In this document: one piece after another, positions 1 to 64,000 of the stretch | Layout: each line of letters opens with the position of its first letter | Numbering within the stretch: the stretch's first letter is position 1 | Assembly (NCBI GenBank): GCA_964572145.1 | Contig: CAZNES010000011.1 | Location: forward strand, 8,687-72,686 | DNA length: 64,000 nucleotides | DNA from: an uncultured Syntrophobacteraceae bacterium | GTDB taxonomy: Bacteria; Desulfobacterota; Binatia; UBA9968 | Direction of reading: 5' to 3' | Notes under the pieces: generated by a model | The model's input: only the letters and a program-made list of their open reading frames with translations | Told to the model about the DNA's origin: nothing | Database searches by the model: none | Program-made: the position numbers and the translations under genes

Positions 1-487
1 GCTGCGCACGCCGTTCGAGAGTACGAGCCCTGCGACCGGCTCCTTCACCGCGTACGATGAGATGTTAATCACGCGGCCTCCCCCGGCTTTGCGCATATGC
101 GGCACCGCCTCGCGCGTGAGCCTCACGGTGCTCAGGAAATTAAGGCGAAACGCGTTCTCCCAATCCTCGTCGGTGAATTTCATGAACTCCCCGAGCGGCG
201 GCCCGCCGGCATTGGTCACGATGATGTCAAGGCGGCCGAACTTTTCTACCGTCTTGGCGACGAATTTCTGAATGTCTTCCGCGCGCGTCATATCCGCCGT
301 GAGCGCCAAAACCTCGCCGCCGGTCTCGCGCCGGATCGTCTCCGCTGTCTCGTTGAGCTGCGCCTCGCCCCGGGCGCAAATACTTACTTTGGCTCCCTCG
401 CGGGCAAAGCCCAGAGCAGCCGCCCTTCCGATTCCCTGGCTCGCCCCGGCGACTAAAGCTACTTTCCCTTTCAATCCCAAATCCATT
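1..487 (-). CDS. SDR-family oxidoreductase (3-oxoacyl-ACP reductase-like), partial; the gene continues beyond the window start
   Basis: Reverse-strand translation from ATG (rc) at 485-487 reads MDLGLKGKVALVAGASQGIGRAAALGFAREGAKV..., a classic SDR Rossmann motif. The + strand ORFs at 62-523 are its antisense shadows. Confidence 0.8.
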
Positions 488-614
488 CCTTGCTTCCCCT
501 CTTCCCTAATGCCTGATGCCTAATTTCAGCCGGATCCTCCTGAGGCGGACCCGCCGTGCGTTATGGCGGGGGCTGATCCGCCAATCTTTTTGGCGGAGCC
601 TAATGCCTGTTTTT

Positions 615-860
615 TTATTTCTGGCTCCAATAAATATTGTTACGAAACTCCGGGTTCAAGCGCATGATATAGAGCGCTAGCATCCCGTGCGCGCCCAACT
701 GGTGCAGCCGTCGTGGATCTCCCGCCTTGAGCGCTTCCCGTTCTTCCGCCGTCAGTTCGTACTGGCTTATAGCGCTGTCGAGACCGGACTCGGCCTGCTT
801 CAAAACCTGCGGGTTCATCTTGAGGTCGAAAAGAAATCGGTTAAGGTGATAGCTGCTCAT
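615..860 (-). CDS. small LigA-like subunit of an aromatic ring-opening dioxygenase (putative)
   Basis: 81-aa ORF immediately downstream of and co-oriented with the LigB-type gene. Its size and the position of the Trp/Pro residues are consistent with short LigA-domain proteins. The assignment is by context. Confidence 0.45.
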   Translation of the reverse strand: MSSYHLNRFLFDLKMNPQVLKQAESGLDSAISQYELTAEEREALKAGDPRRLHQLGAHGMLALYIMRLNPEFRNNIYWSQK

Positions 861-947
861 AGCGCCTCCGGCGCAATTTTGAATTGTGAATTATGAGTTT
901 TGAGTTCTTAAATTCAAAATTCAACACTCAAAATTCAAAATTTGTAT

Positions 948-1811
948 TTATAGTTTCCACGAGACGAATCCCCATCCCGTTGCGACATGGTCGGGCATGT
1001 AAAAAGTTTGTGACGCTTTAGCCTCTCCGATTGCCCCCACCACGACCATCCAGTTGAGAAATTCCGAATCTCCCGCCTTGCAGATCTCCTCTATGGAATA
1101 ATCCGCCAGGGCTCTCCCTTTGCCCTCGCGCAGGATCTCCAGCAGCTTGTGATCGAACTGCGTGTCGATCTCGCCGATTCTCGGCGAACCGGGGAAGTGG
1201 GACAGCCCGCCAGTGGCGAGGATCGCCACGCGCTCTTTCCAACCGTCGGCGACTTTACGGATCAGCTCGCCCACTTGATAGCAGCGCCGCGGCGTCGGTA
1301 TGGGCTCGACCCAGGTGTTGACGTAGATCGGCAGGATCGGAATCTTGGGCTCGGGCAAAAGAAAATAAAGCGGCACGGTCTGCGTGTGCTGCAGCTCGAT
1401 ATGTTCGCCGAATGAAAAATCGATACCGCTATCGATACCCGCTTTCAAGATGGCGCGGCCAAGCTCTTTGTGATTGCTGTAATGAAATCGGTGCCGGGTG
1501 AACTGCCCCTTGACCTCATCGGCGAGCGTGACGAAGAAAGTCGGGATGTTGTTGAAGACGAAATTGACGAACTGATCATTGGCCACGACGATCAGCACGT
1601 CGGGCCTGGCCGCTTCAAGATCGGCGCGCAGCGCCGCGTAGGCTTTCTCGGCGTCGCGCCGGAGCGTTTGCTGCGCCTCCAAAGACGGCTTCGAAGACCC
1701 CGCCTGCGGCGCCATGCGGTAGTGGAGCGCCATGAACTCGTCCCACTCGGCGCCCGGCTCGAGAAGAATATTCGGCGCGTGACTGGCGGCTACGGCGGCA
1801 ACGAAGGCCAT
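948..1811 (-). CDS. class III extradiol ring-cleavage dioxygenase, LigB (protocatechuate 4,5-dioxygenase beta-like) family
   Basis: AASHAPNIL, VLIVVANDQFVNF..NNIPTFF and LATGGLSHF match the LigB catalytic-subunit motifs (SHIP.., NDH...NIIPTF, GTGGMSH). Confidence 0.75.
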   Translation of the reverse strand: MAFVAAVAASHAPNILLEPGAEWDEFMALHYRMAPQAGSSKPSLEAQQTLRRDAEKAYAALRADLEAARPDVLIVVANDQFVNFVFNNIPTFFVTLADEVKGQFTRHRFHYSNHKELGRAILKAGIDSGIDFSFGEHIELQHTQTVPLYFLLPEPKIPILPIYVNTWVEPIPTPRRCYQVGELIRKVADGWKERVAILATGGLSHFPGSPRIGEIDTQFDHKLLEILREGKGRALADYSIEEICKAGDSEFLNWMVVVGAIGEAKASQTFYMPDHVATGWGFVSWKL

Positions 1812-1893
1812 TTATCTATCTCTCTCTTCCAACTGCACGATCTATAACCCACCCGAGGAAAAAATCAACTTGCTCTTTTCGCGCCGGACTTTC

Positions 1894-2400
1894 TCACAGA
1901 TTCTTGGAGAAGTCGTAGGACGAGGGGATGGCAGCCGGTTCTTTGCCGTAGACGAGGGCGATTTCCGCCAGCGGACCGATCTCGACCTGTTCCAAACGTC
2001 CGTTCACCCGTTTGCCGTTCACGTATATCTTCAGCGCTTCTTTCGTAGCCGGGACTCCTTTGGCCGTAGACTTCCAGATCTCAAAAAATTGCGCCAGCAT
2101 GAATGCTCGCGTCTCCGGCGCCTCGATGTGGATGATGCCGCTTGGATCGTGCGTATGCATCCAGTATAAACACGTGCGATCGATGATGCCGATCGATTCG
2201 GGAACGGCTTGAGGCTTGCCGTCGATAAAAATATCGAGGTGCGCATGGATATGAAAGTTCCCATATTCCTGGCGCTCGCAACGGATTCCCGCTATCGGTT
2301 GGCCGTCGGCCGCGCCGTAGGCCGGCGCATTCGGACCGGCCGAACCGCCGAAAATCAGCGCCGTCATCATAGTCGCGGCGGTTGAGAAATTTTTCCTCAT
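1894..2400 (-). CDS. hypothetical exported protein
   Basis: ORF with a probable start at MRKNFSTAATMMTALIFGGSAG, which reads as a signal peptide. No family recognised. Confidence 0.5.
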   Translation of the reverse strand: MRKNFSTAATMMTALIFGGSAGPNAPAYGAADGQPIAGIRCERQEYGNFHIHAHLDIFIDGKPQAVPESIGIIDRTCLYWMHTHDPSGIIHIEAPETRAFMLAQFFEIWKSTAKGVPATKEALKIYVNGKRVNGRLEQVEIGPLAEIALVYGKEPAAIPSSYDFSKNL

Positions 2401-2512
2401 GGGGTCCTCACATTGCCGTTGATGGCGAATGCGCACACTATACTTTCATGCGTGCGTCGGACGCAAGGCTTACTCGACCAAGTAAAAAAAAGAGAAGGAG
2501 GTAAAGGTTGAA

Positions 2513-2588
<76 letters not shown>

Positions 2589-2636
2589 AGAGCTAGGAAA
2601 TATTGCTTAAAAAGTTCGGAGAGTCAAGGTTGGCGG

Positions 2637-3605
2637 CTAATTCTGGCGCCGCGCGGCGGCTTTCTTCTCGATGAAATCGACGATCTGCGATTCGAGCTTC
2701 ACTCCCTCGAAGGCATTGATCTCTTGCACGCAGGTGGGGCTCGTGACGTTGACCTCGGTGAGGAAGCCGCCGATGACGTCGAGCCCGACAAAATAAAGTC
2801 CCAGCTTCTTAAACGGCGCCGCAAGCGCGCGGCAGATCTCGCGGTCTCGCGACGTGATGTCCGCTCGCGACGATGATCCTCCCACGTGAAGGTTGGCGCG
2901 GTTTTCATTCTCCTGCGGAATGCGAAGGAGCGCGCCGATGGGCTCGCCGTCGAGCACCAGCACGCGCTTGTCTCCCTGACGGATCTCGGGAAGATAGCGC
3001 TGCGCCATCACCGGGAACCGTCCTTCGCCGGTCATGAGTTCCAGGATCGCGGCGACGTTGCGGTCTTTACGGTTGAGATACAAAACGCCTCGTCCCCCCG
3101 CTCCTTCCAGCGGCTTGACAATCATCTCGCCTCCCTGTTCTTCCATGAATTGTTTGAGAAGAGCGATGTTGGCGCTCACGATCGAGGGCGGAATGATCCC
3201 GGGAAAGTTGAGCGCATAAAGTTTTTCCGTCGCTTCTCTGAGACCGTGAGGATCGTTGATCACGACGCATTGTCTCGGGTCCACCAGGCTCAAGAGATGC
3301 GTGGCGAAGAAAAATTTCATGTCGAAAGGCGGATCTTTGCGCATGAGAATGACGTCGAAAGCGCTGAGCGGCCCCGCGCCCTCTTTTTCGAAGCGATAGT
3401 GAGGATTCGCCCGCTCGACGCTCACGCGGCGAAAACGTCCCTCCGGCACGGCGCCGCGGACCGAGAGGTCGTCGAGCTCCATGTAGCACACTTCGTGGCC
3501 TCTCGATTGGGCCTCGAGCATCATGACGAACGTCGTGTCTTTATCGATGTGGATCTTATCGATCGGGTCCATGACAACCCCGATCTTGAGCCTACTCATG
3601 TTCAA
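2637..3605 (-). CDS. gshB: glutathione synthetase (ATP-grasp)
   Basis: 322 aa. MSRLKIGVVMDPI..., the ATP-grasp motifs and the prokaryotic GshB length and architecture. Confidence 0.85.
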   Translation of the reverse strand: MNMSRLKIGVVMDPIDKIHIDKDTTFVMMLEAQSRGHEVCYMELDDLSVRGAVPEGRFRRVSVERANPHYRFEKEGAGPLSAFDVILMRKDPPFDMKFFFATHLLSLVDPRQCVVINDPHGLREATEKLYALNFPGIIPPSIVSANIALLKQFMEEQGGEMIVKPLEGAGGRGVLYLNRKDRNVAAILELMTGEGRFPVMAQRYLPEIRQGDKRVLVLDGEPIGALLRIPQENENRANLHVGGSSSRADITSRDREICRALAAPFKKLGLYFVGLDVIGGFLTEVNVTSPTCVQEINAFEGVKLESQIVDFIEKKAAARRQN

Positions 3606-4163
3606 TCAGCTCCCCCGCTCGCTGCTCGTTTCTCTTATCACCCACGTGCGCGCCAGTGAATCGTGCCATCCCCTTTTCTCCCGGTTCCATAGAATGCGGA
3701 GAAAACCGAACAGCAGAGGCGCGCTAAGCAGCGCAACCAGCCAGCGGATCAGCGCCTGGCCATACCCGATACGCTCCTGGCCCGCGCCCACGACGCGCAG
3801 GCCGAACAGCCATTTGCCGACGGTTCTCCCGTCGAGACCATGAAGCACGACAAAATAGCCGCAGACGAGAAAGATCCATGCGCCGAGAAGCGCAGGCAAC
3901 GCTCCCTCAGCCGCTTCCCACGAGAGCGAGCGTTGGTGGGCGGCGAGTCCCACGCGGAAACCGAGCGCCGAGAGATAAAAGAGCAGCACAGAGAAGAGGC
4001 ACAAGACAAAAACGTCCACGAGAATAGCAAAACAGCGTCGGAAAAAGCCGCCCCATGCGACCGCGCTGGCGCGCTCTTCCTCCGTGAGCCGCTCGTAGAG
4101 TCGATCGTACTCCCGCTCAATCAGCGCTTGGAGCGCCGCCACGTCGTTTGTTTCGGCTTCCAT
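3606..4163 (-). CDS. RDD-family membrane protein
   Basis: 185 aa with two or three transmembrane segments and the R..D..D arrangement. It is adjacent to and co-oriented with gshB. Confidence 0.55.
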   Translation of the reverse strand: MEAETNDVAALQALIEREYDRLYERLTEEERASAVAWGGFFRRCFAILVDVFVLCLFSVLLFYLSALGFRVGLAAHQRSLSWEAAEGALPALLGAWIFLVCGYFVVLHGLDGRTVGKWLFGLRVVGAGQERIGYGQALIRWLVALLSAPLLFGFLRILWNREKRGWHDSLARTWVIRETSSERGS

Positions 4164-4216
4164 AAACCTAAGGAGTTTAAACCCTAAGCAGTCTCAAAGA
4201 AAGCGAGCCGGATGAA

Positions 4217-4993
4217 TTATCCCAGGTCGCCCCATAGAAACTGCGCCAGCGACAACGCTGCCACGGCGGCGGTTTCCGTGCGCAAAATTCTTTTTCCCAA
4301 GCGCACGGACTGAAAGCCGCTCTGCTCCGCTTCGGCGACTTCATCCGGGGCGAAGCCGCCTTCCGGCCCGATCACGAGGAGGAGCGAATCGAGGCTCGGC
4401 TTCTCTTCTCGCAGGCGCGCCAAACCGCGGGCCGTCTCATTTTCCCAAAAAATGAGCTTCAGATCGCAGGGCCACGGCCGCCGCACCAAATCGGAAAAAT
4501 CCATGACGTTTAGAATTTCCGGAACGCGGACGCGGCCGGACTGCTTGGCCGCGCTGAGAGCGATGCGCCCCCAGCGCGCCGCCTTTTTCTCACGCGCCGC
4601 GGCGTCGAGCTTGGGCACCGTACGCCGGCAGAGAAACGGCGCGATCGCCGACGCGCCGAGCTCCGTCGCCTTCTCGACGATCCAGTCGAGCTTGTCGCCT
4701 TTTCCCAGCGCCTGCGCCAATGTGATCCGAACGGAAGACTCGCGCTCGGGCCGGCAGGAATTTAAAATCTTGATTTCTCCCCGGCCGTCGGTGAACGAGC
4801 GAATGACCCCTTCATGTTCCCAACCTTCGTCGTCGAACAGAGTCACCCGATCGCCGGGCCCCAGGCGCAGCACTTTCCTCATATGTTCGAGCTCCGGACC
4901 GGCAATCGTAGCGCCGTCACCGTGGAAAATTTTTTTCGAGACAAAGAAACGCGCCACGATCAGCTCTTCTTTTGCAGCAGCAGCGTCACCCAT
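4217..4993 (-). CDS. rsmE: 16S rRNA (uracil1498-N3)-methyltransferase
   Basis: ARFFV N-terminus, the C-terminal SPOUT-like GPEGGF motif and the conserved position downstream of prmA. The start codon is uncertain; an ATG at 4993 or an upstream GTG is possible. The long 329-aa ORF is an artefact. Confidence 0.8.
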   Translation of the reverse strand: MGDAAAAKEELIVARFFVSKKIFHGDGATIAGPELEHMRKVLRLGPGDRVTLFDDEGWEHEGVIRSFTDGRGEIKILNSCRPERESSVRITLAQALGKGDKLDWIVEKATELGASAIAPFLCRRTVPKLDAAAREKKAARWGRIALSAAKQSGRVRVPEILNVMDFSDLVRRPWPCDLKLIFWENETARGLARLREEKPSLDSLLLVIGPEGGFAPDEVAEAEQSGFQSVRLGKRILRTETAAVAALSLAQFLWGDLG

Positions 4994-5832
4994 TCCTTCT
5001 CCCGGCGCTGGCGGATCAGGGAGAACGGCGCGGGGGAGAACCGGCTCGCCACCTGGCGTGCCTTGGGCTGCAAGATCCCGGAGAGAACGAGGTAGCCACC
5101 GTCGGCAACCCGCTCTTCGAGCGCGGCGGCGAGGTCGAAGATCGTCTCCGCGGTAAGATTCGCGACCACGACGCCGAACGATTCCTCGACGCGGTCCAGC
5201 CTGCAATTCGCGATTTTGATTCTGCGCTCGACGCCGTTCACCCGGACGTTGCCGCGCGCGACCTTGAGCGCCGTGGGATCGTTGTCGAGCGCCATGACGC
5301 TGTCGGCGCCCATCTTCGCCAAAGCGATGGCCAAAATTCCCGAACCGGTGCCGACGTCGAGAGCGTTTATCTCATCGCCGTTGAAGCGCCCGATCAGATG
5401 TTCCAGGAACTCGAGACAACACCGCGTCGTCGCGTGCGTTCCGGTGCCGAACGCCATGCCCGGTTCTATCGTGATGACGTGGCGGCGGCGCGTCTCGGGC
5501 GGCTCCACCCACGGAGGCGTGATCCACAGCGACCGCCCCACCTTGTGCGGAGAAAAAAAGCGCCGCCACGAATTCGCCCAATTTTTTTCCTTCAACAACC
5601 TCCAGGTGAGCGGATGGTCGCTGAAGCCGGGATAGATTTTGCGGATGTCGCGGAGAAAACGGTGAATCTCGCGCTTGAGCGCCGCAGTCCGCGGCGAACG
5701 GACAAAAAATGCCCGCACCTCGCTGCGCGTGAGAACGACGCCGGGAGAACCTCGCTCGATGAGGAAATTCGCGATCGCGTCGAGGGCCGGCGGAGGGGCC
5801 CTGAGAGAGAGTTGCAGCCACGAGACAGGCAC
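4960..5832 (-). CDS. prmA: ribosomal protein L11 methyltransferase
   Basis: 290 aa. The SAM-binding motif LDVGTGSGILAIAL and the PrmA N-terminal domain. It forms a prmA-rsmE pair. Confidence 0.88.
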   Translation of the reverse strand: MPVSWLQLSLRAPPPALDAIANFLIERGSPGVVLTRSEVRAFFVRSPRTAALKREIHRFLRDIRKIYPGFSDHPLTWRLLKEKNWANSWRRFFSPHKVGRSLWITPPWVEPPETRRRHVITIEPGMAFGTGTHATTRCCLEFLEHLIGRFNGDEINALDVGTGSGILAIALAKMGADSVMALDNDPTALKVARGNVRVNGVERRIKIANCRLDRVEESFGVVVANLTAETIFDLAAALEERVADGGYLVLSGILQPKARQVASRFSPAPFSLIRQRREKEWVTLLLQKKS

Positions 5833-5941
5833 ATATTTTTTATGCCATAGACCTGCGCGGGTAGCAACGGCGCGGCCGTGGCAGCGAGGGTTGGCAAAAA
5901 TTCCCAGCGCGGATATTAAGCAGGTACGGCAGCGCGCTTGC

Positions 5942-5970
5942 TTGATTCCCGGGGACCTGCCCCCTATAGT
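5942..5970 (+). promoter_or_regulatory. sigma70-like promoter TTGATT-N17-TATAGT upstream of the DUF1015 gene
   Basis: -35 TTGATT at 5942-5947, -10 TATAGT at 5965-5970, and an ATG 39 nt downstream. The same CCCTATAGTGGGG block is found upstream of gcvH. Confidence 0.5.
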
Positions 5971-6008
5971 GGGGCATCGACACGGGTTTCCGACTCCGTT
6001 TTTGCATC

Positions 6009-7346
6009 ATGGCACACATAGTTCCCTTTCGTGGTGTTCTCTACAACCCGAAAAAAATTTCCGATCCTTCCAAGGTGATCGCGCCGCCTTACGACGTGAT
6101 TTCCTCGGAGGATCAAGAGAAGCTCTACCGCCGCTCGCCTTACAACGTCGTGCGGTTGATCCTAAATCAGGAGCCGGAGCCGTATGAAGTTGTCGCGCGG
6201 TTGTTCGAAGAGTGGCAGAAAGAAGGAGTCCTCATTCGCGACGAAATGCCGGCGATTTACTTTCTCACCCATCGTTACGCGCTGAAGGACGGAAAAGAAA
6301 AGGAGCGCAAGGGGTTCATCGCCCTGGCGCGGATCGAAGACTTTTCCAGCGGCGCGATCCGACCGCACGAGGCGACGCTCGCGGCGCCGAAGGAAGACCG
6401 GCTTAAGCTCATGCTCGCTTGCCACGCCAACTTGAGCCCGATCTTCGCGCTCTACTCCGAGCCGAAACAGCTCATCAATCGACTGATGGCGGAGCATGTG
6501 CGGGGAAAACCGCCGGACGTCGAGGTCAAAGAAGACAAAGGCGGGAGCTGCCGTCTCTGGCGCGTGACCGACGCCGAGCTCGTTCGCATGGCCCGTCAGC
6601 AGATGGAGCAGCCGCCGCTTTTGATCGCCGACGGCCATCACCGCTACGAGGCGGCGATGAACTATCGCGAGCACATGCGCCGGGAAAACCCCCGATTCAG
6701 CGGCCGCGAGGCGTTCAACTACGTCATGATGTATTTCGCCAACATGAAAGACGAGGGGGTGACGATTCTCCCGACGCACCGGCTGGTGCGCTCATTCCCA
6801 GCCATCGCTTTTCGCGAGCTCGAAGAATCGCTGATGCGCTATTTCTACATCGAGCCCTATCCCAAAAACGACGAGGGCCGGCGCTCGTTCTTGCGCGCGC
6901 TTCAGAGCGGAAGGAAAAAACACCGGCTCATCGGCGCATCTTTCAAGCGCGATCCGCGCTATTTGATTCTGCGGCTCAAGAACAAGAGGTTCATGCAGCG
7001 GCTCGCCGGCGACTTGAGCGCGCCGCTGCAAGAGCTGGACGTGAGCGTGCTGCACCGTCTCATTCTCGATCACATCCTGGGTCTCAAGCCCGAGGAGCAG
7101 GTCGCGGAAGGTGCGATCAGCTATTCGCAGGACGAAGAGAAAGTTTTACAGATGCTGGATAAGGAAGATTACCAGGCCGCGTTTATTTTAAATCCGCCCA
7201 AGGCGGAAGAGATCCTTGCTATCAGCGGCGCCGGCAAGACGATGCCGCAGAAGACGACCTATTTTTATCCGAAGCTCATCGACGGGCTGGTAATCAACAA
7301 ACTCGATGCGGAAGAACAGATAGAAGAGGGGCCAGCAGGCAGTTGA
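6009..7346 (+). CDS. DUF1015-family protein
   Basis: 445 aa. MAHIVPFRGVLYNP... with the length and conserved blocks typical of DUF1015. Confidence 0.7.
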   Translation: MAHIVPFRGVLYNPKKISDPSKVIAPPYDVISSEDQEKLYRRSPYNVVRLILNQEPEPYEVVARLFEEWQKEGVLIRDEMPAIYFLTHRYALKDGKEKERKGFIALARIEDFSSGAIRPHEATLAAPKEDRLKLMLACHANLSPIFALYSEPKQLINRLMAEHVRGKPPDVEVKEDKGGSCRLWRVTDAELVRMARQQMEQPPLLIADGHHRYEAAMNYREHMRRENPRFSGREAFNYVMMYFANMKDEGVTILPTHRLVRSFPAIAFRELEESLMRYFYIEPYPKNDEGRRSFLRALQSGRKKHRLIGASFKRDPRYLILRLKNKRFMQRLAGDLSAPLQELDVSVLHRLILDHILGLKPEEQVAEGAISYSQDEEKVLQMLDKEDYQAAFILNPPKAEEILAISGAGKTMPQKTTYFYPKLIDGLVINKLDAEEQIEEGPAGS

Positions 7347-7376
7347 AGTCTTAGACGGCCGGTATAAGATTATTGT

Positions 7377-7613
7377 ATGAGGTGCCGGGTCTGCCATTCT
7401 AAGATGGTAAAAAAGAAAATCACAGTTGATTTACGTGTTGGCGAAGACCTGCTCGTCGTCGAACAAGTCCCGGCAACCGTGTGCGAGCACTGTGGAGACA
7501 GAGTGTTTGCTCCCACGGTCGCTAAAAAACTCCAGGCTCTGGGCAGACGGCGCAAAAAGGCGCCGCGAACCCTGAGAGTGCCGGTCTTCTCCATGGATGA
7601 GGTCTCGCCGTAA
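7377..7613 (+). CDS. YgiT-type zinc-ribbon protein (MqsA N-domain-like)
   Basis: 78 aa. MRCRVCHS...VPATVCEHCGD: two CxxC pairs with the spacing of the YgiT-type zinc finger. Confidence 0.6.
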   Translation: MRCRVCHSKMVKKKITVDLRVGEDLLVVEQVPATVCEHCGDRVFAPTVAKKLQALGRRRKKAPRTLRVPVFSMDEVSP

Positions 7614-7652
7614 GATTCCGCTTCCCATCTCGTGCAACTGCCAAGGACTCAC

Positions 7653-7811
7653 ATGTGGTTGGACTACGACGAGAAGGTCGATGTTCTATACTTGCATTTT
7701 GAAGACCGACCAGGCTCAACACACAGCCAAATGCGGGATGACGGCGTCATCCTCGACTACAAGGGCCGCCGATTAGTAGGTGTCACCATCCTTGAGGCCT
7801 CCCAGCGATAA
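7653..7811 (+). CDS. DUF2283-family small protein
   Basis: The 52-aa ORF (shorter than the 60-aa track cutoff) MWLDYDEKVDVLYLHFEDRPGSTHSQMRDDGVILDYKGRRLVGVTILEASQR matches the DUF2283 pattern (YD.E.D.LYI...GVILDYD..G.LVGIEIL.AS.R). Confidence 0.65.
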   Translation: MWLDYDEKVDVLYLHFEDRPGSTHSQMRDDGVILDYKGRRLVGVTILEASQR

Positions 7812-7980
7812 GGAAGATTACCAGGCGGCGTTTATTTTAAATCCGACTCAGCCGGAAGAGATTATCGCCGTCACCGGCGCCGGCGAGAAGATGCCGCAGA
7901 AAACGACCTACTTCTATCCCAAGCTGATCTCTGGATTGGTGATCAACAAAATCGATCCGGCGGAAGAGATGCCGGAGTGA
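7807..7980 (+). pseudogene. diverged duplicate of the 3' end of the DUF1015 gene (gene fragment)
   Basis: KEDYQAAFILNPTQPEEIIAVTGAGEKMPQKTTYFYPKLISGLVINKIDPAEE parallels the C-terminus of the 6009-7346 product. The DNA at 7163-7330 versus 7809-7980 is roughly 80% identical. Confidence 0.8.
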
Positions 7981-8014
7981 AGATCCTGCGCGCCCTTCCG
8001 CACCGACGCGCGAT

Positions 8015-9646
8015 TCAACGGCGAATTTCCAGCGGCAGGATTTTCCCTCGCGGGCTGACGTAGGGGATCTCGCGCTTGATTCGGAGCGTGCCGGCGTCTT
8101 GCCAGATCCGGCTCATGAAACGATTGCTCCACGGGCCGGCCGACAAACCCTCTTGCAGCCGAGCCAGCAGCTTGGCTTCGTCGACGCTTCCCACTTGCGG
8201 GTGAACCACCAGCGTCAAGCGAGTCTGTCCGTTCCTGTCCTCCTCCTCGACGAGCTGGTAATCGCCGGGGCCGCCGCCGAACTCGGAAGGAAAGACTCTT
8301 TCCACGAGATCGAAGAGATCGACGTAGAAATAGTTCATGCCCTCACTAGTAAACTTCTCGAAGCTCCGGATGTGGTGCAGATGCAGCGTGAGCCCGGCGT
8401 CTTCCAACTCACAGCCGCAATTTCTCTTTTCCAGCGTCGCGTAATCTCCATTCTCGACGTTGAGGAGCATCCGCGGAGCTTCGGCATAAAGGCTCGTGCA
8501 GAGAAGAGGATGGATCGGCGGGCCGGCGGCGGCTAAAGACATGGGCCGAGGAATGATCGCAAGCGCGTGCTGATTGACGTGGACTTCGTCCCGGTGGCGC
8601 GGCCGGGCGCAGCCGAATCCGGCCGTGACGCCGCCGCCGTAGCTATACCGTGAAGTGAAGCTCGCGCCTGCCCGTCGGATCGCCTCTTCCTTCGCTTCGG
8701 TGAAAGGCTCGCCGGCGACGTTGAACTTGGTCCCTTCGAGCGAGACTCCCATTTCCGACGCGGTGCGCGCGATGCGCGCCGCGCTGCTCGCAATAGTGAT
8801 GATGTAGCAATTTCTCTTTCCGCGCTTCTCTTCTTCTATCCAGCGAACAATCGACCCCATGTCCTCGACGTCGATAAAGCGCGGCATGGGAAAACCGGGA
8901 CCGTGCCGTTTGCCGGTGAGCACGACCAGACAGGTCGTGAGATAGTGCGCCATCGCATGGAGCCGGCTCAGCTCCGGACTCCGGCGCGCGAACCAGCGAT
9001 CGGTCGCTTTGCCGAGCCTGGCGTTGACCAGGAGATGGTGCACCGCGCTGCCGGGAAGAATCGCGTCGTAGATCGCGTGAGCATAGGAGAAAAGATCGTG
9101 CGCGGCGAAGAACACGCCGGTTCCGATCGTCCGTATGGCGAGCCAGTCCAAAGGGATGACCGAGCGCACGGGCCGGTTGCGCGTCCCGCTGCTCTGGATG
9201 GTGAATCCGACCGGCAGGTCCGCGCGCGCGAAATCCGCCGGCGTGACGCGGAAACATTCCCGGCCGCGAACGATTTCTTTCTTGCCCTTGAATTCGTCCG
9301 AGGTGAGATAAACCCCGTCCGCCGCGAGCTGCTCCAGAGTTTGCTCGATTCCCCGGCGGCGGACCTGAGTTTGAAGATCGGAAAAATCGCAGCCGGAGTT
9401 TTTGAGAAGCTTCAGGTAAGGGCTGGCCGGACGCTCGTAAATTTGCGTCCGCACCAAATCGAGAAATCTTTCGGACCTCGTCTCCAGAGCCCTTCCGACT
9501 TCCTGCTTGGCGCGGTGAACGGTAATGCGCTCGCGGAGAAACTCACCGACGGCGGCTGAGAGCGCAATTTTCCCTTTGACGTCGAAGTTCCTGAGACCGT
9601 TTTGCAATTCCCGATAGCGCCGGCTCAGCGCTTCCAGTCGAGTCAT
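8015..9646 (-). CDS. ANL-superfamily adenylate-forming enzyme (GH3 / F390-synthetase / PaaK-like)
   Basis: 543 aa. QSSGTRNRPVRSVIP resembles the GH3/PaaK phosphate-binding motif (SSGT..G.PK.IP). The length is typical of bacterial GH3-like proteins. Confidence 0.45.
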   Translation of the reverse strand: MTRLEALSRRYRELQNGLRNFDVKGKIALSAAVGEFLRERITVHRAKQEVGRALETRSERFLDLVRTQIYERPASPYLKLLKNSGCDFSDLQTQVRRRGIEQTLEQLAADGVYLTSDEFKGKKEIVRGRECFRVTPADFARADLPVGFTIQSSGTRNRPVRSVIPLDWLAIRTIGTGVFFAAHDLFSYAHAIYDAILPGSAVHHLLVNARLGKATDRWFARRSPELSRLHAMAHYLTTCLVVLTGKRHGPGFPMPRFIDVEDMGSIVRWIEEEKRGKRNCYIITIASSAARIARTASEMGVSLEGTKFNVAGEPFTEAKEEAIRRAGASFTSRYSYGGGVTAGFGCARPRHRDEVHVNQHALAIIPRPMSLAAAGPPIHPLLCTSLYAEAPRMLLNVENGDYATLEKRNCGCELEDAGLTLHLHHIRSFEKFTSEGMNYFYVDLFDLVERVFPSEFGGGPGDYQLVEEEDRNGQTRLTLVVHPQVGSVDEAKLLARLQEGLSAGPWSNRFMSRIWQDAGTLRIKREIPYVSPRGKILPLEIRR

Positions 9647-9701
9647 AGGCCGAAGTGAAGCCGCTTCCGATCAACCGGCGAGCGACGATCATCATGAAAC
9701 G

Positions 9702-11084
9702 TCAGCGCGCGACCGGCGTGACGAATTCTCCGTCGCCCGGCTTCCCCACCACTTTCCCGTTTTCCATCACCACTTTGCCGCGGACGATAGTATAAATTGG
9801 CGCGCCTTTGACCTTGCGTCCGTGGTAAGGAGTCCAGCCGACTTTGGTGTAAGTCGTTTCATTGGTGATTGTCTCCTCGCGCTCCATGTCGACGATCGTG
9901 ATGTCGGCATCCGACCCGACCTGGATCACGCCTTTGCGCGGATAGACGCCGAAGATGCGCGCGGGATTGTACGAAGTGATGCGCACGAGCTGATCGAGCG
10001 TCAACTTTCCCTGGTTGACCGCGGTCAAAAATAATCTCAGGTAGTCTTGAATCTGGGGCTCGCCGCCAGGCGATTTCCACATGTCTTTCCAGCCGACGTC
10101 TTTTTCTTCCTTGGTGTGCGGCGCGTGGTCGGTGCCGACGACCTCGATTGTCCCATCCTTGATCGCCGTCCAGAGAGCCTCCATATGCTCGTCCGGCACC
10201 CAGAAGCCGAGACAATAAGGCCCCAACTTCTCCACGTTCTCCCAGGTCGCGAGGAAAAGCGCCCAGGGATTCACCTCACCGGTCACGGGCCTTCCTTCTT
10301 CTTTGGCGCGCCGGATCATTTCGATTCCACCAGGCGTGCTCATGTGAAGGATGTGGAGCTTGGTGCCGGTCGATTTTTGAAAACGGATCAGCGTCGCGAT
10401 CGCCGTGTCCCAGATGATGCCGTCGAAGTCGCGGTACGCTTTGCCGTACGCCTGGGGGCTGCGGTCGCCGCGCTCCCAGTAGCGCTGCTCGATCACGTCC
10501 ATCAAATCCTGATCGTGCGGATGGACCATGAGCGGCAGGCCGGTCTTCGCCACGGCTTCGAACGAGCGGAAAAGCTCGCCGTGATTGTGCAGCCCGATGC
10601 CCGGCATGTGCGGATAATCGCGGCCGGTGTCCCGCACCATGAAAATTTTAAACGCGAGGCAGCCTTCTTTGGCGAGTCCGGGAATCTGTTCCGGAACGGT
10701 TCCCGAAGGGTTGTGGTTGAAATCGACGATCGCCTTCTTTTTGTGATCTTCAATCAGGTTCCGATAACGCTCCACGGTCGTGGTCGGCGGATTGACGTTC
10801 GGCATGCCGATCGAGAGCGTCACGCCTCCCGCGGCGGCCGCCATCGTCGCGGTCGTCAAATCTTCCTTATGCGTGAAGCCGGGATCGCGGTGATGCGTAT
10901 GCGTGTCGATCAATCCCGGAATGACTTTCTTTCCTTTCGCGTCGATGACTTTACGCGCTTCTGGAAACGAGGGAGATTGGCCGAGCGCAACGATCTTGCC
11001 CCGGTTGATCGCAATATCGGCAGCGACAAAACCGCCGGGTGTCCATACGTCTCCGTTTTTTACGACGAGATCTACCCGATCCAT
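9702..11084 (-). CDS. cyclic amidohydrolase (dihydropyrimidinase / hydantoinase / allantoinase family)
   Basis: 460 aa. The metal-binding DTHTHH motif and the D-hydantoinase-like length and blocks. Confidence 0.75.
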   Translation of the reverse strand: MDRVDLVVKNGDVWTPGGFVAADIAINRGKIVALGQSPSFPEARKVIDAKGKKVIPGLIDTHTHHRDPGFTHKEDLTTATMAAAAGGVTLSIGMPNVNPPTTTVERYRNLIEDHKKKAIVDFNHNPSGTVPEQIPGLAKEGCLAFKIFMVRDTGRDYPHMPGIGLHNHGELFRSFEAVAKTGLPLMVHPHDQDLMDVIEQRYWERGDRSPQAYGKAYRDFDGIIWDTAIATLIRFQKSTGTKLHILHMSTPGGIEMIRRAKEEGRPVTGEVNPWALFLATWENVEKLGPYCLGFWVPDEHMEALWTAIKDGTIEVVGTDHAPHTKEEKDVGWKDMWKSPGGEPQIQDYLRLFLTAVNQGKLTLDQLVRITSYNPARIFGVYPRKGVIQVGSDADITIVDMEREETITNETTYTKVGWTPYHGRKVKGAPIYTIVRGKVVMENGKVVGKPGDGEFVTPVAR

Positions 11085-11276
11085 AAGGTTGCTTTCTCCG
11101 TTCGAAAAAAGTTCAAGAAACCTTTATATGATCCGTGTTTACCCCTGTCAACAGAGTGTAAAACACAGAGTGTAAAAATCCGGCTCCGGCAGCCTACGCG
11201 CGGAACTTGACTCTGCTGGGGGAATTTGAAAGTATTCACTCCGACCTCGTCTAACAGGATGAAGGAGGACACCACC

Positions 11277-12287
11277 ATGAGGCAAATACTCGGTTCGTTC
11301 TTTGCCGGGCTGGCACTGCTGGTCTTTGCAGCGGGTCCGAGCTTCGGCCAGGACGCGAAGCTCATCGAGGCGGGCAAAAAAGAAGGGAAAGTCGTCATCT
11401 ACGGCTCGCTTGAATCCGACACTATGGACACCGTGAGCAAGGCATTTCAAAAGAAAACCGGCATCGAGGTCGAGTACTGGAGAGCCTCGGCCACCAAAGT
11501 GATGGACCGGGCCGTGAGCGAGTACCGCGCGGGGAAACCCGGCTTCGACATTATCTTGACCAACGATAATCCCCTGCAGTTGATGCAAAAACAGGGAGTC
11601 TTCGCTAAGTACGACTCTCCGTCCGCCAAAGCTTTTCCGAAAGAAGCGATCGATCCCAATCTGGGCCCCAGATATCGCAACGTCGTGATCGGCGTCGTCT
11701 ACAATAAAAGCATAGTCAGTCCCGCCGACGCGCCGAAATCTCTCGAAGACCTGGTGAACCCTAAATACAAAGGCAAGCTCGTGATGCCGGATCCCACCCA
11801 GCACACGACTACGACACAGTGGGTCGCCAGTCTCGAAAAGCTGATGGGCAAAGAAAAAGCCGAGAAATATATTCGGGATCTCGCCGCCATGAAACCGATC
11901 CTGGTCGAGTCTCTGCTCCCGGCCGCGGAGCGCGTTTCGACGGGAGAGACGCCGATCGCGATCACCTACGTGAAATACGCTTACATCTTCGGTCAAAGAG
12001 GCGCGCCGTTGGATTACGTCCGGTTGGGAAAAATGATGGGTGACGGCCACTATCTGGCATTGGGCAACAAAGCTCCGCACGTCAACGCCGCCAAGACCTT
12101 CATCGACTATTTCCTCGGCGAGGAGAGCATGTCGATCATCGCCAAGATGGGCGAATTCGTCAATCGAAAAGGCGTCTATCCGCCGCTGCCGGATGCCGAT
12201 AAGATCCAGTTCGTCGAGATGTACGATCTCGACGAAAAAGGTTTTGCCGAGAAGAAGAAGGAGTACACTAAAATCTTTCTGCAATAG
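11277..12287 (+). CDS. ABC transporter periplasmic substrate-binding protein (FbpA/ThiB-type, solute-binding family 1)
   Basis: Signal peptide MRQILGSFFAGLALLVFAAGPSFG and SBP-like composition. It is followed by a fused two-domain permease. Confidence 0.7.
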   Translation: MRQILGSFFAGLALLVFAAGPSFGQDAKLIEAGKKEGKVVIYGSLESDTMDTVSKAFQKKTGIEVEYWRASATKVMDRAVSEYRAGKPGFDIILTNDNPLQLMQKQGVFAKYDSPSAKAFPKEAIDPNLGPRYRNVVIGVVYNKSIVSPADAPKSLEDLVNPKYKGKLVMPDPTQHTTTTQWVASLEKLMGKEKAEKYIRDLAAMKPILVESLLPAAERVSTGETPIAITYVKYAYIFGQRGAPLDYVRLGKMMGDGHYLALGNKAPHVNAAKTFIDYFLGEESMSIIAKMGEFVNRKGVYPPLPDADKIQFVEMYDLDEKGFAEKKKEYTKIFLQ

Positions 12288-12299
12288 GACATCAAACCG

Positions 12300-14051
12300 G
12301 TGAACGACAGAACTGCTGCAATCGGGCGGGCGCTCCCGGGTTCCTGGGACCTCGCCCGATTTGCTTTATTCTTTACCCAACCCATCCATCTCGTCTTTAT
12401 CGGCGTCGCCGCCATCATCGGTTTTCTGGCGCTTTATCCGAGCTTTTTTCTCTTATATGGAAGCTTCACCGACGCGCCGCTGGGCGTTCCGGGGCACTTC
12501 ACGCTGCAGAATTATGTCCAGGCCTACTCCGACCCGACCGCTTACCCCCTGATTCTAACTTCGTTTATCTTCGGCATCGGGGCTGCCGGTCTTTCTGTGA
12601 TCCTGGCGCTCACCCTTGCTTGGATCACGATCAGAACCAATGCGCCTTACAGAAGGCTCTTCGAGCTGATCGCCATCGTCCCGAACATCTTGCCGCCTCT
12701 CCTGATCGCAATATCCTGGGTGCTGCTGCTCAACCCAAGCAACGGCTTGATCAACGGGATTCTGGTCCGGCTCCTGGGTCTGGAAAAAGGCCCGTTCAAT
12801 ATCTACTCGCTCCCCGGTCTAATCTTCGTCGAGGGATTGATTCTGACCCCGCTGGCGTTTCTGATTATTTCGGCCGCCCTTAAAGGTATGGATCCATCGC
12901 TGGAGGAATCAGCCAAGACCCTCGGCTCCAGTGAAATGGGAGTCGCCGCGCGGATTACTTTTCCCTTGATGAGGCCGGCGATCTTGGCTGCCGGGACGCT
13001 GAATTTTGTCAGAGCGGTCGAGAGCTTTGACACGCCGGCCATCATCGCGCTGCCGGCAAGGCTCGAGGTCTTCACCACAAAGATCTGGCGCGAGGCGCTG
13101 GGCTCTTTTCCGACAAACCACAACCTGGCGGCCACGTATGGCGTCGGTATCCTAGTCATCGCTCTCCTCTTTGTTTACCTCTACCGCAGATTTACGTCCA
13201 AGGTGGAGAGCTTTTCCACGGTCACGGGCAAGGGTTTCCGGCCGCACGAGATCGATTTGGGCCGGTGGCGCTATCTCGCCTCGGGCACCGCGCTGCTGCT
13301 GCTCACACTCATGGTTATTCTGCCGATTCTGGTCCTGCTGCTGGTATCCGTGCTGCCCTACTATCACGTTCCCACCTGGCAAACGTGGAGCAACTTAACT
13401 TTAAGCCACTTTCGCTTCGTGGTAGAAAACCCGCGCGTCTGGCGGGCTTTCCGCAACAGTATTTTTCTCGCTATCGGCGGCGCCACGATCTGCATGACGC
13501 TTGCGGCTTTGACCGCTTACATCACGATCAGAACCAAGATCGCCGCCCGCGGCCTTCTCGAAGGACTCGTCTTCATTCCATGGGCCTTCCCGGGAACTGC
13601 GCTCGCTCTCGGCCTCCTGTGGGCGTACGTCGATTTTCCAATTCCGATCTACGGGACCATCTGGATCATCATGATCGCCTACATCACCCGCTTTCTCCCC
13701 TATGGACTGAGAGCGGTCAGCAGTACGATCATTCAAATCCACAAAGAGCTCGAAGAGGCGTCCACGGCGTGCGGCGCGGGCTTTTTCGCGACCTTTCGCC
13801 GCATCCTCGTCCCGATGATGCGGCCGGGTATCATGGCCGGCTGGATCATTCTCGCTACGACTTTCATGCGCGAGTTCAGCGCCACCCTGTTTCTTTACAG
13901 CCCCGGCTCTGAAGCTTTGGGGCCTCTGCTTTATTTTCTCTACCTCGACGGCATGCGTGGCCGCGTCGCGGCCATCGGCCTGGTTATTTCTCTGATCTCC
14001 GTTATCCTGATCGCGATCGCGCAGAGACTATCGCGCTGGGACACGGCGTAA
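12300..14051 (+). CDS. ABC transporter permease, fused two-domain (FbpB/ThiP-type)
   Basis: 583 aa and highly hydrophobic, with two tandem permease halves. The coordinate is taken from the ORF track; the first codon is GTG, so the start is alternative. Confidence 0.75.
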   Translation: MNDRTAAIGRALPGSWDLARFALFFTQPIHLVFIGVAAIIGFLALYPSFFLLYGSFTDAPLGVPGHFTLQNYVQAYSDPTAYPLILTSFIFGIGAAGLSVILALTLAWITIRTNAPYRRLFELIAIVPNILPPLLIAISWVLLLNPSNGLINGILVRLLGLEKGPFNIYSLPGLIFVEGLILTPLAFLIISAALKGMDPSLEESAKTLGSSEMGVAARITFPLMRPAILAAGTLNFVRAVESFDTPAIIALPARLEVFTTKIWREALGSFPTNHNLAATYGVGILVIALLFVYLYRRFTSKVESFSTVTGKGFRPHEIDLGRWRYLASGTALLLLTLMVILPILVLLLVSVLPYYHVPTWQTWSNLTLSHFRFVVENPRVWRAFRNSIFLAIGGATICMTLAALTAYITIRTKIAARGLLEGLVFIPWAFPGTALALGLLWAYVDFPIPIYGTIWIIMIAYITRFLPYGLRAVSSTIIQIHKELEEASTACGAGFFATFRRILVPMMRPGIMAGWIILATTFMREFSATLFLYSPGSEALGPLLYFLYLDGMRGRVAAIGLVISLISVILIAIAQRLSRWDTA

Positions 14052-14089
14052 TCGAACATTCCTCAAATCTGAACAACGGGAGCGATATC

Positions 14090-15082
14090 GTGGAAAAATT
14101 GCATTTAACGATTGCGTGCGGCGATTACGACCGGACCAAAGCGCTGCAAACGGGAGCGGTCCAACCGGAAGGCATACAGCTCAACTATCTTCCCCTGCAG
14201 GCGGAAGAGATCTTTTGGCGCATGAGCAATTTTAAGGAGTTCGACGCCTCCGAAATGTCGCTCTCGAATCACATCACGATGGTGAGCCGCGGCAACTCTC
14301 CGTTCGTCGCGATTCCGGTGTTTCCATCGCGTTTCTTCAGGCACTCCTGCGTCTTCATCAACACCGATTCCGGCATTAAGGGACCGCAGGATTTCAAAGG
14401 CAAAAAAATCGGCGCGCCGGAATACTCGATCACCGCGGCGGTGTGGATTCGCGGCTTTCTAGGCGACGACTACGGCGTGAAAGCAAGCGACATGCAGTGG
14501 TTCGTCGGCGGACAGGAAGAAACGGGCAGGAAGGAACGAGTGCGCCTGAGCCTTCCGCCCGAGATCAAAGTGAGCCCGATCGCCGACGACAAAACTCTTA
14601 ACGGTATGCTCGAGAGCGGCGAGATCGACGGCCTGATCTCCGCGCGCAGTCCTTCGTCGTTCGTCAAAGGCTCGCCCAAAGTCCGGCGTTTGTTTCCCAA
14701 CTACAAAGAAGTCGAGATGGATTACTACAAGCGCACCAAAATCTTTCCGATCATGCACGTGCTGATCATTCGGAAAGAAATCTACGATCGCAATCCTTGG
14801 GTAGCGCGAAGCCTCTACAAGGCCTTTTGCGAAGCCAAAGATCGCGCGATCCAGGCGATGCACGTGTCTAATACGTTAGCCTGCACCCTGCCATGGCAGT
14901 TTGCGGAGATGGAGCTGCTCAAATCTCTTTTCGGCGCCGACTGGTGGCCCTACGGCGTCGAGCTCAATCAAAATCTCCTGGAGACATTGATACGCTACAT
15001 GGGCGAGCAGGGCCTCATCGACAGGCCGGTCAAGCTGGAAGAACTGTTTGCACCGAGCATCTCCGGCGAGTTTAAAATCTAG
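14090..15082 (+). CDS. 4,5-dihydroxyphthalate decarboxylase (PhtD/Pht5)-family protein
   Basis: 330 aa. The N-terminal LTIACGDYDRTKAL...EIFWRM..FDASEMSLSNHI pattern is characteristic of the PhtD-like PBP-fold decarboxylase family. A paralog lies at 16987-17964. Confidence 0.55.
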   Translation: MEKLHLTIACGDYDRTKALQTGAVQPEGIQLNYLPLQAEEIFWRMSNFKEFDASEMSLSNHITMVSRGNSPFVAIPVFPSRFFRHSCVFINTDSGIKGPQDFKGKKIGAPEYSITAAVWIRGFLGDDYGVKASDMQWFVGGQEETGRKERVRLSLPPEIKVSPIADDKTLNGMLESGEIDGLISARSPSSFVKGSPKVRRLFPNYKEVEMDYYKRTKIFPIMHVLIIRKEIYDRNPWVARSLYKAFCEAKDRAIQAMHVSNTLACTLPWQFAEMELLKSLFGADWWPYGVELNQNLLETLIRYMGEQGLIDRPVKLEELFAPSISGEFKI

Positions 15083-15083
15083 T

Positions 15084-15500
15084 GTGACCAGACGAGAAAA
15101 ATTATTTGTCCAGTCGGCCAGAATCGCCCGCCTCGCCACCGCCGACGAAAAGGGCCGCCCGCACGTCATTCCGATTTGTTTCGCCCTCGACGGCAAACAA
15201 CTTTTTTCTCCGATCGACGAGAAGCCGAAGAAAGCTGCCCCGCTTCGGTTAAAAAGAATCCGCAACATCCGGGCGAATCCCCACGTTGCCGTTGTCATCG
15301 ACAGGTACGAAGAAAACTGGCAGCGGCTGGCTTACGTGTTGATCACGGGAAGAGCGAAGATTTTGATGAGAGGAGCGAGGCACAAAAGAGCGGTCCGGCT
15401 TCTCAGAAAAAAATATCCGCAGTACCGAAAGATGCGTCTCGAAGGGAGGCCGATTATCCGGATCATTCCCACGGGCTACAAGTGCTGGGGAAATTTATGA
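15084..15500 (+). CDS. PPOX-class (pyridoxamine-5'-phosphate-oxidase-like) probable F420/FMN-binding protein
   Basis: GTG start directly after the phtD-like stop. ARLATADEKGRPHVIPICFALDGKQLF is the PPOX split-barrel N-terminal signature. Confidence 0.6.
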   Translation: MTRREKLFVQSARIARLATADEKGRPHVIPICFALDGKQLFSPIDEKPKKAAPLRLKRIRNIRANPHVAVVIDRYEENWQRLAYVLITGRAKILMRGARHKRAVRLLRKKYPQYRKMRLEGRPIIRIIPTGYKCWGNL

Positions 15501-15586
15501 GTCCCTTTGGTTCGATATTCTGATTTTGTTTTACTTAATATAAATGTATTTGACATCTTTGTGCAGATTATGGTATTTCTGAGCAC

Positions 15587-15994
15587 ATGAAAACACAATT
15601 TTGCACGCTTTTAGCGTGTACGCTCGTTTTTGTCCTCCTATTGGCCCCCGTCGGTTTGCGGGCCGGCGACCAGCCGGAGCAGCAATCTCCGACCAAGGAA
15701 GTTGGGACTGAGCTGGGCTGGGGCTTCGGCGCCGTCCTCGCCAACATCTTCTACATGCCGACCAAGGTCACGTATGCCGGCCTTGGGCTCCTGACGGGAG
15801 GACTGGGCTATTTGCTGACCGCCGGACGCGGCGACGTCGCCAACGAGATTATCTATCCGGCGGTGAAGGGCACCTACGTCGTGACTCCGAGTCACCTCAA
15901 GGGAGAGCAGCCGGTCGTTTTCATCGGCTCGTCTCCTGAGGAGCCGAAGGCCCAACAGCCGCAGCAGGTCTCGGCCGCCCCTCAGCAGCGTTAG
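15587..15994 (+). CDS. hypothetical exported/membrane protein
   Basis: 135 aa with a signal peptide and a Gly-rich hydrophobic core. No family recognised. Confidence 0.4.
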   Translation: MKTQFCTLLACTLVFVLLLAPVGLRAGDQPEQQSPTKEVGTELGWGFGAVLANIFYMPTKVTYAGLGLLTGGLGYLLTAGRGDVANEIIYPAVKGTYVVTPSHLKGEQPVVFIGSSPEEPKAQQPQQVSAAPQQR

Positions 15995-16764
15995 CCGCCG
16001 AAGCAAACGCCGCGCTTGGAAGATTTGACGAACTCCAGAAGTGAAAGCACTTCCGGAGCCAGGTCATTTTTTAACTCGAGCTCGCGAATAGCCAGGCTAA
16101 GATTTCGTCCTTTGCGAAAAAGGACGCGGAAGGCATCTTTCAGCGCGCGGATTTTCCGCTCATCGAATCCGGCGCGTTTCATTCCCACAGTATTCACACC
16201 GCGCACCGTGTGCTGCCAATCCACGATCGAGTAAGGAGGAACGTCTCGGCTGACGCCGCTGAGCCCGCGCATCAGCGATAGCTCGCCCACGCGCACGAAC
16301 TGGTGCACGACGCAGTTGCCGGAGATAAACGCGCTATCGCCTACCCCGACGTGTCCCGCCAGCAAAGCGCCGTTGGCGATGACGATGTGATCGCCGAGAC
16401 GACAGTTATGACCGACGTGCGAGGTCGCCATGAGATAATTGTCATCGCCGATAATGGTTGAAGAGCCTGGCGTCGTTCCGCGATGAACCTGAACAAGCTC
16501 GCGGAAAACGTTGTGGCTGCCGATTTTAAGATAAGTCTCCGCGCCGGAGTAGGCCTTGTCCTGCGGCGCGCCGCCCAAAATCGAGCCGGGATGAATTTCG
16601 TTCTCTTCCCCTATTTCGGTCCAGCCCACGATCGTCGCGTGCGCCAGCACGCGCGTGCCCTGCCGGATCTTGACCGGTCCTTCGACAACGACATAGGGGC
16701 CGATTTCGCATTCGGGATGGATCTCCGCCTGAGAATCAATAATAGCCGTCGGGTGAATGCTCAT
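15991..16764 (-). CDS. lpxA: acyl-ACP--UDP-N-acetylglucosamine O-acyltransferase
   Basis: 257 aa. Left-handed beta-helix hexapeptide repeats and the LpxA C-terminal helical domain. Confidence 0.85.
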   Translation of the reverse strand: MSIHPTAIIDSQAEIHPECEIGPYVVVEGPVKIRQGTRVLAHATIVGWTEIGEENEIHPGSILGGAPQDKAYSGAETYLKIGSHNVFRELVQVHRGTTPGSSTIIGDDNYLMATSHVGHNCRLGDHIVIANGALLAGHVGVGDSAFISGNCVVHQFVRVGELSLMRGLSGVSRDVPPYSIVDWQHTVRGVNTVGMKRAGFDERKIRALKDAFRVLFRKGRNLSLAIRELELKNDLAPEVLSLLEFVKSSKRGVCFGG

Positions 16765-16778
16765 GAAGTTAATCCTTG

Positions 16779-16976
16779 CTAGCGAGATTCGTCGTCGTCA
16801 TCGTCGTCTTCTAATTTGTCTTCGGGTTCAATTTTTTTTCCCGGAATGCGATAACGCCCTCCGGCCCAAGCGCCGAGATCCATCAGCCTGCAGCGTTCGG
16901 AACAAAACGGGCGGTGTGGATTTTCCTCTCATGGAACTTCGGTTCGACACATCGGGCAGCGAACCACGAGCGGCAT
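16779..16976 (-). pseudogene. yacG: yacG-like (DNA gyrase inhibitor zinc-ribbon) ORF with an in-frame TGA
   Basis: The rc reads [47 protein letters not shown].... The YacG CPxC...FRPFCS.RC..DLG.W motif is intact. The TGA at 16929-16931 is in frame and replaces the conserved Trp. Confidence 0.55.
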
Positions 16977-16986
16977 AACAACATCC

Positions 16987-17964
16987 TTACGTATCTAAAG
17001 TCGCAGGCGCGAAGAGATCTTCGACAGCCGGCATTTTCTCCATCAGCCCCTGATCCAGAGAGTAGCCCATAAACCGCTCGATATTAGCGCGGTTCTTCCC
17101 AACGCCGTACGGCCACGGGTCGTCGCCCAGCAAATGTCTCTCCTCCTCGAAGAGATGGCGCCCCCAGGCGAGACGCGACCAGTTCGGATCGTCGTAATAG
17201 CGCCGGCAAACTTCCTTGGCCTTCTCGAATGCGTCCATCATACCCCGCGCGAGCCACGGATTTTGTTTGAGCACTTCATCCTTGAACGCCACCACGTGCA
17301 TGATGGGAAAAAATCTGTTCTTGCGAAAATAGTTTAACTCTTCCTGCTTGGCGTTGGAAAAGAGCCGGCGGATCTTCCCCGAGCCTCGCAACACTTCTTT
17401 CGGCGGGTGCGGCATGAACAGCGCGTCGATCTCGCCCGCTTCCAGCAAGCTCCCGATCTTTTTCCCCGCCGGGACGAGCCGAATCTTCACGCCCTCCTGA
17501 GGCTTGAACGGAACCGTCTCTTCCTTGGCGACGACCCACTCGATCTTGCGCCAGTCCACGTCGTATTCGGACTGCAAATCTCCCTTGGCCAGAACGGAAA
17601 GCGTCGTTTGATACGTGCTGAGTCCGACTTTACGGTCGATGAGATCTTTCGGAGAGTCGATGCCGGCCCCGGCGCGCACCCACATTTGCGACATGCTGAA
17701 AAGGCGGCGCGGAAAAACCGGGATAGCGGTAAAAGGCATGCTGCGGCTCTTGGCCATGAGATAGGAGGAAAGGGAAAGCTCGCAGATATCGAACTCCCCT
17801 TTCTGGAGCATTCTTTCATGGCGATCGACGCCGTGTTTTAACGGCTCCGATTGCCCGACCAGCAGCACGTTCAAATCCGCGCCATCGAGTGAAACAGCGC
17901 CGTCGAAAAAAGGAAAATGGCGGTCGTAATGAGACAGCGCCATCTTGAGCTTGAGCTTGGCCAT
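16987..17964 (-). CDS. 4,5-dihydroxyphthalate decarboxylase (PhtD)-family protein, paralog 2
   Basis: 325 aa. LKMALSHYDRHFPFFDG...FDICELSLSSYL parallels the 14090-15082 product. Confidence 0.55.
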   Translation of the reverse strand: MAKLKLKMALSHYDRHFPFFDGAVSLDGADLNVLLVGQSEPLKHGVDRHERMLQKGEFDICELSLSSYLMAKSRSMPFTAIPVFPRRLFSMSQMWVRAGAGIDSPKDLIDRKVGLSTYQTTLSVLAKGDLQSEYDVDWRKIEWVVAKEETVPFKPQEGVKIRLVPAGKKIGSLLEAGEIDALFMPHPPKEVLRGSGKIRRLFSNAKQEELNYFRKNRFFPIMHVVAFKDEVLKQNPWLARGMMDAFEKAKEVCRRYYDDPNWSRLAWGRHLFEEERHLLGDDPWPYGVGKNRANIERFMGYSLDQGLMEKMPAVEDLFAPATLDT

Positions 17965-17979
17965 GTGTCCTTCCCGCGC

Positions 17980-18369
17980 TTACTTGATCGGCTGATATTC
18001 CATGAAGCCGTGGACCGAAAGGTCGATCAGATTTCCTTCCGGGTCGGAGACCCGCATCTCCGCAAACGGAGTGCCCTCCGGACGCTTCTTGATTTTTTTC
18101 TCCGGCTGCTGCTTCTTCACGCGCTCCAGCGTTTCGTTCATATCGTCGATCTGAACGCCGAAATGATAGAGACCGTTCGGGCTCTGCTGCGCCGAGTTGT
18201 CGAGAATGGCGAGCTCAAAGTAGCCGTCGGTAAGATGCACGGTCTTTCCCGTGGGATGCCTGGGATGCGATCCTCGATGGAGATACTCGAAGCCGAAAAC
18301 TTCTTTGTAGAAAGCAGCCAGCTTCTCCGGATTTTCGGTTCGAATTGCCAGATGGCGTATCCGTGCCAT
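17980..18369 (-). CDS. VOC / glyoxalase-family protein
   Basis: Start at MARIRHLAIRTENPEKLAAFYKEVFGF, the glyoxalase/bleomycin-resistance fold signature. The upstream extension of the track ORF is not used. Confidence 0.65.
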   Translation of the reverse strand: MARIRHLAIRTENPEKLAAFYKEVFGFEYLHRGSHPRHPTGKTVHLTDGYFELAILDNSAQQSPNGLYHFGVQIDDMNETLERVKKQQPEKKIKKRPEGTPFAEMRVSDPEGNLIDLSVHGFMEYQPIK

Positions 18370-18506
18370 GGGGGTTCCTCCTCTGCGATTGACTTCAATT
18401 CTGATTATCCTATTTGCGCCGCTTCTGTCCACACCTGAGCGGCGGGCCAGTTGCACATCCAGCCACCATCGGATAGGGTTTTGTCGGAACTGAATCGCAT
18501 GCCATC

Positions 18507-20282
18507 ATGTTCCACTCGCCGCGCAATATTGCTTCAGCTCTCGGAATCGCCGTTTGCTTCTCGTTTACCGTCGTCAACTGGGACGGCGCCAGGCTGACGC
18601 GCGCAGCAGCTCCACCAGTCCCCAAGACAAATATCATCCGCGATATCCCGTATGCCAAAGCCGCCGATTCGAAGAACGCGCGGCGTCAAACCCTCGATTT
18701 GCATCTGCCGGAGACGGCCGTGCGTAAACCGCCGCTGGTTGTCTTTATTCATGGCGGTTTCTGGACCCTCACCGACGACGAATACCAGATCGGTCCCGCT
18801 TTCGCGGACGCGCTGCTGCCGAGCGGCGTCGCCGTCGCGCTCGTCCGCTACCGTCTCGCGCCGGCCGTTACTCATCCCGCGGAAGCCCAGGATATCGCCG
18901 CGGCAGTCGCCTACCTTATCCGGTCGGCCGATAAGTACGGCTACGACGCAAAGCGCATCTACCTCGCCGGTCATTCGGCGGGAGCGCATCTCGCGGCGCT
19001 CGTCGCTCTCGATGGCAGCTACCTGGGCGCGCACCGTCTGAGCCCGCGCTCCCTGGCCGGTGTGCTGGCTTTCAGCGGCATCTACGATCTCCGTCCCAAG
19101 CCGGAAAGCGCGGAGCAACAGAAGCTGGCGGTCCGGCAGGCCTTCGGCGAGACGCCGGAGAAATTTGCATCCTCCTCGCCCGTCACTCATGCGCGGGCGG
19201 ACGCGCCGCCGTTCCTGATTCTCGGGGCGGAAAACGATTTTCCCGGTTTTCTCGTGGATGGAAAGAGATTCGCCGACGCGCTGCGCAATGCCGATCACAA
19301 ACAGGTCATGCAACTTCTCCTTCCCGATCACGACCATTTTTCCCTGGTTCAGTCGATCGGCCAAGACGCCGAAGTCCACAGTCTGCTCCTCGATTTTTTA
19401 AAGGTGGAGCCGCTGCCGCCCGAAATGGCGCTTTTGATCGAGGCCAAGCGCCGGTGGCTCAATCCGCCGCTCTCGACTGTGCCCTTCTGGCGCGAGGAGA
19501 AACTGATTCGTCCTTATCCGGTGGACCGAAAATTAGTGGAAGAAGTGGCTCTTCTATACGGCAGCAACCGGTATGAGCTGCTCGAGTGGCCGCTGGAAAA
19601 CTACTACGCGATCGATCTCTTTTCGTATCTGGATTCCCTGCCGCCGGAAAAGATCGGGCGCGGCAATTATCTCACCGTCACCAACTTCCGCAACGAGAAA
19701 TTGTTTTTGGACCGCCGGCAAATCGAGCCCTACAAGCCCGTCATCGTCGTCGGCCTCGACGACGAAAGAAATCTCTTCCGGCTGGGCGTTTTTTATCAGG
19801 CGAACCGGGAATACAGTTGGAAAGAAGGGCCGAAGCCGCCGATGATGGCGCGACCGGTGGGCGCGTTCATCCACTTCCTCGAATCGCCGCCACCCGAACT
19901 GATAAGACAAGCGCCGTATTACGGCCTCACGGAAAACAGCTTCAAGCTATCCGCAGACGACCCGCTCGGCTCTTTGAAGGCCATGCCGAAAGAAGTTTAC
20001 GAGGCTATGACGGTTCGCAACGGCTGTGTTTACTGCCACAGCTTTCGCGGCATCGGCTCGCAGAGCCACCACGTAACGGAATCCGGCAACAAACCGCACG
20101 GCGGACTTGCCTTGCCCTTGGAGTCCTATCCGGAGAACGTCTGGAAGGACTTCATATTCAATCAAGAGGAGGCGGCGAAGAAGATCGGCGCATCGCCTAA
20201 TATGGTGGACGAAGAAGCGCGGCAAGCATTGTACGATTTTGTGGTCGAGTCGCGGAAGAAGCAGAAAGCGCCTGCGAAATAA
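18507..20282 (+). CDS. secreted alpha/beta-hydrolase (esterase) fused to a C-terminal c-type cytochrome domain
   Basis: N-terminal signal-like segment, then FIHGGFW (oxyanion HGG) and AGHSAGAH (nucleophile elbow GxSxG). The C-terminal ~200 aa contains CVYCH, a CxxCH heme-c attachment motif. Confidence 0.6.
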   Translation: MFHSPRNIASALGIAVCFSFTVVNWDGARLTRAAAPPVPKTNIIRDIPYAKAADSKNARRQTLDLHLPETAVRKPPLVVFIHGGFWTLTDDEYQIGPAFADALLPSGVAVALVRYRLAPAVTHPAEAQDIAAAVAYLIRSADKYGYDAKRIYLAGHSAGAHLAALVALDGSYLGAHRLSPRSLAGVLAFSGIYDLRPKPESAEQQKLAVRQAFGETPEKFASSSPVTHARADAPPFLILGAENDFPGFLVDGKRFADALRNADHKQVMQLLLPDHDHFSLVQSIGQDAEVHSLLLDFLKVEPLPPEMALLIEAKRRWLNPPLSTVPFWREEKLIRPYPVDRKLVEEVALLYGSNRYELLEWPLENYYAIDLFSYLDSLPPEKIGRGNYLTVTNFRNEKLFLDRRQIEPYKPVIVVGLDDERNLFRLGVFYQANREYSWKEGPKPPMMARPVGAFIHFLESPPPELIRQAPYYGLTENSFKLSADDPLGSLKAMPKEVYEAMTVRNGCVYCHSFRGIGSQSHHVTESGNKPHGGLALPLESYPENVWKDFIFNQEEAAKKIGASPNMVDEEARQALYDFVVESRKKQKAPAK

Positions 20283-20309
20283 GAAAGGGACCCATTAGGC
20301 GGAAAAATT

Positions 20310-20384
<75 letters not shown>

Positions 20385-20478
20385 TCGAGGCGCGGCAGCA
20401 GAGTTTTTATAGGGGATTGTCGGGACCTTGTCAATGAATTGAGGTTGTTTGAGAGTTTAAAGCCCCGGTTCCCACCCT

Positions 20479-20514
20479 ATTGACAAAATTCTGGACGGCA
20501 AGTACGCTCGAATC
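20479..20514 (+). promoter_or_regulatory. candidate promoter (TTGACA-N17-TACGCT) of the RRM gene, implying a 5' leader of roughly 200 nt
   Basis: Consensus -35 TTGACA at 20479-20484 and a spacer to TACGCT. The leader includes a possible regulatory structure. Confidence 0.35.
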
Positions 20515-20720
20515 AGCCTCATTAGTATCAGGCCTTCTGGTGAGAGCAACCGTAAGGGCGAAAGGCCTCCGTGAGTCTCACCTTGTGAACGGGATTAGTG
20601 GTTAGAGCAGCATCCGACCGGAGCCAAGTGCCTGCCGTGCGAGCTCTCATGTTCTTCTCCCATCAATAATCCGGGTCCCAAGGCAAAGACCTTAAATGAC
20701 GTTCTCAGTTGGAGGAGAAT

Positions 20721-21062
20721 ATGGGCAATAAGTTATACGTGGGCGGTCTGCCCTATTCCGTGACGGAAGGGAGGCTCGAAGAGATCTTTGCCGAGTACGG
20801 CGCCGTAACATCGGCCCGAGTTATCTCGGACAAGTTTACCGGGCAATCGCGCGGCTTCGGCTTCGTCGAGATGAACTCTTCGGAAGATGCCCAAAAAGCG
20901 ATCGAGGCCCTGAACGGAACGCAAATGGACGGCCGCACGCTGGTCGTCAATGAGGCGAGGCCTCAAGAAACACGTCCGGGCGGGGGCGGAGGAGGCGGTG
21001 GTGGCGGCGGCGGAGGTGGAAACCGAAGAGGCGGCGGCGGTGGCGGACGCGACCGCTGGTAA
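20721..21062 (+). CDS. RRM-type RNA-binding protein with a glycine-rich tail
   Basis: KLYVGGLPY (RNP2) and RGFGFVEM (RNP1), with a C-terminal G-run of 14 or more residues. The RBS GGAGGAG lies 4 nt upstream of the ATG. Confidence 0.85.
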   Translation: MGNKLYVGGLPYSVTEGRLEEIFAEYGAVTSARVISDKFTGQSRGFGFVEMNSSEDAQKAIEALNGTQMDGRTLVVNEARPQETRPGGGGGGGGGGGGGGNRRGGGGGGRDRW

Positions 21063-21093
21063 TCCTTTCTCGCTAAGCAATAAATAAAAAAAG

Positions 21094-21128
21094 GAGCGAT
21101 GGGTCGGATCGCTCCCTTTTTTTATTTC
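21094..21128 (+). terminator. rho-independent terminator
   Basis: Hairpin GGAGCGATGGGTCGGATCGCTCC followed by a T-run. It sits immediately after the RRM gene. Confidence 0.75.
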
Positions 21129-21152
21129 AGCCGCGGGCAACTCGCTGCGGCG

Positions 21153-22190
21153 TTAAGCCTCCATATTATAGAAGCGTTTGCCGTTGTCGGAGAGAATCTT
21201 TCTCTTGGCCGAGTCCTTCAGATCTTTTCGCGACTCGAACTCCCGAATCGCCTCCGCAAGGTCCGGCTCATGCGGATAATCGGAGGCGTAAAGAAATAGA
21301 TCTTCGCCCAGTCTTTCCATCGCCGTGGGAAGCATGTCTTCCCAGAGCTCGGTGTGATAATAAATCTGGCCGCTCTTCATATAGTCGCTGGGTTTTTTCT
21401 TGAGCAGCGGCGCCTGGCGCGCGCGATTCTTGTATTCCATATCCAGCCGGTCCATGAGGAACGGCAGCCAGGCACACCCCGCCTCCAGCGAGGCGATCTT
21501 GAGTTTGGGAAATCGCTCTAATACTCCTTCGAGGATCACGCTCGTCAGTTGAATCATTTGCGCGAACGGATGGGACAGGGCCCGGGCTTGGATCAACGAA
21601 CGGAAAAAGTCGAACCCAAGTCCGCGCGAGGGAGCGCCGTGAATGCAGAGCGGCGCGCCCAACTTCTCTGCCTCGGCGTACAGCGGATCGAAGTACGAAT
21701 CGCCGAGCGGCGTAGGGAACCCCACGGGAGCGATCACGCCGCCCGCCATGTGAAGCTCCTTGACGCACCGCCTCAACTCCCGGGCAGCTTCTTTGATGTC
21801 TTGTATCGGCAGGAGGGCGACGGCGCCAAGTCTACGGTTATATTTGATGTAACGCTCCGCCATCATGTTGTTGTAGGCGCGGCAGACGACCACGGCCCAG
21901 TCGGCGTCCTGGATGAAACCTTCGGCGAGACCGGCCGTGGGAAAAATCACCGCCCGGTCCAGCCCTTCGCGGTCGAGCACTTCGAACCAGCTCTTAGGAT
22001 CGTCGGGGCCGATCACGTAAGGCCGGCCGTCGCCGACGCGGCGCGCCATGCGCTGAAAACCGTCGAGTGTGGGAAAGAAAGGAAGCGAGAGCAGCTCTTT
22101 TCGCCCGCGGTAAGGCGCCTCCATGAACTCGGCGATGTCCTGATCTTTTTCAAAAATATGGCCGTCCGTATCGACGACTTGCATAGCCAT
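21153..22190 (-). CDS. amidohydrolase-2 (ACMSD / LigW-type metal-dependent decarboxylase-hydrolase) family protein
   Basis: 345 aa. TIM-barrel amidohydrolase_2 blocks (VDTDGHIFE...AGGVIAPVGFP...YASDYPH). Confidence 0.6.
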   Translation of the reverse strand: MAMQVVDTDGHIFEKDQDIAEFMEAPYRGRKELLSLPFFPTLDGFQRMARRVGDGRPYVIGPDDPKSWFEVLDREGLDRAVIFPTAGLAEGFIQDADWAVVVCRAYNNMMAERYIKYNRRLGAVALLPIQDIKEAARELRRCVKELHMAGGVIAPVGFPTPLGDSYFDPLYAEAEKLGAPLCIHGAPSRGLGFDFFRSLIQARALSHPFAQMIQLTSVILEGVLERFPKLKIASLEAGCAWLPFLMDRLDMEYKNRARQAPLLKKKPSDYMKSGQIYYHTELWEDMLPTAMERLGEDLFLYASDYPHEPDLAEAIREFESRKDLKDSAKRKILSDNGKRFYNMEA

Positions 22191-22240
22191 TGGCAGTTCC
22201 TCCTTGCTTTTCTAAGCCTTATCTCCTGCCGGCCAAAAAC

Positions 22241-23341
22241 TCAATCTCGGATGGATTGCGTGAACCACTCGGTTGGTATTTCTCTGCCTATCCCTTTCTT
22301 CTTCGCCTCGTTAAAAACCGCCGTGCAGGTGGCGGCGAACTGCACCCCCATGACGCCGAGATTCAAAAACCAGCTCGTCTGCTTGTCGTTCGTCCGGCCC
22401 TTCGCTTTGCCGGATATTACGTCCGCGAGCGTCGGCATCTTGAGTATTTCCGCGCGCGGCGGGCGGCGCGGAATCCTCACCTTCTCCTCCGCCTGGCCGG
22501 CGACGTAGCCGAGAAATCCGTGCGACGCGTAAAACGCGCCCGGCGGCGGATTTTCCAGATGCGGCGTGCTCTCGCCCATGCTGACCGCCACATCGACGGC
22601 ATTCGCAAATCCCGGTTCGGTTTCGTCCCAGGTGACGTCGGTGACGTGCATGCCGGGCTCCAGCCACTCGGTCTTGAAGACGGGATCGATCGACGAAGTG
22701 CAGCAGGAGACGATATCGACGCCCTTGACCGCATCGCGCGCGGAGGCTGTGGGCTCGACCTCGATGCGAAATTTCTCGCTCATATCTTTCGCGTATTGCC
22801 GCGCGTTCGCCAGGTTCGGGCTGTAAACTTTCACCTTGGTAATTTTGCGCACGCAGGAGAATGCTTCCAAATAAGTCCGCGCCATGCCGCCGGAGCCGAT
22901 CATTCCGACGACGTAGCTCTCTTTCGAAGCCAAATATTTTACGCCCAGCCCGGCGCCGGCGGCCACGCGCATGTGCTGAAGATAGCCGTCGTTGATCAGC
23001 GCGACCGGCATGCCGTTCCGCGTGCTGAACATGAACAGCAAACCGCAATAAGTTCCCGGCTCGATGCAGTGCTTGTCTTCGCGCTGGTTGCCCTTTTCGC
23101 CGGGCCAGCTCACGATGTCCGAGAGCATCCGCGCGACGACGTAGCCGTCCCGCCTCGCGCCGCCGGTCATCAAGGCCCAGCGGTAGTAACTCTCCGGCCG
23201 TTCGCACGGCAAATAGACGTCGATGCGGCCCATCGTCGCGGCGTCACCCTTGACGATTTCCTTTTGCGTCTCTTCGAGCGCCTCCAGGGTCATCGGCATG
23301 GTTAAAATTTTCTGCACGTCGTCGTCCTTCAAAAGCAGCAT
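22241..23341 (-). CDS. ornithine cyclodeaminase / mu-crystallin family protein
   Basis: 366 aa. The Rossmann GMIGSGGMARTYLEAF motif at the position expected for OCD-family enzymes. Confidence 0.65.
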   Translation of the reverse strand: MLLLKDDDVQKILTMPMTLEALEETQKEIVKGDAATMGRIDVYLPCERPESYYRWALMTGGARRDGYVVARMLSDIVSWPGEKGNQREDKHCIEPGTYCGLLFMFSTRNGMPVALINDGYLQHMRVAAGAGLGVKYLASKESYVVGMIGSGGMARTYLEAFSCVRKITKVKVYSPNLANARQYAKDMSEKFRIEVEPTASARDAVKGVDIVSCCTSSIDPVFKTEWLEPGMHVTDVTWDETEPGFANAVDVAVSMGESTPHLENPPPGAFYASHGFLGYVAGQAEEKVRIPRRPPRAEILKMPTLADVISGKAKGRTNDKQTSWFLNLGVMGVQFAATCTAVFNEAKKKGIGREIPTEWFTQSIRD

Positions 23342-23352
23342 GAACGCTCCTC

Positions 23353-23952
23353 TTATGTTTTTCGGTGATCCGGAGAACCGAGGATTTGCTTCTTTTCGGT
23401 CTCTTCGATGTGGCGAATGAAGCGGTACTTGTTCTCCAGCTCATCGACGCGAATCGGCGGCAGGCTGGGCTGTCCCGGCTCGACTTTGACGGCGATGAAG
23501 CTGAGCGCGTTTCTCTTCCACGCGACGAGAAATTCCTGGCGGAACTCCTCGGGGCTTTTCACCCAACAGGCGTGCTTGTAGCCCGCGCCCTTGGCCAGCG
23601 CGACCACGTCCGTCCCCGACACGGTCGCGGTCTCGGACGCGCCCGAGGCCTCGTAGCATTGGTTGTCGAAGAGGAGATGAATGAGATTCGGCGGATTCTG
23701 CCAGGCGATGGTCGGCAAGCCGCAGAGATTCATCAGAAACGCGCCGTCGCCATCGATGGCGACGACCTTGCGATGGGGAAGCCCAAGCGCGATCCCTAAA
23801 GAAATTGAAGACGCAAGGCCCAGCGTGCGCGGCCGGAAATTTCCGTCGCCCGGCCGGAGCGCCTGCCACTCGCGCGCCGCCCAGCCCGCCGCGACGACCA
23901 GCGCGTCGCCGGCATCCTCGGCAATCGTCTTCAGATAGTCGTAGCGCTGCAT
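23353..23952 (-). CDS. TPP-dependent decarboxylase beta subunit (sulfopyruvate/phosphonopyruvate decarboxylase ComE-like)
   Basis: 199 aa. The TPP-binding GDG...N motif (IDGDGAFLMNLCGLPT). Its ATG overlaps the ComD-like stop (ATGA). Confidence 0.6.
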   Translation of the reverse strand: MQRYDYLKTIAEDAGDALVVAAGWAAREWQALRPGDGNFRPRTLGLASSISLGIALGLPHRKVVAIDGDGAFLMNLCGLPTIAWQNPPNLIHLLFDNQCYEASGASETATVSGTDVVALAKGAGYKHACWVKSPEEFRQEFLVAWKRNALSFIAVKVEPGQPSLPPIRVDELENKYRFIRHIEETEKKQILGSPDHRKT

Positions 23953-24455
23953 TATCCGGTTCCCAAAATATTTTTCGTGAGCAGCACGGCGACCGGCCGC
24001 CGCGAGTCCTCGGCCAGGATCTGGGCGCCTCGGAGCGTTTCCGCAACCTCGTCCATTTTGCGCAGCACGTACGTGCGAATGCCGAGCGCTTCGAGCACCG
24101 GCTCGGTCACCGACCCGACGATGGCAAAGCCGCGGTCGCCGATATCGCCGGCGTAGTAAATCAGCAGAAGCAGCGGAATCTGAAATTGCAGGCAGGTCGT
24201 GGTGAGCGCGTTGCAGCTATTGAGCAGCCCGGCGTTCTGCATCAAGAGCGCCGGCTTTTTCCCCGTGAGATAGGCGCCGGCGCAAATTCCGACGCCCTCC
24301 TCTTCGCGGCACAGCGGGACATGCTTGAGATCCGGATCCTTATCTACGGCCCGGATCACTTCGACCAGCTTCAGGTCCGGCAGCGTGGCGACAAAATCAA
24401 CGCGCGCGCGCTTGAGCGCCTCGATGAAGTTCGTTGCGGCCTCTAAAGCATTCAT
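23952..24455 (-). CDS. TPP-dependent decarboxylase alpha subunit (ComD-like, pyrimidine-binding domain)
   Basis: 167 aa. TPP-enzyme N-terminal (PYR) domain. It is translationally coupled to the beta subunit. Confidence 0.6.
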   Translation of the reverse strand: MNALEAATNFIEALKRARVDFVATLPDLKLVEVIRAVDKDPDLKHVPLCREEEGVGICAGAYLTGKKPALLMQNAGLLNSCNALTTTCLQFQIPLLLLIYYAGDIGDRGFAIVGSVTEPVLEALGIRTYVLRKMDEVAETLRGAQILAEDSRRPVAVLLTKNILGTG

Positions 24456-24573
24456 TCCAATTGCCGATCGATTTACCGACGCGCGAGACGCGACGTTAAT
24501 AACTCAACCCGCATACTAAAAGCGTGCCGATTATTCAAGAGCGTTAGAGTCAATCGCCGGCATGATTTGAGTC

Positions 24574-24601
24574 TTGACAGAAAAAAAACAAGCCCTATAG
24601 T
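24574..24601 (+). promoter_or_regulatory. sigma70-consensus promoter TTGACA-N16-TATAGT for gcvH
   Basis: -35 at 24574-24579 and -10 at 24596-24601. The same CCCTATAGTGGGG block is present at 5961-5975. Confidence 0.55.
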
Positions 24602-24616
24602 GGGGACGTTGCCGGT

Positions 24617-25006
24617 ATGGAGCGGACTTTAAAAGTCAGCGAGCATCACGTTTGGGTGGGCATCGACGATCAGCACGTATTCTTCGGCGTGACGAACTAC
24701 GGCCAGAGCGAGCTCGGCCGGATCATCTCCTTAGAACTCCCGGAGCTGGGAGACAAAGTCGAAAAGGGGGAAGCTTTCGCGGAGGTGGAATCCCAGAACA
24801 CGGCGGCCGAGCTGATCGCGCCGGTTTCGGGAACGGTGATCGCGGTCAATCCTGAACTGGAATCGCATCCGTCGATCATCAACGAAGATCCTTACAACCA
24901 CGGGTGGATAATCGAGGTCGAGCTGAAAGATATTTCCGAAGTCCGGTCCTTGATGGACACGGACGAGTATTATCACTTTGTCTTCAAGCCGAACCCCGGC
25001 GAATAG
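24617..25006 (+). CDS. gcvH: glycine cleavage system protein H
   Basis: 129 aa. The lipoyl-lysine motif region ...ESQNTAAELIAPVSG... and the GcvH length. Confidence 0.85.
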   Translation: MERTLKVSEHHVWVGIDDQHVFFGVTNYGQSELGRIISLELPELGDKVEKGEAFAEVESQNTAAELIAPVSGTVIAVNPELESHPSIINEDPYNHGWIIEVELKDISEVRSLMDTDEYYHFVFKPNPGE

Positions 25007-25010
25007 GAAA

Positions 25011-25385
25011 TTACCGAGGCGGGGTTTCTTCCGGCGATCGGGGCTCCTCGGCAGGGAGCTGGACGCTGGCCTTGGCTCTCTTCGAATCGGCGGCTGCAAA
25101 GCGGTACACCATTTCACCCGGCCTGGCTAAACCCAATTCTTCCCGTGCAACCTTCTCGAGATAAAGGTCATCGTGAAGAATCCGGTACGCGCGCTCTCGC
25201 AGCGTTTCGTTTTCCTTCTGGAGGAGGAAGTTTTTCTCCTCGAGCTGTTTTTTTTCCCCCCATAAACGCCAGAGGTGAAACACTCCCCTTTCTCCGAAAG
25301 CGGTGAAGAGAGACAGCGCAACGAGGAGACTGGAGAAGAGATAAACGGCCCAGTGCTGAGATGATCTGGATGGAAGCATCGCCAA
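25011..25385 (-). CDS. ftsB: cell-division protein FtsB/DivIC (septum formation initiator)
   Basis: A single N-terminal TM segment followed by a coiled coil (LEEKNFLLQKENETLRER). It is divergent from eno. Confidence 0.6.
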   Translation of the reverse strand: MAMLPSRSSQHWAVYLFSSLLVALSLFTAFGERGVFHLWRLWGEKKQLEEKNFLLQKENETLRERAYRILHDDLYLEKVAREELGLARPGEMVYRFAAADSKRAKASVQLPAEEPRSPEETPPR

Positions 25386-25401
25386 AGTGAAGCAATAGTA
25401 G

Positions 25402-26748
<1,347 letters not shown>

Positions 26749-26749
26749 A

Positions 26750-27238
26750 GTGAAAAAGGAAACTGCCGAGGAAACAAAGAAAAGAGTCGGCGCCATCGCG
26801 GCGCGGCTGGCCCGAGCCTACCCCGACCTCCGCGTCCCGCTCGCTCATCGCAACAACTTCGAGCTGATCGTCGCCGTCATTCTCTCCGCGCAGTGCACCG
26901 ACGAGATGGTCAACAGAGTCACGCCGGAACTGTTTCGCCGATATCCCACTCCGGATGCGACGGCGCGAGCGCCGCTCGCGCAAATCGAAAAATACATCCG
27001 GCGCGTGGGTTTGTTCCACGCCAAGGCGCTGTCGTTAAAGCAATGCGCGGCGCGGTTGGTCGAGCAACACGCCGGAGAAGTTTCGGTGACGATGGAAGCG
27101 CTTACGCGCCTGGCGGCCGTCGGCCGCAAGGTTCCGCGTCTTGAAAAAACGCGCGGCCTAAAGCCACTTGTCAATACGGAGAGCGTCTGCCGACACGCAA
27201 CTGTCATAGCAGATCGGGGGAAAAAGGTGATAGTCTGA
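26750..27238 (+). pseudogene. nth: endonuclease III (nth) homolog, C-terminally truncated or diverged
   Basis: The N-terminal two-thirds are Nth-like (NNFELIVAVILSAQCTDEMVNRVTPELF; the HhH-GPD region ends at AVGRK). The expected VDTH catalytic Asp and the C-terminal 4Fe-4S Cys cluster are absent. The reading frame loses similarity after the GRK. Confidence 0.6.
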
Positions 27239-27258
27239 GCGTGCTGAAACTCTTGTGA

Positions 27259-27789
27259 ATGGAGACCGCCATGTCAAAGCACAAAAACGTGATCAATCTC
27301 TCCGACGTTCCCATCGAGCAGATGAAAACTCCCGATGGTTCGTCGTTTGCGGCCCAACGCCAAAGAGTGGGCACGGCCATCGGCGCCAAAAAGCTCGGCT
27401 ATAGTTTCTTTTCGGTGCCGCCGGGAAAGACCGCGTTTCCATTTCACTTGCATCATACCAATGAGGAGATGATTTACATTTTCGAGGGCGAAGGAGTGCT
27501 GCGCATCGGCAAGGACGAGGTGAGAGTCTCGTCCGGCACGTTTATCGCCTTTCCACCCGGAGCGGATCATCCGCACCAATTGATCAATACGTCGAGTCGC
27601 GACCTCCGATATCTCTGCGTCAGCACGATGGAGTATCCGGAAATCACCGAATACCCGGATTCGAAAAAGATCGGCGCGTTGACGTCCAGTCCGCAGGATC
27701 CGGGCTTTCGCGCCTTTTATCGCAAAGACGGGAACGTTCCCTACTACGAGGGTGAAATCGGCGTCGAGATCGAGCGGGTGAAGAAGTGA
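27259..27789 (+). CDS. cupin-domain protein
   Basis: The HxH...E / H-containing beta-barrel motifs FPFHLHHTNEEMIYIFEG and PPGADHPH. Confidence 0.6.
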   Translation: METAMSKHKNVINLSDVPIEQMKTPDGSSFAAQRQRVGTAIGAKKLGYSFFSVPPGKTAFPFHLHHTNEEMIYIFEGEGVLRIGKDEVRVSSGTFIAFPPGADHPHQLINTSSRDLRYLCVSTMEYPEITEYPDSKKIGALTSSPQDPGFRAFYRKDGNVPYYEGEIGVEIERVKK

Positions 27790-27878
27790 CAGAGGGAAGG
27801 GCTCAGAACGATCGTGGCGGCAATGTCATCCTGAACGAAGTGAAGGATCTCTCCGAGAGGATGCTCAAGCGGGATTAA

Positions 27879-28085
27879 CTACTGCAACTGTTTTTCCTGA
27901 TCGCGTCTTTTCTCTTCCTGCTTCTTGGCTTCACCGAGTTTTTGCTTCGCGCTATCGTAGTACTGAAACTCTCTCGTGATCACTTCTTTTACCGCCTGCT
28001 TTGCTTTATCGTCCTTCGCGTCTTTGTCGCCGCAAGCCGATAAAGCGAGGAGCGAGATAGCCAGAGCGGCCCGTTTTAAATCCAT
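27879..28085 (-). CDS. small lipoprotein (hypothetical)
   Basis: 68 aa. The lipobox LLALSAC followed by a Lys/Glu-rich tail. Confidence 0.5.
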   Translation of the reverse strand: MDLKRAALAISLLALSACGDKDAKDDKAKQAVKEVITREFQYYDSAKQKLGEAKKQEEKRRDQEKQLQ

Positions 28086-28681
28086 TTTTCCAACTCCTGC
28101 GCGCTGATCTCCCCCTCGCGGATGATCCGGAGCTTACCTTCGATCAGTTCCACCACGGTTGAGCCTTTTCTTCCCGTCAGCATTCCTCTATCGAGGAAAA
28201 CCTCAATCTTATCGGCAAAGTAGCCGCGCGCCTCTTGAATCGCCCGGGCCGGTTCTTTTCCGGTCGGATTGGCGCTCGTCGCCGTTATCGGACGGCCCAG
28301 CTCGCGCGTTATGCGCGTCGCGATCGGATGACTGGAAATACGAACGCCGATTTTGCCTTCGCGGTTGAGCAGCGGCCCGGGCAGGCCGGGTTTTGCGGGC
28401 AGTATCAACGTCAATGGACCGGGCCAAAACCGGTCGATGAGTTTTTTCGCTAGCGCTGGAACATCGATCACGACTTGATCGAGCATCTCCCTATCTGCAA
28501 CGATCACCGCGATGGGACTGTCGGGATTTCTTCCTTTGATGGATACGATGCCCTCAACCGCGTCTCGATTGAGAGCATCCGCCCCCAGGCCGTAAAAAGT
28601 TTCGGTCGGAAAGACGATGACCTCGCCGCGCTTGAGCGCCCGCAGCGCGGCGGAAAAATTATCAGCGTTTTTGTCTTTCAC
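28076..28681 (-). CDS. tsaC: L-threonylcarbamoyladenylate synthase (TsaC/YrdC family)
   Basis: 201 aa. The YrdC-domain blocks (VFPTETFYGLG, KGR..D.PIAV, GPLT, TSAN.SG). Confidence 0.85.
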   Translation of the reverse strand: MKDKNADNFSAALRALKRGEVIVFPTETFYGLGADALNRDAVEGIVSIKGRNPDSPIAVIVADREMLDQVVIDVPALAKKLIDRFWPGPLTLILPAKPGLPGPLLNREGKIGVRISSHPIATRITRELGRPITATSANPTGKEPARAIQEARGYFADKIEVFLDRGMLTGRKGSTVVELIEGKLRIIREGEISAQELEKWI

Positions 28682-29180
28682 TCTGGAGCTTTTTGTCTTT
28701 GTCCAGCACGCCCGCGGTCATCTCTTGTTTGAACTGCACCAGCTTGGCCGCAATCTTGGGATCTTTACGGCCCAAGATCTCGGCAGCGAAAATTCCCGCG
28801 TTCGCCGCACCCACCTTGCCGATCGCCATGGTCGCAACCGGCACGCCAGCGGGCATCTGCACGGTTGCCAGCAGCGCGTCGAGTCCTTTAAGACTGGAAG
28901 AATCGATCGGCACGCCGATGACAGGAAGGGTTGTGTGCGCGGCGACGACGCCGGCGAGATGGGCCGCCGCACCCGCGCCGACGATGATCGCGTCGAGGCC
29001 TCTCTCCGTCGCCGATTCGGCATATTTCCGGGTTTCGTGCGGCGTCCGATGCGCCGAGAGAACGCGCGTCTCGTACGGGATGCCGAAATAATCGAGCCGC
29101 TTTTCCGCCTCTCTCATCACTTCAAGGTCCGAGTCGCTGCCCATCAAAATCCCCACCTTAGGGCTAGACCGCGTGCTCAT
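28662..29180 (-). CDS. purE: N5-carboxyaminoimidazole ribonucleotide mutase
   Basis: 172 aa. The PurE motif VGILMGSDSDLEVM. Confidence 0.9.
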   Translation of the reverse strand: MSTRSSPKVGILMGSDSDLEVMREAEKRLDYFGIPYETRVLSAHRTPHETRKYAESATERGLDAIIVGAGAAAHLAGVVAAHTTLPVIGVPIDSSSLKGLDALLATVQMPAGVPVATMAIGKVGAANAGIFAAEILGRKDPKIAAKLVQFKQEMTAGVLDKDKKLQSERQKR

Positions 29181-29194
29181 TCTTCCCCTCCCCT

Positions 29195-29290
29195 ATTTTC
29201 GATTTTCAATTTTTGGATTTTATTTTCAATCGAAAATCGGCTCAGCCCGAGGCTGATCAGTCCTCTGGCTGAAATCGAAAATCTAAAATT
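29195..29290. repeat. palindromic intergenic repeat (REP/MITE-like) between purE and purD
   Basis: The TCGATTTTCAAT / ATCGAAAATCGG / GAAATCGAAAATCT arms flank the core TCAGCCCGAGGCTGATCAG. The same core is found at 56328 and 63045. Confidence 0.5.
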
Positions 29291-30557
29291 TCTTTAACGC
29301 TCGCCGCGCAATGTCTCTGCGGTAATGCATGCCATCCCATTTTATTTTGGCGACCGCTTCATAAGCCTCTGTGACGGCTGCCTTGATATCCGCTCCCAAT
29401 GCAGTCACACCCAGGACGCGGCCGCCCGCAGTCAACCAACGGCCCTCCTTCTTAGTCGTGCCGGCGTGAAAGACACAGCCGCACGGCCAATCCTTCAGCG
29501 CGTCTAATCCCGTGATCTCTTTTCCCTTGTCGTAAGATCCCGGGTAGCCGCCCGCGGTCAACACGACACAAACGGCCGCGGCGTTTTCCCACTCGGCCTG
29601 CACCTGATCCAGCCTGCCGTCGATGGTCGCTTCGATCAAAGGCACGAGATCGCTTTTGAGCCGGAGCATCAGCGGCTGGCATTCCGGATCGCCGAAGCGC
29701 GCGTTAAATTCCAAAACTTTCGGCCCAACGGCGGTCAGCATCAAGCCGACGTAGAGCACGCCGCGGTAAAGGATGTCTTTTTTCTTCAACCCTTTCAGCA
29801 GCGGCTCAAGAATCTCGGTCATGATGCGGCGATGGATCTCGGGCGTGACGACCGGCGCGGGCGAATAGGCGCCCATCCCGCCGGTGTTCGGTCCTTCATC
29901 GCCGTCGAAGACCCGCTTGTGGTCCTGCGACGAGGCGAGCGAAAGAATATGCTCGCCGTCGGTCAGGACCATGAAGGACGCTTCTTCGCCTTCCAAAAAC
30001 TCTTCGATAACGACCTTGTCGCCCGCAGCGCCGAAAAGCTTTCGCACCAGGACATCGTCGATCGCCGCTTCCGCTTCATCGCCGCTCGCGCAGATGAGAA
30101 CTCCTTTTCCCGCCGCGAGGCCGTCGGCCTTGATGACATAGGGCGGCTTTTGACCGGCGAGATATATTTTCGCCGCCGCCGCTTCCGAAAAAGTCGCGAA
30201 CGCCGCGGTGGGAATGTGGTTCTCTTGCAAGATTTGTTTGGCGAACGCCTTGCTGCCTTCGAGCTTCGCCGCTTCGCGGCCGGGAGCGAAAATCCGAAGC
30301 CCCCTTTTTTGAAATAATTCAGCGATGCCCAGCGTCAGCGGCAGCTCGGGACCGACGACGGTAAGGTCTATCTTTTCCTTTTCTGCGAAAGCAGAAAGTT
30401 TGTCGATTTCTTCAACCCTGATCGATACCAGCTCGGCGGTCTCACCGATAGCCGCGTTTCCCGGCGCGCAGAAGATTTTTTTTACTTGCGGGCTCCGCGC
30501 GAGCTTCCAAACCAGAGCGTGCTCTCTCCCGCCGCCGCCAATGACAAGAATTTTCAT
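29283..30557 (-). CDS. purD: phosphoribosylamine--glycine ligase
   Basis: 424 aa. ATP-grasp and the PurD N-terminal MKILVIGGGGREHAL. Confidence 0.95.
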   Translation of the reverse strand: MKILVIGGGGREHALVWKLARSPQVKKIFCAPGNAAIGETAELVSIRVEEIDKLSAFAEKEKIDLTVVGPELPLTLGIAELFQKRGLRIFAPGREAAKLEGSKAFAKQILQENHIPTAAFATFSEAAAAKIYLAGQKPPYVIKADGLAAGKGVLICASGDEAEAAIDDVLVRKLFGAAGDKVVIEEFLEGEEASFMVLTDGEHILSLASSQDHKRVFDGDEGPNTGGMGAYSPAPVVTPEIHRRIMTEILEPLLKGLKKKDILYRGVLYVGLMLTAVGPKVLEFNARFGDPECQPLMLRLKSDLVPLIEATIDGRLDQVQAEWENAAAVCVVLTAGGYPGSYDKGKEITGLDALKDWPCGCVFHAGTTKKEGRWLTAGGRVLGVTALGADIKAAVTEAYEAVAKIKWDGMHYRRDIARRALKKF

Positions 30558-30764
30558 GACTGTTCAATGGAAATCATGAAGCGGACTTGCCGGTTCCTGA
30601 TCGAAAATTGACTCCGAGTCGTCCGAACTTTATCTCCAGAACGGTCAAAAAGGTCCCAGAGACGAGGCGCGCGAAAACCGCCGAGCGCAGGCGTACTCAT
30701 TTCAGTACGTCGAGCGAAGGCGGTTGAGTGCAACGAAGTATATGGGCCTTTGTGGCCGTCCTGC

Positions 30765-32336
30765 CTAGTGTCGGAAATGGCGCATGCCCGTGAGCACCAT
30801 TGCCATATCGTACTGATCAGCGACGGCAATTACTTCGTTGTCTTTGATCGAGCCACCGGGCTGGATGACGGCTTTCGCCCCGGCTTTCGCCGCTTCCTCT
30901 ACCCCATCGTGAAAAGGAAAGAAAGCATCCGACGAGACGACCGAGCCGCGGAGATCGAGATTATGAATCCCCGCGCGCATCACCGCGAGCTTCACCGAAT
31001 CGACCCGGCTCATCTGTCCCGCGCCGACACCGAGGACCTGATCGCGTGACGTGAAGACGATCGCGTTCGACTTCACGTGTCGGCAAACGCGCCAGCCGAA
31101 GTCCATCGCGCTCAACTCCCCCTCGGTCGGCCGCCGTTTCGACACGACCTTACACTGGCGCACATCGACTTTGCCCGTATCCCAGTCCTGCACCAGCAGA
31201 CCGCCGCGCACGCGGCGGAGATCGTAACCGCCGACCGCTTTGTCGCTCATATCCAGTTCGAGAAGGCGAATATTGAGCAGCCGCTTTGCCGACGACAGCA
31301 CCGCCTTCGCTTCCGGCGTGAACGACGGCGCGATCACGATCTCGAGAAAAATTTCTTTCAGCTCATTGGCGGTCTCTTCATCCACCGGGCGGTTGAAGGC
31401 GATGACGCCGCCGAAAATCGAAACCGGGTCCGACGCGCGCGCCTTACGAAAAGAATCGGCCAGCGATTTTTTCGATACCGCGACGCCGCAAGGATTATTG
31501 TGCTTGATCGCAACCGTCGCGATGTCGGAAAACTCCAAAACGACGCGCAAGGCCGCGTCGGCATCGAGAATATTGTTATACGACAGTTCTTTTCCTTGGA
31601 ACTGCTTTGCACTTGCAATCGACGGGCCGCGGCTATCCCCGCTGGAATAAAACGCCGCGCTCTGATGCGGGTTCTCGCCGTAGCGGAGATCCTGAAGTTT
31701 CGTGAACTGAAGGCTCAACGTCCGGCCGAAGCGGTCCGGTTTTTTATCGCCGTCGAGCGCGTCGAGATAGTTGGAGATCGCGCCGTCGTAGTGCGCCGTG
31801 TGGCGAAACGCCTTCCGCGCCAGATCGAAGCGCGTCGCGTCGGCCAGCTCGCCTTTGTCTTTCAGCTCCGCGAGTATCTTCTCGTAATCCGCCGGATCGA
31901 CGACCACGCCGACGTGGGCGAAGTTTTTCGCCGCCGCCCGCACCATCGACGGCCCGCCGATGTCGATATTCTCGACGATGTCGTGAAACGGTGCCTCGCG
32001 CGCGACCGTCGCCTCGAACGGATAGAGGTTCACGACGACGAGACCTATCGACGTGATGCCGTGAGCCTTCATCTGCGCGACGTGCTCGCTGTTTTCGCGC
32101 AACGCGAGAATTCCGCCGTGGACCTTCGGATGCAGCGTTTTCACCCGCCCGTCCATCATCTCGGGGAAGCCGGTGATTTCCGACACGTCCTTCACCACGA
32201 CGTTTTCTTTCCGGAGCAGCGCCGCCGTGCCGCCGGTAGAAACGATTTCGATCCCCAACGCCGCCAGTCCACGAGCGAACGGTACGAGCCCGTTTTTGTC
32301 GGAGACGCTGATTAAGGCCCTCTCGATCTTGCCCAC
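30765..32336 (-). CDS. purH: bifunctional AICAR transformylase / IMP cyclohydrolase
   Basis: 523 aa. The N-terminal MGS-like domain ([10 protein letters not shown]) plus the AICARFT domain. Confidence 0.95.
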
Positions 32337-32342
32337 GCTTGC

Positions 32343-33485
32343 CTAACCCTCCTGCGAATTTTGCTGAATGCGCGGAACCCGCGCGCTGATCGATGTGAGA
32401 ATTTCGTAAGAGATGGTTTCCGCCCAGCCCGCCATCTCGTCGGCGGAGATCGTCTCTTCGCCTTGCCGGCCGAGCAGAACGACGTCATCTCCCTGAGTTA
32501 CTCCTCGTATATCGGTAACATCTATCATAGTCAAATCCATGCTGATTCTGCCGACGACCGGCGCTCTTTTTCCGCGCACGAGCGCGGCGCCGCGATTCGA
32601 AAGCAGCCGGTGATAGCCGTCGGCGTAGCCCACCGGCAGCGTCGCGATCGAACTTTTTCGTTTGGTCACGAACGTCCGGCCGTAACCGACGCTCGAATCG
32701 GGCGGCAATTCTTTCAATTGCAAAATGCGCGTCCTCCACGAAAGCACGGGACGCAGCTCGATGCGGCGCGCCATCTCCGGCGCGGGGTAGAGACCGTAGA
32801 GCATGAGTCCCGGCCGGACCATCGTGCCGTGCGCGCTCGGAACGCCGATGATGCCGGCGCTGTTAGCGAGGTGGACAAGCGATGGGTTGAGACCTGTATT
32901 ACGCAGCCGCGCGTGAACGCGCGCGAAATTTTTCACCTGCGATTGCGTGTGATCGCCGTTGGCGTCTTCGGCGTGAGAGAGTTGACTGAAGAGACCTTCG
33001 AGCTTCAGCGCTTTCAACTTACCGGCTTCCGGCAGCCATGCATCGATGTCCGAATGCAAAAGACCGAGCCTACTCATCCCGGTATCAACCTTGAGATGGA
33101 ATTTGAGCGAGCGCTTGCGCTTCTGCAAGAGCTTTTCCAGCTCATGGAGCGTATGAAGATCGCCCACGGCGGGTGTCAAACGGTGCCGCAAAAATTCTCC
33201 GAGTTGCTCGGGATAGACCGCAGTCATAACGAGGATCGGCGCGCCGATCCCGCTCTGTCTCAGCTCGATCCCTTCTTCCAACGTCGCCACGCCGAAGCCG
33301 TCGCTGCCGGCTTTGGACAGCGTCTTCGCCGCCTCACGAGCGCCGTGGCCGTAGGCCTGTGCCTTGACGATAGAAAAAATTTTTACGCCGGAGCCGACGG
33401 TCTTTCTTACCTGTTGGAAGTTCCAGCGCAGAGCTGCAAGATCGATCAAGCAGTGGGTAGGACGGCCTTTAGGTAAACTGCTCAT
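32343..33485 (-). CDS. alr: alanine racemase
   Basis: 380 aa. The PLP-lysine motif VKAQAYGHG and the C-terminal beta domain. Confidence 0.9.
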   Translation of the reverse strand: MSSLPKGRPTHCLIDLAALRWNFQQVRKTVGSGVKIFSIVKAQAYGHGAREAAKTLSKAGSDGFGVATLEEGIELRQSGIGAPILVMTAVYPEQLGEFLRHRLTPAVGDLHTLHELEKLLQKRKRSLKFHLKVDTGMSRLGLLHSDIDAWLPEAGKLKALKLEGLFSQLSHAEDANGDHTQSQVKNFARVHARLRNTGLNPSLVHLANSAGIIGVPSAHGTMVRPGLMLYGLYPAPEMARRIELRPVLSWRTRILQLKELPPDSSVGYGRTFVTKRKSSIATLPVGYADGYHRLLSNRGAALVRGKRAPVVGRISMDLTMIDVTDIRGVTQGDDVVLLGRQGEETISADEMAGWAETISYEILTSISARVPRIQQNSQEG

Positions 33486-33675
33486 TAAGAAGAAGGTTTT
33501 CGCCTTGTCTCATCGGCTTAACAAATATGCCGCGACTTGTAAACGGCACGCAGGACTCGGTAGGCCAACCTTCCTCACTTGACGTGCACCGCCAATTAAA
33601 TTAGCTCTATCCCGATCAGCCGATTGGCAGTAACCCACAAGGACGGGATATACTTACCAAGGGAGGGACGAAATC

Positions 33676-34788
33676 ATGCTGGCAACCAGAATCGTCCAGA
33701 AAGAGGGCACTTTTTACTTCGCCGCCGTGAAGGCGAGCGAATTGCTGGACCGGGTGCGTTTCACCAGCCGCTACTACTTCGAGGGCGAGGAGATCGCGCC
33801 GGACGACACCGGGGACGACGAGGTCGCGCGCTTCATCTCCGGCATCGAAAAGACCGAAAGGTCGTTCCAACGCGTCCTGAACCAACGCAAGGTAAAACAG
33901 ATCGTCAACTTTTACGAAACGGCCGTGAGCCAGCCTTTGATCCCCGGCACGATCCTTTTGTTCACCGAGGAGACCTTGGGCTTTCGCCGGCAGGACGGCT
34001 CCGACACCATCGGATTTGTAAGCGAACCGAAGGGCAAGTTTTTGATCATCGACGGACAGCACCGGCTGGCGGCGCTCCATTTCTTTAGCCAGAAACATCC
34101 CGAGACGGCCAAGCAGCTCGACGTCCCGTGCGTTCTGTTCGACGGCAAAAGCGCGGACTTCGCCACCGAGATGTTTGTCATCATCAACTCGACGCACACG
34201 CGGATCAACAAGTCGCACCTGGTCGATCTCTACGAGCGGGTCTCGTGGGAAACGCCGGAGAAAAAACTCGCGGCAAAAGTGGTCAACCTGCTCTACGAAG
34301 AGAGCGACTCGCCGCTCCGCTACCGCATCAACCGGCTGGGCGGACGCAGCCGCCAGGAAAAATGGATCTTACAGTCGGAGCTTTTCAACGAGATCTACAA
34401 AGTGGTGCTCAAGAACCGCAAATTTTTCGACGAGCATTTCCAGTTCCGCTCCGACTACGTGTACGCGCTGGTCCGGGATTATTTCAAGGCGGTGCGCGAC
34501 GTGATGCATTCGGTCTGGGGCGACAACGAGCGCTACATGTTCACGCGCGACGTTACGCTCAAAGCGCTCATCCGCGTCTTCGGCGACTTGATCCGCAACC
34601 GGAACGTCTTCCGCGCCTGGGACGAGAAGCGCGACCCGCGGATATTCATGGGCGTGATACGGCCGTGGCCCGAGCTGGCGCGGGAATTTCGCGCCGAGGG
34701 ATTCTACGAGCGCTTTCCCGCCAAGGGACAGGTCGAGCGCGTCCGGCGCATTCATTTGAAGTTGAGCCAAGCGATCGGCTACGCGTGA
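33676..34788 (+). CDS. DGQHR-domain protein (DndB-like, ParB/Srx fold)
   Basis: 370 aa. The LIIDGQHRLAALHF motif is diagnostic of the DGQHR/DndB family. No dnd or ssp genes are adjacent. Confidence 0.7.
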   Translation: MLATRIVQKEGTFYFAAVKASELLDRVRFTSRYYFEGEEIAPDDTGDDEVARFISGIEKTERSFQRVLNQRKVKQIVNFYETAVSQPLIPGTILLFTEETLGFRRQDGSDTIGFVSEPKGKFLIIDGQHRLAALHFFSQKHPETAKQLDVPCVLFDGKSADFATEMFVIINSTHTRINKSHLVDLYERVSWETPEKKLAAKVVNLLYEESDSPLRYRINRLGGRSRQEKWILQSELFNEIYKVVLKNRKFFDEHFQFRSDYVYALVRDYFKAVRDVMHSVWGDNERYMFTRDVTLKALIRVFGDLIRNRNVFRAWDEKRDPRIFMGVIRPWPELAREFRAEGFYERFPAKGQVERVRRIHLKLSQAIGYA

Positions 34789-35167
34789 GGCATGTTACAG
34801 CCGCGCCCCAACTCGAAATAAGGTTTCATGATCGGTCCCTCCTAACCACGCTTGGCTCGCGCTGAATTAGCGTTTGATCCTGCCCGCCGTCTTGGAGTAT
34901 GAATTGCAGCATCTTTCCAATTGAGCGTTGAGCACAGTTCCTATGGCTGATCCAAACGCGCGCCGGCCAAGACAGGCTGCGGGTGGTTAGTGAAATAGGA
35001 CGCTCCATCCGGCGGTGTTTGGCGACCAGCAGGTTGTTGACAAGTTGGAGTAGCTTACGGATATTGCAACCGATTCGGATCTGGGCAGTGGAGCCGTGTT
35101 AGGAGATAGGCGGACCGGCATTTGTCGCCTGGAAAAGCGGGTCACTTAATAGCCGTTACCAAGTGCC

Positions 35168-35884
35168 GTGAAGAATCAATACGTCGGCGATATCAACGAT
35201 TTCCGAAAGTACAGTCTGATCCGGGTTCTTACCGGGGAAGGCGAACTCCGGTCGGGCGTCTGTTGGATGTTGACTGCCAATGACGGGCGCACTGATGGCC
35301 GGTTCCTTCGCTATCTGCAACAGCCGGATCACTGGAGGAGCCTCGACAAGAAAACATTTGAGGCCATGCGCCGAATCGTCCATGACCATAGGCGACGCGA
35401 CGTATCCTTGATAGAAGGCTCCGGTGTCCTTCCGAATGCGAAGTTCTTTTCTCCAATCCTTGACGACGACCGCGAACGCCGAGCCTTATATTTTGCGAAC
35501 GCCAAGTCGGCGCTTTGTGGAACACAACTCTTGTTTTTCGATCCTGACAACGGGCTCGAAGTAAAGTCAGTACCGCTCGGGCGAAAACGTTCTAGAAAGT
35601 ACCTCTACTGGTCTGAACTCCCTACGTTTTCTGAGGCCGGTTGTTTCATTCTGATTTACCAGCACTTTCCACGCGAGGATCGTGCTTCCTACATTCAACG
35701 GCGTGTTGTTGAAATTTGGCAGGCTTTGGGCGATGTCTCTGTTTACTCCTTTCGAACGGCCTACGTTGGCTTTTTCCTCGCGGCGCAGTCTCCGTCTATG
35801 CGTCGTTTCTTTCGAGAGCGCGTCAAAATCCTTGAACGCCGTTGGAATGGACAGTTTCAGGTGCAATACCATGGTAACGGCTAA
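35168..35884 (+). CDS. hypothetical protein, possible PD-(D/E)xK-like nuclease partner of the DGQHR protein
   Basis: 238 aa with a GTG start. No recognised family. LLFFDPDNGLEVKS can be read as PD...ExK. By eye its GC is lower than that of the flanking core genes. Confidence 0.4.
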   Translation: MKNQYVGDINDFRKYSLIRVLTGEGELRSGVCWMLTANDGRTDGRFLRYLQQPDHWRSLDKKTFEAMRRIVHDHRRRDVSLIEGSGVLPNAKFFSPILDDDRERRALYFANAKSALCGTQLLFFDPDNGLEVKSVPLGRKRSRKYLYWSELPTFSEAGCFILIYQHFPREDRASYIQRRVVEIWQALGDVSVYSFRTAYVGFFLAAQSPSMRRFFRERVKILERRWNGQFQVQYHGNG

Positions 35885-36027
35885 CAACACGCCCCACCCA
35901 GACGCGCGCGAAGCGCCGTGCCAATTCTCAGTGCCGTCGGTGCGCGCCGGTGGGCGTGGACGTTAACCGGCAGAGTCAACGTGGCGCAACCTATGGATCG
36001 GGCGCGCACTGAAAGGCGGAAGCGGTG

Positions 36028-36159
36028 ATGAAGATCGACATCGACAAACTCAGCGAAGAAGAACTGATCGATCTGAACAACAACGAGGAAGATAAGAGAG
36101 CGGGACTCTTATTCTCGACGTGCAGCGTGGCACCGGCAAGCAGCGCTGTTATTGCTTAG
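36028..36159 (+). pseudogene. truncated duplicate of the 5' end of the 36548-36868 gene
   Basis: MKIDIDKLSEEELIDLNNNEEDKRAG... compared with MKIDIDKLSEDELIDLNNRIVV... at 36548. The DNA identity over the first ~60 nt is very high before the sequences diverge. Confidence 0.6.
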
Positions 36160-36254
36160 TATCGGGCGCTGAAGCACGGCGCCGGACACATTTCAAAAGA
36201 TCGCGCATGCAAGGTAGAATAAGATGGTTGTTAAGTTGTCCGAATAATCACAGG

Positions 36255-36551
36255 ATGGCCGATATGAATTCGAAAAAAAAATCTACGAAAAAACAATTTT
36301 CCGAAGAAGAAATCGATAAAATTGTAGAATCGCAAGTTGAGAAGGATTCAGCTTGGGGAAAACCCATTAAAGTCCGCAGAGCAAAAACGGCTGCTTTGTC
36401 TCTTCCGGCGAAGTTGGCTGCCCGTGCTGTTTTTCTGGCGAGATTACACAGCGAGAAAAACGTCGAGGAATGGTTGGCGCGCATTATTAAAGAGCGCGTG
36501 GAGCTGGAAGAGGTCGCTTTCAGTCAAGCAAAGCGCGCTATGTTGCGATGA
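36255..36551 (+). CDS. small CopG/ribbon-helix-helix-like protein (putative antitoxin-like)
   Basis: 98 aa in AT-rich DNA. The C-terminal strand-helix-helix pattern (LSLPAKLAARAVFLARLH...EEWLARIIKER). Its stop overlaps the next ATG (ATGA). Confidence 0.4.
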   Translation: MADMNSKKKSTKKQFSEEEIDKIVESQVEKDSAWGKPIKVRRAKTAALSLPAKLAARAVFLARLHSEKNVEEWLARIIKERVELEEVAFSQAKRAMLR

Positions 36552-36868
36552 AAATCGACATCGACAAGCTCAGCGAAGATGAACTGATCGATCTGAACAA
36601 CAGGATCGTGGTGCGCCTGCGGTTCTTGAGTCAGATGCGCGCGCACTCGCAGATGCTGGACTTCAAGATCGGCGATCGCGTCGCTTTTCAGCCGGAAGGG
36701 AGTCCGCGCCTGGTTGGAATGCTCACTCGCTACAATCGGAAAACGGTCACGGTCATCACCGACAGCGGACAGCACTGGAACGTGGCGCCGGGGCTTCTAC
36801 GCAAGGCAGCGTCTCCCGATCACGCGGAGACCGGCCACGCGAAGGTAGTTCGACTGAGAAAGGAATGA
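36548..36868 (+). CDS. hypothetical 106-aa protein (coiled N-terminus plus small beta domain), translationally coupled to the upstream RHH-like gene
   Basis: ORF with an ATGA overlap to the upstream gene. Its N-terminus is duplicated at 36028. Confidence 0.4.
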   Translation: MKIDIDKLSEDELIDLNNRIVVRLRFLSQMRAHSQMLDFKIGDRVAFQPEGSPRLVGMLTRYNRKTVTVITDSGQHWNVAPGLLRKAASPDHAETGHAKVVRLRKE

Positions 36869-36937
36869 TCGAGGCCATGAGCGAGCTTCCTTAGCGCTTA
36901 CCTGGACAACGATAGATCAGGGCGGTATTATCCTGCT

Positions 36938-37168
36938 ATGAGCAAGACAGCAGACGATCTCCTGACTAAGGCTAAGCGACTTTCCACTACCGAACGGGCC
37001 GACCTCGCCGCCGCGTTGCTCGCCAGCCTGGATGGTGAGCCTGAGGGGGACGTTGAAGCCGCATGGGCCGCCGAGATTCAGCGGCGTGCCGAGCGTGTGA
37101 GGTCTGGCGAAGCGAAAGGCCGACTTTGGTCCGAGGTTCGCAAACGCCTTGAGCGTCGGAGAGGATGA
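36938..37168 (+). CDS. addiction-module antitoxin (putative addiction module component family, ParD-like role)
   Basis: 76 aa. TTERADLAAALLASLDG...AWAAEIQRRAERV is the typical small acidic antitoxin pattern. Its stop overlaps the toxin ATG. Confidence 0.6.
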   Translation: MSKTADDLLTKAKRLSTTERADLAAALLASLDGEPEGDVEAAWAAEIQRRAERVRSGEAKGRLWSEVRKRLERRRG

Positions 37169-37482
37169 GCCCACGCATTATCGTCCTCGACGAGGCGGAG
37201 GACGAACTGATCGAAGCGCAAAAGTGGTACGAGACTCAGCGCTCCGGTCTTGGCCAGGAATTCAGACATGCGATCGACGAGGCGATGGAACGCCTTCTGA
37301 ATGCGCCGCTTGCTGCTTCGCCAATCGTCAACGTTCCCACCTCCATCGGCGCGCGAAGAATTCTGGTCAAACGGTTCCCATATTCCATTGTTTTCATCCA
37401 TCATGACGAGGATCTCTGGGTCATTGCGTTTGCCCATCACCGCCGACGGCCGAGCTATTGGCGCGAACGGCTAAAGCCGTAG
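37165..37482 (+). CDS. type II toxin, RelE/ParE family
   Basis: 105 aa. The ParE-like hallmarks ...ILVKRFPYSIVFIHHDEDLWVIAFAHHRRRP. Confidence 0.7.
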   Translation: MSPRIIVLDEAEDELIEAQKWYETQRSGLGQEFRHAIDEAMERLLNAPLAASPIVNVPTSIGARRILVKRFPYSIVFIHHDEDLWVIAFAHHRRRPSYWRERLKP

Positions 37483-37570
37483 CTACTCGCGAGTGACTGA
37501 CAGCGATCGGAATGGATTAGGCGTGCTGTGGTTATCCGCTCCCCAGTTCACAGTAGCGTTGGCGTCGGCC

Positions 37571-37894
37571 TCAAGACACCTTCGCGCCCGCATTCACCGT
37601 TTTTTCCAGCGTCAGGACAACGACGCGGCCGTCGTCTGATGAAGCGGCCAACACCATTCCCTGGCTTTCCAAGCCGCGCAGCGTAGCCGTTTCCAGATTC
37701 GCCACCACGACGACTTGTTTCCCGACCAACTCTTCCGGTTGATAGTGGGCGCGGATGCCGGCGACGATCTGCCGCTCTTCCGAGCCCAAGTCCACTTTGA
37801 GGACGAGCAGTTTGTCGGCGTTCGGATGCGCCTCGGCGCTTTTCACGACGCCGACGCGGAGCTCGAGCTTTCTGAATTCATCGATGGTGATCAT
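37571..37894 (-). CDS. tRNA-binding protein (CsaA / EMAP-II / MetRS-C-terminal-like domain)
   Basis: 108 aa from the M at MITIDEFRKLELRVGVVKSAEAHPNADKLLVLKVDLG..., which is the OB-fold tRNA-binding domain. The upstream 80 aa of the track ORF are not supported. Confidence 0.75.
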   Translation of the reverse strand: MITIDEFRKLELRVGVVKSAEAHPNADKLLVLKVDLGSEERQIVAGIRAHYQPEELVGKQVVVVANLETATLRGLESQGMVLAASSDDGRVVVLTLEKTVNAGAKVS

Positions 37895-38027
37895 CTTCGA
37901 CTGCCTTTCTGGACCGAGTGTTGTGGAGCAAGATAGCAAAATGGCGGCTTCAAGAATAGCTGTGGATCTTTTAAACTTGTAAACTAAACTCGGCGGCGTT
38001 AAAGTTTTTGCGGCCTCTGGAGGAACA

Positions 38028-38588
38028 GTGGAGAGCGTCAATCTTCCTTCGTCATCCCAAAGTCGTCTCATCGGATTGTCTCGCCGAACGCTCGAGAGCT
38101 TTGTCCGCAATGAGACCCAACGCGCCGAGTCCATCGACGATCCTTGTCTTTTGAATTCCGACTACGGCGCCTTCGTCAGCTTGCACCGGCAGGAGGAATT
38201 GCGCGGCTGCATCGGCACCTGCTTTCCGACCGCTCCGCTCTACGAGACGGTGATCGAGATGACCCAGGCGGCGGCCTCGCGCGACTGCCGCGTCGCCGCC
38301 ATCGCTTCGACCGAGCTGTCCGAGATCCGAATCGATATTTCCGTCTTGAGTCCCCTGCGGCCCGCTTCCGATCCGCTCCGTTTGGAAATCGGCAAGCACG
38401 GCCTCTACGTCGCAAGCGGCGGCAAGTGCGGCGTGCTCTTGCCTCAAGTCGCCGTTCAATACGGCTGGGACATGGAAATTTTCCTCGCGCAGACCTGCGT
38501 CAAGGCCGGCCTGCGCAAGAGCGCCTGGAAGCAGCCGGAAACGAAAGTCTCCAGCTTTATCGCGTTGATCATGGAGGAGGAACGATGA
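38028..38588 (+). CDS. AMMECR1-domain protein (AmmeMemoRadiSam system protein A-like)
   Basis: 186 aa. The GAFVSLH...LRGCIG AMMECR1 signature. Confidence 0.75.
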   Translation: MESVNLPSSSQSRLIGLSRRTLESFVRNETQRAESIDDPCLLNSDYGAFVSLHRQEELRGCIGTCFPTAPLYETVIEMTQAAASRDCRVAAIASTELSEIRIDISVLSPLRPASDPLRLEIGKHGLYVASGGKCGVLLPQVAVQYGWDMEIFLAQTCVKAGLRKSAWKQPETKVSSFIALIMEEER

Positions 38589-39397
38589 AACGGCGCTACT
38601 TCATTTCCCTGCTCGCCGGTTGGGCGCTGCTGGCGACGCGCCGCGTGCACGCGTTCTGCAACCCGGCGCTCGTGCGGCTGTTCGGCGGCGGCCCTGATCG
38701 GGTACAAATCCGCCCCGGCCCGACACCCAAGCTGGGCAATTATTTCGTTCAATGGTTCGGCCATTCGAGTTTTCTCATCCAATCGGGAAGCCAGACCAAA
38801 GTCGTCACCGATCCGAACCTCGACGTGACGCCGGGCATTCGCGCCGACGCGGTGACCGTGAGCAACGATCACATCACGCACAACAACGTCGGCGCGGTGT
38901 CGGGCGAGCCGGTGATTCTCCGCGGCATCACGCTGCGCCAGACCTGGAACCCGATTCGCACGAGCGTCAAAGACATTGCGATCGTCAACCTCCCGAGCCA
39001 AAGAGGGCCGGCCTGGGGCGCGGTGGCGAACTCGATCTTTGTCTACGAGATGGGCAGCCTCTGTCTCGCCCACCTGGGAAATCTCGGGCATCTGCTCACC
39101 CCCGAGCAAGAAAAGACGCTGCATCGCGTCGATGTCCTGATGGCGCCGATCGACGCGATGACCAATCTCGGCTTCGAGGACGTGCTCAGGGTGATCGAGC
39201 AGGTGCGGCCGCCGATCGTGATTCCGATGCACTACGACGTGGCGGGCCAAGCCGAGCGCTTCGCCGACTTTGTCGGCGACCGCTATCCCGTTCGCCGCCT
39301 GAAGGATTCCCAACTCATTTTAAGCCGCCCGGCGCTTCCCGCCTCCACGGAAATATTCATCCTGACTCATCCGCGCTCGTTTTTTCCCTGGAAATAG
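38585..39397 (+). CDS. MBL-fold metallo-hydrolase with a signal peptide
   Basis: Starts at the ATG overlapping the AMMECR1 stop. Signal peptide MKRRYFISLLAGWALLA. The His/Asp-rich MBL motifs (WFGHSSFLI, HYD) are present. Confidence 0.6.
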   Translation: MKRRYFISLLAGWALLATRRVHAFCNPALVRLFGGGPDRVQIRPGPTPKLGNYFVQWFGHSSFLIQSGSQTKVVTDPNLDVTPGIRADAVTVSNDHITHNNVGAVSGEPVILRGITLRQTWNPIRTSVKDIAIVNLPSQRGPAWGAVANSIFVYEMGSLCLAHLGNLGHLLTPEQEKTLHRVDVLMAPIDAMTNLGFEDVLRVIEQVRPPIVIPMHYDVAGQAERFADFVGDRYPVRRLKDSQLILSRPALPASTEIFILTHPRSFFPWK

Positions 39398-39627
39398 GGG
39401 CAGGCCTGCGTGCCTGCCCTGGGTGGGGAGGTGTTCTTGTAGGGGCGATCCTGCGTGATCGCCCTGGGGGGAGGGGAGGGCGGACACATAGGCCTGAGCC
39501 TGGTCGAAGGGTCCGCCCCTACAAAATTCCACGGACACCGGATAATTTGGGCAACGTCCGTTATTTTACTTCAAAGGTTATTAATGTTATAAAATTCGGA
39601 TTGAATTGTATTCGGACGAGGTTTGCT

Positions 39628-39990
39628 GTGAACCTGAGAGACGTCGACTTCTTCCGCAACCTATTGAACGAGCGCAGGCAGGAACTGCTCACCGAAGCGG
39701 GCAAAACCGTCGATGGGATGGACCAAAACGGAAACTTTCCCGACCCGACCGACCGCGCCGCGATGGAATCGGATCGCAGCTTCACCCTGCGCATGCGCGA
39801 CCGCGAGCGCAAGCTCATCGCCAAAATCGAAGAGGCCTTGCGGCGGTTGGAAGACGGCAGCTACGGCGTCTGCGAGGAGTGCGGCGAGAAGATCGGCGCG
39901 GCGCGACTCAAAGCCCGGCCGGTCACGACCCTTTGTATCGATTGCAAGTCGGTCCAGGAAGTCGCGGAGAGAAAAAACAAGTCCGTCTGA
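39628..39990 (+). CDS. dksA: DksA/TraR-family RNA-polymerase-binding protein
   Basis: A coiled-coil N-terminus and the C4 zinc finger CEECGEKI...CIDCK. The GTG start is chosen. The long upstream ORF 38752-39990 is an out-of-frame artefact. Confidence 0.75.
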   Translation: MNLRDVDFFRNLLNERRQELLTEAGKTVDGMDQNGNFPDPTDRAAMESDRSFTLRMRDRERKLIAKIEEALRRLEDGSYGVCEECGEKIGAARLKARPVTTLCIDCKSVQEVAERKNKSV

Positions 39991-40002
39991 TTCTTCCACG
40001 TC

Positions 40003-40872
40003 ATGAAAGTCAAAAAGGCCGTCATACCGGTCGCCGGCTTGGGCACGCGCCTTCTGCCCGCGACCAAAACCGTCCCGAAAGAGCTTCTGCCGATCGTGGA
40101 CACCCCCGCGATCCAGTACGTCGTCCAGGAGGCGGTGGATTCCGGACTCACCGAGATGATCTTTGTCACCGCCAGAGGAAAAGACGGCATCGAGGATCAT
40201 TTCGACGAAGCGCCGGAGCTCGAGCTGGTCCTGGTGCAGCGGGGACAAAGAGAGATACTGGAACGGCTCAAGGCGATCTCCGGGATGATCGATATCGTCT
40301 CGGTCCGGCAGAAGCAGCCTTTGGGACTCGGCCATGCGGTTCTTTCCGCCAAGCATCTGGTCGGGGACGAGCCCTTTGCCGTTCTGCTCTCGGACGATCT
40401 GATCGACGATCCGATTCCGTGCGTGCGGCAGTTACTCAACGTTTTCGAAGCGAAGGGAGAATCGGTCCTGGCGCTCAGAAAGGTGCCCCGGCCCGATGTA
40501 CGGCGCTACGGCATCATTCAAGGGCCGATGATAAGCGACCGGACCTACGAGGTTCAGTCGATGATCGAAAAGCCCGAGCCGAAAGATGCGCCGTCGGAGC
40601 TGGCCATCGTCGGCCGCTACATTCTTCACCAGGATATCTTTTCCTATTTGGAGAAGGTTAAGCCGGGCAAAGGCGGCGAAATACAGCTCACCGACGGAAT
40701 CGCCGAGCTCGCGCGCCGGAGAAAAGTCTACGGTTATGAATTTACCGGCGAGCACTATGACGTCGGCGACAAGCTGGGCGTCGTGCGCGCCAACGTCGCC
40801 TACGCGCTCAAAAGACCGGACCTCAGGGATCCGCTTATGAAATATCTCGCGAAGGTGGTGGGCAAGGACTAA
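40003..40872 (+). CDS. galU: UTP--glucose-1-phosphate uridylyltransferase
   Basis: 289 aa. VIPVAGLGTRLLPATKTVPKELLPIVD is the GalU N-terminal signature. Confidence 0.9.
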   Translation: MKVKKAVIPVAGLGTRLLPATKTVPKELLPIVDTPAIQYVVQEAVDSGLTEMIFVTARGKDGIEDHFDEAPELELVLVQRGQREILERLKAISGMIDIVSVRQKQPLGLGHAVLSAKHLVGDEPFAVLLSDDLIDDPIPCVRQLLNVFEAKGESVLALRKVPRPDVRRYGIIQGPMISDRTYEVQSMIEKPEPKDAPSELAIVGRYILHQDIFSYLEKVKPGKGGEIQLTDGIAELARRRKVYGYEFTGEHYDVGDKLGVVRANVAYALKRPDLRDPLMKYLAKVVGKD

Positions 40873-40928
40873 CCGTCGCACAGTTGCGACGGGGAAACTC
40901 AGCACTCAGGACTCAGCACTATTTTTGT

Positions 40929-41004
40929 GGGGCCGTAGCTCAGCTGGGAGAGCGTCGCGTTCGCAACGCGAAGGTCAGGGGTTCGACTCCCCTCGGCTCC
41001 ACCA
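40929..41004 (+). tRNA. tRNA-Ala (CGC)
   Basis: GGGGCCGTAGCTCAGCTGGGAGAGCGTCGCGTTCGCAACGCGAAGGTCAGGGGTTCGACTCCCCTCGGCTCCACCA. The G3:U70 identity pair is present, the anticodon is CGC and CCA is encoded. Confidence 0.9.
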
Positions 41005-41200
41005 TTCGACTCGCGGGCATAACGCCCGCTCGCTCATGGCAGGCCATTCAGGACTAACCCACTCATCGAGGCGAATGGTGCCCTGAGCAACGTCGAAGGG
41101 CTATCGGGTTCTTCGACTCGCCTGAAAGAACTCAGGCTCGCTCATGGCAGGCCATTCTCGGATTCATCTCGGTTTCGAGTCGAAGGGCCGTCTAGCAATG
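41005..41200 (+). repeat. tandem direct repeat (two units of ~107 bp) abutting the tRNA-Ala 3' end
   Basis: TTCGACTCGC...GCTCGCTCATGGCAGGCCATTC occurs at 41005-41047 and 41112-41158. GTCGAAGGGC also recurs. Confidence 0.6.
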
Positions 41201-41246
41201 CGATTTCTTTTGCGCTAATTTGCTGGAGTCGCAGGAGGGCACTCTA

Positions 41247-41909
41247 ATGGATCGGCGCAAATTCCATTTTGAACCGTTTGAAGCTCTAATTGTCTGCTGC
41301 GGCATTGTGTCGCTCTTGTTGGCCGTCTCCGGCTGCTCGAGCGTCCAGGGACAAATAGAAGCCGGCCGGAGGGATTTGCTTTACGGCGATCCAAACCTCG
41401 CGACGGCATATTTCGAGCGAGCGGCGGAGACGGCCCCCGATCGGCTTTATTTCAGCGTGCTCCCGGAAGGATCGTTGACCTACTTAGGACGCGGGTACTA
41501 CGCCACGGGAAAACTTCCCGAGGCGCGCCAGGCATTGGAGCGCGCCGTCTCCCGCTACGAGCAGGACAATCTTGCCAAGCTCTACCTGGGCCTGGTGCGC
41601 GTGCGCCAGGGAGACCGGGAGCGCGGACTGCGGGAGGTCGAAAGCGGCCTGCGCGGCATTCACGACTGGATCGAATACGTCGCACAGCGTTTCGCGTTTT
41701 CCTACGGCCGCTTCTGGGACCCCGGCAGACCGATCCGTAAACAGATCGAAGCGGACCTCGCCATGATCTCCTCGGGAAAAGTCGATGGGTCCAAACTCAT
41801 CGCCGACGCCGAGTGGGTGGGGAGACAGATAGAAGAGGAGATCGACCGCGCGCGCCGGGACGAAACCGACGATAGGTTCAGGGACGGCGACAACGGGGGC
41901 CGCCGGTAG
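41247..41909 (+). CDS. hypothetical lipoprotein (TPR-like)
   Basis: MDRRKF..LLLAVSGCSS lipobox. No family recognised. Confidence 0.45.
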   Translation: MDRRKFHFEPFEALIVCCGIVSLLLAVSGCSSVQGQIEAGRRDLLYGDPNLATAYFERAAETAPDRLYFSVLPEGSLTYLGRGYYATGKLPEARQALERAVSRYEQDNLAKLYLGLVRVRQGDRERGLREVESGLRGIHDWIEYVAQRFAFSYGRFWDPGRPIRKQIEADLAMISSGKVDGSKLIADAEWVGRQIEEEIDRARRDETDDRFRDGDNGGRR

Positions 41910-42335
41910 AAAAGTGATATCTCCGCGCTTGCCGCAGGCGCGAATCGAAACGGCCGGCCTTGCCTTTCCCTCCTTCCGCTACAACCATCTTTCTGCACGA
42001 TCGCCGTTTGTCACCTGACAACCTGGCCCTTTAATCATTGAGAGATCCCATCTCGACAACGGATCTCTCTCTGCCCTTTTATCTGCTTTCACCAATCTTG
42101 TTCGCAGTGACTGGTCCACGATTGTTCTTGTTCTGGCAAAGCGAAAGGTTTTTGGATATGTTGCTCGCCGGGCCACAATCAACCTGGAGGCAACTTTGGA
42201 GGGTTCAACTCAACGTGGAGGCATCATGACAAATTGGCTTTGGCTGGGTTCAGCTGTTCTCCTCTGTGTACAGCGGGCCGTCCTCCATCTCGCCAACGTT
42301 TCTATCTCCCCTTGGTAGGTGACACTGATTGGCCA

Positions 42336-42411
42336 CTAACCGTAGCTCAGTTGGGAGTGCGCTAGAATCACGCTCTAGAGGTCGGGGGTTCGACTCCTCT
42401 CGGCTCCACCA
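42336..42411 (+). other. tRNA-like chimera / pseudo-tRNA (Val-CAC-type anticodon arm, tRNA-Ala-type 3' end, non-pairing acceptor 5' strand)
   Basis: The D arm GTAGCTCAGTTGGGAG, the anticodon arm CTAGA-ATCACGC-TCTAG (CAC) and the T arm plus 3' end GGGGGTTCGACTCCTCTCGGCTCCACCA differ by only one nucleotide from the tRNA-Ala 3' end at 40973-41004. The 5' seven nucleotides CTAACCG cannot pair with CGGCTCC. Confidence 0.45.
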
Positions 42412-42621
42412 GTTCAGGGGGATGATGGAACACCAGCCCCTTATTTTTTGGCAAAGGAGCCATTTTTTGGCTCATTCTTCTTCCCCGAGGTCACGCCCGC
42501 CTCCGGGGCTGACCTCGTCCGATCACCAATCGGCCTAAGCTCTAGGCGCTCTTCTTTTACCATTGAACAGATCCATCGGATAGTGTAACTACTCTGACCA
42601 GTTTACTCATCGGAGGATCCT

Positions 42622-45327
42622 ATGGCGACGCTGAACTGGCATTCTATGGGTGTCGATACCGTCTTGACGGAACTACACACAGATCCTCAACGAGGTTTAG
42701 CAGAGGATGAGGTGAGAAGGCGCATTGAGGAATATGGCTATAATGAGCTTAAAAAAGAAGAGAAGGTCTCTCCCTGGATCCTGTTCTTCAAACAGTTCAA
42801 GAACATCCTCATCGTCATCCTGCTGATTGCAACGGTCCTATCGGCCCTCCTCGGGGAGATGGTGGATGCCACCATCATCATGGCCATCGTCATCTTCTGC
42901 GCGGTCCTGGGCTTCGTCCAGGAGTACCGGGCGGAGCAGGCCCTGGAGGCCCTGAAGAAAATGCTCACGCCTACCATCACAGCGATCAGGGGAGGGAAGG
43001 AACACGAGATCCCCTCGAAGGAGTTAGTTCCAGGAGACATCATGCTCCTTGAGGCGGGAGATAAAATCCCCGCTGATGGCCGGTCCGTCGAAGTCCACTC
43101 CCTGAAATGCGATGAGGCTCCCCTGACAGGAGAATCCTTTCCGGTGGAGAAGGAGACCAAGCTACTGCCTGAGCATATAGCCGTGGGAGACAGAAAAAAC
43201 ATGGTCTTCACAGGCACCACCGTCACCTACGGGAGAGCAAAGGTAGTGGTCACAACCACGGGCATGAATACAGAGTTTGGCAAGATCGCCGAAGAGGTGG
43301 CGTCAGTCGCCAAAGAAGAGACGCCCCTTGAAAAGAGGACAGCAGAGATCGGTAAATGGCTAGGGATCATCTGCCTGGCCGTATGCTTTTTGGCTGCGGG
43401 CATCAGCATTATCAAGGAGCTGATGGTGGGAAAGCTTGATCTCCAGTTCACGATCACAATGGTGACGTTCGGTATCGCTCTTGCGGTGGCGGCGGTTCCT
43501 GAGGCGCTGGCCGCCATCGTGACCGGCGCGCTGGCGATCGGCATGCATGAAATGGCCAAGAGAAACGCGCTGGTGAGAAAGATGCCGGCGGTGGAGACGC
43601 TGGGATGCACGACGGTGATCTGCTCGGATAAAACAGGGACCCTTACGAAAGGGGAGATGACGGTGCGGAAGTTCTTTAGCGGGGAAAGGATGATTGAGGT
43701 GACCGGCGCTGGTTACACCCCCGAAGGTGGTTTTAGCGCAGCGATCAATGATCCATCCGCCCAGTGGCTTCTGAAGGCGGGGCTCCTGTGCAGCGATGCC
43801 GTGCTTGAAGAAAAAGAGGACCGCTGGTCCGTCAAAGGAGATCCTACTGAGGGCGCACTCGTGGTGCTCGCCGTCAAGTCAGGGTTGCATCAGGAGGAGA
43901 CCCGGCTTGAGTGCCCGAGGATCGAGGAGTTTCCGTTCAGCTCTGAGAGAAAGCGGATGACGACGATCCATACGATGGGAGATGGGAAGAGAGTGGCGTT
44001 TGTGAAAGGGGCTCCAGAAGTGCTCCTGGAGAGATGCTCCTCTCTCCTGGATGGAGGAGAACTGAGAGCGTTAACCAATGGCGAAGGGGAAAGAATTCTG
44101 AACGTCAATGAGGAGATGGCCAAGGACGCCTTAAGGGTTCTGGGCATCGCCTATAAAGAACTCCCAGAGATGGATGGGTATGGCGAGGAGTCCGTTGAAA
44201 GAGACCTGGTCTTCCTCGGCCTGGTCGGAATGATGGATCCTCCCAGGGAGGAGGCCACAGAGGCAGTAAAGGTGTGTCGCCAGGTGCATATCAAACCCGT
44301 CATGATCACAGGGGATCACAGGCTGACTGCCGTGGCCATCGCAAAAGAGATTGGTATCTACCGTGATGGAGATCTCGTTCTCACGGGCGAGGAACTTGAC
44401 AAGATGAGCGAGGAGGAGTTCGAACGGATTGTTGAAAGAGTGACCGTCTATGCCAGGGTCTCGCCCATGGACAAGCTGAAGATCATCAAGGCATGGAAGA
44501 AAAAGGGCGAGGTAGTCGCCATGACCGGCGACGGAGTCAACGACGCCCCGGCCCTCAAGCACGCCGACATTGGGATCGCCATGGGGATCACAGGAACCGA
44601 GGTGGCCAAGGAGGCTGCGGATGTAGTCCTGATGGACGATAACTTTGCCACTATTATCCAGGCTATTGAGCGGGGAAGGTGGATCTATGACAACATTAAA
44701 AAGTACCTCACCTATCTACTGAGAGCGAACATCACGGAGGTGGTGGTCCTCGGCGGAGTCGTCATGATCACGGACCCCGAGTTCTTGCCTCTCCTGCCGG
44801 CGGCGATCCTCTACATCAATTTGGCCACGGACGGGCCTCCGGCGCTGGCGCTGGGTGTGGCGCCTCCCGACCCTGACATTATGCAGAGACCCCCGCGAGA
44901 CCCGAAAGAGAGCGTGTTTTCATGGGACGTCAGAGCCCTCGTCCTGCTGGGGGTGGTCATCGAGTGCCCCATCTTCTTGTGGGTCTTCTTCCAGAACTTT
45001 GCCAATCTAGAGCTGGCAAGAACGAAGGTCTTCTTCATGTACGTGCTCATCGAGTTGATCCTCGCCCTCAATTTCCGCTCGTTGAAGTACAGCATCTTCC
45101 AGGCGCCCCCCCACAAATCGCTCGTTCTGTCGATTGTCGGCACCTTGGTATTCACCGCTGCCTTGATCCAGATTTCCTCCGTGCGCGAGGCATTTGGAAT
45201 CGCCCTGCCAGCTGCCTCGGACCTTGGTATAATTTTGGCTCTGGGCCTATTCGTCACGATCACGATCGAAATTACCAAAGCTGTTTTGAGGGCCAAGGCA
45301 CCTGGGGTGGGAGGGGTCTCCGCCTAA
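42622..45327 (+). CDS. cation-transporting P-type ATPase (type IIA-like, Ca2+/Mg2+)
   Basis: 901 aa. DKTGTLT phosphorylation motif, TGDGVNDAPAL hinge motif, and a 10-TM architecture. Its codon usage has lower GC3 than the neighbouring genes. Confidence 0.9.
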   Translation: MATLNWHSMGVDTVLTELHTDPQRGLAEDEVRRRIEEYGYNELKKEEKVSPWILFFKQFKNILIVILLIATVLSALLGEMVDATIIMAIVIFCAVLGFVQEYRAEQALEALKKMLTPTITAIRGGKEHEIPSKELVPGDIMLLEAGDKIPADGRSVEVHSLKCDEAPLTGESFPVEKETKLLPEHIAVGDRKNMVFTGTTVTYGRAKVVVTTTGMNTEFGKIAEEVASVAKEETPLEKRTAEIGKWLGIICLAVCFLAAGISIIKELMVGKLDLQFTITMVTFGIALAVAAVPEALAAIVTGALAIGMHEMAKRNALVRKMPAVETLGCTTVICSDKTGTLTKGEMTVRKFFSGERMIEVTGAGYTPEGGFSAAINDPSAQWLLKAGLLCSDAVLEEKEDRWSVKGDPTEGALVVLAVKSGLHQEETRLECPRIEEFPFSSERKRMTTIHTMGDGKRVAFVKGAPEVLLERCSSLLDGGELRALTNGEGERILNVNEEMAKDALRVLGIAYKELPEMDGYGEESVERDLVFLGLVGMMDPPREEATEAVKVCRQVHIKPVMITGDHRLTAVAIAKEIGIYRDGDLVLTGEELDKMSEEEFERIVERVTVYARVSPMDKLKIIKAWKKKGEVVAMTGDGVNDAPALKHADIGIAMGITGTEVAKEAADVVLMDDNFATIIQAIERGRWIYDNIKKYLTYLLRANITEVVVLGGVVMITDPEFLPLLPAAILYINLATDGPPALALGVAPPDPDIMQRPPRDPKESVFSWDVRALVLLGVVIECPIFLWVFFQNFANLELARTKVFFMYVLIELILALNFRSLKYSIFQAPPHKSLVLSIVGTLVFTAALIQISSVREAFGIALPAASDLGIILALGLFVTITIEITKAVLRAKAPGVGGVSA

Positions 45328-45348
45328 AGAGTCGGACCGAGACTGGCG

Positions 45349-46542
45349 TTGATAAGTGTGAGATCAGAAGTCAAGCCCCTTCTTTGGCTGCTCGCATCGG
45401 TTTCCCTGGCCTTACAGTGGATTATCTTTCATCTTTCCGGCGTACCTATTTCACCAGAGTGGCAGGCTCTAAGCGCCGGCCTCGCGATTTTTGGAGCGGC
45501 GTTTCTTCTCTCTTGGTCCGCCGAGCTTGCGCAACTCGATATTCCTCAGGCTTTGGCCCTCGCTTTCCTTGCTCTCATCGCCGTTTTGCCGGAGTACGCG
45601 GTAGACATGTACTTCACCTGGATGGCGGGGAAGAACCCGCAATACACGGCGTACGCGACCGCAAACATGACCGGCGCCAATCGTCTGCTCATAGGGGTGG
45701 GCTGGGCCGCCGTCATCTTCACCTATTGGCTCAAGACCCGTCACCGCTCTTTTGCCCTTGAGCCCTCTCACAAGATCGAAATTCTATATCTTACTCTCGC
45801 GACCGTTTACTCGTTTCTGATCCCGCTTAAGGGCCAGCTCGATCTCCTCGACGCCGTCGTCCTGATCAGCCTTTTTGGATTCTACATCTGGACGGCAACC
45901 CAGGCGGCTCACGTAGAGCCGGACCTCGAAGGGCCGACGGAAATGATCGCCGCGTGGGGAACGCCCTCACGGCGCGCGACAACCCTGGCGTTGTTCCTGA
46001 TTTCCGGTTACACCATCTTTATTTCGGCTGAGCCGTTTGCCGAGGGTCTCCTGGCCACCGGCCGGACTTTCGGCATCGAAGAGTTTGTGCTGGTTCAGTG
46101 GCTGGCACCGTTGGCCTCCGAGTCGCCCGAATTCATCGTAGCGATTCTCTTCGCCCTGCGCGCCAACCCGGGGGCGAGTCTCGGCACGCTGCTCTCTTCC
46201 AAGGTCAATCAGTGGACGCTGCTGGTGGGAATGCTCCCGGTCGTCTATATGGTCTCGGCCGGCCGGCTGACGCCGATGCATATGGACGCGCGGCAAGTGG
46301 AAGAGATGCTGCTAACTTCGGCGCAGTCCGTATTCGCGGTTGCGGTGCTGATCAATCTATCCTTCTCTCTGATGGAGGCGGGCGTCTTGTTTGTGCTCTT
46401 TACCACCCAGCTTTTGATTCCCGACCCGACGTTTCGCTACTTCTTCTCGTTCCTCTATATTGCCTTGACGATCGGAATTTTCATCTTCAACAAGGAAAGT
46501 CGCAGCGCTTTGGTCGGGCTTTTCTCGCGGTCTAAAACATGA
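45349..46542 (+). CDS. polytopic membrane protein, putative cation (Ca2+) exchanger (CaCA-like)
   Basis: 397 aa with about 10 TM segments and an internal two-fold repeat. It lies directly downstream of the P-type ATPase. The family call is tentative. Confidence 0.4.
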   Translation: MISVRSEVKPLLWLLASVSLALQWIIFHLSGVPISPEWQALSAGLAIFGAAFLLSWSAELAQLDIPQALALAFLALIAVLPEYAVDMYFTWMAGKNPQYTAYATANMTGANRLLIGVGWAAVIFTYWLKTRHRSFALEPSHKIEILYLTLATVYSFLIPLKGQLDLLDAVVLISLFGFYIWTATQAAHVEPDLEGPTEMIAAWGTPSRRATTLALFLISGYTIFISAEPFAEGLLATGRTFGIEEFVLVQWLAPLASESPEFIVAILFALRANPGASLGTLLSSKVNQWTLLVGMLPVVYMVSAGRLTPMHMDARQVEEMLLTSAQSVFAVAVLINLSFSLMEAGVLFVLFTTQLLIPDPTFRYFFSFLYIALTIGIFIFNKESRSALVGLFSRSKT

Positions 46543-46563
46543 TCACGCCCGGCCGCGGCGCAG

Positions 46564-46782
46564 TCAAACCCGGCGAAACGGGAGGGTTCCGTTTTTAGAT
46601 ATCAGACGCCAAGTGTCGTCCGCATCATAGCTGACACGGACGACTTCGCCCGGTTCCAGATGAAATGATCGGTACTGGTTGAGAGGCGTTCCGGTGACGC
46701 GGCAAATTACCGACAGGATGGGAAAATTATGGCTGACGACGAGGAGCGTTTCGTCCGGACCATGGCGCCCACCGCGCCCCAA
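46564..46782 (-). pseudogene. diverged duplicate of the 3' end of the histidine-phosphatase gene (fragment)
   Basis: ETLLVVSHNFPILSVICRVTGTPLNQYRSFHLEPGEVVRVSYDADDTWRLISKNGTLPFRRV parallels the C-terminus of the 47706-48320 product. The DNA is roughly 78% identical. Confidence 0.8.
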
Positions 46783-46974
46783 AAAATCCCGATGCGCTGC
46801 TGCCGGCGCGGCAGCGTGCGCACCGCCATCGCGATGACCAGCGCGTTATCACCGGCCAACGTCAAATCGATGACAACAATCTTAAGCCAGCTCAGAATGA
46901 ATTCCCAATGCATTGAAAAGCTGTTCCTTCAGCAGACCCCGTTTGAAATGAAGAAATTCGGACGGGTGTTTTAG

Positions 46975-47559
46975 TCAGTGCTTTTTCCCGATATCCACGA
47001 GAAACGAGACCAAGCGGGCCGGCTTCGTTGCTCCTGAACGTTTGGCGATCCGGATCTCTATCTCATTCAACCTCGACGCCACGCTCTGCTTCAAGATCGT
47101 AAGCTCTTCTTCCCTCGCAGCTAGAAGGAGATCTCTCTGTTTGATCTCGGAAAGCAGTTTTTCCAGCTCTCCACTGATCCTTTTCTCCAGCTCCTGCAGC
47201 TGGCTTTCTTTTGCGCATAAAGCGGCATACTTTTCATCCATCTTTTTCTCCCACCCGTCCAGATCCACCGCGCTCTCCTCTTCCAGGGCGATAAAGCTCT
47301 CGGGAAGATTTTGGCCGCCGCTTGTCGCGCTCACCTGCCTCTGCGCTTCGGCAATCTGTGAAAGAATATTCGACTCCACTACGCGAGCGCGGCCCGTCTC
47401 CTGTTTGAACTGCGACTCTATCTGTCCCAAGCGTAAAGCAACGTTTTCAACGAGCGCTTCTACTCTTTGCATCCGATTCTGAACGCCGTCGGAGATTTTT
47501 CCGGACTTTTTTTTACGCCCCTTCATGATGGCCTCCTCGTCTGCATGGACTTGGCCCAA
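46975..47559 (-). CDS. hypothetical coiled-coil protein
   Basis: 194 aa of heptad-rich sequence (LQELEKRISGELEKLLSEIKQRDLLLAAREEEL). No family recognised. It lies between the phosphatase gene and its duplicated 3' fragment. Confidence 0.45.
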   Translation of the reverse strand: MGQVHADEEAIMKGRKKKSGKISDGVQNRMQRVEALVENVALRLGQIESQFKQETGRARVVESNILSQIAEAQRQVSATSGGQNLPESFIALEEESAVDLDGWEKKMDEKYAALCAKESQLQELEKRISGELEKLLSEIKQRDLLLAAREEELTILKQSVASRLNEIEIRIAKRSGATKPARLVSFLVDIGKKH

Positions 47560-47705
47560 TTCAGCTGCAGGTCTTGTACCCGCGGCCAGTGGACCCTACG
47601 CAAAAACGGGAGGAGCATAGTCAAAGCCCGATTGAAATGCAAGGCGAGCGCAAGCCGCAATCAAACGGCCCTGCAAAGAAAGAAGTCAGGAACTGGAAAG
47701 CCGGG

Positions 47706-48320
47706 TCATTCCCGGCGCAGCGGGAGCTTGCCGTTCTCACGCATCACTCGCCATTCATCATCCCCGTTGTAGCTCAAGCGAACAACTCCGCCCGGCGCTA
47801 GATGATAGGTTCGGTACTGGTTAAGCGGAGTCCCGGTGATGTGGCAGATAACCGCCAGGATAGGAAAGTTGTGACTGACGACAACGAGGGTCTCTTCCGC
47901 ACGATGGCGTCGGACGATCCGGCGCATGCCGTCCCATGCCCGCTGCTCGACGTCGATCAATCTCTCGCCGCCGGGAATATCGGCGTCCGCGGGCGTCTCT
48001 CGCCACCGGCGAAGAAAATCGGGACGGGTCGCCTGAATCTCCGCAAAGGTGAGGCCCTCGATCTCGCCGTGATCGAGCTCGCGCAGGCTTTCTTCGATGG
48101 TGACGGCGAGGTTATGGAAGCGGCCGACGGCGCCGGCGGTCTGGAGCGCCCGTTTGAGCTGGCTCGAATAAATCGCGTCGATTTTCTCGCGGCTCAAGTC
48201 CAGCGCCGCGGCCTCCGCCTGCCTCAGCCCGACTTCGTTGAGCTCCAGGTCGGTCGATCCCTGGCATCTCTGCGCCAGATTCCAGTCGGTGGCCCCGTGC
48301 CGCAGCAAAAAAATCCGCAT
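47706..48320 (-). CDS. histidine-phosphatase (phosphoglycerate-mutase-like / CobC-like) family protein
   Basis: MRIFLLRHGATDWN is the RHG catalytic motif. 204 aa. Confidence 0.8.
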   Translation of the reverse strand: MRIFLLRHGATDWNLAQRCQGSTDLELNEVGLRQAEAAALDLSREKIDAIYSSQLKRALQTAGAVGRFHNLAVTIEESLRELDHGEIEGLTFAEIQATRPDFLRRWRETPADADIPGGERLIDVEQRAWDGMRRIVRRHRAEETLVVVSHNFPILAVICHITGTPLNQYRTYHLAPGGVVRLSYNGDDEWRVMRENGKLPLRRE

Positions 48321-48391
48321 AATTGGTGCGCCGCGAATCTCCGGATTTGAGATCTGAAATTTTAGATCTGAGATTCGTCGCTCCGCGACGA

Positions 48392-50302
48392 CTAGCTTTC
48401 CTCCAGGACACGTGGCTCGACTTCGACGCGCCCTTTGGCCTTCAGGCTATCGATAAACTTTTTCATCGCGGCTTGCTTTTTTCCCTGAAGGGCCTGCCCT
48501 AGAAGGCCCGCCTTGTCTCGATCGAACCGCGTCATGTCCGCTCCCTGGCTCTCTTTAAACGCAAAAAGATAGACGCTGTCGTTTTGCGCGTAAGGCCGGT
48601 CGGCCACGAGATGATAGGTGGAAATCGCGATCTCCCCCGGCCGGGCGTCTTGCAGCGCGCCGACTTTGGGAATCTCCGCGTCGCCGCGCATAAACCAGCC
48701 GGTCTCGCCGGCCTGAAGCCCGTTTGCTTTGGCAACCTTCTGGATGTCTTTTTCCTTCTTCAGTTGATCGAGCAGCGTCTGCGCCTTTTTGTTCACCAGC
48801 TCCAGCGCCTTGGCTTCCTTGACTCTTCTCTCGATCTCCGCGCGCACGCTCTCCAGAGGAGGAACCACCGGCTCTTTCCTCTGGCCGACGCGCAAAAGAT
48901 AATAGCCGTTCGCGCCCTCGATAGCCGGGCTCACCTCTTTGACGGCCAAAGAAAAAGCAGCGCGGCGAAATATTTCCATCGGCGCGATTTCCGGGAAAGT
49001 TTCGGAAGGACCGAACAGCGGAGTCGTTTTAACCGCGAGGCCCCGTTGCTTGGCAAGCGCGGCGAGCTCGGTCCCGGAGGCCGCCCTCTCGCGGTCGGCG
49101 TCGGCCGCTCGGGCGGCCTCTCCTTTTCCCCGCTCGGCTTTGACGGCGCGCACGATCTCCGGCGTCGCCTCTTTGAGGCTCGTGCTTTTCTCCTGCTTCA
49201 CGTCATCGACTTTGAAGACGTGATAGCCCAACGGACTCTCAAGGACGCCGCTCACCTCTCCTTTTTTGAGCGCGAACGCGGCTTTATCCAAGGCCGGGAG
49301 CAACTGGCCCGGACTCACCCACCCGAGCTCTCCGCCCTTGGCCGCGCTCGGGTCGTCGGAATATTTTTTCGCCACCTCGGCAAAATCTTTTCCGGCGCGC
49401 GATTCCTTGAGCGCCGCCTCGGCCTTGGCTCGCGCGGCGGCCTTGACCGCGCCGTCCGCGTCGGCGGACGCGCGCGCGAAAACGTGGCGCAGACGAACCG
49501 CCTGCGGCTGTTGAAACCGCGTGGCGCGGTTGCGGTTGTAGTACTCCTCGATCTCTTTTTCGCTCGGCTGGACCTTGGCGGCGAAATGCTCGAAGGGATA
49601 GACGACATACTCGACCTGGACTTTGAGCGGCTCGGTGAGCGCGGCCTTGTTGCGGTCGTAGTAATTTTTGAGTTCCTCTTCCGAAGCACTCGCCTGAGCC
49701 AGAAAGTCGCCCGCCGGGAGGCGGATAAAATGGAACGAGACTTTTTCCTGCGCAAAGCCGTACTGCTCGCGCACTTCATTCTCCGAGACATGGACCGCGT
49801 CCTGGATCAGGTCGTAGAGCTTCTGGACCGCAAGCTGCTCTCTCCGCTCCTCCTCGAACTCGCCCGGATTCATCCGATTGGAGCGCAGCAACTGGAGATA
49901 GCGGTTCTTGCTGAAGCGGCCGTCGATCTGGAACTCGGGGACGCGGGCGATCGCGTCCATGAGCTCTCCATCGGTCACTTCGAGTCCGAGCCTGCGGACT
50001 TCTTGCAGCAGCAGGCGCCGCTGAATCAAGTCCTCCATCACCGCATTTTTAAGTTTCAAATTTTTAAGCCGCTCCGGCGTTAACTCGCCCTTGAGGAGGT
50101 TGCGATACATATCGACCGCCTTTTGATACTGGACGCCGAATTCTCTCTGGCTGATGACTTCGCCGTTGATTTCGGCGACCTTCTCCGTCCCGGGCTCGTG
50201 AATGTACCGGCCTCCATAGAACAGGACGAAGACGACGACGATGAGCCCAAGGAGAAGCATGACCACCCAGGACCTCTTCCGTTTACGCAAAACATCGAGC
50301 AT
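48392..50302 (-). CDS. ppiD: periplasmic chaperone / peptidyl-prolyl isomerase PpiD-like
   Basis: An N-terminal TM anchor, a SurA-N-like domain and a parvulin PPIase block (GELGWVSPGQL...GYHVFKV). The start is taken at MLDVLRKRKR. Confidence 0.75.
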   Translation of the reverse strand: MLDVLRKRKRSWVVMLLLGLIVVVFVLFYGGRYIHEPGTEKVAEINGEVISQREFGVQYQKAVDMYRNLLKGELTPERLKNLKLKNAVMEDLIQRRLLLQEVRRLGLEVTDGELMDAIARVPEFQIDGRFSKNRYLQLLRSNRMNPGEFEEERREQLAVQKLYDLIQDAVHVSENEVREQYGFAQEKVSFHFIRLPAGDFLAQASASEEELKNYYDRNKAALTEPLKVQVEYVVYPFEHFAAKVQPSEKEIEEYYNRNRATRFQQPQAVRLRHVFARASADADGAVKAAARAKAEAALKESRAGKDFAEVAKKYSDDPSAAKGGELGWVSPGQLLPALDKAAFALKKGEVSGVLESPLGYHVFKVDDVKQEKSTSLKEATPEIVRAVKAERGKGEAARAADADRERAASGTELAALAKQRGLAVKTTPLFGPSETFPEIAPMEIFRRAAFSLAVKEVSPAIEGANGYYLLRVGQRKEPVVPPLESVRAEIERRVKEAKALELVNKKAQTLLDQLKKEKDIQKVAKANGLQAGETGWFMRGDAEIPKVGALQDARPGEIAISTYHLVADRPYAQNDSVYLFAFKESQGADMTRFDRDKAGLLGQALQGKKQAAMKKFIDSLKAKGRVEVEPRVLEES

Positions 50303-50356
50303 AAAATAGAATCCTTTTGATAAAACGGTAGCGGAATGGAAACCCTTGTATGATAG

Positions 50357-51538
<1,182 letters not shown>

Positions 51539-51545
51539 GAGTTCC

Positions 51546-52373
51546 ATGATTTCTTTCGTTCGCCGCAATCAGGTGCTGCTCAGCGCCTTTCTCTCCGTCC
51601 TCTTCTCTCTCTACATCATCGCACCGGCCGCCAAAGGACACCTTCGAGCCGACCCCATCGGGCCGCTGCTGATCACCGCGATGCGTCCGTTTCAGTCGGG
51701 CATTCAAATGACGATCTCGGGCATCCGGCAGGTGTTCCTCAACTACGCCGCTCTGCGAGGCCTCACCGTGGAGAATGCAAAGCTCAAGGGGCGCATCCAG
51801 GAGCTCGAAGCCGAGCGGAACCGGCATTTGGAAGACGAGTCGATCAACCGGCGTCTGCGCGAGTTGATGGACTTTCGCCTTGAGCTGCCATCGGGCGCCG
51901 TAACCGCCTCGGTGATCAGTAACAGCGCCAGCACGTGGTTCAACATTCTGATCCTGGATAAAGGGAAAAAAGACGGAGTGGAAAAAGGCATGGGGGCGGT
52001 GTCTCCCCTGGGCGTGGTGGGACAAGTGGTTTCGGTCACGTCGAGAAGCGCCAAGGTCCTGTTGATTACCGACTCTCACAGCGGAGTCGACGCGGTCGTG
52101 CAGCGAAGCCGGGCGCGCGGCATCGTCGCCGGGTCGCTGGAGAGCGGTCCGATCATGAAATACGTGAAGCGAAGCGACGACCTCAAGGAAGGCGACCGGC
52201 TCGTCACGTCGGGGCTCGACGGAGTTTTCCCCAAGGGCTTGCTGATCGGCGCCGTGTCGAAGGTCAACAAAAAAAGCTTCGGCCTGTTTCAATACGTCGA
52301 AGTGACTCTCGCCGTAGACCCGGCGCGCATCGAAGAGGTTCTGGTAGTCCAGGGAGCGCAGGCGAAGGATTGA
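51546..52373 (+). CDS. mreC: rod-shape-determining protein MreC
   Basis: 275 aa. An N-terminal TM segment, a coiled coil and a beta domain, in the conserved mreBCD order. Confidence 0.85.
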   Translation: MISFVRRNQVLLSAFLSVLFSLYIIAPAAKGHLRADPIGPLLITAMRPFQSGIQMTISGIRQVFLNYAALRGLTVENAKLKGRIQELEAERNRHLEDESINRRLRELMDFRLELPSGAVTASVISNSASTWFNILILDKGKKDGVEKGMGAVSPLGVVGQVVSVTSRSAKVLLITDSHSGVDAVVQRSRARGIVAGSLESGPIMKYVKRSDDLKEGDRLVTSGLDGVFPKGLLIGAVSKVNKKSFGLFQYVEVTLAVDPARIEEVLVVQGAQAKD

Positions 52374-52383
52374 GCGCGGCGTT

Positions 52384-52896
52384 ATGAAAGTATCTCTGCT
52401 GTTTCTCGCCGTTGGATTCATTCTGGTTCTGTTGCAGACGACCCTGCTGCACCTGCTCCACCTGGGGCCTTTCGTGCCGGACTTAACTCTGGTTCTATGC
52501 GTCTACCTGGGACTCAATCACCCCACCGTCGGCGCTGTTGTCGGCGCGTTCATGCTGGGTTATTCTGTCGATGTGTTCTCCAGCCCAATCCTCGGTCTCA
52601 ACTGCCTTGCTATGTCGCTCGTCTTTCTCACCGCCTATCTCAGCTCGCGCAGCATCTGGATCCATAGCCCGCTCATGAGCGCGCCCGTGGTCTTTCTCGC
52701 CTCCTGGGTCAAAGGGGCGGCGTTGATGATGGTCTGGACGCTCTTTCTCACGATGGACGGCCTCGGAATCGGCGGTCTGAAATACGCCTTTCTCGACGCC
52801 CTGCTCGCAGCGGTTCTCGCGCCGGCGATGTTCGCCCTGCTGCGACGCGGCCAGAGTTACATCGAAAGCAAGCAAGCCTCGGTGGAGGGTTCATGA
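52384..52896 (+). CDS. mreD: rod-shape-determining protein MreD
   Basis: 170 aa polytopic membrane protein following mreC. Confidence 0.8.
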   Translation: MKVSLLFLAVGFILVLLQTTLLHLLHLGPFVPDLTLVLCVYLGLNHPTVGAVVGAFMLGYSVDVFSSPILGLNCLAMSLVFLTAYLSSRSIWIHSPLMSAPVVFLASWVKGAALMMVWTLFLTMDGLGIGGLKYAFLDALLAAVLAPAMFALLRRGQSYIESKQASVEGS

Positions 52897-54773
52897 TTTC
52901 CTTAAGCTCTCAGAAAGAGGTGCCGCCGGAGTTTCGCTATCGCACGCAGCTTCTGCTCGCCCTGGTGGCGGTGGTTTTCATTTTTCTCTTCGGCCGCCTC
53001 TTCTTTCTCCAGGTCGTCGATGGCGAGCGCTACAACTATCTTTCCGAGAATAACCGCATCCGGCTCAAAAAAGTTCCGGGCACGCGGGGAATGGTCCTCG
53101 ACCAACGCGGACAGCTTCTGGTCGACAGCCGCCCTTCTTTCGATCTTCTTTTCGTTCCCGAAGACGCGCCGGATCCGGAAAACACGCTTCGTCAGTTGGC
53201 CCGTCTTTTAGGACGCGACCAGGCCGAGCTGCTGAAAGCGCTCCAGGAAAATAAATTTCGCGTGGCGTTCGAGGAAATCGTGCTTGGAAAGGATATCGAT
53301 TGGACCTCGATGGTGGCCGTAGAATCGCATCAGCTCGATCTCCCGGGCGTCACGCTGAGAAGCCGCCCGCGGCGCAGCTACATCGAGAGCGGCATGGCGG
53401 CTCATCTATTGGGCTATTTGAGCGAGATCGGCCCCAAACAGCTCAAAATGCAGAAAGCCAACGGCTACAGCATGGGCGATGAGATCGGACAGTTCGGCCT
53501 GGAGCGGCGCTGGGAAGAATTCCTGCGCGGGCAGAGCGGCGGGCAGCAGGTCGAAGTCGATGCCTTGGGGCGGCGCGTCCGAGTGCTGCACGAGGTGGAA
53601 GACGTTCCGGGAAACAACGTCGTCCTGACCCTCGACAAGGACGTTCAACAAACGGCGTTCGAAGCCTTGCAAGGAAAGGAAGGCGCCATCGTCGCGCTCG
53701 ACGTCAGCAACGGCGCCGTGCTCGCCATGGCCAGCACGCCCGCCTTCGATCCCAACGTATTCGCGCGCGGCGTCACGGCCGAAGAATGGCGCACGCTCAC
53801 GTCCGACCGCCTGCACCCGTTAAACAATCGTGCAATCCACGGCCAATATCCGCCGGGCTCGACATTTAAAATCGTCCTCAGCATCGCGGCTCTGGAAGAG
53901 GGCGCGGTCCAGCCGGATACCCATCTGTCGTGCTATGGCTCGATGCCTTTCGGCAATCGAGTGTTTCGCGATTGGAAAAAAGAAGGCCACGGCTCGGTCG
54001 ATTTTCGTAAAGGTCTGGTTCAGTCCTGCGACGTCTATTTTTACCAGGTCGGGCAGCGATTGGGCGTGGATAAAATCTCGCATTATGCGCGCGCGTTGGG
54101 ATTAGGAGAAAAAAGCGGCATCGACCTGGACGACGAGAAGCCCGGCCTGATACCCGACACCGAGTGGAAGAAGAAACGCTACGGACAGCCGTGGTTTCCC
54201 GGCGAGACGCCTTCGATCTCGATCGGTCAAGGCTACGTCACCGTAACGCCGCTGCAAATGGCGAACCTGGTCGCCACCGTAGCGAACGGCGGGACGCTTT
54301 ACCGGCCCTGGTTCGTGCGCAAAGTGGAGTCCCTGGACGGCACGGTCATCCGCGAGTACGGACCGGAAGTGATTCACTCGATCGAGCTCAAAGAAACCAC
54401 CTTGGAACAAGTGCGCCGCGCGCTCTCCGACGTGGTGAACAGCGGAGAAGGAACCGGCGGAGCGGCGAAGTCGCTGATCACGCAGATTGCGGGAAAAACC
54501 GGAACGGCTCAGGTCGCCGAAATGCGCGGCAAGATCGTCAAGAGCGAGGACCTCTCCTATCTCTTGCGCGACCACGCCTGGTTCGTCTCGTACGCGCCCG
54601 CGGAAAAGCCCGAAATCGCCGTCGCGGTCATCGTGGAGCACGGCGGCCACGGCGGCTCGGCCGCGGCGCCGCTGGCGAAAAAGGTGATCGAGAAATATCT
54701 CTCGGTGCGCGGCCAGACGCCGCCGGCGCGCGAAACGCTCGCCCGCGGGCAAGGAGCGACGCGTGCCAATTGA
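52893..54773 (+). CDS. mrdA: penicillin-binding protein 2 (peptidoglycan D,D-transpeptidase)
   Basis: 626 aa. The STFK active-site motif (GSTFK), SxN and KTG. ATGA overlap with mreD. Confidence 0.9.
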   Translation: MISLSSQKEVPPEFRYRTQLLLALVAVVFIFLFGRLFFLQVVDGERYNYLSENNRIRLKKVPGTRGMVLDQRGQLLVDSRPSFDLLFVPEDAPDPENTLRQLARLLGRDQAELLKALQENKFRVAFEEIVLGKDIDWTSMVAVESHQLDLPGVTLRSRPRRSYIESGMAAHLLGYLSEIGPKQLKMQKANGYSMGDEIGQFGLERRWEEFLRGQSGGQQVEVDALGRRVRVLHEVEDVPGNNVVLTLDKDVQQTAFEALQGKEGAIVALDVSNGAVLAMASTPAFDPNVFARGVTAEEWRTLTSDRLHPLNNRAIHGQYPPGSTFKIVLSIAALEEGAVQPDTHLSCYGSMPFGNRVFRDWKKEGHGSVDFRKGLVQSCDVYFYQVGQRLGVDKISHYARALGLGEKSGIDLDDEKPGLIPDTEWKKKRYGQPWFPGETPSISIGQGYVTVTPLQMANLVATVANGGTLYRPWFVRKVESLDGTVIREYGPEVIHSIELKETTLEQVRRALSDVVNSGEGTGGAAKSLITQIAGKTGTAQVAEMRGKIVKSEDLSYLLRDHAWFVSYAPAEKPEIAVAVIVEHGGHGGSAAAPLAKKVIEKYLSVRGQTPPARETLARGQGATRAN

Positions 54774-55866
54774 TCGCAGGCTCGTCTCCCACTTCGACTG
54801 GACGCTGCTCGGCCTCGTCGTCGGACTCATCCTGCTCGGAATTCTAACGATCTACAGCGCAACCTACAGCGTCAGCGAGCACCGCGCGAGCGGCCTGGCC
54901 TCAAAACAGTTTTACTGGTTTCTCATCGGCGTCGCCGCCATGGTGGGCGCCTCGGCGTTCGATTATCACCGCGTGGACCGCATCGCCTATCCTTTTTACG
55001 GCGCGGTCCTGCTGCTGCTCGCGCTGGTTTTTATGACCGGGCACTCGGGTGGAGGGTCCCAGCGCTGGCTGCACCTGGGAGTTTTTACCCTGCAACCCTC
55101 GGAGTTGGCGAAGCTCGCCATCGTTCTGGCGCTGACGAAGTTTTTGCAGTACGACGAGCCGCCCGGCGGCTATCGCCTGCGGGATTTATGGATGCCGTTT
55201 GGGTTGGCGCTGCCGCTGATCGTCCTGACGCTGATCCAGCCCGACCTCGGCACGGCGGTGATTCTGGTCGTCGTCTTTTTCAGCATGATCCTCATGGGGG
55301 GTCTACGGGTGCGCTCGCTCCTCTGTCTCGGCGCCGGCGGCTTGACCTTACTGCCCATCGCCTACCATTTTCTCAAACCGTACCAGCGCAACCGTATCTG
55401 GACGTTTCTCAATCCCGATCTCGATCCGCTGGGCGCGGGCTACCACGTCATACAATCGAAGATCGCCGTCGGCTCGGGCCGCTTCTGGGGCAAGGGTTTT
55501 CTGAATGGAACACAGAACCGGCTCGACTTTCTCCCGGCGCAGCATACGGACTTTATCTTCGCAGTGTTCGCGGAGGAATGGGGCTTTATCGGTTGTCTGA
55601 TTCTGCTCGCGCTCTACCTGGCGCTGATGATCGTCGCGCTGCGAGTCGTATCGCGCGCCAAAGACCGCATCGGCGCGCTGCTCGCCTTCGGCGTGCTGAG
55701 TATTTTTTTCTGGCACGTCGTGATCAACGTCTCGATGGTGACCGGGCTCATGCCCGTGGTGGGAATCCCGCTGCCGCTCCTCAGCTACGGCGGCTCATCG
55801 ATGGTCTCGATGATGGTGGCGATGGGCCTCTTGATCAACGTGAGCATGCGCCGCTTCACGTTTTAG
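54763..55866 (+). CDS. rodA: peptidoglycan glycosyltransferase RodA (SEDS family)
   Basis: 367 aa. The FtsW/RodA/SpoVE signature blocks. It follows mrdA. Confidence 0.9.
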   Translation: MPIDRRLVSHFDWTLLGLVVGLILLGILTIYSATYSVSEHRASGLASKQFYWFLIGVAAMVGASAFDYHRVDRIAYPFYGAVLLLLALVFMTGHSGGGSQRWLHLGVFTLQPSELAKLAIVLALTKFLQYDEPPGGYRLRDLWMPFGLALPLIVLTLIQPDLGTAVILVVVFFSMILMGGLRVRSLLCLGAGGLTLLPIAYHFLKPYQRNRIWTFLNPDLDPLGAGYHVIQSKIAVGSGRFWGKGFLNGTQNRLDFLPAQHTDFIFAVFAEEWGFIGCLILLALYLALMIVALRVVSRAKDRIGALLAFGVLSIFFWHVVINVSMVTGLMPVVGIPLPLLSYGGSSMVSMMVAMGLLINVSMRRFTF

Positions 55867-55871
55867 AGAAT

Positions 55872-55899
55872 GTAGGGGCGACCGGCCGGTCGCCCCTAC
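55872..55899. terminator. perfect 28-nt palindrome between the convergent rodA and trxA (bidirectional terminator-like hairpin)
   Basis: GTAGGGGCGACCGGCCGGTCGCCCCTAC. A T-rich stretch follows on the + strand. Confidence 0.5.
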
Positions 55900-55917
55900 C
55901 ATTGTCTTTCGCCTTCT

Positions 55918-56244
55918 TTACCCAATCACATTTCCGATCGCCTGGACGAGCTTCGCCTTGGGGACGGCGCCGACGAGCTGTTCCTTTACCGTGCCGCCTT
56001 TAAGGATGAGCAGGTTGGGAATTCCGCGCACGCCGTAGCGCGACGGCGTGACGGGATTGTCGTCCACGTTGAGCTTGGCGACCTTGAGCTTGCCGTCGTA
56101 CTCCCCTGCCAATTCTTCGACGATGGGCGCGATGGCTTTGCACGGCCCGCACCACGGCGCCCAAAAATCCACCAGCACGGGCAAGTTCGACTTGAGCACT
56201 TCCGCCTCGAAGTTCGCATCGGTTAGTTGTGTAATATTCGCCAT
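55918..56244 (-). CDS. trxA: thioredoxin
   Basis: 108 aa. The WAPWCGPCK active site. Confidence 0.95.
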   Translation of the reverse strand: MANITQLTDANFEAEVLKSNLPVLVDFWAPWCGPCKAIAPIVEELAGEYDGKLKVAKLNVDDNPVTPSRYGVRGIPNLLILKGGTVKEQLVGAVPKAKLVQAIGNVIG

Positions 56245-56289
56245 GATGATTCCTTTCTTTGAATTTCACCGTTAAACATTCTCTCCGTC

Positions 56290-56470
56290 GGGCGCCTTCT
56301 CCCTTCGCGCCTCTTCCTTCGTTTGCTTCGTGTCAGCCTGAGGCTGATCAGCCTCTCTTTTTGGCCGATCCTTCGTGGTCGAAAAGTTTATCACCACAAA
56401 GAGCACGAAGGTCACGAAGTTTTGAACGCCTCGCGCCAAGACGCAAAGAATGCATTCCTCATCTACAGTG
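56290..56470. repeat. MITE-like repeat, copy A (palindromic core TCAGCCTGAGGCTGATCAGCCTC with CTTCGTG/CACGAAG arms)
   Basis: About 90 nt are near-identical to 63040-63130. The arm motifs are shared with 58862-59183. Confidence 0.6.
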
Positions 56471-56638
56471 TGTCACGATCTTTCCTCGGACATGAATCAT
56501 GCAGGCTAGGAGCGTGTCCGAGTAATCCAAAAATCGCCGGTTTAGGGGGTAGGAAAACCATTCCCGAACCGCCGTTCGTTGATCCTGGGGCATTCTACGA
56601 GGTCGAGTTTTGACGAAAGACATTACACGGACAGGCTC

Positions 56639-58117
56639 CTAGAGGCTTGATAAGAACCGAAGCAACGTACGCACGCCGAAGCCGGTGCCGCCCTTGGGAG
56701 AAGTGAGCATTTCCTTCTCCGCGAACGCCGGGCCGGCGATATCGAGATGCGCCCACGGCACGCTATCGACAAACTCTTGGAGAAGGAGGGCCGCGGTGAT
56801 CGCGCCGCCATAGGACCCGCCGATATTTTTCATGTCCGCAACGCTGCTTTTGATCTCGTCGCGATATTCTTTGACTAGAGGAAGCTGCCAGAGCTTCTCG
56901 CCGGATTCCTTGCCCGAGCGGATTAGAGCGTCCGCGAGCGGCTGATGGTTGCTGAACACTCCGGCGACTTCCGTGCCCAACGCGACCATGCAGGCGCCGG
57001 TGAGCGTGGCGAGGTTGATCATGTAGTCGGGTTTTTGTTTGGCGGCCAGCGCCAGGGCGTCGGCGAGAATCAATCTCCCCTCGGCGTCGGTGTTGAGCAC
57101 CTCGATCGTCTTGCCGTTCAGATAACGGATGATATCGCCCGGCTTTTGCGCACTGCCGCTCGGCAAATTATCGGTGGTCGGAATATAGCCGGTCACCTGG
57201 ACCGGCAGCCTAAGCTCGGGCAACCGGCTCATGGCGCCGATGATCGCCGCGCCGCCCGCCATATCGAGCTTCATGGTTTCCATCGATTTGGACGGCTTCA
57301 ACGACAGTCCGCCGGAGTCGAAGGTAATCCCCTTGCCGATGAGGGCGATTTTTTTCTTCGCTCTCGCCGCGGGGCGATAGCGAATCACGATAAAGCGCGG
57401 CTCTTCCGTGCTGCCGCGATTGACCGCCAGAAGTCCGGCCAGATTCATCGCCGCGATTTTCCTCTTGTTCCACACCTCGACGCTGAGGCCGCGGCCGCGG
57501 CAATGGCGCTGCGCCTGCTCGCCCAGATAACGCGCGGTGGCGATCGACGGCGGCTCGTTCACGAGATCGCGCGCCAGCGACACGCCGGGAAAGATGTCGA
57601 GCGCGAGCTTGACCGCGCGCGCGATGCCTTCGCCTCTCCTGAGGCCGGAACGAAACAGAATCAACGACCGGAGCGCGGCGGGCGGCTTGGGCTCCGACCG
57701 ATACTTGTCGAACTGATAGGAAGCCAGCAAAACACCCTCGACGATCGAGCCGGCGGAGGACTCCGGCTCCCGGTCGGGAGAAAAGAAAAACGCCATCTCC
57801 TCGGCGCCGAGCGCCGAAGTTTCTTTGCGCGCGCGCGCGCCGGCTTTTCTCCAGGAGTCGGCGGTCACTTCTTCGGCTTTGCCGAGTCCGATCAGGACGA
57901 GATTTGCCGCCGGAATTCTGCCCGCGGTGCCGTAAACGAGCGCGCTTGCATCGGCGCCCGTGAACCGGCTTTTCCTGATGCGCTCGCCGAGCCCGCCGTG
58001 AAGCAGACGATCCAGCCGCCGGATCACGGGCGCGTCGATCTGTTTCTCTTTGACCGGAATAGCCAACAGTTCGGTTTTGATCCGCTCCGGATGTTGATCT
58101 TGAAATTTTATTTCCAT
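56639..58117 (-). CDS. pepA: leucyl aminopeptidase (M17)
   Basis: 492 aa. The M17 catalytic-domain motifs (NTDAEGRL, GGAIIGA..). Confidence 0.9.
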   Translation of the reverse strand: MEIKFQDQHPERIKTELLAIPVKEKQIDAPVIRRLDRLLHGGLGERIRKSRFTGADASALVYGTAGRIPAANLVLIGLGKAEEVTADSWRKAGARARKETSALGAEEMAFFFSPDREPESSAGSIVEGVLLASYQFDKYRSEPKPPAALRSLILFRSGLRRGEGIARAVKLALDIFPGVSLARDLVNEPPSIATARYLGEQAQRHCRGRGLSVEVWNKRKIAAMNLAGLLAVNRGSTEEPRFIVIRYRPAARAKKKIALIGKGITFDSGGLSLKPSKSMETMKLDMAGGAAIIGAMSRLPELRLPVQVTGYIPTTDNLPSGSAQKPGDIIRYLNGKTIEVLNTDAEGRLILADALALAAKQKPDYMINLATLTGACMVALGTEVAGVFSNHQPLADALIRSGKESGEKLWQLPLVKEYRDEIKSSVADMKNIGGSYGGAITAALLLQEFVDSVPWAHLDIAGPAFAEKEMLTSPKGGTGFGVRTLLRFLSSL

Positions 58118-58133
58118 CCCCTGACCTCTTTCC

Positions 58134-58694
58134 CTACCCCTGCGGGCGAATCAAATTCATGAACTCGTTGCGCGTCTCCTGGCGGGTGCGGAAGGCGCCG
58201 AGCAGTGTGCTGGTGATGATCAAGGAATTCTGCTTTTCCACGCCGCGCATTCTCATGCAGAGGTGCTCCGCCTCAATGACGACTCCCACTCCGAGCGGGT
58301 TGAGCTTTTCCATCAACGTTGTGGCGATCTGATTGGTCAGCCGCTCCTGCACTTGGAGTCTGCGGGCGAACACGTCGACGACGCGCGCGAGCTTGGAAAC
58401 GCCGATGATCTTGTGCTGCGGGAGGTAAGCCACGTGCGCCTTGCCAAAGAACGGCAGCAAATGGTGTTCGCAGAGGGAATAAAAATCGATGTTCTTCTGG
58501 ACGATCATCTCCGAGTAATCTTCGGTGAAAACGGCGTTGTTGATCACCTCGTCCAGGTTCATTTTGTAACCACGCGTCAGAAATGAAAGCGCTTCGCTTA
58601 CGCGCTTGGGCGTCCAGCGCAATCCTTCGCGATCGGGATCTTCGCCTATCGATTTAAGGAGCGAGCGGATGTGTTCTTCCATTGGCTTCTCCAC
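58134..58694 (-). CDS. folE: GTP cyclohydrolase I
   Basis: 186 aa. The CEHHLLPF zinc-site motif. Confidence 0.92.
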
Positions 58695-58861
58695 GGAGTC
58701 TGAGTTAGTGGAACGCGATCGAAAAGTTTTCGGCGGCGCTGAAAAAAGTTATCACTTCGACCGAGGGAGGTCAAACAAAGCAGTACGCAAAGCAGTACGC
58801 AGTAAGCAGTAGGCGGTAAAGACCCGAAGATTTCTTTGCTGCTTACTGCTGACTGCCTTCT

Positions 58862-59183
58862 GCCTACTAGTGTAGTGTCTCACGCCGTTGACACCTTATC
58901 CTAAGTTCGACAGGCGAAGTGGAGTCTGCCACCACGAAGGACACGAAGAGCACGAAGGAAGATAAAATCATGCTTGGCGGCCTTTGCGCCTTTGCGCGAA
59001 ACAATCCGAGACGAACCGGTGCGCCAAGCGCACCCTACGAAAACCTTCGTGTCCTTCGTGCCTTCGTGGTGAATCCTACTTTTCTCATTTTGGTTGCGGC
59101 TTTGCCACGCTGTGCGCTTCGTGGTGAATAGAGAAAGCTTGAAGGATAAGTGCTTTAATTTAAGAGGCGCTACACTAGAGTCT
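58862..59183. repeat. MITE-like element with terminal inverted repeats (ACTAGTGTAG / CTACACTAGAG) and internal long inverted arms of CACGAAG repeats
   Basis: Outer TIRs at ~58866-58876 and ~59170-59181. Inner arms ACCACGAAGGACACGAAGAGCACGAAGG (58931-58959) and CCTTCGTGTCCTTCGTGCCTTCGTGGTG (59052-59079). A CTTTGCGCCTTTGCGCG block resembles the copy C block at 63180-63215. Confidence 0.55.
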
Positions 59184-59921
59184 TTTATACAGCCACTGCG
59201 GCGTGAAACGGATGGCGTAGGTGTTTAGGAAGGTCATATAGTCAGTAACAAGGAGAATCCCCACAACAACCAACAGGAAACCAGCGCCCATATGGACGGC
59301 GTGAATGTAGCGGCGAAAGCTTGTGAAAAAAAGAAAAAACGAATTTAACGCCACCGCGCTGAGAAAAAACGGAACGGCCAGCCCCGCAGCGTAAGTGGTG
59401 AGCAGCAACATTCCCATGTTGATCTCTGCTGAGGTCCCGGCCAAAGTCAGAATCGATCCCAAGATCGGGCCGACGCACGGAGTCCACGCCACGGCAAAGG
59501 TGAGGCCGATCAGCACCGATCCGAGATAGCCGACGGGCTTGTCCCTCAGATGGTTCAACTGAAACTGCAGGTAGCGGCCCAACAGCGGAATTTTCAAAAC
59601 CCCCAGGAGATAGGCCCCCACAAAAATGATGAGAATCCCGCCGACGATGCGGATGATCTTACGGTATCCCAAAAACAGGCTTCCCAAAAAGCTCGCCGAA
59701 GCACCGAAGGAGATAAAGATCAATGAGAAGCCGAAGATAAACGCAAGCGAGTTTGAAATCACGCGCCAGCGCACTTGGCTTGTGACTTGAGCGGCGCGCA
59801 TCTCTTCCAAGGAAACGCCCGAGATGAACGAGAGATAGGAAGGAACAAGCGGCAGCACGCAAGGAGAGAGAAAGGAAAGCACCCCGGAAGTAAAAGCGAC
59901 TATAAAGTTGATTTCGCTCAT
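59175..59921 (-). CDS. ccdA: cytochrome c-type biogenesis protein CcdA (DsbD transmembrane-domain family)
   Basis: 248 aa. The two conserved Cys segments LSPCVLPLVP and WTPCVGPILG. Confidence 0.9.
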   Translation of the reverse strand: MSEINFIVAFTSGVLSFLSPCVLPLVPSYLSFISGVSLEEMRAAQVTSQVRWRVISNSLAFIFGFSLIFISFGASASFLGSLFLGYRKIIRIVGGILIIFVGAYLLGVLKIPLLGRYLQFQLNHLRDKPVGYLGSVLIGLTFAVAWTPCVGPILGSILTLAGTSAEINMGMLLLTTYAAGLAVPFFLSAVALNSFFLFFTSFRRYIHAVHMGAGFLLVVVGILLVTDYMTFLNTYAIRFTPQWLYKRL

Positions 59922-60484
59922 CGCTTGCCGTCGAGCAGATCCTGAATGAGCTGCTTGGCGCCCGCGCTATCCCACTGAGCCGGTCCCCACATTCTCGCTA
60001 GGCCCTCGCCCTTGGGGCCGATCAGATAAGTCGCGGGCAACCCCCAAGCTCCATAAAGAAGACCCACTTCGCCGTCCGGATCGAGCATGACCGGATAGGT
60101 GATTTTGAGTTCCTTTAGGAAGGCGACTGCGTCCTTAGGGTTGTCTTTCACGTCCACGGCGAGAATCGTGAATCCCTTGCTTTTATACTGCTGGTAGAGC
60201 CGCTCCATCGCGGGCATCTCTTCCCGGCAGGGAAGGCACCAAGTGGCCCAAAAATTGAGCAGGACCAATTTGCCGCGAAAATCTTTCAGCGCGCCTTTTT
60301 TTCCGGACAGATCGGCAAGGGTAAAATCGGGAGTCGGCGAACTGTCCTTCGTCGGCTCCAGATTGGGAACGACCTTGTAGTTCAGCCCGGGAGCGCGACC
60401 GCTCTGGCCCCAACTCTCTCCGTTTCCAAGCCAAAGAGCCAAAAGCAGAAGAAAAAACAATCCTATGAACCGCTGGCTAATCAT
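59918..60484 (-). CDS. TlpA/ResA-like periplasmic thiol:disulfide oxidoreductase
   Basis: Signal peptide, the thioredoxin-fold WCLPC active site (FWATWCLPCREEMP). ATGA overlap with ccdA. Confidence 0.85.
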   Translation of the reverse strand: MISQRFIGLFFLLLLALWLGNGESWGQSGRAPGLNYKVVPNLEPTKDSSPTPDFTLADLSGKKGALKDFRGKLVLLNFWATWCLPCREEMPAMERLYQQYKSKGFTILAVDVKDNPKDAVAFLKELKITYPVMLDPDGEVGLLYGAWGLPATYLIGPKGEGLARMWGPAQWDSAGAKQLIQDLLDGKR

Positions 60485-60486
60485 AT

Positions 60487-61029
60487 CTAACGTTGATTGA
60501 TTTTCTTCACCTCTTTCAGTAGCTCGTCAGTGGAAATAAGGTCTTGTTCTCCATTGCTGGGCCTAACGCTCTTAAAACGGACGACCCCTTCCTTGTCGAT
60601 AATAAAATAGGACCGCTTGGTACGGCGTGTTGCTTCATCAAATATACCAAAGGCCTTCACAACCTTTTGATCCTGAATATCGCTGAGAAGGGGGTAATTC
60701 AATTTCAGAAAATCCGCAAAGGCCTTCTGGGAAAAGGTTGCGTTGGCACTTATGCCTAAGACCTCGGTGTTCTCTATCTCAAACTTTGTATAATTGTCCG
60801 CACCGGACGACAGAATATGCGTGATTCAGGTCGGGCTATAGTCCAGCAAGTAAAAATTAATCAGCACATTCTTTCCCCGAAGGCTACTCAGCTTGATTTT
60901 TCCTCCCTTCGTGCTGGGAAGTTCAAAGTCCGGCGCCTTATCTCCTACCTCCACCGCGAGGAGCAGAGTCGGAGACAGGAGAAGCACGAGGGCCAGAAAG
61001 ATTGATATGGTAGATCGCTTTCTCTTCAT
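60487..61029 (-). CDS. secreted Prx/AhpC-type peroxiredoxin with an in-frame TGA at the peroxidatic Cys position (candidate selenoprotein; otherwise a pseudogene)
   Basis: Signal peptide, then VGDKAPDFELPS...NVLINFYLLDYSPT-[TGA at 60826-60828]-ITHILSSGADNYTKF...KRSYFIIDKEGVVRFKSV. The two track ORFs (60826-61029 and 60487-60702) are in one frame. FYLLDYSPTUITH aligns with AhpC FYPLDFTFVCPTE. Confidence 0.6.
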
Positions 61030-61161
61030 AGCTTCCTCCTTTCGAAAACTATTTTACTCTAGCGGGCTCATGACGGAGAAGCAACACTTCTCATTTATCA
61101 GGCGGCTGACAAACCTTGTCCTTAGGCCGGTGAAAAAAGATCCCCGGAGCAAGGCTCTCGA

Positions 61162-62139
61162 TCACTTTATTACTTTATCCGCCCGCACGAGCAGGTTGGG
61201 CGGAATCGTCAGACCGATTCGCTTCGCTGCCTGGAGGTTGATGACCAGCTCGAAGCGCATGGGCTGCTCTATGGGCAGGTCGCTCGGCTTGGTCCCTTTC
61301 AGTATCTTGTCCACATAGGTCGCTGCGCGCCTGTACAAGTCGGCATCGTTCGGCCCATAGGATATGAGGCCGCCAGCGTCCACAAAATCCCTTGTCTGGA
61401 ACAGTGTCGGAAGGCCCCTTTTTGTCGCGAGGTCCACGATCCGTGATTGGTGAGTAATAGTGAGGGTGTCCGTCAGCGTAAAAAGAGCGCCGCCGCGCTT
61501 GCTGTTAGCGGTTCGGAATGCGCTTTCGAGATCGTTGGGACCCCGCGCCTCCAGGGATTGAAGCTGCAACCCCAACGTCCTTGCCGCGACCTGCGTCTCT
61601 TCGAGATCGCGGGCCTTGTCAGGATTGGCCGCGTTCCAGAGGACGGCCACACGGGAGAGTCCGGGAACTGCCTCTTTAAGGAGCTCGAGCCGTTTCCCGC
61701 TTAGCTCCCGGGCCAAGGCAGTTAGGCCCGTGACGTTCCCTCCTGGCCGCGCAAGGCTGGCGACGAGCCCCGTAGCAACAGAATCGCCACTGGCGGCCAT
61801 GACGATGGGAATCGTCCTGGTCGCTCGCTGGGCAGCAACGGCATCTAGCGTACCCGGCGTCACAATGACCTCAACCTTGAGACGGACCAGCTCAGCAGCG
61901 AGATCGAAGAGCCGATCGAGCTTTCCCTGTGCAAGTCGGTACTCAATGGCGATGTTCTTTCCCTCAACATAGCCTAGCTCGCGTAAGCCTTGGCGAAATG
62001 CCTCCTCGAGGGGCCCGAGCCCGGAGGCGGAGGTCAGATAACCTATTTTGCGGACTTTCGTCGGCTGCTGCGCTTCTGCTTGCGCCGGACCTCCGCACAG
62101 TGCCAGCATAATTAAAAGAAGACCAAGACTCTTTCTCAT
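61162..62139 (-). CDS. ABC-transporter substrate-binding protein (ABC_sub_bind / COG2984-type)
   Basis: Starts at MRKSLGLLLIMLALCGGPAQA (signal peptide). The periplasmic-binding fold blocks (KIGYL.., VEVIVTPGT). The upstream extension of the track ORF is not supported. Confidence 0.65.
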   Translation of the reverse strand: MRKSLGLLLIMLALCGGPAQAEAQQPTKVRKIGYLTSASGLGPLEEAFRQGLRELGYVEGKNIAIEYRLAQGKLDRLFDLAAELVRLKVEVIVTPGTLDAVAAQRATRTIPIVMAASGDSVATGLVASLARPGGNVTGLTALARELSGKRLELLKEAVPGLSRVAVLWNAANPDKARDLEETQVAARTLGLQLQSLEARGPNDLESAFRTANSKRGGALFTLTDTLTITHQSRIVDLATKRGLPTLFQTRDFVDAGGLISYGPNDADLYRRAATYVDKILKGTKPSDLPIEQPMRFELVINLQAAKRIGLTIPPNLLVRADKVIK

Positions 62140-62176
62140 AGCGCCTGAAGTTTCCGTCCGATGATTGTCCTGATCC

Positions 62177-63010
62177 TTACTCCCGTTCAGCAAACTCCGC
62201 AAGAAGGATTCCCTCGCCCGCTTTCTTGACGATCCAGCGGTGAATGTCTCTGACGATCTCTTCTCCGCCGCCTGCGCCACCCATGATCCAGTGGCCGTGG
62301 CCGGCGTAGTCGCGAAAATCCGCGCCGATCCGATCGGCGAGCTGCCGCAGCGACGCCGGCGGCGCGACTCGATCTTCGCCGGCGGCAACGACCAAGGCGG
62401 GCGGGCGAACCGCCATGAGATCGAGTTGCACGCGGCGCTCGAAGAACTCGCGGACAAGATGCGTGGAATCAACGACCAGACATCGGAGCGGCTCCAGATG
62501 CTCGCCGGGCGGCAGCGCGTTGAGCCAATGCTTGCGGAAATCTTTTTCATCGAGGCGAAAGGGCCGCCCCAAGAAAAGGAGCGGCGAATATTTTAACCGC
62601 AAAAGCCGGAGCGCGCGCGGCAACTCCGGCATCGCCGCTCTCGAAGGCAAGCTTGCAAGCAGCACCAACGCGGAGGTTTCTACTTGCCCAGCGGCCTTCT
62701 GCGCCACGAGCCCTCCCAAATCGTGTGCCAGGAGCACCGGCGGAAATTCGCTTGCGCGGATAACTTCTTTGAGATCGTCGACGCAGTCCTGAAAGCTCAA
62801 TCGGCTCAGAACCTCGAGCGCATTTTTTTCGTATCGGCCCCTGAAATTTACCGACCAGCACTCCCAACCTAAATTCGAAAAATGCGTCGCCCAGGAGCGC
62901 CAGCAGCGGCCGGAGGTCCACAACCCATGAACCAAGATCAGCGGGCATTTGAACTTCGCTCGCTCGGGAGACGAGACATCGAGGAGAATGTTGCCGATCC
63001 ACTTTTCCAT
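62177..63010 (-). CDS. alpha/beta-hydrolase family protein
   Basis: The start is taken at MEKWIGNILLDV. ILVHGLW (HG oxyanion) and LAHDLGG (nucleophile elbow). The track ORF's N-terminal extension runs into the repeat element. Confidence 0.65.
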   Translation of the reverse strand: MEKWIGNILLDVSSPERAKFKCPLILVHGLWTSGRCWRSWATHFSNLGWECWSVNFRGRYEKNALEVLSRLSFQDCVDDLKEVIRASEFPPVLLAHDLGGLVAQKAAGQVETSALVLLASLPSRAAMPELPRALRLLRLKYSPLLFLGRPFRLDEKDFRKHWLNALPPGEHLEPLRCLVVDSTHLVREFFERRVQLDLMAVRPPALVVAAGEDRVAPPASLRQLADRIGADFRDYAGHGHWIMGGAGGGEEIVRDIHRWIVKKAGEGILLAEFAERE

Positions 63011-63029
63011 GAGCAAGCCCGGATTGGTG

Positions 63030-63260
63030 TTTTCTTCCTTCGAGACCTTCGTGTCAGCCTGAGGCTGATCAGCCTCTCTTTTTGGCTGATCCTTCGTGGT
63101 CAAAATCTTCTCACCACGAAGAGCACGAAGTTTGGATCATTCATCGGACCAAGATCGCAGCGTTTCCTCGCGATTCTTTTTCCTTGGCGTCCTTTGCGTC
63201 TTTGCGCGAGAGAACGCATTTCGGTCCTTCTCTGTTATCGCGCCAAGACGCCAAGCTCGC
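63030..63260. repeat. MITE-like repeat, copy C
   Basis: 63040-63130 is near-identical to 56317-56410. The downstream TTGGCGTCCTTTGCGTCTTTGCGCG resembles copy B. Confidence 0.6.
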
Positions 63261-63717
63261 AAAGTTTTAATAGCGAATTGGAGTGCAAAATAACAAGGCC
63301 CTCACGGTTTGCCCGGAGGGCCTTGCACTTTGGGCAGCCAGGACGGCTACCCTATCGCCTGAGATGAGGAGGGTTTAACTCACCGCCGCCACACCACAAC
63401 CAAGCTGTTTACTTTTTCTTTTTCTTCTTGGCTTTTTTCTTTGCTGCCATAGGCGCCTCCTTCTTGGATTCCCCTGAACGGGGCATCTACGCTGGAGGTA
63501 GGAGTTGTCACTCAGGCGAACAGATTTTCTTTAAACCCTCCTACATTTGGTAGATGTGGACATTATAAAGACGCTAGTAATAGTGTGTCAAGAAAAAAAT
63601 GGCATTTTATTAGAATTGATGGAAATTTGTCGCGGGCAGTCTGTCCGGACTTTTCTATCGGCAGGCGCGAAATGTTTCCCGATGAAAGGAGCGGCGCGGA
63701 CGAATCGCCTGTCAGCT

Positions 63718-64000
63718 TTATTCTTTGATGCCGACGATGTTGATTGCGGTTACCGGACGCGCGAAGCCTTTGAGCTGCAACTCTGACAAAGGCTCGCTCT
63801 CGACGAGATGCTCCACTTTACTGAGCGTCTTTTGATTCGTCAAAATCTGGCCGCCCTTGGCTTCGTCGCACAGACGCGAAGCCAGATTCGTGACGTTACC
63901 GATAGCGCCGTAATCGATGCGGCCTTCAAAACCGATGTTTCCCAGCGTTGCATAGCCGCAGGCGAGACCGACACCCAAATCCAGATCGTAACCTTTCTTG
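63718..64000 (-). CDS. adenylate/guanylate cyclase catalytic-domain protein, C-terminal part; the gene continues beyond the window end
   Basis: GYATLGNIGFEGRIDYGAIGNVTNLASRL is the class III nucleotidyl cyclase signature. Confidence 0.7.
   Translation of the reverse strand, partial: KKGYDLDLGVGLACGYATLGNIGFEGRIDYGAIGNVTNLASRLCDEAKGGQILTNQKTLSKVEHLVESEPLSELQLKGFARPVTAINIVGIKE

Follow-up and report, generated by a model that had tools for sequence, protein, structure and literature searches.

A relic tRNA-Ala gene, probably imported with a calcium-pump gene, and a CCA-abutting structured element downstream of tRNA-Ala(CGC) in an uncultured Binatia bacterium

We found that the resident tRNA-Ala(CGC) gene of an uncultured Binatia bacterium is followed by two unrelated neighbours, a block with a pseudo-tRNA and a P-type ATPase gene, and a pair of tandem non-coding units. 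Sequence comparison identifies the pseudo-tRNA as a decayed tRNA-Ala gene that was probably imported, together with a calcium-pump gene, from a different Binatia lineage. The unit family is a widespread and apparently undescribed structured element that lies at the CCA terminus of many genes for tRNA and tmRNA, often with a small GIY-YIG nuclease gene behind it. We hold with fair confidence a two-part account in which the block is another Binatia lineage's copy of this locus and the units are copies of the widespread element. The features are listed in Table 1; the window is the whole stretch of DNA that was analysed (64,000 nt).

Table 1. Features around the resident tRNA-Ala(CGC) gene; positions are those of the window.
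Feature	Position	Strand	Evidence
galU (UTP-glucose-1-phosphate uridylyltransferase)	40003..40872	+	Pfam NTP_transferase 1.7e-29; conserved left anchor
Resident intact tRNA-Ala(CGC)	40929..41004	+	ARAGORN; Rfam 68.6 bits; perfect cloverleaf
Unit A, CCA-abutting structured element	41005..41111	+	Model R1 81.2 bits, E 1.6e-14, 40999-41101
Unit B, same element	41112..41188	+	Model R1 41.8 bits, model positions 7-79
TPR lipoprotein gene	41247..41909	+	Lipobox LAVSGC; Pfam TPR_2 and related families
Spacer	41910..42189		No match in any locus compared; similarity to closest relatives stops here
Decayed Na+/Ca2+ exchanger 5' fragment and upstream region (MTNWLWLGSAVLLCVQRAVLHLANVSISPW*)	42190..42318	+	Nucleotide and blastp similarity
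Pseudo-tRNA, inactivated xenologous tRNA-Ala(CGC) of type 2 (probable)	42336..42411	+	Type-2 match; Rfam local match; no cloverleaf
Decayed tRNA terminator (GGGGGA..CCCC TTATTTTTT) and ATPase leader	42412..42621	+	Collinear with L082 1806-1995
Ca2+-type P-type ATPase (predicted), intact	42622..45327	+	TGES 169, DKTGT 336, GDGxND 636; Pfam
Na+/Ca2+ exchanger, mosaic	45349..46542	+	Pfam Na_Ca_ex
3' fragment of second histidine-phosphatase gene	46564..46782	-	Came with exchanger
TerC-family gene 5' fragment, 52 codons	46707..46913	-	Insertion-truncated; right junction ~46757-46767

The pairing of GalU with tRNA-Ala(CGC) is conserved in at least 40 Binatia-type loci, and the relatives compared are MAG contigs throughout. 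Two forms of the tRNA's anticodon arm occur among them: type 1 (TCGCG-TTCGCAA-CGCGA) in the window and L001-L010, and type 2 in L011-L042. The resident gene has the same type-1 arm sequence as L001 and L002, the nearest relatives (94-95% nucleotide identity), whose GalU proteins share 98% amino acid identity with that of the window. The lipoprotein gene is common to L001-L003 only, with 92-93% nucleotide identity to L001/L002 up to 41892/41909. The ancestral order, in which the exchanger follows tRNA-Ala, is found in ten other loci (L011, L022, L024, L025, L027, L028, L031, L034, L040 and L041). That the downstream flank of tRNA-Ala(CGC) is a recombination/integration hot spot in the window's lineage holds up.

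The pseudo-tRNA is homologous to tRNA-Ala(CGC) along its entire length. Over positions 5-76 it differs from type-2 tRNA-Ala at 6-7 positions and from the resident gene at 18, and it shares 90% identity over 72 nt with the tRNA-Ala of L082. Its anticodon arm (CTAGA-ATCACGC-TCTAG) is the type-2 arm (CTAGA-ATCGCAC-TCTAG) with two loop substitutions; in full, its changes are replacement of the first 4 nt, A>T in the D stem, CGCA>CACG in the anticodon loop and C>T in the T stem. The original prediction described its last 33 nt as a one-mismatch copy of the 3' end of tRNA-Ala. The repeat is real (40972-41004 versus 42379-42411), occurring twice in the window where no occurrence is expected by chance, and the alignment contains two mismatches (31/33 identical); no third copy of the tRNA 3' end was found in the window. 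Since the pseudo-tRNA carries the anticodon arm of another clade's tRNA-Ala and its homology extends beyond the 3' part, the shared 3' end reflects orthology. An in-situ tandem duplication of the resident gene, with decay of the second copy, would be compatible with the common strand, the 1.4-kb distance and the near identity of the 3' 33 nt and the D-arm region (20/22 identical). We regard it as extremely unlikely: the pseudo-tRNA is much closer to type-2 orthologues (6-7 mismatches) than to the resident gene (18), its anticodon stem is wholly different and still perfectly paired, which drift cannot yield, and the flank downstream of it runs collinear with that of the L082 lineage (91% nucleotide identity).

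The view that this second tRNA-like sequence is a non-functional relic holds up. It had been described as a tRNA-like cloverleaf with well-formed D and anticodon arms and a 5' acceptor strand unable to pair with its 3' end. ARAGORN and Rfam do recognise it as tRNA-like, and its anticodon and T arms are intact, but folding gave no cloverleaf and a U-U mismatch interrupts the D stem; no acceptor stem forms in the minimum free energy (MFE) fold, and shuffled sequences fold at least as well (z = +0.8). The acceptor defect was borne out, with 4/7 pairs formed and positions 1, 2 and 4 unpaired. We give almost no credence to a functional tRNA-Val(CAC) at this position. ARAGORN calls a 71-nt tRNA-Val(cac) at 42337-42407, a label that the original prediction had counted against itself if joined to a valid acceptor stem, and the Rfam score of 34.4 bits exceeds the gathering score of 29. 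The acceptor stem, however, has lost G1-C72 and the first three of its four 5' positions, the Rfam match is local only (42340-42403, model positions 5-66) at about half the score of the window's three real tRNAs (66.9-72.7 bits), and the body is that of tRNA-Ala, including the 3' strand of the G3:U70 pair.

The proposal that the ATPase is foreign to the window's clade holds up on sequence comparison, and the gene was probably acquired laterally from an L082-like Binatia lineage. The ATPase shares 94.4% amino acid and 91.2% nucleotide identity with that of L082, in contrast to 66.7% and 69% for GalU, and it was absent from all 80 GalU-anchored loci. Loci found independently through the ATPase (L082 and L083) show a donor-type order of DksA, GalU, type-2 tRNA-Ala, terminator and ATPase, with or without the exchanger, and in the window the terminator/leader segment aligns with L082 at 91% (blastn) from 42432 on, its hairpin being weak. 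Motifs, Pfam domains (PF00122, PF00689, PF00690, PF13246 and PF00702) and the JGI name of its homologues, Ca2+-transporting ATPase, point to a predicted Ca2+-transporting type II P-type ATPase, its ion specificity being read from motifs and homologue names. The noticeably A/T-rich third codon positions ascribed to this gene, and offered as a sign of island origin, were not found: its GC3 of 0.705 lies close to the mean for 29 window genes (0.727, sd 0.051; z = -0.43), and its codon-usage distance is equally ordinary (z = 0.06).

The edges of the insert are gene fragments. On the left, the exchanger 5' fragment has 70% nucleotide identity over 106 nt to the start of the L001 exchanger, 92% over 26 nt to L032, and 55-67% by blastp to exchanger N-termini. 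On the right, residues 6-71 of the histidine-phosphatase (HisPhos) fragment match HisPhos residues 138-203 at 85% in the L001 gene and at 68% in the window's own gene at 47706-48320; the TerC fragment is 94% identical to residues 1-52 of the intact L002 gene at 8269-8952(-) (Pfam TerC 1.4e-44), and homology to L002 resumes at 46757. The first ~50 nt of the intact exchanger are L082-like, and from ~45400-45415 it is closest to the L001 allele (78% nucleotide, 82% amino acid identity); in alignment A1 its identity to L082 collapses near 45400, a comparison limited to the ~120 nt by which the L082 contig extends past the ATPase. Both the body of the exchanger and the HisPhos stub resemble L001 more closely than L083, so that three lineages or more contribute. 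The tRNA-Ala loci of the nearest relatives, whose comparison the original prediction had called for, are arranged differently: L002 lacks 41910-46756 and has an intact TerC gene, and L001 lacks the pseudo-tRNA and the ATPase. We consider it very unlikely that the second tRNA and the ATPase block result from an assembly chimera of two co-occurring Binatia strains. The source is probably a metagenome assembly, no identical ATPase protein sequence is on record, and repeats such as tRNA ends and the units break assemblies, many contigs with GIY-YIG genes being short. Against this, joining within a shared repeat would leave an intact tRNA, whereas the tRNA here is 5'-truncated and carries four private substitutions, and both junctions are decayed gene stubs (exchanger 5', HisPhos 3' and TerC 5') that do not occur in L082.

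Tyrosine integrases of genomic islands insert at the 3' ends of tRNA and tmRNA genes and leave attL/attR direct repeats. Sublocation analysis of tRNA/tmRNA-integrated islands was reportedly carried out by Williams in 2002. The Islander approach for such islands has been cited (PMC4131195). The tRNA repeat in the window was originally taken as this attL/attR signature, and the corresponding reading is of a decayed tyrosine-integrase island with tRNA-Ala as attL, the 3' part of the pseudo-tRNA as attR, and the integrase and most cargo deleted. tRNA-Ala(CGC) is a real attB in relatives: exact 24-47-nt tRNA 3' repeats lie 3.0 kb (L021) and 7.2 kb (L029) downstream, and PF00589 integrases adjoin the tRNA in L015, L021 and L023 and lie at the island's far end in L029. 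L015, L021, L023 and L029 are thus genuine islands that share with the window the tRNA, the side of the gene and a variable downstream cargo. The 31/33-nt repeat is also far above chance, and the pseudo-tRNA is roughly where attR would be expected; given this position, and since relatives carry true islands at the same tRNA, an integrase could conceivably have assisted the first step, with deletions afterwards.

An island is nevertheless unlikely. The homology spans the whole tRNA except 4 nt, so that the second copy is a near-full-length xenologous gene with the anticodon arm of another clade, where islands have a 3' fragment, and the run from the pseudo-tRNA through terminator and leader to the ATPase is collinear with L082. 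The genuine att repeats in relatives look different, being exact copies of 46-47 nt that begin in the anticodon loop, with a PF00589 integrase close by; the repeats of L021, L029 and L216 all begin in that loop. The units and the lipoprotein gene, bracketed by the two tRNA copies, also occur in L001-L003, which are without a second copy, whereas the window-specific DNA (42.2-46.76 kb), including the ATPase, is distal to the pseudo-tRNA and hence outside the bracket. The insertion in L021 displaces a CCA-abutting unit with its attR fragment, whereas the window's unit still abuts an intact tRNA. Gene stubs make up the junctions, as is typical of illegitimate or homology-facilitated recombination. 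In agreement with the original prediction, no integrase was detected in the window by tblastn with the L021 integrase (E<1), and Pfam gave only TPR, ATPase and exchanger domains for the ORFs.

The imported-block reading could be explained as follows. A block of ~4.5-4.9 kb, beginning somewhere in 41910-42335 and ending at ~46760, would have been copied from the syntenic locus in a different Binatia lineage, with the order pseudo-tRNA, decayed terminator, leader, Ca2+ P-type ATPase, exchanger and HisPhos 3' fragment. It may have entered by recombination with illegitimate junctions and no tyrosine integrase, the exchanger 5' stub being joined to position 5 of the donor tRNA on the left, and the HisPhos 3' stub to TerC codon 52 on the right, which would have truncated TerC; an additional crossover would lie inside the exchanger near 45400. 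Since the donor tRNA-Ala would have arrived minus its first four nucleotides, an acceptor stem would never have been possible, and drift may then have altered its D stem, anticodon loop and T stem. Both genes of the ATPase-exchanger pair are intact, and their expression presumably starts from the pair's own leader. The case resembles xenologous block replacement in that the block from tRNA-Ala to the exchanger has 91% nucleotide identity to a related lineage while the flanks have 69%, and in the crossover within a shared gene. It differs in that the block was added beside the resident tRNA, with a duplicate, truncated tRNA and at least three parental lineages.

The two ~107-bp tandem units reported after tRNA-Ala were confirmed. 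They start at 41005 and 41112/41113, a period of 108, both are matched by the covariance model, and they share an exact 21-mer (CTCGCTCATGGCAGGCCATTC) that occurs nowhere else in the window; TRF makes no array call because only ~45-75 nt per unit are alike. The first unit had been placed with its start inside the T loop of the tRNA. The T loop holds a similar 9-mer, and the actual start is immediately after CCA. Unit A consists of TTCGACTCG, a variable hairpin, CTCGCTCATGGCAGGCCA, a spacer, CGAGGCGAATGGTG, a hairpin formed by GCCCTGAGC and GTCGAAGGGC, and a 10-nt linker. Its CGAGGCGAATGGTG pairs with CACCA plus TTCGACTCG, within a 14-nt inverted repeat (41000-41013/41067-41080, 93%), and the fold has a z of -3.8. 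Unit B has a different, compensated hairpin (CCTGAAAGAACTCAGG) and, compared with L001, L002 and L003, is without the stretch between two CGAGTCGAA repeats. Rfam 15 covariance models, those of self-cleaving ribozymes and tmRNA variants among them, gave no match at E<=5 on the unit region of the window.

The metagenome scan, with an 18-nt core as query, gave at least 120 loci. Among the matches listed, the unit arms flank the core in 96 of 137 hits, and the family lies directly against the 3' ends of >14 types of tRNA and of about 12 tmRNAs; 53 of the units listed begin exactly at the 3' end (distance 0) of a tRNA (11 amino-acid specificities) or tmRNA (about 12 tags) called by ARAGORN, and contig-truncated tmRNAs provide further CCA-abutting cases. 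Every unit copy found adjoins a tRNA or tmRNA end, a tRNA fragment or another unit, and its strand is always that of the tRNA. The 1.1 Mb formed by the window and the Binatia loci holds 7 copies only, all at tRNA-Ala ends or beside another unit. The unit would always begin immediately after the CCA (or discriminator-CCA-like) end, its long helix taking in that end by pairing CACCA, UUCGACUCG and an extension with an extension, CGAGUCGAA and UGGUG, and a second hairpin (GCCCY...RGGGC) would lie 3' of it.

These two helices are supported by covariation. In alignment A2, 87.8% of cells are paired, a value reached by 0/500 shuffles, with slid controls at <=42%; in A3 (94 distinct sequences, in a model-fitted alignment), double-sided changes occur in 19/20 pairs and 0/500 shuffles match on all five measures. 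The 3' arm changes along with the end of the tRNA (17 cases of CACCA/TGGTG, one each of CCCCA/TGGGG and GCCA/TGGC). Non-Watson-Crick cells comprise 34 G-T and 19 A-C, which fits RNA or single-stranded DNA alike. Sequence conservation in the helix arms exceeds what structure alone would demand of an RNA, which fits protein recognition or recent spread. Orthologous sites are empty in L004 and L008 and filled in L003, where the unit is a clean insertion with no duplicated tRNA fragment and only a 3-nt 'CCA' ambiguity. The proposal that the units are ordinary lineage-specific tRNA 3' trailers, terminator debris or att remnants, and no distinct family, appears decidedly improbable. The 5' arm TTCGACTCG does resemble the T loop (TTCGACTCC), and the units lie where att remnants accumulate, some of them behind att-type tRNA fragments (L021, L131 and L216). 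The same ~100-nt architecture with covarying helices nevertheless recurs behind many tRNAs and tmRNAs of different organisms, the insertion in L003 is clean, no T-run follows the helices, and native terminators lie 3' of the units. In eight unit-bearing loci, Rfam (E<=1) gave tRNA, tmRNA and sub-threshold noise only; the family is not in Rfam, and no description was found in the literature searched.

Some units are associated with a nuclease gene. A GIY-YIG ORF (Pfam PF01541, 1e-13 to 1e-18) lies 60-280 nt away in 22 of 92 units among the matches listed, and 76% of those units are without a nearby nuclease gene. In the reverse look-up with four GIY-YIG homologues, three genes (L215, L216 and L217) follow a called tmRNA or tRNA and a unit; the fourth (L218) has no called tRNA or tmRNA gene beside it and lies with tmRNA-end fragments and a variant unit. 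A mini-cassette in L216 is flanked by an exact 41-nt tRNA 3' repeat, and the form that contains GIY-YIG showed no defined right end. The order smpB-tmRNA-unit-GIY-YIG recurs in Binatia, so vertical retention instead of mobility is possible. The unit may be a horizontally spreading, portable tRNA 3'-flank module, co-transcribed with the tRNA, that could move alone by insertion after CCA and could also travel as the tRNA-proximal end of small integrative cassettes with a YhbQ/Slx1-type GIY-YIG nuclease gene. The window contains no GIY-YIG gene, and its two nuclease-less units may have arisen by tandem reinsertion or unequal crossing-over. We tentatively suggest, at clearly lower confidence than the two-part account, an undescribed cross-phylum family welded to the CCA end of tRNAs and tmRNAs, forming a helix with the tRNA 3' end and having a dedicated YhbQ/Slx1-type GIY-YIG nuclease partner. 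Two readings fit such a family: a new class of tRNA-end-targeting selfish element, or a portable tRNA 3'-processing or insulating module. The module reading possibly implies a new nuclease-guided or self-cleaving RNA, with mobile DNA occupying tRNA ends while the tRNA survives.

The units resemble MITEs and REP/BIME elements in being ~80-150 nt long and non-coding, with tandem and nested copies, and their covarying arms (CCATTCGACTCG/CGAGTCGAATGG) recall MITE terminal inverted repeats (TIRs). They differ from both in lying strictly on the tRNA/tmRNA CCA end, in an arm that takes in the tRNA's last 2-6 nt and covaries with the tRNA, and in a linked gene that encodes a GIY-YIG nuclease and no DDE or RAYT transposase. 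Unlike MITEs, they have no target-site duplication beyond 'CCA' and are not dispersed over many kinds of site. A P4-like hairpin is also present in a bona fide TIR MITE of L001. RNAs that pair with the NCCA end of tRNA include the T-box antiterminator, through its UGGN bulge, and RNase P, through the L15 GGU. By analogy only, the UGG(U/G)G tract of the units pairs with (N)CCA and covaries with discriminator-proximal bases; this pairing is in cis, within the same precursor and in a 14-26-bp helix, and the units show neither a specifier nor a riboswitch architecture and match no Rfam family. Free-standing GIY-YIG homing endonucleases include the T4 Seg proteins, of which SegB acts in a tRNA gene region (PMC13096335). 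Here too a small GIY-YIG ORF stands beside tRNA genes, with a patchy distribution that suggests selfish spread. The unit-linked proteins, however, are ~92-aa YhbQ/Slx1-like domains without a DNA-binding extension, their genes are chromosomal in diverse bacteria behind a conserved structured element, some cassettes are flanked by att-like tRNA 3' repeats (L216), and homing is only putative.

The pseudo-tRNA is a cautionary case, in that foreign DNA beside a repeated tRNA 3' end need not imply an att site; in this case the repeat appears to mark the import of a whole syntenic block, with a Ca2+ pump and an antiporter, between Binatia lineages. The CCA-abutting element would explain why soil and sediment bacteria share a palindrome behind many of their tRNA and tmRNA genes, and why such loci fragment assemblies, and it would place the small GIY-YIG (COG2827-type) genes, which are very common, in a genomic context for the first time. 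It also raises the question of how a tRNA matures with its CCA end locked in a 14-26-bp helix. Whether by RNase III-type cleavage, by action of the GIY-YIG protein or by self-cleavage, the answer could reveal a new processing or mobility mechanism.

The window belongs to a genome of Candidatus Binatia type. Its resident tRNA-Ala(CGC) gene, which ARAGORN calls as tRNA-Ala(cgc) and to which Rfam gives 68.6 bits across the full model, follows a GalU gene whose product is 98% identical to those of L001 and L002, two Binatia-type MAG contigs, and this order is kept in at least 40 related loci. A tRNA scan with ARAGORN also calls a 71-nt "tRNA-Val(cac)" at 42337-42407, within the downstream tRNA-like relic (pseudo-tRNA), but its Rfam match is local (model positions 5-66) and scores only 34.4 bits. 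The original prediction saw here a cloverleaf with well-formed D and anticodon arms, a 5' acceptor strand unable to pair, and a 33-nt copy of the tRNA-Ala 3' end with one mismatch. The tRNA-like character holds, and the anticodon arm is intact yet differs from the resident one; the D stem has a U-U mismatch, the T arm has one G-U pair, and acceptor pairs form at four of seven positions. No cloverleaf fold is obtained, whereas the resident gene and its orthologue in L082, a contig of a donor-type Binatia clade, both give one. The repeat is real, with 31 of 33 nucleotides identical; it occurs twice in the 64-kb window, in which no third copy was found.

Across related loci, tRNA-Ala(CGC) has two forms that differ in the anticodon arm, TCGCG-TTCGCAA-CGCGA in the window's clade (L001-L010) and CTAGA-ATCGCAC-TCTAG in L011-L042 and others. 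The pseudo-tRNA reads CTAGA-ATCACGC-TCTAG and, over positions 5-76, shows 6-7 differences from the second form versus 18 from the resident gene. Because it is closer to the second form, its shared 3' end is the ordinary likeness of orthologous tRNA-Ala genes, and by sequence comparison the pseudo-tRNA is best read as the tRNA-Ala of another lineage. Relative to a plausible donor, the first four bases have been lost or replaced, and four substitutions lie further inside (A>T in the D stem, two in the loop, CGCA>CACG, and C>T in the T stem).

The gene that follows, encoding a P-type ATPase, has no identical protein on record in an exact-sequence look-up and no homologue in 80 GalU-anchored loci; a protein search returned close homologues with 94%, 91%, 88%, 87%, and 84% identity. 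In L082 (94% aa) and L083 (84% aa; same clade), the order is DksA, GalU, second-form tRNA-Ala, terminator, and ATPase, with one unit of the repeat family described below between tRNA-Ala and terminator in L082, and with an exchanger gene beginning 7 nt past the ATPase in L083. The window and L082 are 91.2% identical at the nucleotide level over 42432-45398 and 90% identical in the tRNA, whereas their GalU regions share only 69% nucleotide and 66.7% amino acid identity. The flanks in L001 and L002 are 94-95% identical to the window, and both contigs lack the block: in L002 the lipoprotein gene is directly followed by an intact TerC gene, and in L001 by an exchanger. Since the block is close to L082 while GalU is distant and the nearest relatives are without it, these comparisons indicate that the window's lineage acquired it recently from an L082-like one. 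The ATPase had been described as codon-atypical, which its composition contradicts (GC3 0.705 versus 0.727 +/- 0.051 for 29 window genes; codon-usage distance z = 0.06). No anomaly of GC, GC3, or codon usage was found for the ATPase or the exchanger, and the sole low-GC stretch is the non-coding region at 41.9-42.6 kb.

The edges of the block are gene stubs (see table). The histidine-phosphatase stub is 85% identical in amino acids to the L001 gene versus 68% to the window's own gene 1 kb further. Within the 5' end of the exchanger, at about 45400, identity to L082 drops sharply, and beyond this point the nearest allele is that of L001 (78% nt). The region is thus a mosaic from at least three lineages with stub-type junctions, a structure that bears the mark of illegitimate and homologous recombination and not of integration at a specific site.

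Several smaller features were seen around the block. The 5' border of the pseudo-tRNA (42335-42356; ACTAACCGTAGCTCAGTTGGGA) is identical at 19 of 22 nt to a stretch that covers the galU stop codon and the hairpin 3' of it (40868-40889; ACTAACCGTCGCACAGTTGCGA), a likeness that may be microhomology used for the left junction. An 83% direct repeat, 237 nt apart, has one copy inside the exchanger 5' stub (42285-42308) and the other in unassignable spacer (42048-42071), which may be a second and older exchanger relic left by a previous replacement. At 45349-45415 the N-terminus of the exchanger has been replaced (..VRSEVKPLLWLLASV..), while stand-alone exchangers keep the MTNWLW start; the gene begins 22 nt past the ATPase stop, a spacing that suggests translational coupling in an ATPase-exchanger operon. 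In a further contig (L081:6201-10706), the exchanger lies 5' of the ATPase (87% aa) with no tRNA close by, so the ATPase-exchanger pair is itself rearranged and mobile among lineages.

Features of the tRNA-Ala(CGC) locus in the window and of integrase islands at the same gene in relatives (contig handles mark positions outside the window)
Feature	Position	Strand	Remarks
GalU gene	40003-40872
Heptamer repeat (ACTCAGC) x3.4	40897-40920		directly 5' of tRNA-Ala, presumed promoter region
tRNA-Ala(CGC)	40929-41004		resident gene
Unit A	41005-41111
Unit B	41112-41188		start 41112/41113
Exchanger 5' stub, MTNWLWLG...SISPW*	42190-42318		decayed; directly upstream of pseudo-tRNA; matches exchanger starts of several loci
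Pseudo-tRNA	42336-42411
P-type ATPase gene	42622-45327	+
Histidine-phosphatase 3' stub	46564-46782	minus	downstream of complete exchanger
TerC, first 52 codons			directly after histidine-phosphatase stub; gene intact in L002; junction ~46757-46767
Integrase island	L021:4315-7418		3 kb; truncated PF00589 integrase and Gp49/HTH toxin-antitoxin pair
Integrase island	L029:10876-18135

The repeated tRNA 3' end had been taken as the attL/attR scar of a decayed island, and tRNA-Ala(CGC) is indeed a genuine attB in relatives. Exact repeats of its last 46-47 nt, starting in the anticodon loop, lie 3.0 kb (L021) and 7.2 kb (L029) downstream, immediately 5' of the exchanger; PF00589 integrases adjoin the tRNA-Ala in L015, L021, and L023, and one lies within the island in L029. 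An integrase-proximal arm is common to L015 and L023. In L021 the unit comes after the displaced attR fragment, as expected for an island inserted into the tRNA. In the window, by contrast, the units still abut an intact tRNA-Ala, and the two tRNA copies enclose DNA that is also present in L001-L003, the foreign DNA lying beyond the second copy. The likeness to another lineage extends over positions 5-76 of the pseudo-tRNA, and these observations do not support the scar reading. The 64-kb window contains no integrase gene, as had been stated. An integrase-assisted origin followed by extensive deletion is a less probable alternative, which nothing requires. The original prediction rightly sensed genome plasticity at a tRNA hot spot but explained it wrongly; the pseudo-tRNA and ATPase are ordinary plasticity of this kind, and of greater interest is the unit family.

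Two tandem units, predicted at ~107 bp each, do follow the tRNA-Ala; they have a common exact 21-mer found nowhere else in the window, and TRF makes no call on them because their divergence is too high. Each unit consists of TTCGACTCG, a variable hairpin, CTCGCTCATGGCAGGCCA, a spacer, CGAG(T/G)CGAA-TGGTG, and GCCCTGAGC...GTCGAAGGGC, and unit B is without the stretch between the two CGAGTCGAA repeats. There is one unit in L001, one in L002, and one and a half in L003, and hairpins are shuffled among the units of these near relatives and the window, which indicates unequal exchange between tandem copies. L004 and L008 represent the empty site, in which ACCA is followed by the native terminator; the L003 insert lies exactly between ACCA and terminator and ends in ...GGCAGGCCA. 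Native terminators sit 3' of the units in L003, L021, and L082. R1, a covariance model of the family, finds exactly two copies in the window. Across 1.04 Mb of related loci it finds five, each at a tRNA-Ala end.

Other small repeats occur nearby. The heptamer array varies in spacing and copy number in L001 and L002. In L001 only, a 168-170-nt MITE (L001:10913-11082) lies between galU and tRNA-Ala, with 16-nt terminal inverted repeats (GAGTGTGTGAAAAAAT...ATTTTTTCACACACTC) and two CCTGAG...TCGAAGGGC hairpins of the same type as the units' second hairpin. About 170 nt at 39393-39564, between the 38144-39397 ORF and dksA, are absent in L002 and L003; they carry a P4-like motif (CCTGAGCCTGGTCGAAGGGT, 39493-39512) besides two hairpins rich in GC (GGGGCAGGCCTGCGTGCCTGCCC and GGGGCGATCCTGCGTGATCGCCCC), and probably represent a further small repeat element.

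The family extends beyond Binatia: scanning metagenomes with the 18-nt core gave at least 120 loci. Among the matches listed, the flanking arms are present in 96 of 137, and at least 53 units begin directly (distance 0) at the 3' end of a gene called by ARAGORN. The genes abutted, among these matches, include about twelve different tmRNAs as well as tRNAs Ala, Leu, Ser, Arg, Val, Glu, Asn, Met, Gln, Tyr, and Pro; further units follow contig-truncated tmRNAs or att-type tRNA fragments. Viral contigs gave 11 core-motif matches, only one with arms, which argues that the element is not phage-borne. We found no published description of the family in the openly accessible literature, including the Geobacter/Pelobacter "multicopy nucleotide sequences" papers.

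The units are structured. We scored a helix pairing CCA+TTCGACTCG+extension with extension+CGAGTCGAA+TGG, together with a GCCCY/RGGGC hairpin; in a MAFFT alignment of 31 units, 87.8% of cells were paired, a value reached by none of 500 shuffles and compared with at most 42% in slid controls. Double changes are clear, with U-A in 18 and G-C in 7 units at one pair and U-A in 21 and C-G in 10 at another. With 94 distinct copies, subject to the caveat that this alignment is fitted to the model, 19 of 20 pairs showed double changes, and no shuffle (0/500) reached the observed value by any measure. The 3' arm also follows the tRNA's own end (CACCA/TGGTG, CCCCA/TGGGG, GCCA/TGGC). G-T pairs outnumber A-C pairs (34 vs 19), and the acting form of the structure may be RNA, single-stranded DNA, or cruciform DNA. 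In a variant at L218:1030-1100, an unrelated palindrome (AATTTTTGCG/GCAAAAATT) takes the place of the TTCGACTCG/CGAGTCGAA arms, but CACCA still pairs with TGGTG and the second hairpin (CCCCGAGC..GTCGAGGGGC) is preserved.

The units match no Rfam family, and several candidate structures were rejected. For a permuted tmRNA, Rfam gave sub-threshold scores of 18-23 bits over the tRNA end plus unit, driven by the T arm and CCA, and ARAGORN finds no tmRNA. A CTCGCTC/GAGCGAG pseudoknot shows no covariation and is mismatched in 17 of 31 units at one pair. HDV-like and hammerhead topologies do not fit the strand order (by eye), and there is no Rfam ribozyme match.

Among the matches listed, 22 of 92 units have a ~92-aa GIY-YIG ORF (PF01541) on the same strand within 60-280 nt. 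In the reverse direction, starting from the GIY-YIG protein, four homologues were inspected, several of them from Binatia: two in the order smpB-tmRNA-unit-GIY-YIG, one in tRNA-Ala(GGC)-unit-GIY-YIG, and one in the L218 variant. A further contig has the order smpB-gap-GIY-YIG, known from gene order alone. In L216 (1800-2654), tRNA-Ala(GGC) is followed by a unit, the GIY-YIG gene, 167 nt, a tRNA 3' copy, a unit, and a partial unit. The 571-nt cassette of unit and nuclease gene lies between the tRNA and an exact 41-nt repeat of the tRNA's 3' part that starts in the anticodon loop, and forms an integrase-less "mini-island". Similar tRNA 3' fragments follow the ORF in L147, L188, and L121, and no conserved right end was found past it. 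The window contains no GIY-YIG gene. Contigs with these genes are mostly just 0.5-3 kb long, which suggests that tRNA/tmRNA-unit-GIY-YIG loci are repeats at which metagenome assemblies routinely break.

The family has likenesses to palindromic repeat elements, homing-type cassettes, and tRNA-targeting islands, and it occurs patchily at orthologous tRNAs, with tandem and nested copies. Seated on the CCA end, with helices kept by compensatory changes and with linkage to GIY-YIG genes, a unit would be transcribed together with its tRNA and could serve as a portable 3'-flank module, one that either tolerates tRNA 3' maturation or directs it. It would spread alone by insertion after CCA, its own end restoring ...CCA, and also within small integrative cassettes, whose tRNA-proximal end it forms.

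Follow-up and report, generated by a model that had tools for sequence, protein, structure and literature searches.

Tyrosine recombinases integrate genomic islands at tRNA genes or at the 3' ends of genes. Homology-facilitated illegitimate recombination (HFIR), as defined in PMC3240628, has been demonstrated experimentally in Streptococcus pneumoniae, Acinetobacter baylyi, Pseudomonas stutzeri and E. coli (PMC3240628; PMC6382021, whose cited sources include de Vries & Wackernagel 2002, Prudhomme et al. 2002 and Meier & Wackernagel 2003). Its joints lie in short microhomologies, reported as 3-10 bp, and RecA-mediated exchange collapses above ~15% divergence (PMC6382021). HFIR has also been proposed as the mechanism behind the displacement of T6SS effector-immunity modules in Vibrio cholerae (Kirchberger et al. 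2017, PMC5361080), a source that also cites the C-terminal displacement described for rhs/CDI (Jackson et al. 2009, as cited in PMC5361080). Most documentation of HFIR comes from laboratory transformation experiments, and for toxin-immunity arrays it is a proposal.

Here, a phosphatase locus in a 64-kb window (the whole stretch of DNA analysed) is best read as a recombination scar produced by HFIR between allelic cassettes of related Binatia, a reading to which we assign a probability of nearly 80%. The features on which it is based, together with those of a second locus of similar anatomy, are collected in Table 1.

Table 1. Features of the phosphatase locus and of the DUF1015 locus (positions in the window; L-numbers designate the relatives compared).
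Feature	Position	Strand	Evidence or remark
Complete DUF1015 gene, anchor of second locus	6009..7346	+	Pfam DUF1015 1-325/325
Cassette A, DUF1015 locus	7377..7811	+	YgiT-type zinc-finger 7377-7613 (TIGR03831) + DUF2283 7653-7811
DUF1015 3' relic, last ~57 codons	7807..7980	+	82% nt to 7158-7321
Cassette B, DUF1015 locus: convergent 543-aa gene after relic	8015-9646
Native right flank	40003..41829	+	95-99% to L007, L012, L080
galU-like NTP transferase, right flank	40003-40872	+
tRNA-Ala(CGC), right flank	40929-41004	+
TPR lipoprotein, right flank	41220-41909	+	Pfam
L081-like tract: TPR gene 3' end, intergenic, exchanger-relic start	41830..42267	+	98-100% identity to L081
Exchanger 5'-end relic, 30 codons (MTNWLWLGSAVLLCVQ...), cut by ATPase segment	42226..42318	+	self-match
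tRNA-Ala relic	42340..42411	+	Rfam tRNA 34.4 bits, model positions 5-66/71
Imported segment with P-type IIA (Ca-type) ATPase gene (42622-45327)	42504..45423	+	identity to L087/L090
Na/Ca-exchanger (CaCA), B-type, convergent on relic	45349..46542	+	Pfam Na_Ca_ex
Phosphatase 3' relic, B-type allele, codons ~138-204 + stop	46564..46767	-	pseudogene fragment
Junction in imperfect 14-nt microhomology GGGCGCCATGGTCC	46757..46770	-	three-way alignment with L007, L012
Truncated terC/yjbE, start codon + ~48-50 codons	46913..~46771	-	Pfam TerC 2-43/178, E 8e-12
Coiled-coil gene, A-type cassette	46975..47526	-	183 aa from ATG 47526; TTG 47559 gives 194 aa
His_Phos_1 histidine phosphatase, complete	47706..48320	-	Pfam positions 1-190/194, E 1e-58

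Two alternative cassettes occupy this site as alleles in the Binatia species cluster: an A type, consisting of a coiled-coil gene and terC, and a B type, consisting of a convergent Na/Ca-exchanger gene. The last third of the phosphatase gene also differs between the types, each carrying a diverged version of its own. The site is bounded by conserved ppiD-phosphatase on one side and by the conserved TPR-lipoprotein/tRNA-Ala/galU group on the other. The phosphatase is a conserved anchor gene downstream of ppiD: of 72 genome loci, 64 lie on contigs that extend beyond its upstream end, and in all 64 it is adjacent to ppiD. Its 3' third in the window is the A-type allele. The order PpiD-phosphatase-coiled-coil-TerC is conserved in relatives and intact in L007 (JBGQBP01), a ~95% identical genome of the same cluster, with which the window is collinear at 95.5% from 55880 down to 46757 (88-97% nt identity over the phosphatase gene itself). 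At that point L007 continues with an intact terC, and homology between the two resumes at 41909. In L012 (CAYOJC01) and L080, which belong to the same cluster (PpiD and GalU 96-98%), the phosphatase is followed directly by the convergent exchanger, with neither the coiled-coil gene nor terC; this order is found in L006, L009-L013 (L012 included) and L079-L081. The identity of the L012 phosphatase to the resident copy drops from ~95% to ~76% near 47970, the 5' two-thirds of the gene being A-like in both L012 and L080. The window is thus a hybrid: its left half is of A type, and from phosphatase codon 138 onwards its right half is of B type. The insertion put forward in the preliminary description implied a presence/absence polymorphism among relatives, and one does exist, with L007 carrying the A type and L012 and L080 the B type.

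The preliminary description had also reported a complete minus-strand phosphatase gene and, downstream, a 72-aa ORF copying its end, and both observations held. The ORF (46564-46782, minus strand) aligns without gaps to phosphatase residues 138-203 (45/66 identities, 68%; E 4e-35), matches positions 136-189 only of Pfam His_Phos_1, and lacks the catalytic N-terminal part. Pairwise alignment of the DNA gave 73% identity over the whole 205-nt repeat (46563-46767 vs 47705-47909) and 78% over the best 125 nt (E 2e-20), a similarity far beyond chance. The ORF does not belong to a longer independent paralog, as the sequence upstream of codon 138 is terC. When its relationship to the resident copy was checked, the relic proved closest to the 3' end of the L012 phosphatase (87% nt, 84% aa, with 90-95% over the first 70-100 nt), followed by the L008, L080 and L081 genes (84% nt), and was only 73-76% identical to the resident copy and to the A-type allele of L007. 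Its dN/dS against functional homologues (0.18-0.26) equals that among functional copies, and between relic and resident copy dS is ~1.1, with 33 of the 55 mismatches at one codon position. These values indicate that relic and resident diverged as working genes in separate lineages and that the relic is young. A search with the 67-aa relic in a set of 5.8 billion proteins returned only two short matches, both at contig edges, and no close full-length donor. The 72-aa ORF is a displaced gene end left by recombination, a dead leftover.

The coiled-coil gene, which had been taken for the insert, is instead a native A-type neighbour of the phosphatase. It lies beside the phosphatase in L004, L005, L007, L008, L015 and the P0010 contig, it is collinear with its L007 counterpart at 96-99% nt identity, and the 20 homologues of its protein are all metagenome-derived or from Binatia MAGs. 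Its position between the two copies was correctly described; the true start is likely the ATG that gives 183 aa, as in the homologues, instead of 194 aa. An exact-protein look-up of the 194-aa ORF gave no match because gene callers take the 183-aa start. The truncated terC that follows is 96% identical (aa) to the N-terminus of the intact 225-aa TerC of L007, a member of the TIGR03717 YjbE family, and its frame continues across the relic, out of register, until it meets a stop at 46707. The fusion of this terC remnant to the phosphatase relic had been overlooked earlier.

The window follows the terC of L007 up to the GGGCGCCATGGTCC block and the phosphatase of L012 from the block on, and these two genes have GGCGCC..GGTCC in common at the switch point. 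Over the 14 nt, the TerC proxy (L007) matches 13/14 and the phosphatase proxy (L012) 12/14, and the two central bases match neither in the expected order; since L007 and L012 stand in for parental genomes that are absent from the comparison, the crossover cannot be placed to a single base. A few matches of 12-13/14 are to be expected by chance between two GC-rich genes of ~650 nt, and only the coincidence of this one with the joint is informative. The DNA meeting at the joint is of unlike ancestry, with 96-99% identity to L007 on the A side and 78-89% to anything sampled on the B side. About 570 nt of the terC 3' end, kept in L007, are missing from the window; if the transfer were reversed, ~60 nt of B-type phosphatase would be missing at the joint.

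From this structure we infer a mechanism in which a piece of one haplotype would have been added to the other haplotype, with no clean replacement. At one end, homologous recombination would have taken place in the conserved flank; at the other, where ~25% divergence is beyond RecA, an illegitimate joint at the 14-nt microhomology would have linked terC codon ~50 to phosphatase codon ~138. In the outcome, the A-type phosphatase and the coiled-coil gene are whole and terC is decapitated, while the B-type phosphatase is reduced to an end of 66 codons without function, next to an exchanger gene that is intact. HFIR was one of the two mechanisms offered in the preliminary description, and the microhomology junction and the different ancestry of the two sides argue for it.

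Regarding the direction of transfer, the balance tips slightly towards an A-type genome that received the B side (relic and exchanger, either together with the ATPase or ahead of it) and lost the 3' end of terC. Identity on the A side is at native level (96-99% to L007), with no breakpoint over 9 kb, and the best matches of the B side lie in other lineages or nowhere close (L081 99%, L087 91%, exchanger only 78-81% to the B-types of the cluster itself). The argument is indirect, since no donor of exchanger and relic closer than 78-89% was found among the sampled sequences, and the two could also represent a deeply diverged native B-type allele.

The opposite direction, which corresponds to the gene-end replacement of the preliminary description, is less probable: conspecific A-type DNA (phosphatase 3' part, coiled-coil gene and terC 5' end) would have entered a B-type genome by homologous crossover in ppiD or near the start of the phosphatase gene, with the illegitimate joint at phosphatase codon 138, and its gene end would have taken the place of the native one, which survives as the relic. 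This scenario accounts equally well for the junction and the hybrid structure. A loss of just ~60 nt of recipient DNA against a gain of ~1.2 kb would be typical of HFIR; the A-like 5' two-thirds of the B-type phosphatases of L012 and L080 would serve as anchor, and the L012-like identity of the first 70-100 nt of the relic is near native level. However, the window exchanger shares only 78-81% (nt) with the B-type genes of its own cluster, compared with 89-92% among those genes themselves and 95-98% in all flanks, and foreign input on the B side is repeated. A three-way identity profile across ppiD and phosphatase revealed no left-hand breakpoint from which the direction could be read.

The B side is in itself a patchwork of an ATPase segment ~91% identical to a distant lineage, the tRNA-Ala relic, the exchanger 5' relic and the 99% L081-like tract. 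The ATPase segment is 91% identical (nt) to L087/L090 overall and locally up to 99%, whereas the galU next to it in L087/L090 reaches just 69%; it is absent in L081, where the equivalents of window positions 42267 and 45415 adjoin, and the best NCBIfam matches of the ATPase are PMR1/SERCA-type, under the curated cut-off. The 5' end of the exchanger is itself chimeric, belonging up to ~45423 to the L087-like segment, and a metagenome scan with the exchanger protein yielded no relative above 83% aa. The exchanger 5' relic was recovered as a self-match (42238-42312 vs 45382-45456) in a tblastx self-comparison, which is noisy because sum statistics inflate weak matches and was used only to confirm strong local duplicates. 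The tRNA-Ala relic, labelled 'tRNA-Val(cac)' by ARAGORN (42337-42407), is without its first 4 nt, its acceptor stem is broken and its anticodon loop mutated, and it scores about half of the 68.6 bits that Rfam gives the true tRNA-Ala; it is 90-94% identical to the tRNA-Ala of L087, L032 and L005 and less so to the window's own. The L081-like tract, delimited against this metagenome contig by sliding identity and a 120-nt window scan, reflects a recent homologous exchange: outside it, the TPR gene is 40-70% identical to L081 and 93-98% to L007/L012. Identity returns to native level within the TPR gene (~41830-41909), the later, 99% L081-like tract overlying this boundary. GC content is 0.54-0.60 throughout and does not tell the segments apart.

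Three further explanations are each very improbable. In the first, an integrase-mediated element would have entered the phosphatase 3' end and brought along a replacement gene end, as is the case for many genomic islands at tRNA or protein-gene ends, its remainder being lost later. The succession of full gene, insert and displaced 3' end does resemble attL/attR duplications, tRNA-Ala fragments occur nearby, and in L087 an exact 34-nt tRNA half repeat flanks the ATPase. Nevertheless, no integrase or recombinase is encoded between or beside the repeats: every ORF from 41.9 to 48.4 kb is accounted for (ATPase, exchanger, terC remnant, coiled-coil, phosphatase), and none has a recombinase domain. 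What lies between the repeats is not a mobile element but the conserved coiled-coil-terC cluster, truncated inside terC; the repeat ends have no identical core, the longest exact in-register run being 12 nt and mid-repeat; and at the distal boundary the sequence passes directly into a different gene, with no att site. Site-specific integration into gene ends, the other mechanism initially offered, is thus largely refuted.

The second explanation, in-situ tandem duplication followed by deletion and decay, or an old paralog remnant, would account for two same-strand copies of a gene end 1.1 kb apart. It is rejected on the identity matrix and on dS: the relic is nearer to L012 (87%) and to L008, L080 and L081 than to the resident copy, and a dS of ~1.1 with a dN/dS of ~0.18 points to divergence under selection in separate genomes. 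Moreover, the B-type copies of relatives are at the same locus, between ppiD and galU, and are therefore alleles rather than paralogs, and homology to the phosphatase begins abruptly at the terC joint. The third is an assembly chimera of co-occurring A-type and B-type strains; in its favour, closely related populations do harbour both haplotypes, and the DNA probably comes from a metagenome assembly. It is rejected because the junction architecture is reproduced at 99.9-100% identity in two independent assemblies that both span it (JGI 3300010391 and Logan SRR6155509, the latter from another run) and because the exact match between the two sides at the joint is only 6-7 bases long, which would not suffice for a misjoin in a de Bruijn graph. 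Finally, a template/variable repeat pair like that of diversity-generating retroelements, whose layout likewise places a diverged copy close to the 3' end of a gene, is hardly conceivable and is refuted by the mismatch spectrum, spread about equally over A, C, G and T and concentrated on one codon position, with no reverse transcriptase gene found nearby.

The anatomy attributed above to HFIR recurs. As the preliminary description had noted, the architecture is paralleled at the DUF1015 locus, where the same hybrid structure is found with repeats (7158-7321 vs 7807-7970) of 82% identity. The DUF2283 gene of its cassette A matches the whole Pfam model (1-49/49), with a stop codon created at the junction. 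In L161, DUF1015 and the zinc-finger gene are followed by a convergent amidohydrolase gene, and in L160 DUF1015 is followed by the convergent 543-aa gene and the amidohydrolase; the DUF1015 relic resembles the C-termini found in other lineages (up to 87% aa) more closely than it does the resident copy. The tRNA-Ala relic, ATPase and exchanger 5' relic show a mirrored anatomy, with the full anchor outside and the relic next to the insert, and the tRNA-Ala half repeat of L087 is a gene-end duplication in another organism. Altogether, the window contains at least four or five gene-end relics, and an unrelated Binatia contig has one more. It is doubtful that additive, end-joining-type capture of allelic cassettes is unusually frequent in Binatia. 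If it were, this would point to a lineage-specific pathway, such as an active Ku/LigD or microhomology-mediated end-joining route that handles incoming DNA, or an unrecognised recombinase. Variable loci would then be assembled step by step, and relics that can be dated and traced to their donors would be left across the genome.

The process is already known: the trace of gene exchange left at this locus, unusually clear as it is, is an ordinary one, and no new genetic system is revealed. The value of the locus is that it documents cleanly, in nature, the rebuilding of a variable locus: both 'parent' haplotypes persist in sister genomes, the joint can be read with nearly single-base precision, and imports from at least three other lineages, nested in one another, are distinguishable. 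The HFIR signature at ordinary metabolic and transport loci suggests that this process contributes to everyday gene-content change in Binatia. For annotation, the 72-aa and 68-aa ORFs are relics, and the 'tRNA-Val(cac)' is a dead tRNA-Ala copy. In terms of gene content, the window has lost terC and gained a CaCA exchanger and a Ca-type P-ATPase, which may amount to a swap of alternative divalent-cation exporters.

Compared with known systems, the locus differs from genomic islands in having no integrase, identical att core or self-contained element, and its duplicates are 73-94% identical, as expected of orthologues from different lineages; it shares with them a partial duplicate of the target 3' end at one boundary, and tRNA-Ala is among the anchors here. 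With the T6SS and rhs/CDI systems it has in common a conserved upstream gene, variable downstream cassettes and additive insertion, by which the old end is shifted downstream as an orphan. However, the phosphatase locus contains neither toxin nor immunity genes and a single relic rather than an array; a housekeeping-type phosphatase, DUF1015 or a tRNA serves as anchor, and cation transporters make up the cassettes. It is thus not a polymorphic-toxin locus, its anchor being His_Phos_1 and its cassettes transporters and a coiled-coil gene, and only the recombination geometry is alike. With HFIR it shares a probable homologous anchor on one side, a short-microhomology joint on the other, and heterologous DNA added with a small recipient deletion where the sequences are too diverged for RecA. 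Unlike in the laboratory, HFIR is deduced here from natural genomes of an uncultured phylum, and the imperfect microhomology of 12-13/14 nt lies at the upper limit of the 3-10 bp range or exceeds it. Also in contrast to known HFIR, the 'foreign' DNA is an allelic cassette of the same locus, and a piece of the anchor gene was therefore dragged along with it.

A scan with the phosphatase C-terminus, at one genome per species, recovered 72 loci, most of them in MAGs that bear the label Candidatus Binatia or the older "Deltaproteobacteria", and ppiD was followed by the phosphatase in all 64 whose contig extends upstream. The window and three relatives' loci, L007, L012 and L080, belong to one species cluster (96-98% nucleotide identity in ppiD and galU). 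Comparative genomics, on which the preliminary description had made its gene-end replacement depend, revealed a presence/absence polymorphism within this cluster. In L007 (A type), ppiD and the phosphatase are followed by a coiled-coil gene and an intact terC (225 aa, YjbE family), and then by a convergent TPR-lipoprotein gene, tRNA-Ala and galU. In L012 and L080, and likewise in two partial contigs from metagenomes, L079 and L081 (B type), a convergent Na/Ca-exchanger gene comes directly after the phosphatase, again followed by TPR, tRNA-Ala and galU. Running down from 55880, the window stays collinear with L007 (95.5% identity) as far as 46757; there L007 proceeds into terC, and homology starts again at 41909. 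Identity to L012 is about 94% down to the phosphatase, dropping to about 76% from about 47970, and the L012 phosphatase 3' end and exchanger align with the window's second phosphatase 3' end (the relic) and exchanger (46769-45415, 78.5%). On these two alignments, the window locus is a hybrid, with an A-type left half and a B-type right half beginning at phosphatase codon 138. The L012 phosphatase was itself an A/B mosaic in a three-way identity profile; evidently, double homologous crossover does swap cassettes cleanly within the species cluster.

Features of the phosphatase and DUF1015 loci in the window
Feature	Position	Strand	Match or remark
Histidine phosphatase, complete (resident copy)	47706-48320	-	Pfam His_Phos_1 positions 1-190/194, E 1e-58
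Coiled-coil gene	46975-47526		
TerC/YjbE membrane protein N-terminus	ORF start 46913	-	Pfam TerC positions 2-43/178, E 8e-12
Phosphatase 3' relic, 72-aa ORF	46564-46782	-	His_Phos_1 positions 136-189 only
Exchanger body and phosphatase relic	45423-46770		best matches no higher than 78-89%
P-type IIA (Ca-type) ATPase segment	42504-45423		91% to L087/L090, locally 99%; galU of these contigs only 69% identical
tRNA-Ala copy without first 4 nt	42340-42411		90-94% to tRNA-Ala of L087, L032, L005
Exchanger 5'-end relic, 30 codons	42226-42318		
TPR 3' end, intergenic, exchanger-relic start	41830-42267		98-100% to contig L081
Right flank	<=41830		native, 95-98% to L007/L012
DUF1015, full gene	6009-7346		
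YgiT-type zinc-finger gene	7377-7613		TIGR03831
DUF2283 gene	7653-7811		Pfam 1-49/49; stop codon created at joint
DUF1015 second-allele 3' end, last ~57 codons	7807-7980		convergent 543-aa gene follows

ORF calls reproduced the positions in the preliminary description, and its claims of a complete phosphatase gene and a 72-aa copy of the C-terminal end were borne out by the Pfam match and by a gapless protein alignment with phosphatase residues 138-203 (45/66 identities, E 4e-35). Its DNA identity of roughly 78% holds for the best 125 nt of the repeat (E 2e-20); across the whole 205 nt (46563-46767 vs 47705-47909) identity is 73%. The relic lacks the catalytic N-terminal two-thirds of the phosphatase. 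The 190 nt separating it from the coiled-coil gene are not spacer but hold a terC coding remnant, whose ORF leads straight on into phosphatase sequence coded in a different frame; the sole possible start for the relic is a TTG within this remnant. The switch from terC to phosphatase lies inside an imperfect 14-nt microhomology (46757-46770): L007 terC reads ...GGGCGCCGTGGTCC followed by TCCGG..., the L012 phosphatase ...CGGCGCCACGGTCC followed by GGACG..., and the window ...GGGCGCCATGGTCCGGACG.... By our own estimate, two such genes should share no more than a few matches this good, and a joint exactly on one of them is the signature of microhomology-mediated illegitimate joining.

The barrier to RecA-mediated exchange climbs steeply above ~15% divergence (PMC6382021), and such exchange would be expected to fail for an incoming DNA end lying in a ~25%-diverged phosphatase gene end. 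Homology-facilitated illegitimate recombination (HFIR) would instead use a homologous anchor at one end and a microhomology joint at the other, adding DNA with some loss of recipient DNA. Its product (PMC3240628; PMC6382021) has this anchor and joint on opposite sides, foreign DNA gained and a small amount of recipient DNA lost. The window structure matches this product exactly, pointing to HFIR, already an option in the preliminary description, as the mechanism that joined two sides of different ancestry. As to direction, we lean, at about 60:40, towards an A-type genome having taken up the B side, at a cost of 570 nt of terC. The opposite course, with A-type DNA entering a B-type genome (the "gene-end replacement" originally envisaged), would have removed only ~60 nt of recipient. 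It is somewhat less probable because the A side keeps native identity over 9 kb, with no breakpoint, the B side shows foreign DNA time and again, and the window exchanger is 78-81% identical to the species cluster's own B-type genes, which share 89-92% among themselves.

The gene closest to the relic is the L012 phosphatase (87% nucleotide identity), followed by those of L008, L080 and L081 (84%), whereas the resident copy and the A-type L007 allele reach 73-76%. Against functional homologues the relic has a dN/dS of 0.18-0.26, no different from that of functional copies compared with one another. Between relic and resident copy, dS is ~1.1 and a single codon position accounts for 33 of 55 mismatches. 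The two therefore diverged as working genes in different lineages, and the fragment became a relic only a short time ago. A tandem duplication or paralog origin was rejected on the joint alignment, the identity comparison, and dN/dS and dS. Site-specific integration into gene ends, the other mechanism initially offered, likewise failed in the form of an integrase-mediated island, as no recombinase or identical core was found and the supposed insert is a truncated conserved cluster. The mismatch pattern dismissed a DGR-like repeat pair, and an assembly chimera was discarded on the joint alignment and on contigs from JGI 3300010391 and Logan SRR6155509, which reproduce the full arrangement with its terC/phosphatase joint at 99.9-100% identity.

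The coiled-coil gene had been regarded as inserted. It lies directly downstream of the phosphatase wherever context is available (L004, L005, L007, L008, L015 and the contig of homologue P0010), and this constancy makes it a conserved neighbour rather than an insert. The ORF is present as described, but the gene probably starts at the ATG at 47526, for a length of 183 aa instead of 194, as in homologues and other gene calls. The family, comprising the window gene and 20 homologues (P0001-P0020), was seen only in metagenomes and Binatia MAGs, is constantly linked to the ppiD-phosphatase pair, closes with a C-terminal motif that hardly varies (ARLVSFLVDIGKKH), and had no assignment in Pfam or NCBIfam, the two resources tried.

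Further exchanges make the right half a patchwork. The 440-nt tract at 41830-42267 has the look of a short stretch exchanged very recently, by homologous recombination, with L081-like DNA; the L081 TPR body is 40-70% like the window's, which is 93-98% identical to those of L007 and L012. In L081, the equivalents of 42267 and 45415 adjoin each other, so the tRNA relic and the ATPase constitute a 3.15-kb insertion in the exchanger 5' end. The tRNA-Ala copy scored 34.4 bits on the Rfam tRNA model (positions 5-66), against 68.6 for the real tRNA-Ala (40929-41004), and was called tRNA-Val(cac) by ARAGORN (42337-42411) because its anticodon loop is mutated; it is a decayed partial copy of a tRNA-Ala from another lineage, and annotation as a functional tRNA is unwarranted. 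The ATPase nucleotide identity of 91% (to L087 2001-4925 and L090 4538-5888), against 69% in neighbouring galU, indicates recent horizontal transfer among distant Binatia lineages; in L090 the gene has an internal deletion of residues ~414-870. L087, an unrelated metagenome contig, carries, in order, tRNA-Ala (1689-1764), the ATPase, the first 38 exchanger codons, an exact 34-nt copy of the tRNA 3' half (4965-4998) and its own exchanger, which is either the same anatomy of full gene, insert and relic or an att-like duplication. Genes in the variable slot encode TerC/YjbE (TIGR03717), a CaCA exchanger (Pfam Na_Ca_ex) and, here, also the P-type ATPase, whose best matches are PMR1/SERCA-type, below the curated cut-off. 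We infer a slot for alternative metal or cation exporters, and the event resembles an exchange, or an accumulation, of systems for divalent-cation efflux in which terC was lost.

The architecture previously proposed as common to the DUF1015 and phosphatase loci was recovered, the former also reading as cassette A followed by an anchor 3' end with cassette B. Between DUF1015 and a conserved amidohydrolase, relatives carry a YgiT-type zinc-finger gene (L161), a 543-aa gene (L160) or a GDSL lipase (L159), and the DUF1015 relic resembles the C-termini of other lineages (up to 87% aa) more closely than that of the resident gene. The window's zinc-finger gene is MqsA-N-like; YgiT-type zinc-finger and DUF2283 families are frequently linked to toxin-antitoxin modules, and no toxin partner was evident in the cassette (7377-7811). 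Near 36 kb, the first 18 codons (MKIDIDKLSEEELIDLNN) of a 106-aa ORF (36548-36868) are duplicated 520 nt upstream (36027-36082 vs 36547-36602, 95%), possibly a 5'-end version of the same scar type; the intervening 465-nt insert, AT-richer by eye, holds an ORF of ~100 aa, its stop overlapping the full gene's start. The tRNA-Ala trailer (…GCTCGCTCATGGCAGGCCATTC) occurs twice, 108 nt apart (41021-41049 vs 41129-41157, 90%), and one copy may be a relic of a neighbouring lineage's trailer. Other repeats were a 73-nt intergenic direct repeat containing short hairpins (56312-56384 vs 63033-63105, 92%), whose folding has no clear advantage over shuffled sequences (z -1 to -2), and an inverted pair of paralogous coding regions (14096-15058 vs 17002-17958; 35-45% aa across ~320 codons, tblastx).

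Rather than a new element or system, the window locus is a real feature, a natural and multi-layered case, from a phylum that has been little studied, of recombination by a known process. The HFIR model has also been proposed for orphan immunity arrays of Vibrio T6SS clusters and for rhs C-terminal displacement (PMC5361080).

Follow-up and report, generated by a model that had tools for sequence, protein, structure and literature searches.

The intergenic repeats of the window, a 64,000-nt stretch of DNA from an uncultured Syntrophobacteraceae bacterium, probably form a BIME-like mosaic. Its units would be miniature, non-autonomous mobile elements, in at least three independent layers that lie one within another. 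The first layer would be a conventional MITE (element B). The second would consist of short-period arrays (CACGAAGNN, CTTNGCG and GAAAATC units) that form hairpin arms and may also serve as landing pads or recombination junctions, and the third would be a 30- to 36-bp double-hairpin core, mobile in its own right. The first-pass annotation had already suggested non-autonomous mobile elements, and in this it agrees with our findings. It had, however, proposed one MITE-like family whose members share a core and arms. Instead, element B has terminal inverted repeats (TIRs) and a target duplication (TSD) but no core, composites A and C contain the core but lack a recognizable TSD, and the core and the CACGAAG arms are independent modules that also occur in other genomes. 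The coordinates are given in the table.

Table. Repeat features of the window (positions counted from its first nucleotide)
Feature	Position	Strand	Description
Core-only copy	29242..29272		TCAGCC-CGA-GGCTGA-TCAGTC-CTCT-GGCTGA; between purD (29283-30557, -) and purE (28662-29180, -)
Arms around the purD-purE core	29195..29296		GAAAATC/GATTTTC short-period; AATCGAAAATC direct repeat on both sides
Outer arms of A-type unit	56290..56453	-	CTTNGCG-type arrays, e.g. 56430-56453 CTCGCGCCAAGACGCAAAGAATGC
Composite A (A-subtype)	56310..56425	-	CTTCGTG arrays, hairpin 3 and double-hairpin core; between pepA stop and trxA start, upstream of trxA
Core of A	56333..56368		TCAGCC-TGA-GGCTGA-TCAGCC-TCTCTTTTT-GGCCGA, two tandem hairpins
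Hairpin 3 of A	56371..56401	-	CTTCGTGGT ... ACCACAAAG; U.G wobble retained on gene-sense strand
Left TSD copy of B	58867..58870		CTAG
Element B	58871..59174	-	304 bp, assigned to the MITEs, TIR TGTAG(T/C)G; inserted at ccdA stop codon
Right TSD copy of B	59175..59178		CTAG; holds ccdA stop TAG (minus strand)
Composite C (C-subtype)	63033..63130	-	End 20 nt upstream of hydrolase ATG (63010)
Core of C	63054..63089		TCAGCC-TGA-GGCTGA-TCAGCC-TCTCTTTTT-GGCTGA
Arrays upstream of C	63181..63262	-	CTTTGCG/CTTGGCG short-period; hairpin-forming (predicted fold)

As first described, all copies were intergenic, and Pfam supported the identity of the neighboring trxA, folE, ccdA (DsbD_TM), alpha/beta hydrolase, purD and purE genes. 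These genes are encoded by the minus strand, which places the elements upstream of trxA, of folE and of the hydrolase gene, and not after trxA as had been stated. The ORFs at 56323-56613, 58919-59131 and 62882-63367, which had been suspected to be spurious, gave no Pfam match. Similarly, the suspected 5' extension of 62177-63103 is spurious, since the hydrolase start at 63010 (ATGGAAAAGTGG) is conserved in the orthologues.

Composites A and C were confirmed to be nearly identical: 56312-56384 and 63033-63105 shared 92% identity over 73 nt, and 56382-56410 and 63102-63130 shared 86%. The palindrome at the center of the A core is GGCTGATCAGCC. The outer arms of A have an inverted match at 63187-63210, form an outer stem in the predicted fold and were also found in L247, while the arrays upstream of C show a TRF period of 9 at 63181-63206 and have a homologous block in L235. 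The 19-mer TCAGCCNGAGGCTGATCAG was present three times in the window (29242, 56333 and 63054), compared to 0.02 times in dinucleotide shuffles. The CACGAAG/CTTCGTG heptamer was found 19 times against 10.9 expected, with 3 of 100 shuffles reaching 19, and 14 of these occurrences fell inside the three intergenic loci.

We then compared these sites with those of related genomes, whose flanking proteins are 79 to 86% identical to those of the window. The pepA-trxA spacer lacked A in all three syntenic relatives (L235, L236 and L237), where it measures 89 to 129 nt instead of 394 nt. The site of C was filled by a nearly identical copy in L235 and empty in L236 and L237, and in L245 the core was present at this site next to a different left module. 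Furthermore, L247 and L248 carry A-subtype composites elsewhere, and an exact 28-mer spanning the core and the arm was recovered from 17 metagenome contigs that come from several related populations rather than from one genome. Taken with the window copies, the composite had at least 17 distinct flanks and two subtypes. Many of the metagenome matches lay at contig ends. The empty sites in relatives and the composite at at least 17 sites in related contigs rule out that the repeats are confined to the window loci; they are dispersed, as the first-pass annotation had anticipated. At the sequence level, this shows that array, hairpin and core of the A/C composite moved as one unit to many sites. 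The composite has no recognizable TSD: its arms are imperfect arrays rather than defined TIRs, no common duplication was seen among the flanks of the 17 sites, and the left modules vary between copies.

Element B is different. It is located between ccdA and folE, upstream of folE, and contains (CACGAAGNN)3 arms at 58929-58959 and 59044-59073, a CTTTGCG block and a small hairpin (TTGCGGCTTTGCCACGCTG) at 59094-59112. Its ends had been read as 10- to 12-bp inverted repeats (ACTAGTGTAG...CTACACTAGAG). Inverted ends are indeed present, but they are limited to TGTAG(T/C)G (TGTAGTG... / ...GCGCTACA), and the rest corresponds to a 4-bp CTAG target duplication. Likewise, the CCTTTGCG blocks thought to be shared by B and C are similar but not identical. 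The B site was uninterrupted in all three relatives (L235, L236 and L237), with a spacer of 116 to 161 nt compared to 480 nt in the window, and alignment of the window junctions (AGACT-CTAG-[B]-CTAG-TAGGCAG) with L235 (AGATTG-TAG-TAGGCAG) indicated a CTAG duplication of 3 or 4 bp. The left end of B was also found after CTAG in L252 and after CTAA in L242, within different flanks, and these two and the window copy are the three copies seen. Judged by these features, element B is a conventional MITE, separate from the core and from the A/C composite. Its mobilization would have depended on a DDE transposase acting in trans. Its CTAG/CTAA target is similar to YTAR, at which elements of the IS5 group insert. 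A search for a cognate transposase by Pfam gave none among the few low-GC3 window ORFs tested.

The core has the consensus TCAGCC-NRA-GGCTGA-TCAGCC-TYN-GGCTGA. It comprises two inverted 15-nt hairpin units with 6-bp stems (T-NN-GCC/GGC-N'N'-A) and loops of about 3 nt, and as a whole it is a near-perfect 30-bp palindrome centered on GATC. Between purE and purD, where a core with different arms had been pointed out, we found a core-only copy; an orthologous copy is present in the Binatia genome L071, and the same composite is located elsewhere in L109 and L046. In L252 and L242, a 36-nt core separates ACCACGAAGGA from CACGAAGAGCACGAAGG in the B-type left end, two sequences that are directly joined at the same place in the window copy of B. 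The A core has the same junctions (AAGGA^core^CACGAAG) as this filled site. A core in L034 has a variant unit (TCCGCC-TCT-GGCGGA) nested at its center. The flanks of the core share direct similarity (longest common substring of 6.4 versus 5.0 in controls) and no inverted similarity, and thus the core sits inside tandem arrays. They are T-rich on the 5' side, the left flank often being TT, and A/G-rich on the 3' side. The three resolved insertion sites are AAGAT^G, TCAAC^A and AAGGA^C.

The core was also found within coding sequences. A 30-nt core corresponds to 10 codons, and four of its six frames are open. The GH67 glucuronidase of L040 displays an exact 10-residue gap when aligned to 1h41 and is 730 aa long, compared to 719 to 720 aa for seven aligned close homologues (77 to 81% identical); all seven lack the insert and have a methionine where it splits an ATG codon in L040. 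Similarly, the DPP-IV peptidase of L044 shows an exact 10-residue gap in its alignment to 8hay and harbors a second 30-nt insertion in the signal-peptide region. Further copies are located in the C-terminal tails of other ORFs. A GH2 protein (L014) gave no clean insertion gap and was left uncounted. These alignments show, as far as sequence comparison goes, that the core inserts precisely, adding exactly its own length without target duplication, and that its targets have included CACGAAG arrays, other repeats between genes, and coding sequences.

Among the matches listed, stem variants were compensatory (TCCGCC/GGCGGA six times, TGCGCC/GGCGCA and TTCGCC/GGCGAA twice each), with about none in shuffled sequences. 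Intrastrand pairing thus appears to be favored over a fixed duplex sequence, which indicates that the stem structure of the core is under selection.

The full double hairpin was present in about 65 of the 112 genome-contig matches listed, covering at least 12 phyla. Among these matches, the hosts include Binatia, Planctomycetota, a PVC MAG, Omnitrophota, about eight Patescibacteria lineages, Bacteroidota (with the isolate Marivirga aurantiaca and a closed MAG chromosome), Ignavibacteria, Chlorobi, Chloroflexota, Armatimonadota, and delta- and gammaproteobacterial MAGs, and the GC content of the host loci ranges from 32.5% to 66%. The genes beside the listed copies have nothing in common, and 9 sense versus 17 antisense copies reveal no clear orientation preference. 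BLAST gave no real match to INPHARED phages or PLSDB plasmids and there was one match in IMG/VR, so that carriage by phages or plasmids is unsupported and the core has no known vehicle. On the other hand, at least 120 IMG/VR contigs carry the (CACGAAGNN)3 arms, which unrelated genomes contain as well. The core was absent from 120 IMG/VR loci with CACGAAG arrays, indicating that the two modules are distributed independently, and no TSD was seen around the paired arrays of these loci. The literature gave no match for the core, its units or the arms, and sequence searches there returned only unrelated primers.

The near-identity of the core across phyla is hard to reconcile with dependence on a lineage-specific enzyme. 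We tentatively raise the possibility, which we consider less probable than its alternatives taken together, that the core is an undescribed pan-bacterial "nano-transposon" (T-NN-GCC NNN GGC-N'N'-A, twice) inserting precisely and without TSD, including in frame in enzymes. Its agent might be a widespread hairpin-specific enzyme or a universal host process, such as replication or repair, acting on single-stranded DNA hairpins. Arrays such as (CACGAAGNN)n might be the sites where it lands by preference and, at the same time, another module that is shared.

Could the hairpin units instead be REPs, moved by a genome-encoded RAYT (an IS200-like Y1 transposase) as in a REP/BIME (REPIN) system? Short imperfect palindromes alternate in orientation in a BIME-like mosaic, the two inverted 15-nt units of the core resemble a miniature REPIN, insertion occurs without TSD, and the same spacer in the relatives contains GTAG-tagged REP-like hairpins (GTAGGGGCAGGC...GCCTGCCCCTAC). 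However, the core itself (TCAGCC...GGCTGA) carries neither a GTAG nor a CGTC tag, one of which characterizes most REP super-families (PMC3733652). Nor is it strictly extragenic, being found in GH67, twice in DPP-IV and in other ORF tails. Moreover, one sequence is common to at least 12 phyla among the matches listed, whereas REPs co-evolve with their own RAYT, and no RAYT was found in the DNA examined (loci of 8 to 21 kb and a few window ORFs). We thus regard this explanation as unlikely. The core also agrees with IS200/IS605-derived PATEs in its hairpin ends and in its exact TSD-less insertions of 30 or 36 nt. IS608 relies on external guide and cleavage sequences, for which there is no room beside the core.

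Distinctly unlikely, too, is that the repeats are a functionally selected cis-acting RNA (a 5'-UTR or intercistronic regulator, an mRNA stabilizer or an sRNA) copied in front of several genes. Folding, as suggested by the first-pass annotation, placed A, B and the C locus far below shuffled controls (z = -4.2, -5.6 and -4.0, respectively), and folding was stronger for the sense than for the antisense strand. The composite has mostly the same direction as its neighbors (10:2 for the upstream and 9:4 for the downstream gene) and often lies 25 to 100 nt upstream of a start codon. In addition, one-sided G.U changes among 11 A/C copies retain pairing on the gene-sense strand, which could mean that the composite is selected as RNA and is not purely selfish. 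No double compensatory change was found in these copies, which are too similar to reveal covariation. Against this explanation, the repeats are present or absent at orthologous sites of close relatives, the downstream genes are unrelated, and the core occurs within coding sequences and in both orientations. Rfam detected only tRNAs in the whole window at the gathering threshold and nothing relevant at E <= 10 in 56245-56640 (locus A). The sense strand lacks promoter- or terminator-like signals: no hairpin followed by a U-tract was found on the gene-sense (minus) strand, and a weak terminator-like form (GAGGCTGATCAGCCTC+TCTTTTT, at 56340 and 63061) exists on the plus strand only. The earlier suggestion of an sRNA or terminator on the gene-sense strand is thus not borne out.

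The near-perfect dyad with its GATC center, its conservation across phyla and the lack of a clear orientation preference would fit a protein-binding DNA site (12-6-12, TCAGCCNGAGGC-TGATCA-GCCTNNGGCTGA) of the tyrosine-recombinase or dimeric-regulator type, kept for a host function. We consider this highly improbable given the exact in-frame insertions in enzymes whose close homologues lack them, the insertion polymorphism within a MITE, the compensatory stem variants and the unrelated neighboring genes. XerCD/dif-like and integron attC-like sites were dropped, as the core had no similarity to their known consensus sites. Finally, the results refute local duplication and an artefact of assembly or adapters. 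The repeats have distinct flanks, are conserved at orthologous sites in assemblies made independently (the window, L235 and L071), occur in the genome of an isolate as well as in MAGs of both long-read and short-read origin from different groups, and sit in frame within otherwise intact genes. The many matches at contig ends are expected of any repeat.

Under the layered mosaic that we favor, the core would move via a single-stranded hairpin intermediate recognized by a trans-acting enzyme, comparable to the "peel and paste" of IS200/IS605 or REP-RAYT systems, and short-homology copying between arrays would probably contribute further. Where it lies between co-directional genes, the composite would be co-transcribed and fold into a four-way junction that may incidentally alter the stability of the mRNA or its translation. 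Such mosaics produce spurious ORFs, false 5' extensions and breaks in metagenome assemblies, and core insertions give proteins extra 10-residue loops. A 30-bp element that is constant across phyla at 33 to 66% GC and enters genes cleanly would be an extreme of minimal mobile DNA; if the nano-transposon hypothesis is true, no smaller mobile DNA would be known to be shared almost unchanged by at least 12 phyla. The core would point either to an unrecognized insertion mechanism of very wide distribution or to uncultured lineages that frequently exchange DNA.

Like IS5-group-derived MITEs, element B and the element at 56506-56642 are at most a few hundred bp long and non-coding, with short terminal inverted repeats and a 4-bp CTAG/CTAA (YTAR-like) duplication. 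Unlike these, their interior is made of array and hairpin modules, and no matching IS ends or cognate IS5-family transposase were found. As in the REP/BIME/REPIN systems of Enterobacteria and Pseudomonas, paired inverted imperfect palindromes form mosaics between co-directional genes and are non-autonomous and without target duplication; the core differs in being only 30 bp long, untagged, cross-phylum, also present in coding sequence and found without a RAYT. The small dispersed repeats (SDRs) of Nostoc, reportedly described by Elhai et al. in 2008 (Genome Res 18:1484), are said to be 21 to 27 nt long, to lie in tandem heptamer repeats and to be described in cyanobacteria only. Going by description, they share with the core hairpin units of less than 40 nt and precise insertion in short-period tandem and other repeats, but the core spans phyla and enters ORFs. 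Rickettsia palindromic elements, selfish palindromic DNA of about 100 to 150 bp restricted to Rickettsia, likewise insert in frame in unrelated protein-coding genes and are translated as an extra peptide (PMC10969869), whereas the core has 30 bp (10 codons) and occurs in many phyla. Comparable elements are known from mitochondria, namely the double-hairpin elements (DHEs) of Allomyces, the GC clusters of yeast and the RHEs of sponges, whose mechanism is unknown (PMC2800124, PMC4478555). These also consist of two adjacent short hairpins, are mobile without flanking duplication (Allomyces) and, like the core, are both intergenic and inside genes, in their case coding or rRNA genes. Their sequences are unrelated to the core, which resides in free-living bacteria of many phyla and not in organelles. 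They pose the same question of mechanism, and bacteria with many copies of the core would make it testable.

Self-comparison of the window recovered all the repeat locations of the first-pass annotation: the near-identical blocks (56312-56384 vs 63033-63105, 92% identity; 56382-56410 vs 63102-63130, 86%), the shared 19-mer (TCAGCCNGAGGCTGATCAG, at 29242, 56333 and 63054, with an expectation of 0.02) and the heptamer clustering. Indeed, 19 CACGAAG/CTTCGTG heptamers were found in the window vs 10.9 expected, and 14 of them fall in three intergenic loci. Two of these loci are composite elements, A and C, built of CTTCGTG arrays, a hairpin (hairpin 3) and a double-hairpin core; the third is element B, and a core-only copy lies between purD and purE. 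Because the neighboring genes are all on the minus strand, each element is flanked by genes in the same orientation, on the upstream side of trxA, folE, the hydrolase gene or purE. The ORFs at 56323-56613, 58919-59131 and 62882-63367 had no match in Pfam. The hydrolase start at 63010 is kept in orthologues, so the extension of this gene to 63103 is spurious, as had been proposed from the sequence.

Elements and neighboring genes in the window
Feature	Position	Strand	Basis or description
purE	28662-29180	minus	Pfam
purD	29283-30557	minus	Pfam
trxA	55918-56244	minus	Pfam
A	56310-56425		composite element
pepA	56639-58117	minus	precomputed Pfam calls and names of homologues
folE	58134-58694	minus	Pfam
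B	58871-59174		304 bp, inverted ends TGTAG(T/C)G
DsbD_TM/ccdA	59175-59921	minus	Pfam
alpha/beta hydrolase	62177-63010	minus	Pfam
C	63033-63130		composite element

The protein homologues place the window in a Candidatus Binatia bacterium. We compared these sites with those of syntenic relatives, L235 and L236 (pepA 86% identical) and L237/L238 (79%). The gene order hydrolase ... redoxin - DsbD_TM - folE - pepA - trxA was common to all fetched relatives, and JGI metagenome 3300010391 has a contig that also encodes the pepA protein. The pepA-trxA spacer, which holds A, measures 394 nt in the window vs 89 to 129 nt in the relatives, none of which carries A. Similarly, the ccdA-folE spacer with B measures 480 nt vs 116 to 161 nt, and B is in none of them. 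Upstream of the hydrolase gene, a near-identical C is present in L235 and absent from L236 and L237, which have only a terminator-like hairpin near the ATG. This pattern is an insertion polymorphism at orthologous sites. Additionally, L235 harbors GTAG-tagged REP-like hairpins (GTAGGGGCGACC..., GTAGGGGCAGGC...GCCTGCCCCTAC; 11490-11560 and 11940-11975) within the pepA-trxA spacer and after trxA, so that different small elements fill one intergenic hot spot across lineages.

Element B is an ordinary MITE with terminal inverted repeats and a target site duplication. On the gene strand its junctions read AGACT-CTAG-[TGTAGCGCC ... CACTACA]-CTAG-TAGGCAG, and the corresponding site of L235 reads AGATTG-TAG-TAGGCAG; the ccdA stop codon lies within the 4-bp CTAG duplication. 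The left end of B recurs at other sites, after CTAG in L252 and after CTAA in L242, a target that resembles the YTAR of the IS5 group. Element B has a strong fold (z = -5.6) and (CACGAAGNN)3 arms at 58929-58959 and 59044-59073, and the core is not present in the window copy. A second small MITE-like element, of 137 bp counting both CTAG copies, was seen at 56506-56642, with 17-nt inverted ends (GAGCGTGTCCGAGTAAT / ATTACACGGACAGGCTC) and without a counterpart in the three syntenic relatives. Its insertion point is the pepA stop codon, and the TAG stop thus lies within the duplicated CTAG. Directly upstream of folE, a hairpin with GCAGTA/AAGCAGT heptamer-array arms (58770-58860) has a homologous array in L235 and is therefore older than the B insertion.

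The core is a separate element, inserted precisely, without target site duplication, and spread across phyla. In L252 and L242, the B-type left end is core-filled (...ACCACGAAGGA[TCGGCCAAAAAGAGAGGCTGATCAGCCTCAGGCTGA]CACGAAGAGCACGAAGGAAGAGAAAATCATG), and the window B is core-empty at the corresponding place (...ACCACGAAGGA|CACGAAGAGCACGAAGGAAGATAAAATCATG). The core is there a precise 36-nt insertion with no duplication, and its junctions are identical to those in A and C. Loci with a core also contain stem variants with compensatory changes (TCCGCC/GGCGGA, six occurrences; TGCGCC/GGCGCA, TTCGCC/GGCGAA and TGAGCC/GGCTCA), almost none of which occur in shuffled sequence, indicating that the hairpin is the conserved feature; a core of L034 has one such unit nested at its GATC center. 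The two flanks of a core show direct similarity and not inverted similarity (longest common substring 6.4 vs 5.0 in controls). Cores thus tend to sit within short-period tandem arrays, such as TTGAATG, AACTCC, TTTGGAAT and AATCGAAAATC, and CTTCGTG in the window. A single variant unit, TCCGCC-CAA-GGCGGA (7193-7207), was noted apparently within ORF 6009-7346, in the first copy of a 164-nt direct repeat (7158-7321 / 7807-7970; 82% identical, 649 nt apart). On a 1.9-Mb Binatia contig (L112, 5590-6080), apparent tandem tRNA genes flank three double-hairpin elements, of which one has a TCCGCC/GGCGGA unit.

A scan for the 19-mer in one genome per GTDB species matched at least 112 loci. Among the matches listed, about 65 have the full 30- to 31-nt TCAGCC-NGA-GGCTGA-TCAG(C/T)C-TYN-GGCTGA, and the remaining ones are chance coding matches in high-GC genomes. 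The second hairpin is outside the search pattern, and its presence is therefore not an ascertainment effect. Carriers among the matches listed belong to Binatia, Planctomycetota, Omnitrophota, many Patescibacteria, Ignavibacteria, Prosthecochloris, Chloroflexota and Armatimonadota, together with a PVC-group MAG (six contigs), proteobacterial MAGs and Bacteroidota that include the isolate Marivirga aurantiaca and a closed MAG chromosome. The GC content of core loci ranges from 32.5% to 66%. Searches of IMG/VR and of cultured phages and plasmids showed the core to be nearly absent there.

A 30-nt core adds ten codons, and it is stop-free in four of its six frames. A DPP-IV-like protein (L044) reads ...PADFDS[TQPKADQPQA]EKKYPVL..., with an exact 10-residue gap in Bacteroides DPP4 (8hay) opposite the bracketed insert; another 30-nt double hairpin lies in the signal-peptide region of its gene. 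Similarly, a GH67 alpha-glucuronidase (L040) carries an exact 10-residue insertion compared to 1h41. The insert is in none of the seven aligned close homologues (77 to 81% identical; 719 to 720 aa vs 730 aa), which have a Met at the point where it splits an ATG. No target duplication was found at the GH67 or DPP-IV insertion.

The A/C composite occurs at many sites and is polymorphic. The exact 28-mer GGCTGATCAGCCTCAGGCTGACACGAAG, which spans core and arm, matches 17 metagenome contigs, giving at least 17 distinct flanks (the 17 contigs, the window and L235). The loop of hairpin 3 tells apart an A type (window A, L247 and L248) and a C type (window C, L235, L240, L254, L255 and others). Copies vary in their left-hand module: some have CTTCGTG arrays, others the 19-nt hairpin TTGCGGCTTTGCCGCGCTG, also found within B, and L245, at the hydrolase site, an entirely different hairpin, which indicates that modules are exchanged at common CTTCGTGGTGA junctions. 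For 11 copies, RNAalifold gave a four-way junction as the consensus (a closing stem of 4 bp, hairpin 3 with 10 bp and the pair of core hairpins). No double compensatory changes occur among these copies, and several one-sided changes retain G.U pairs on the gene-sense strand, which also folds better (z = -4.2 vs -2.2 antisense). With crude ORF calls, composites were co-directional with their neighbors in ratios of 10:2 upstream and 9:4 downstream. Given this orientation bias and the wobbles on the sense strand, the composite may act at the RNA level, through mRNA structure in 5' UTRs or between cistrons. Read on the plus strand (antisense to the genes), the Binatia loop variant gives a weak terminator-like hairpin with a T-run after it.

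The CACGAAG arms are shared modules. The pattern tTTcAC-(CACGAAGNN)3-aaaa, frequently accompanied by an inverted partner that ends in GTGAA, was also seen in MAGs of the PVC group and unclassified ones (L100, L113, L053, L006) and in at least 120 IMG/VR contigs, in some cases five or six times per contig; none of these IMG/VR contigs had a core. In seven IMG/VR loci (L125, L127, L129, L131, L133, L139, L152), CACGAAG arrays often adjoin other short-period arrays (CAGTGAG, GTGAAAA, CACAGAG, GTCAGAA, AACGGCGACGGC, ACAGATGAAC), pointing to a set of array modules in environmental genomes that is far larger and has yet to be described. The window has a further array-armed, core-less hairpin, AT-rich and intergenic, at 875-942 (AATTTTG/AAATTCA heptamers; 32-nt arms, 81% complementary).

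Two other features of the window were observed. An AhpC/TSA-like ORF (60487-61029, minus strand) has a single in-frame TGA (...NFYLLDYSPT*ITH...) at what we presume to be the peroxidatic Cys position. L235 and L237 likewise have this gene as two ORFs, broken at the matching place, which suggests a putative selenocysteine peroxiredoxin rather than a pseudogene. The tRNA-Ala at 40929-41004 and a weak, truncated-looking tRNA-Val at 42337-42407 share a 3' end repeat (40972-41004 / 42379-42411, 94%), with an additional 29-nt repeat at 41021/41129; this stretch (40929-42411) may hold an integration-site remnant.

Overall, these data reveal a nested mosaic of non-autonomous insertions. The first-pass annotation was right to call the repeats mobile and non-autonomous; its single family is replaced by several nested elements, namely B, the A/C composite and the core. 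Short-homology copying between arrays could explain the spread of the core among arrays, but not the GH67 and DPP-IV insertions. We infer that the core would move as a single-stranded hairpin, in the manner of IS200/IS605 or REP-RAYT systems, a mechanism that fits its precise, duplication-free insertion and conserved hairpins. No enzyme for the insertion was identified in the fetched relative loci or the window ORFs checked.

The elements matched no Rfam family, and a literature search by sequence found no publication with them in the library covered. In form, REP/BIME/REPIN mosaics are among the closest analogues; they differ in having a GTAG/CGTC tag and a strictly extragenic location. Nostoc small dispersed repeats, reportedly located within heptamer arrays (Elhai 2008), are another. 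Rickettsia palindromic elements insert in frame, as does the core, and are about 150 bp long and genus-specific (PMC10969869). Mitochondrial double-hairpin elements and GC clusters, whose mechanism is unknown, are also analogues of the core in form; in Allomyces they have no flanking duplications (PMC2800124). The window's own elements are of known kinds, as new members or variants, and the unexpected part is the core, which A, C and the core-only copy share, which is kept across phyla and which can insert in frame.
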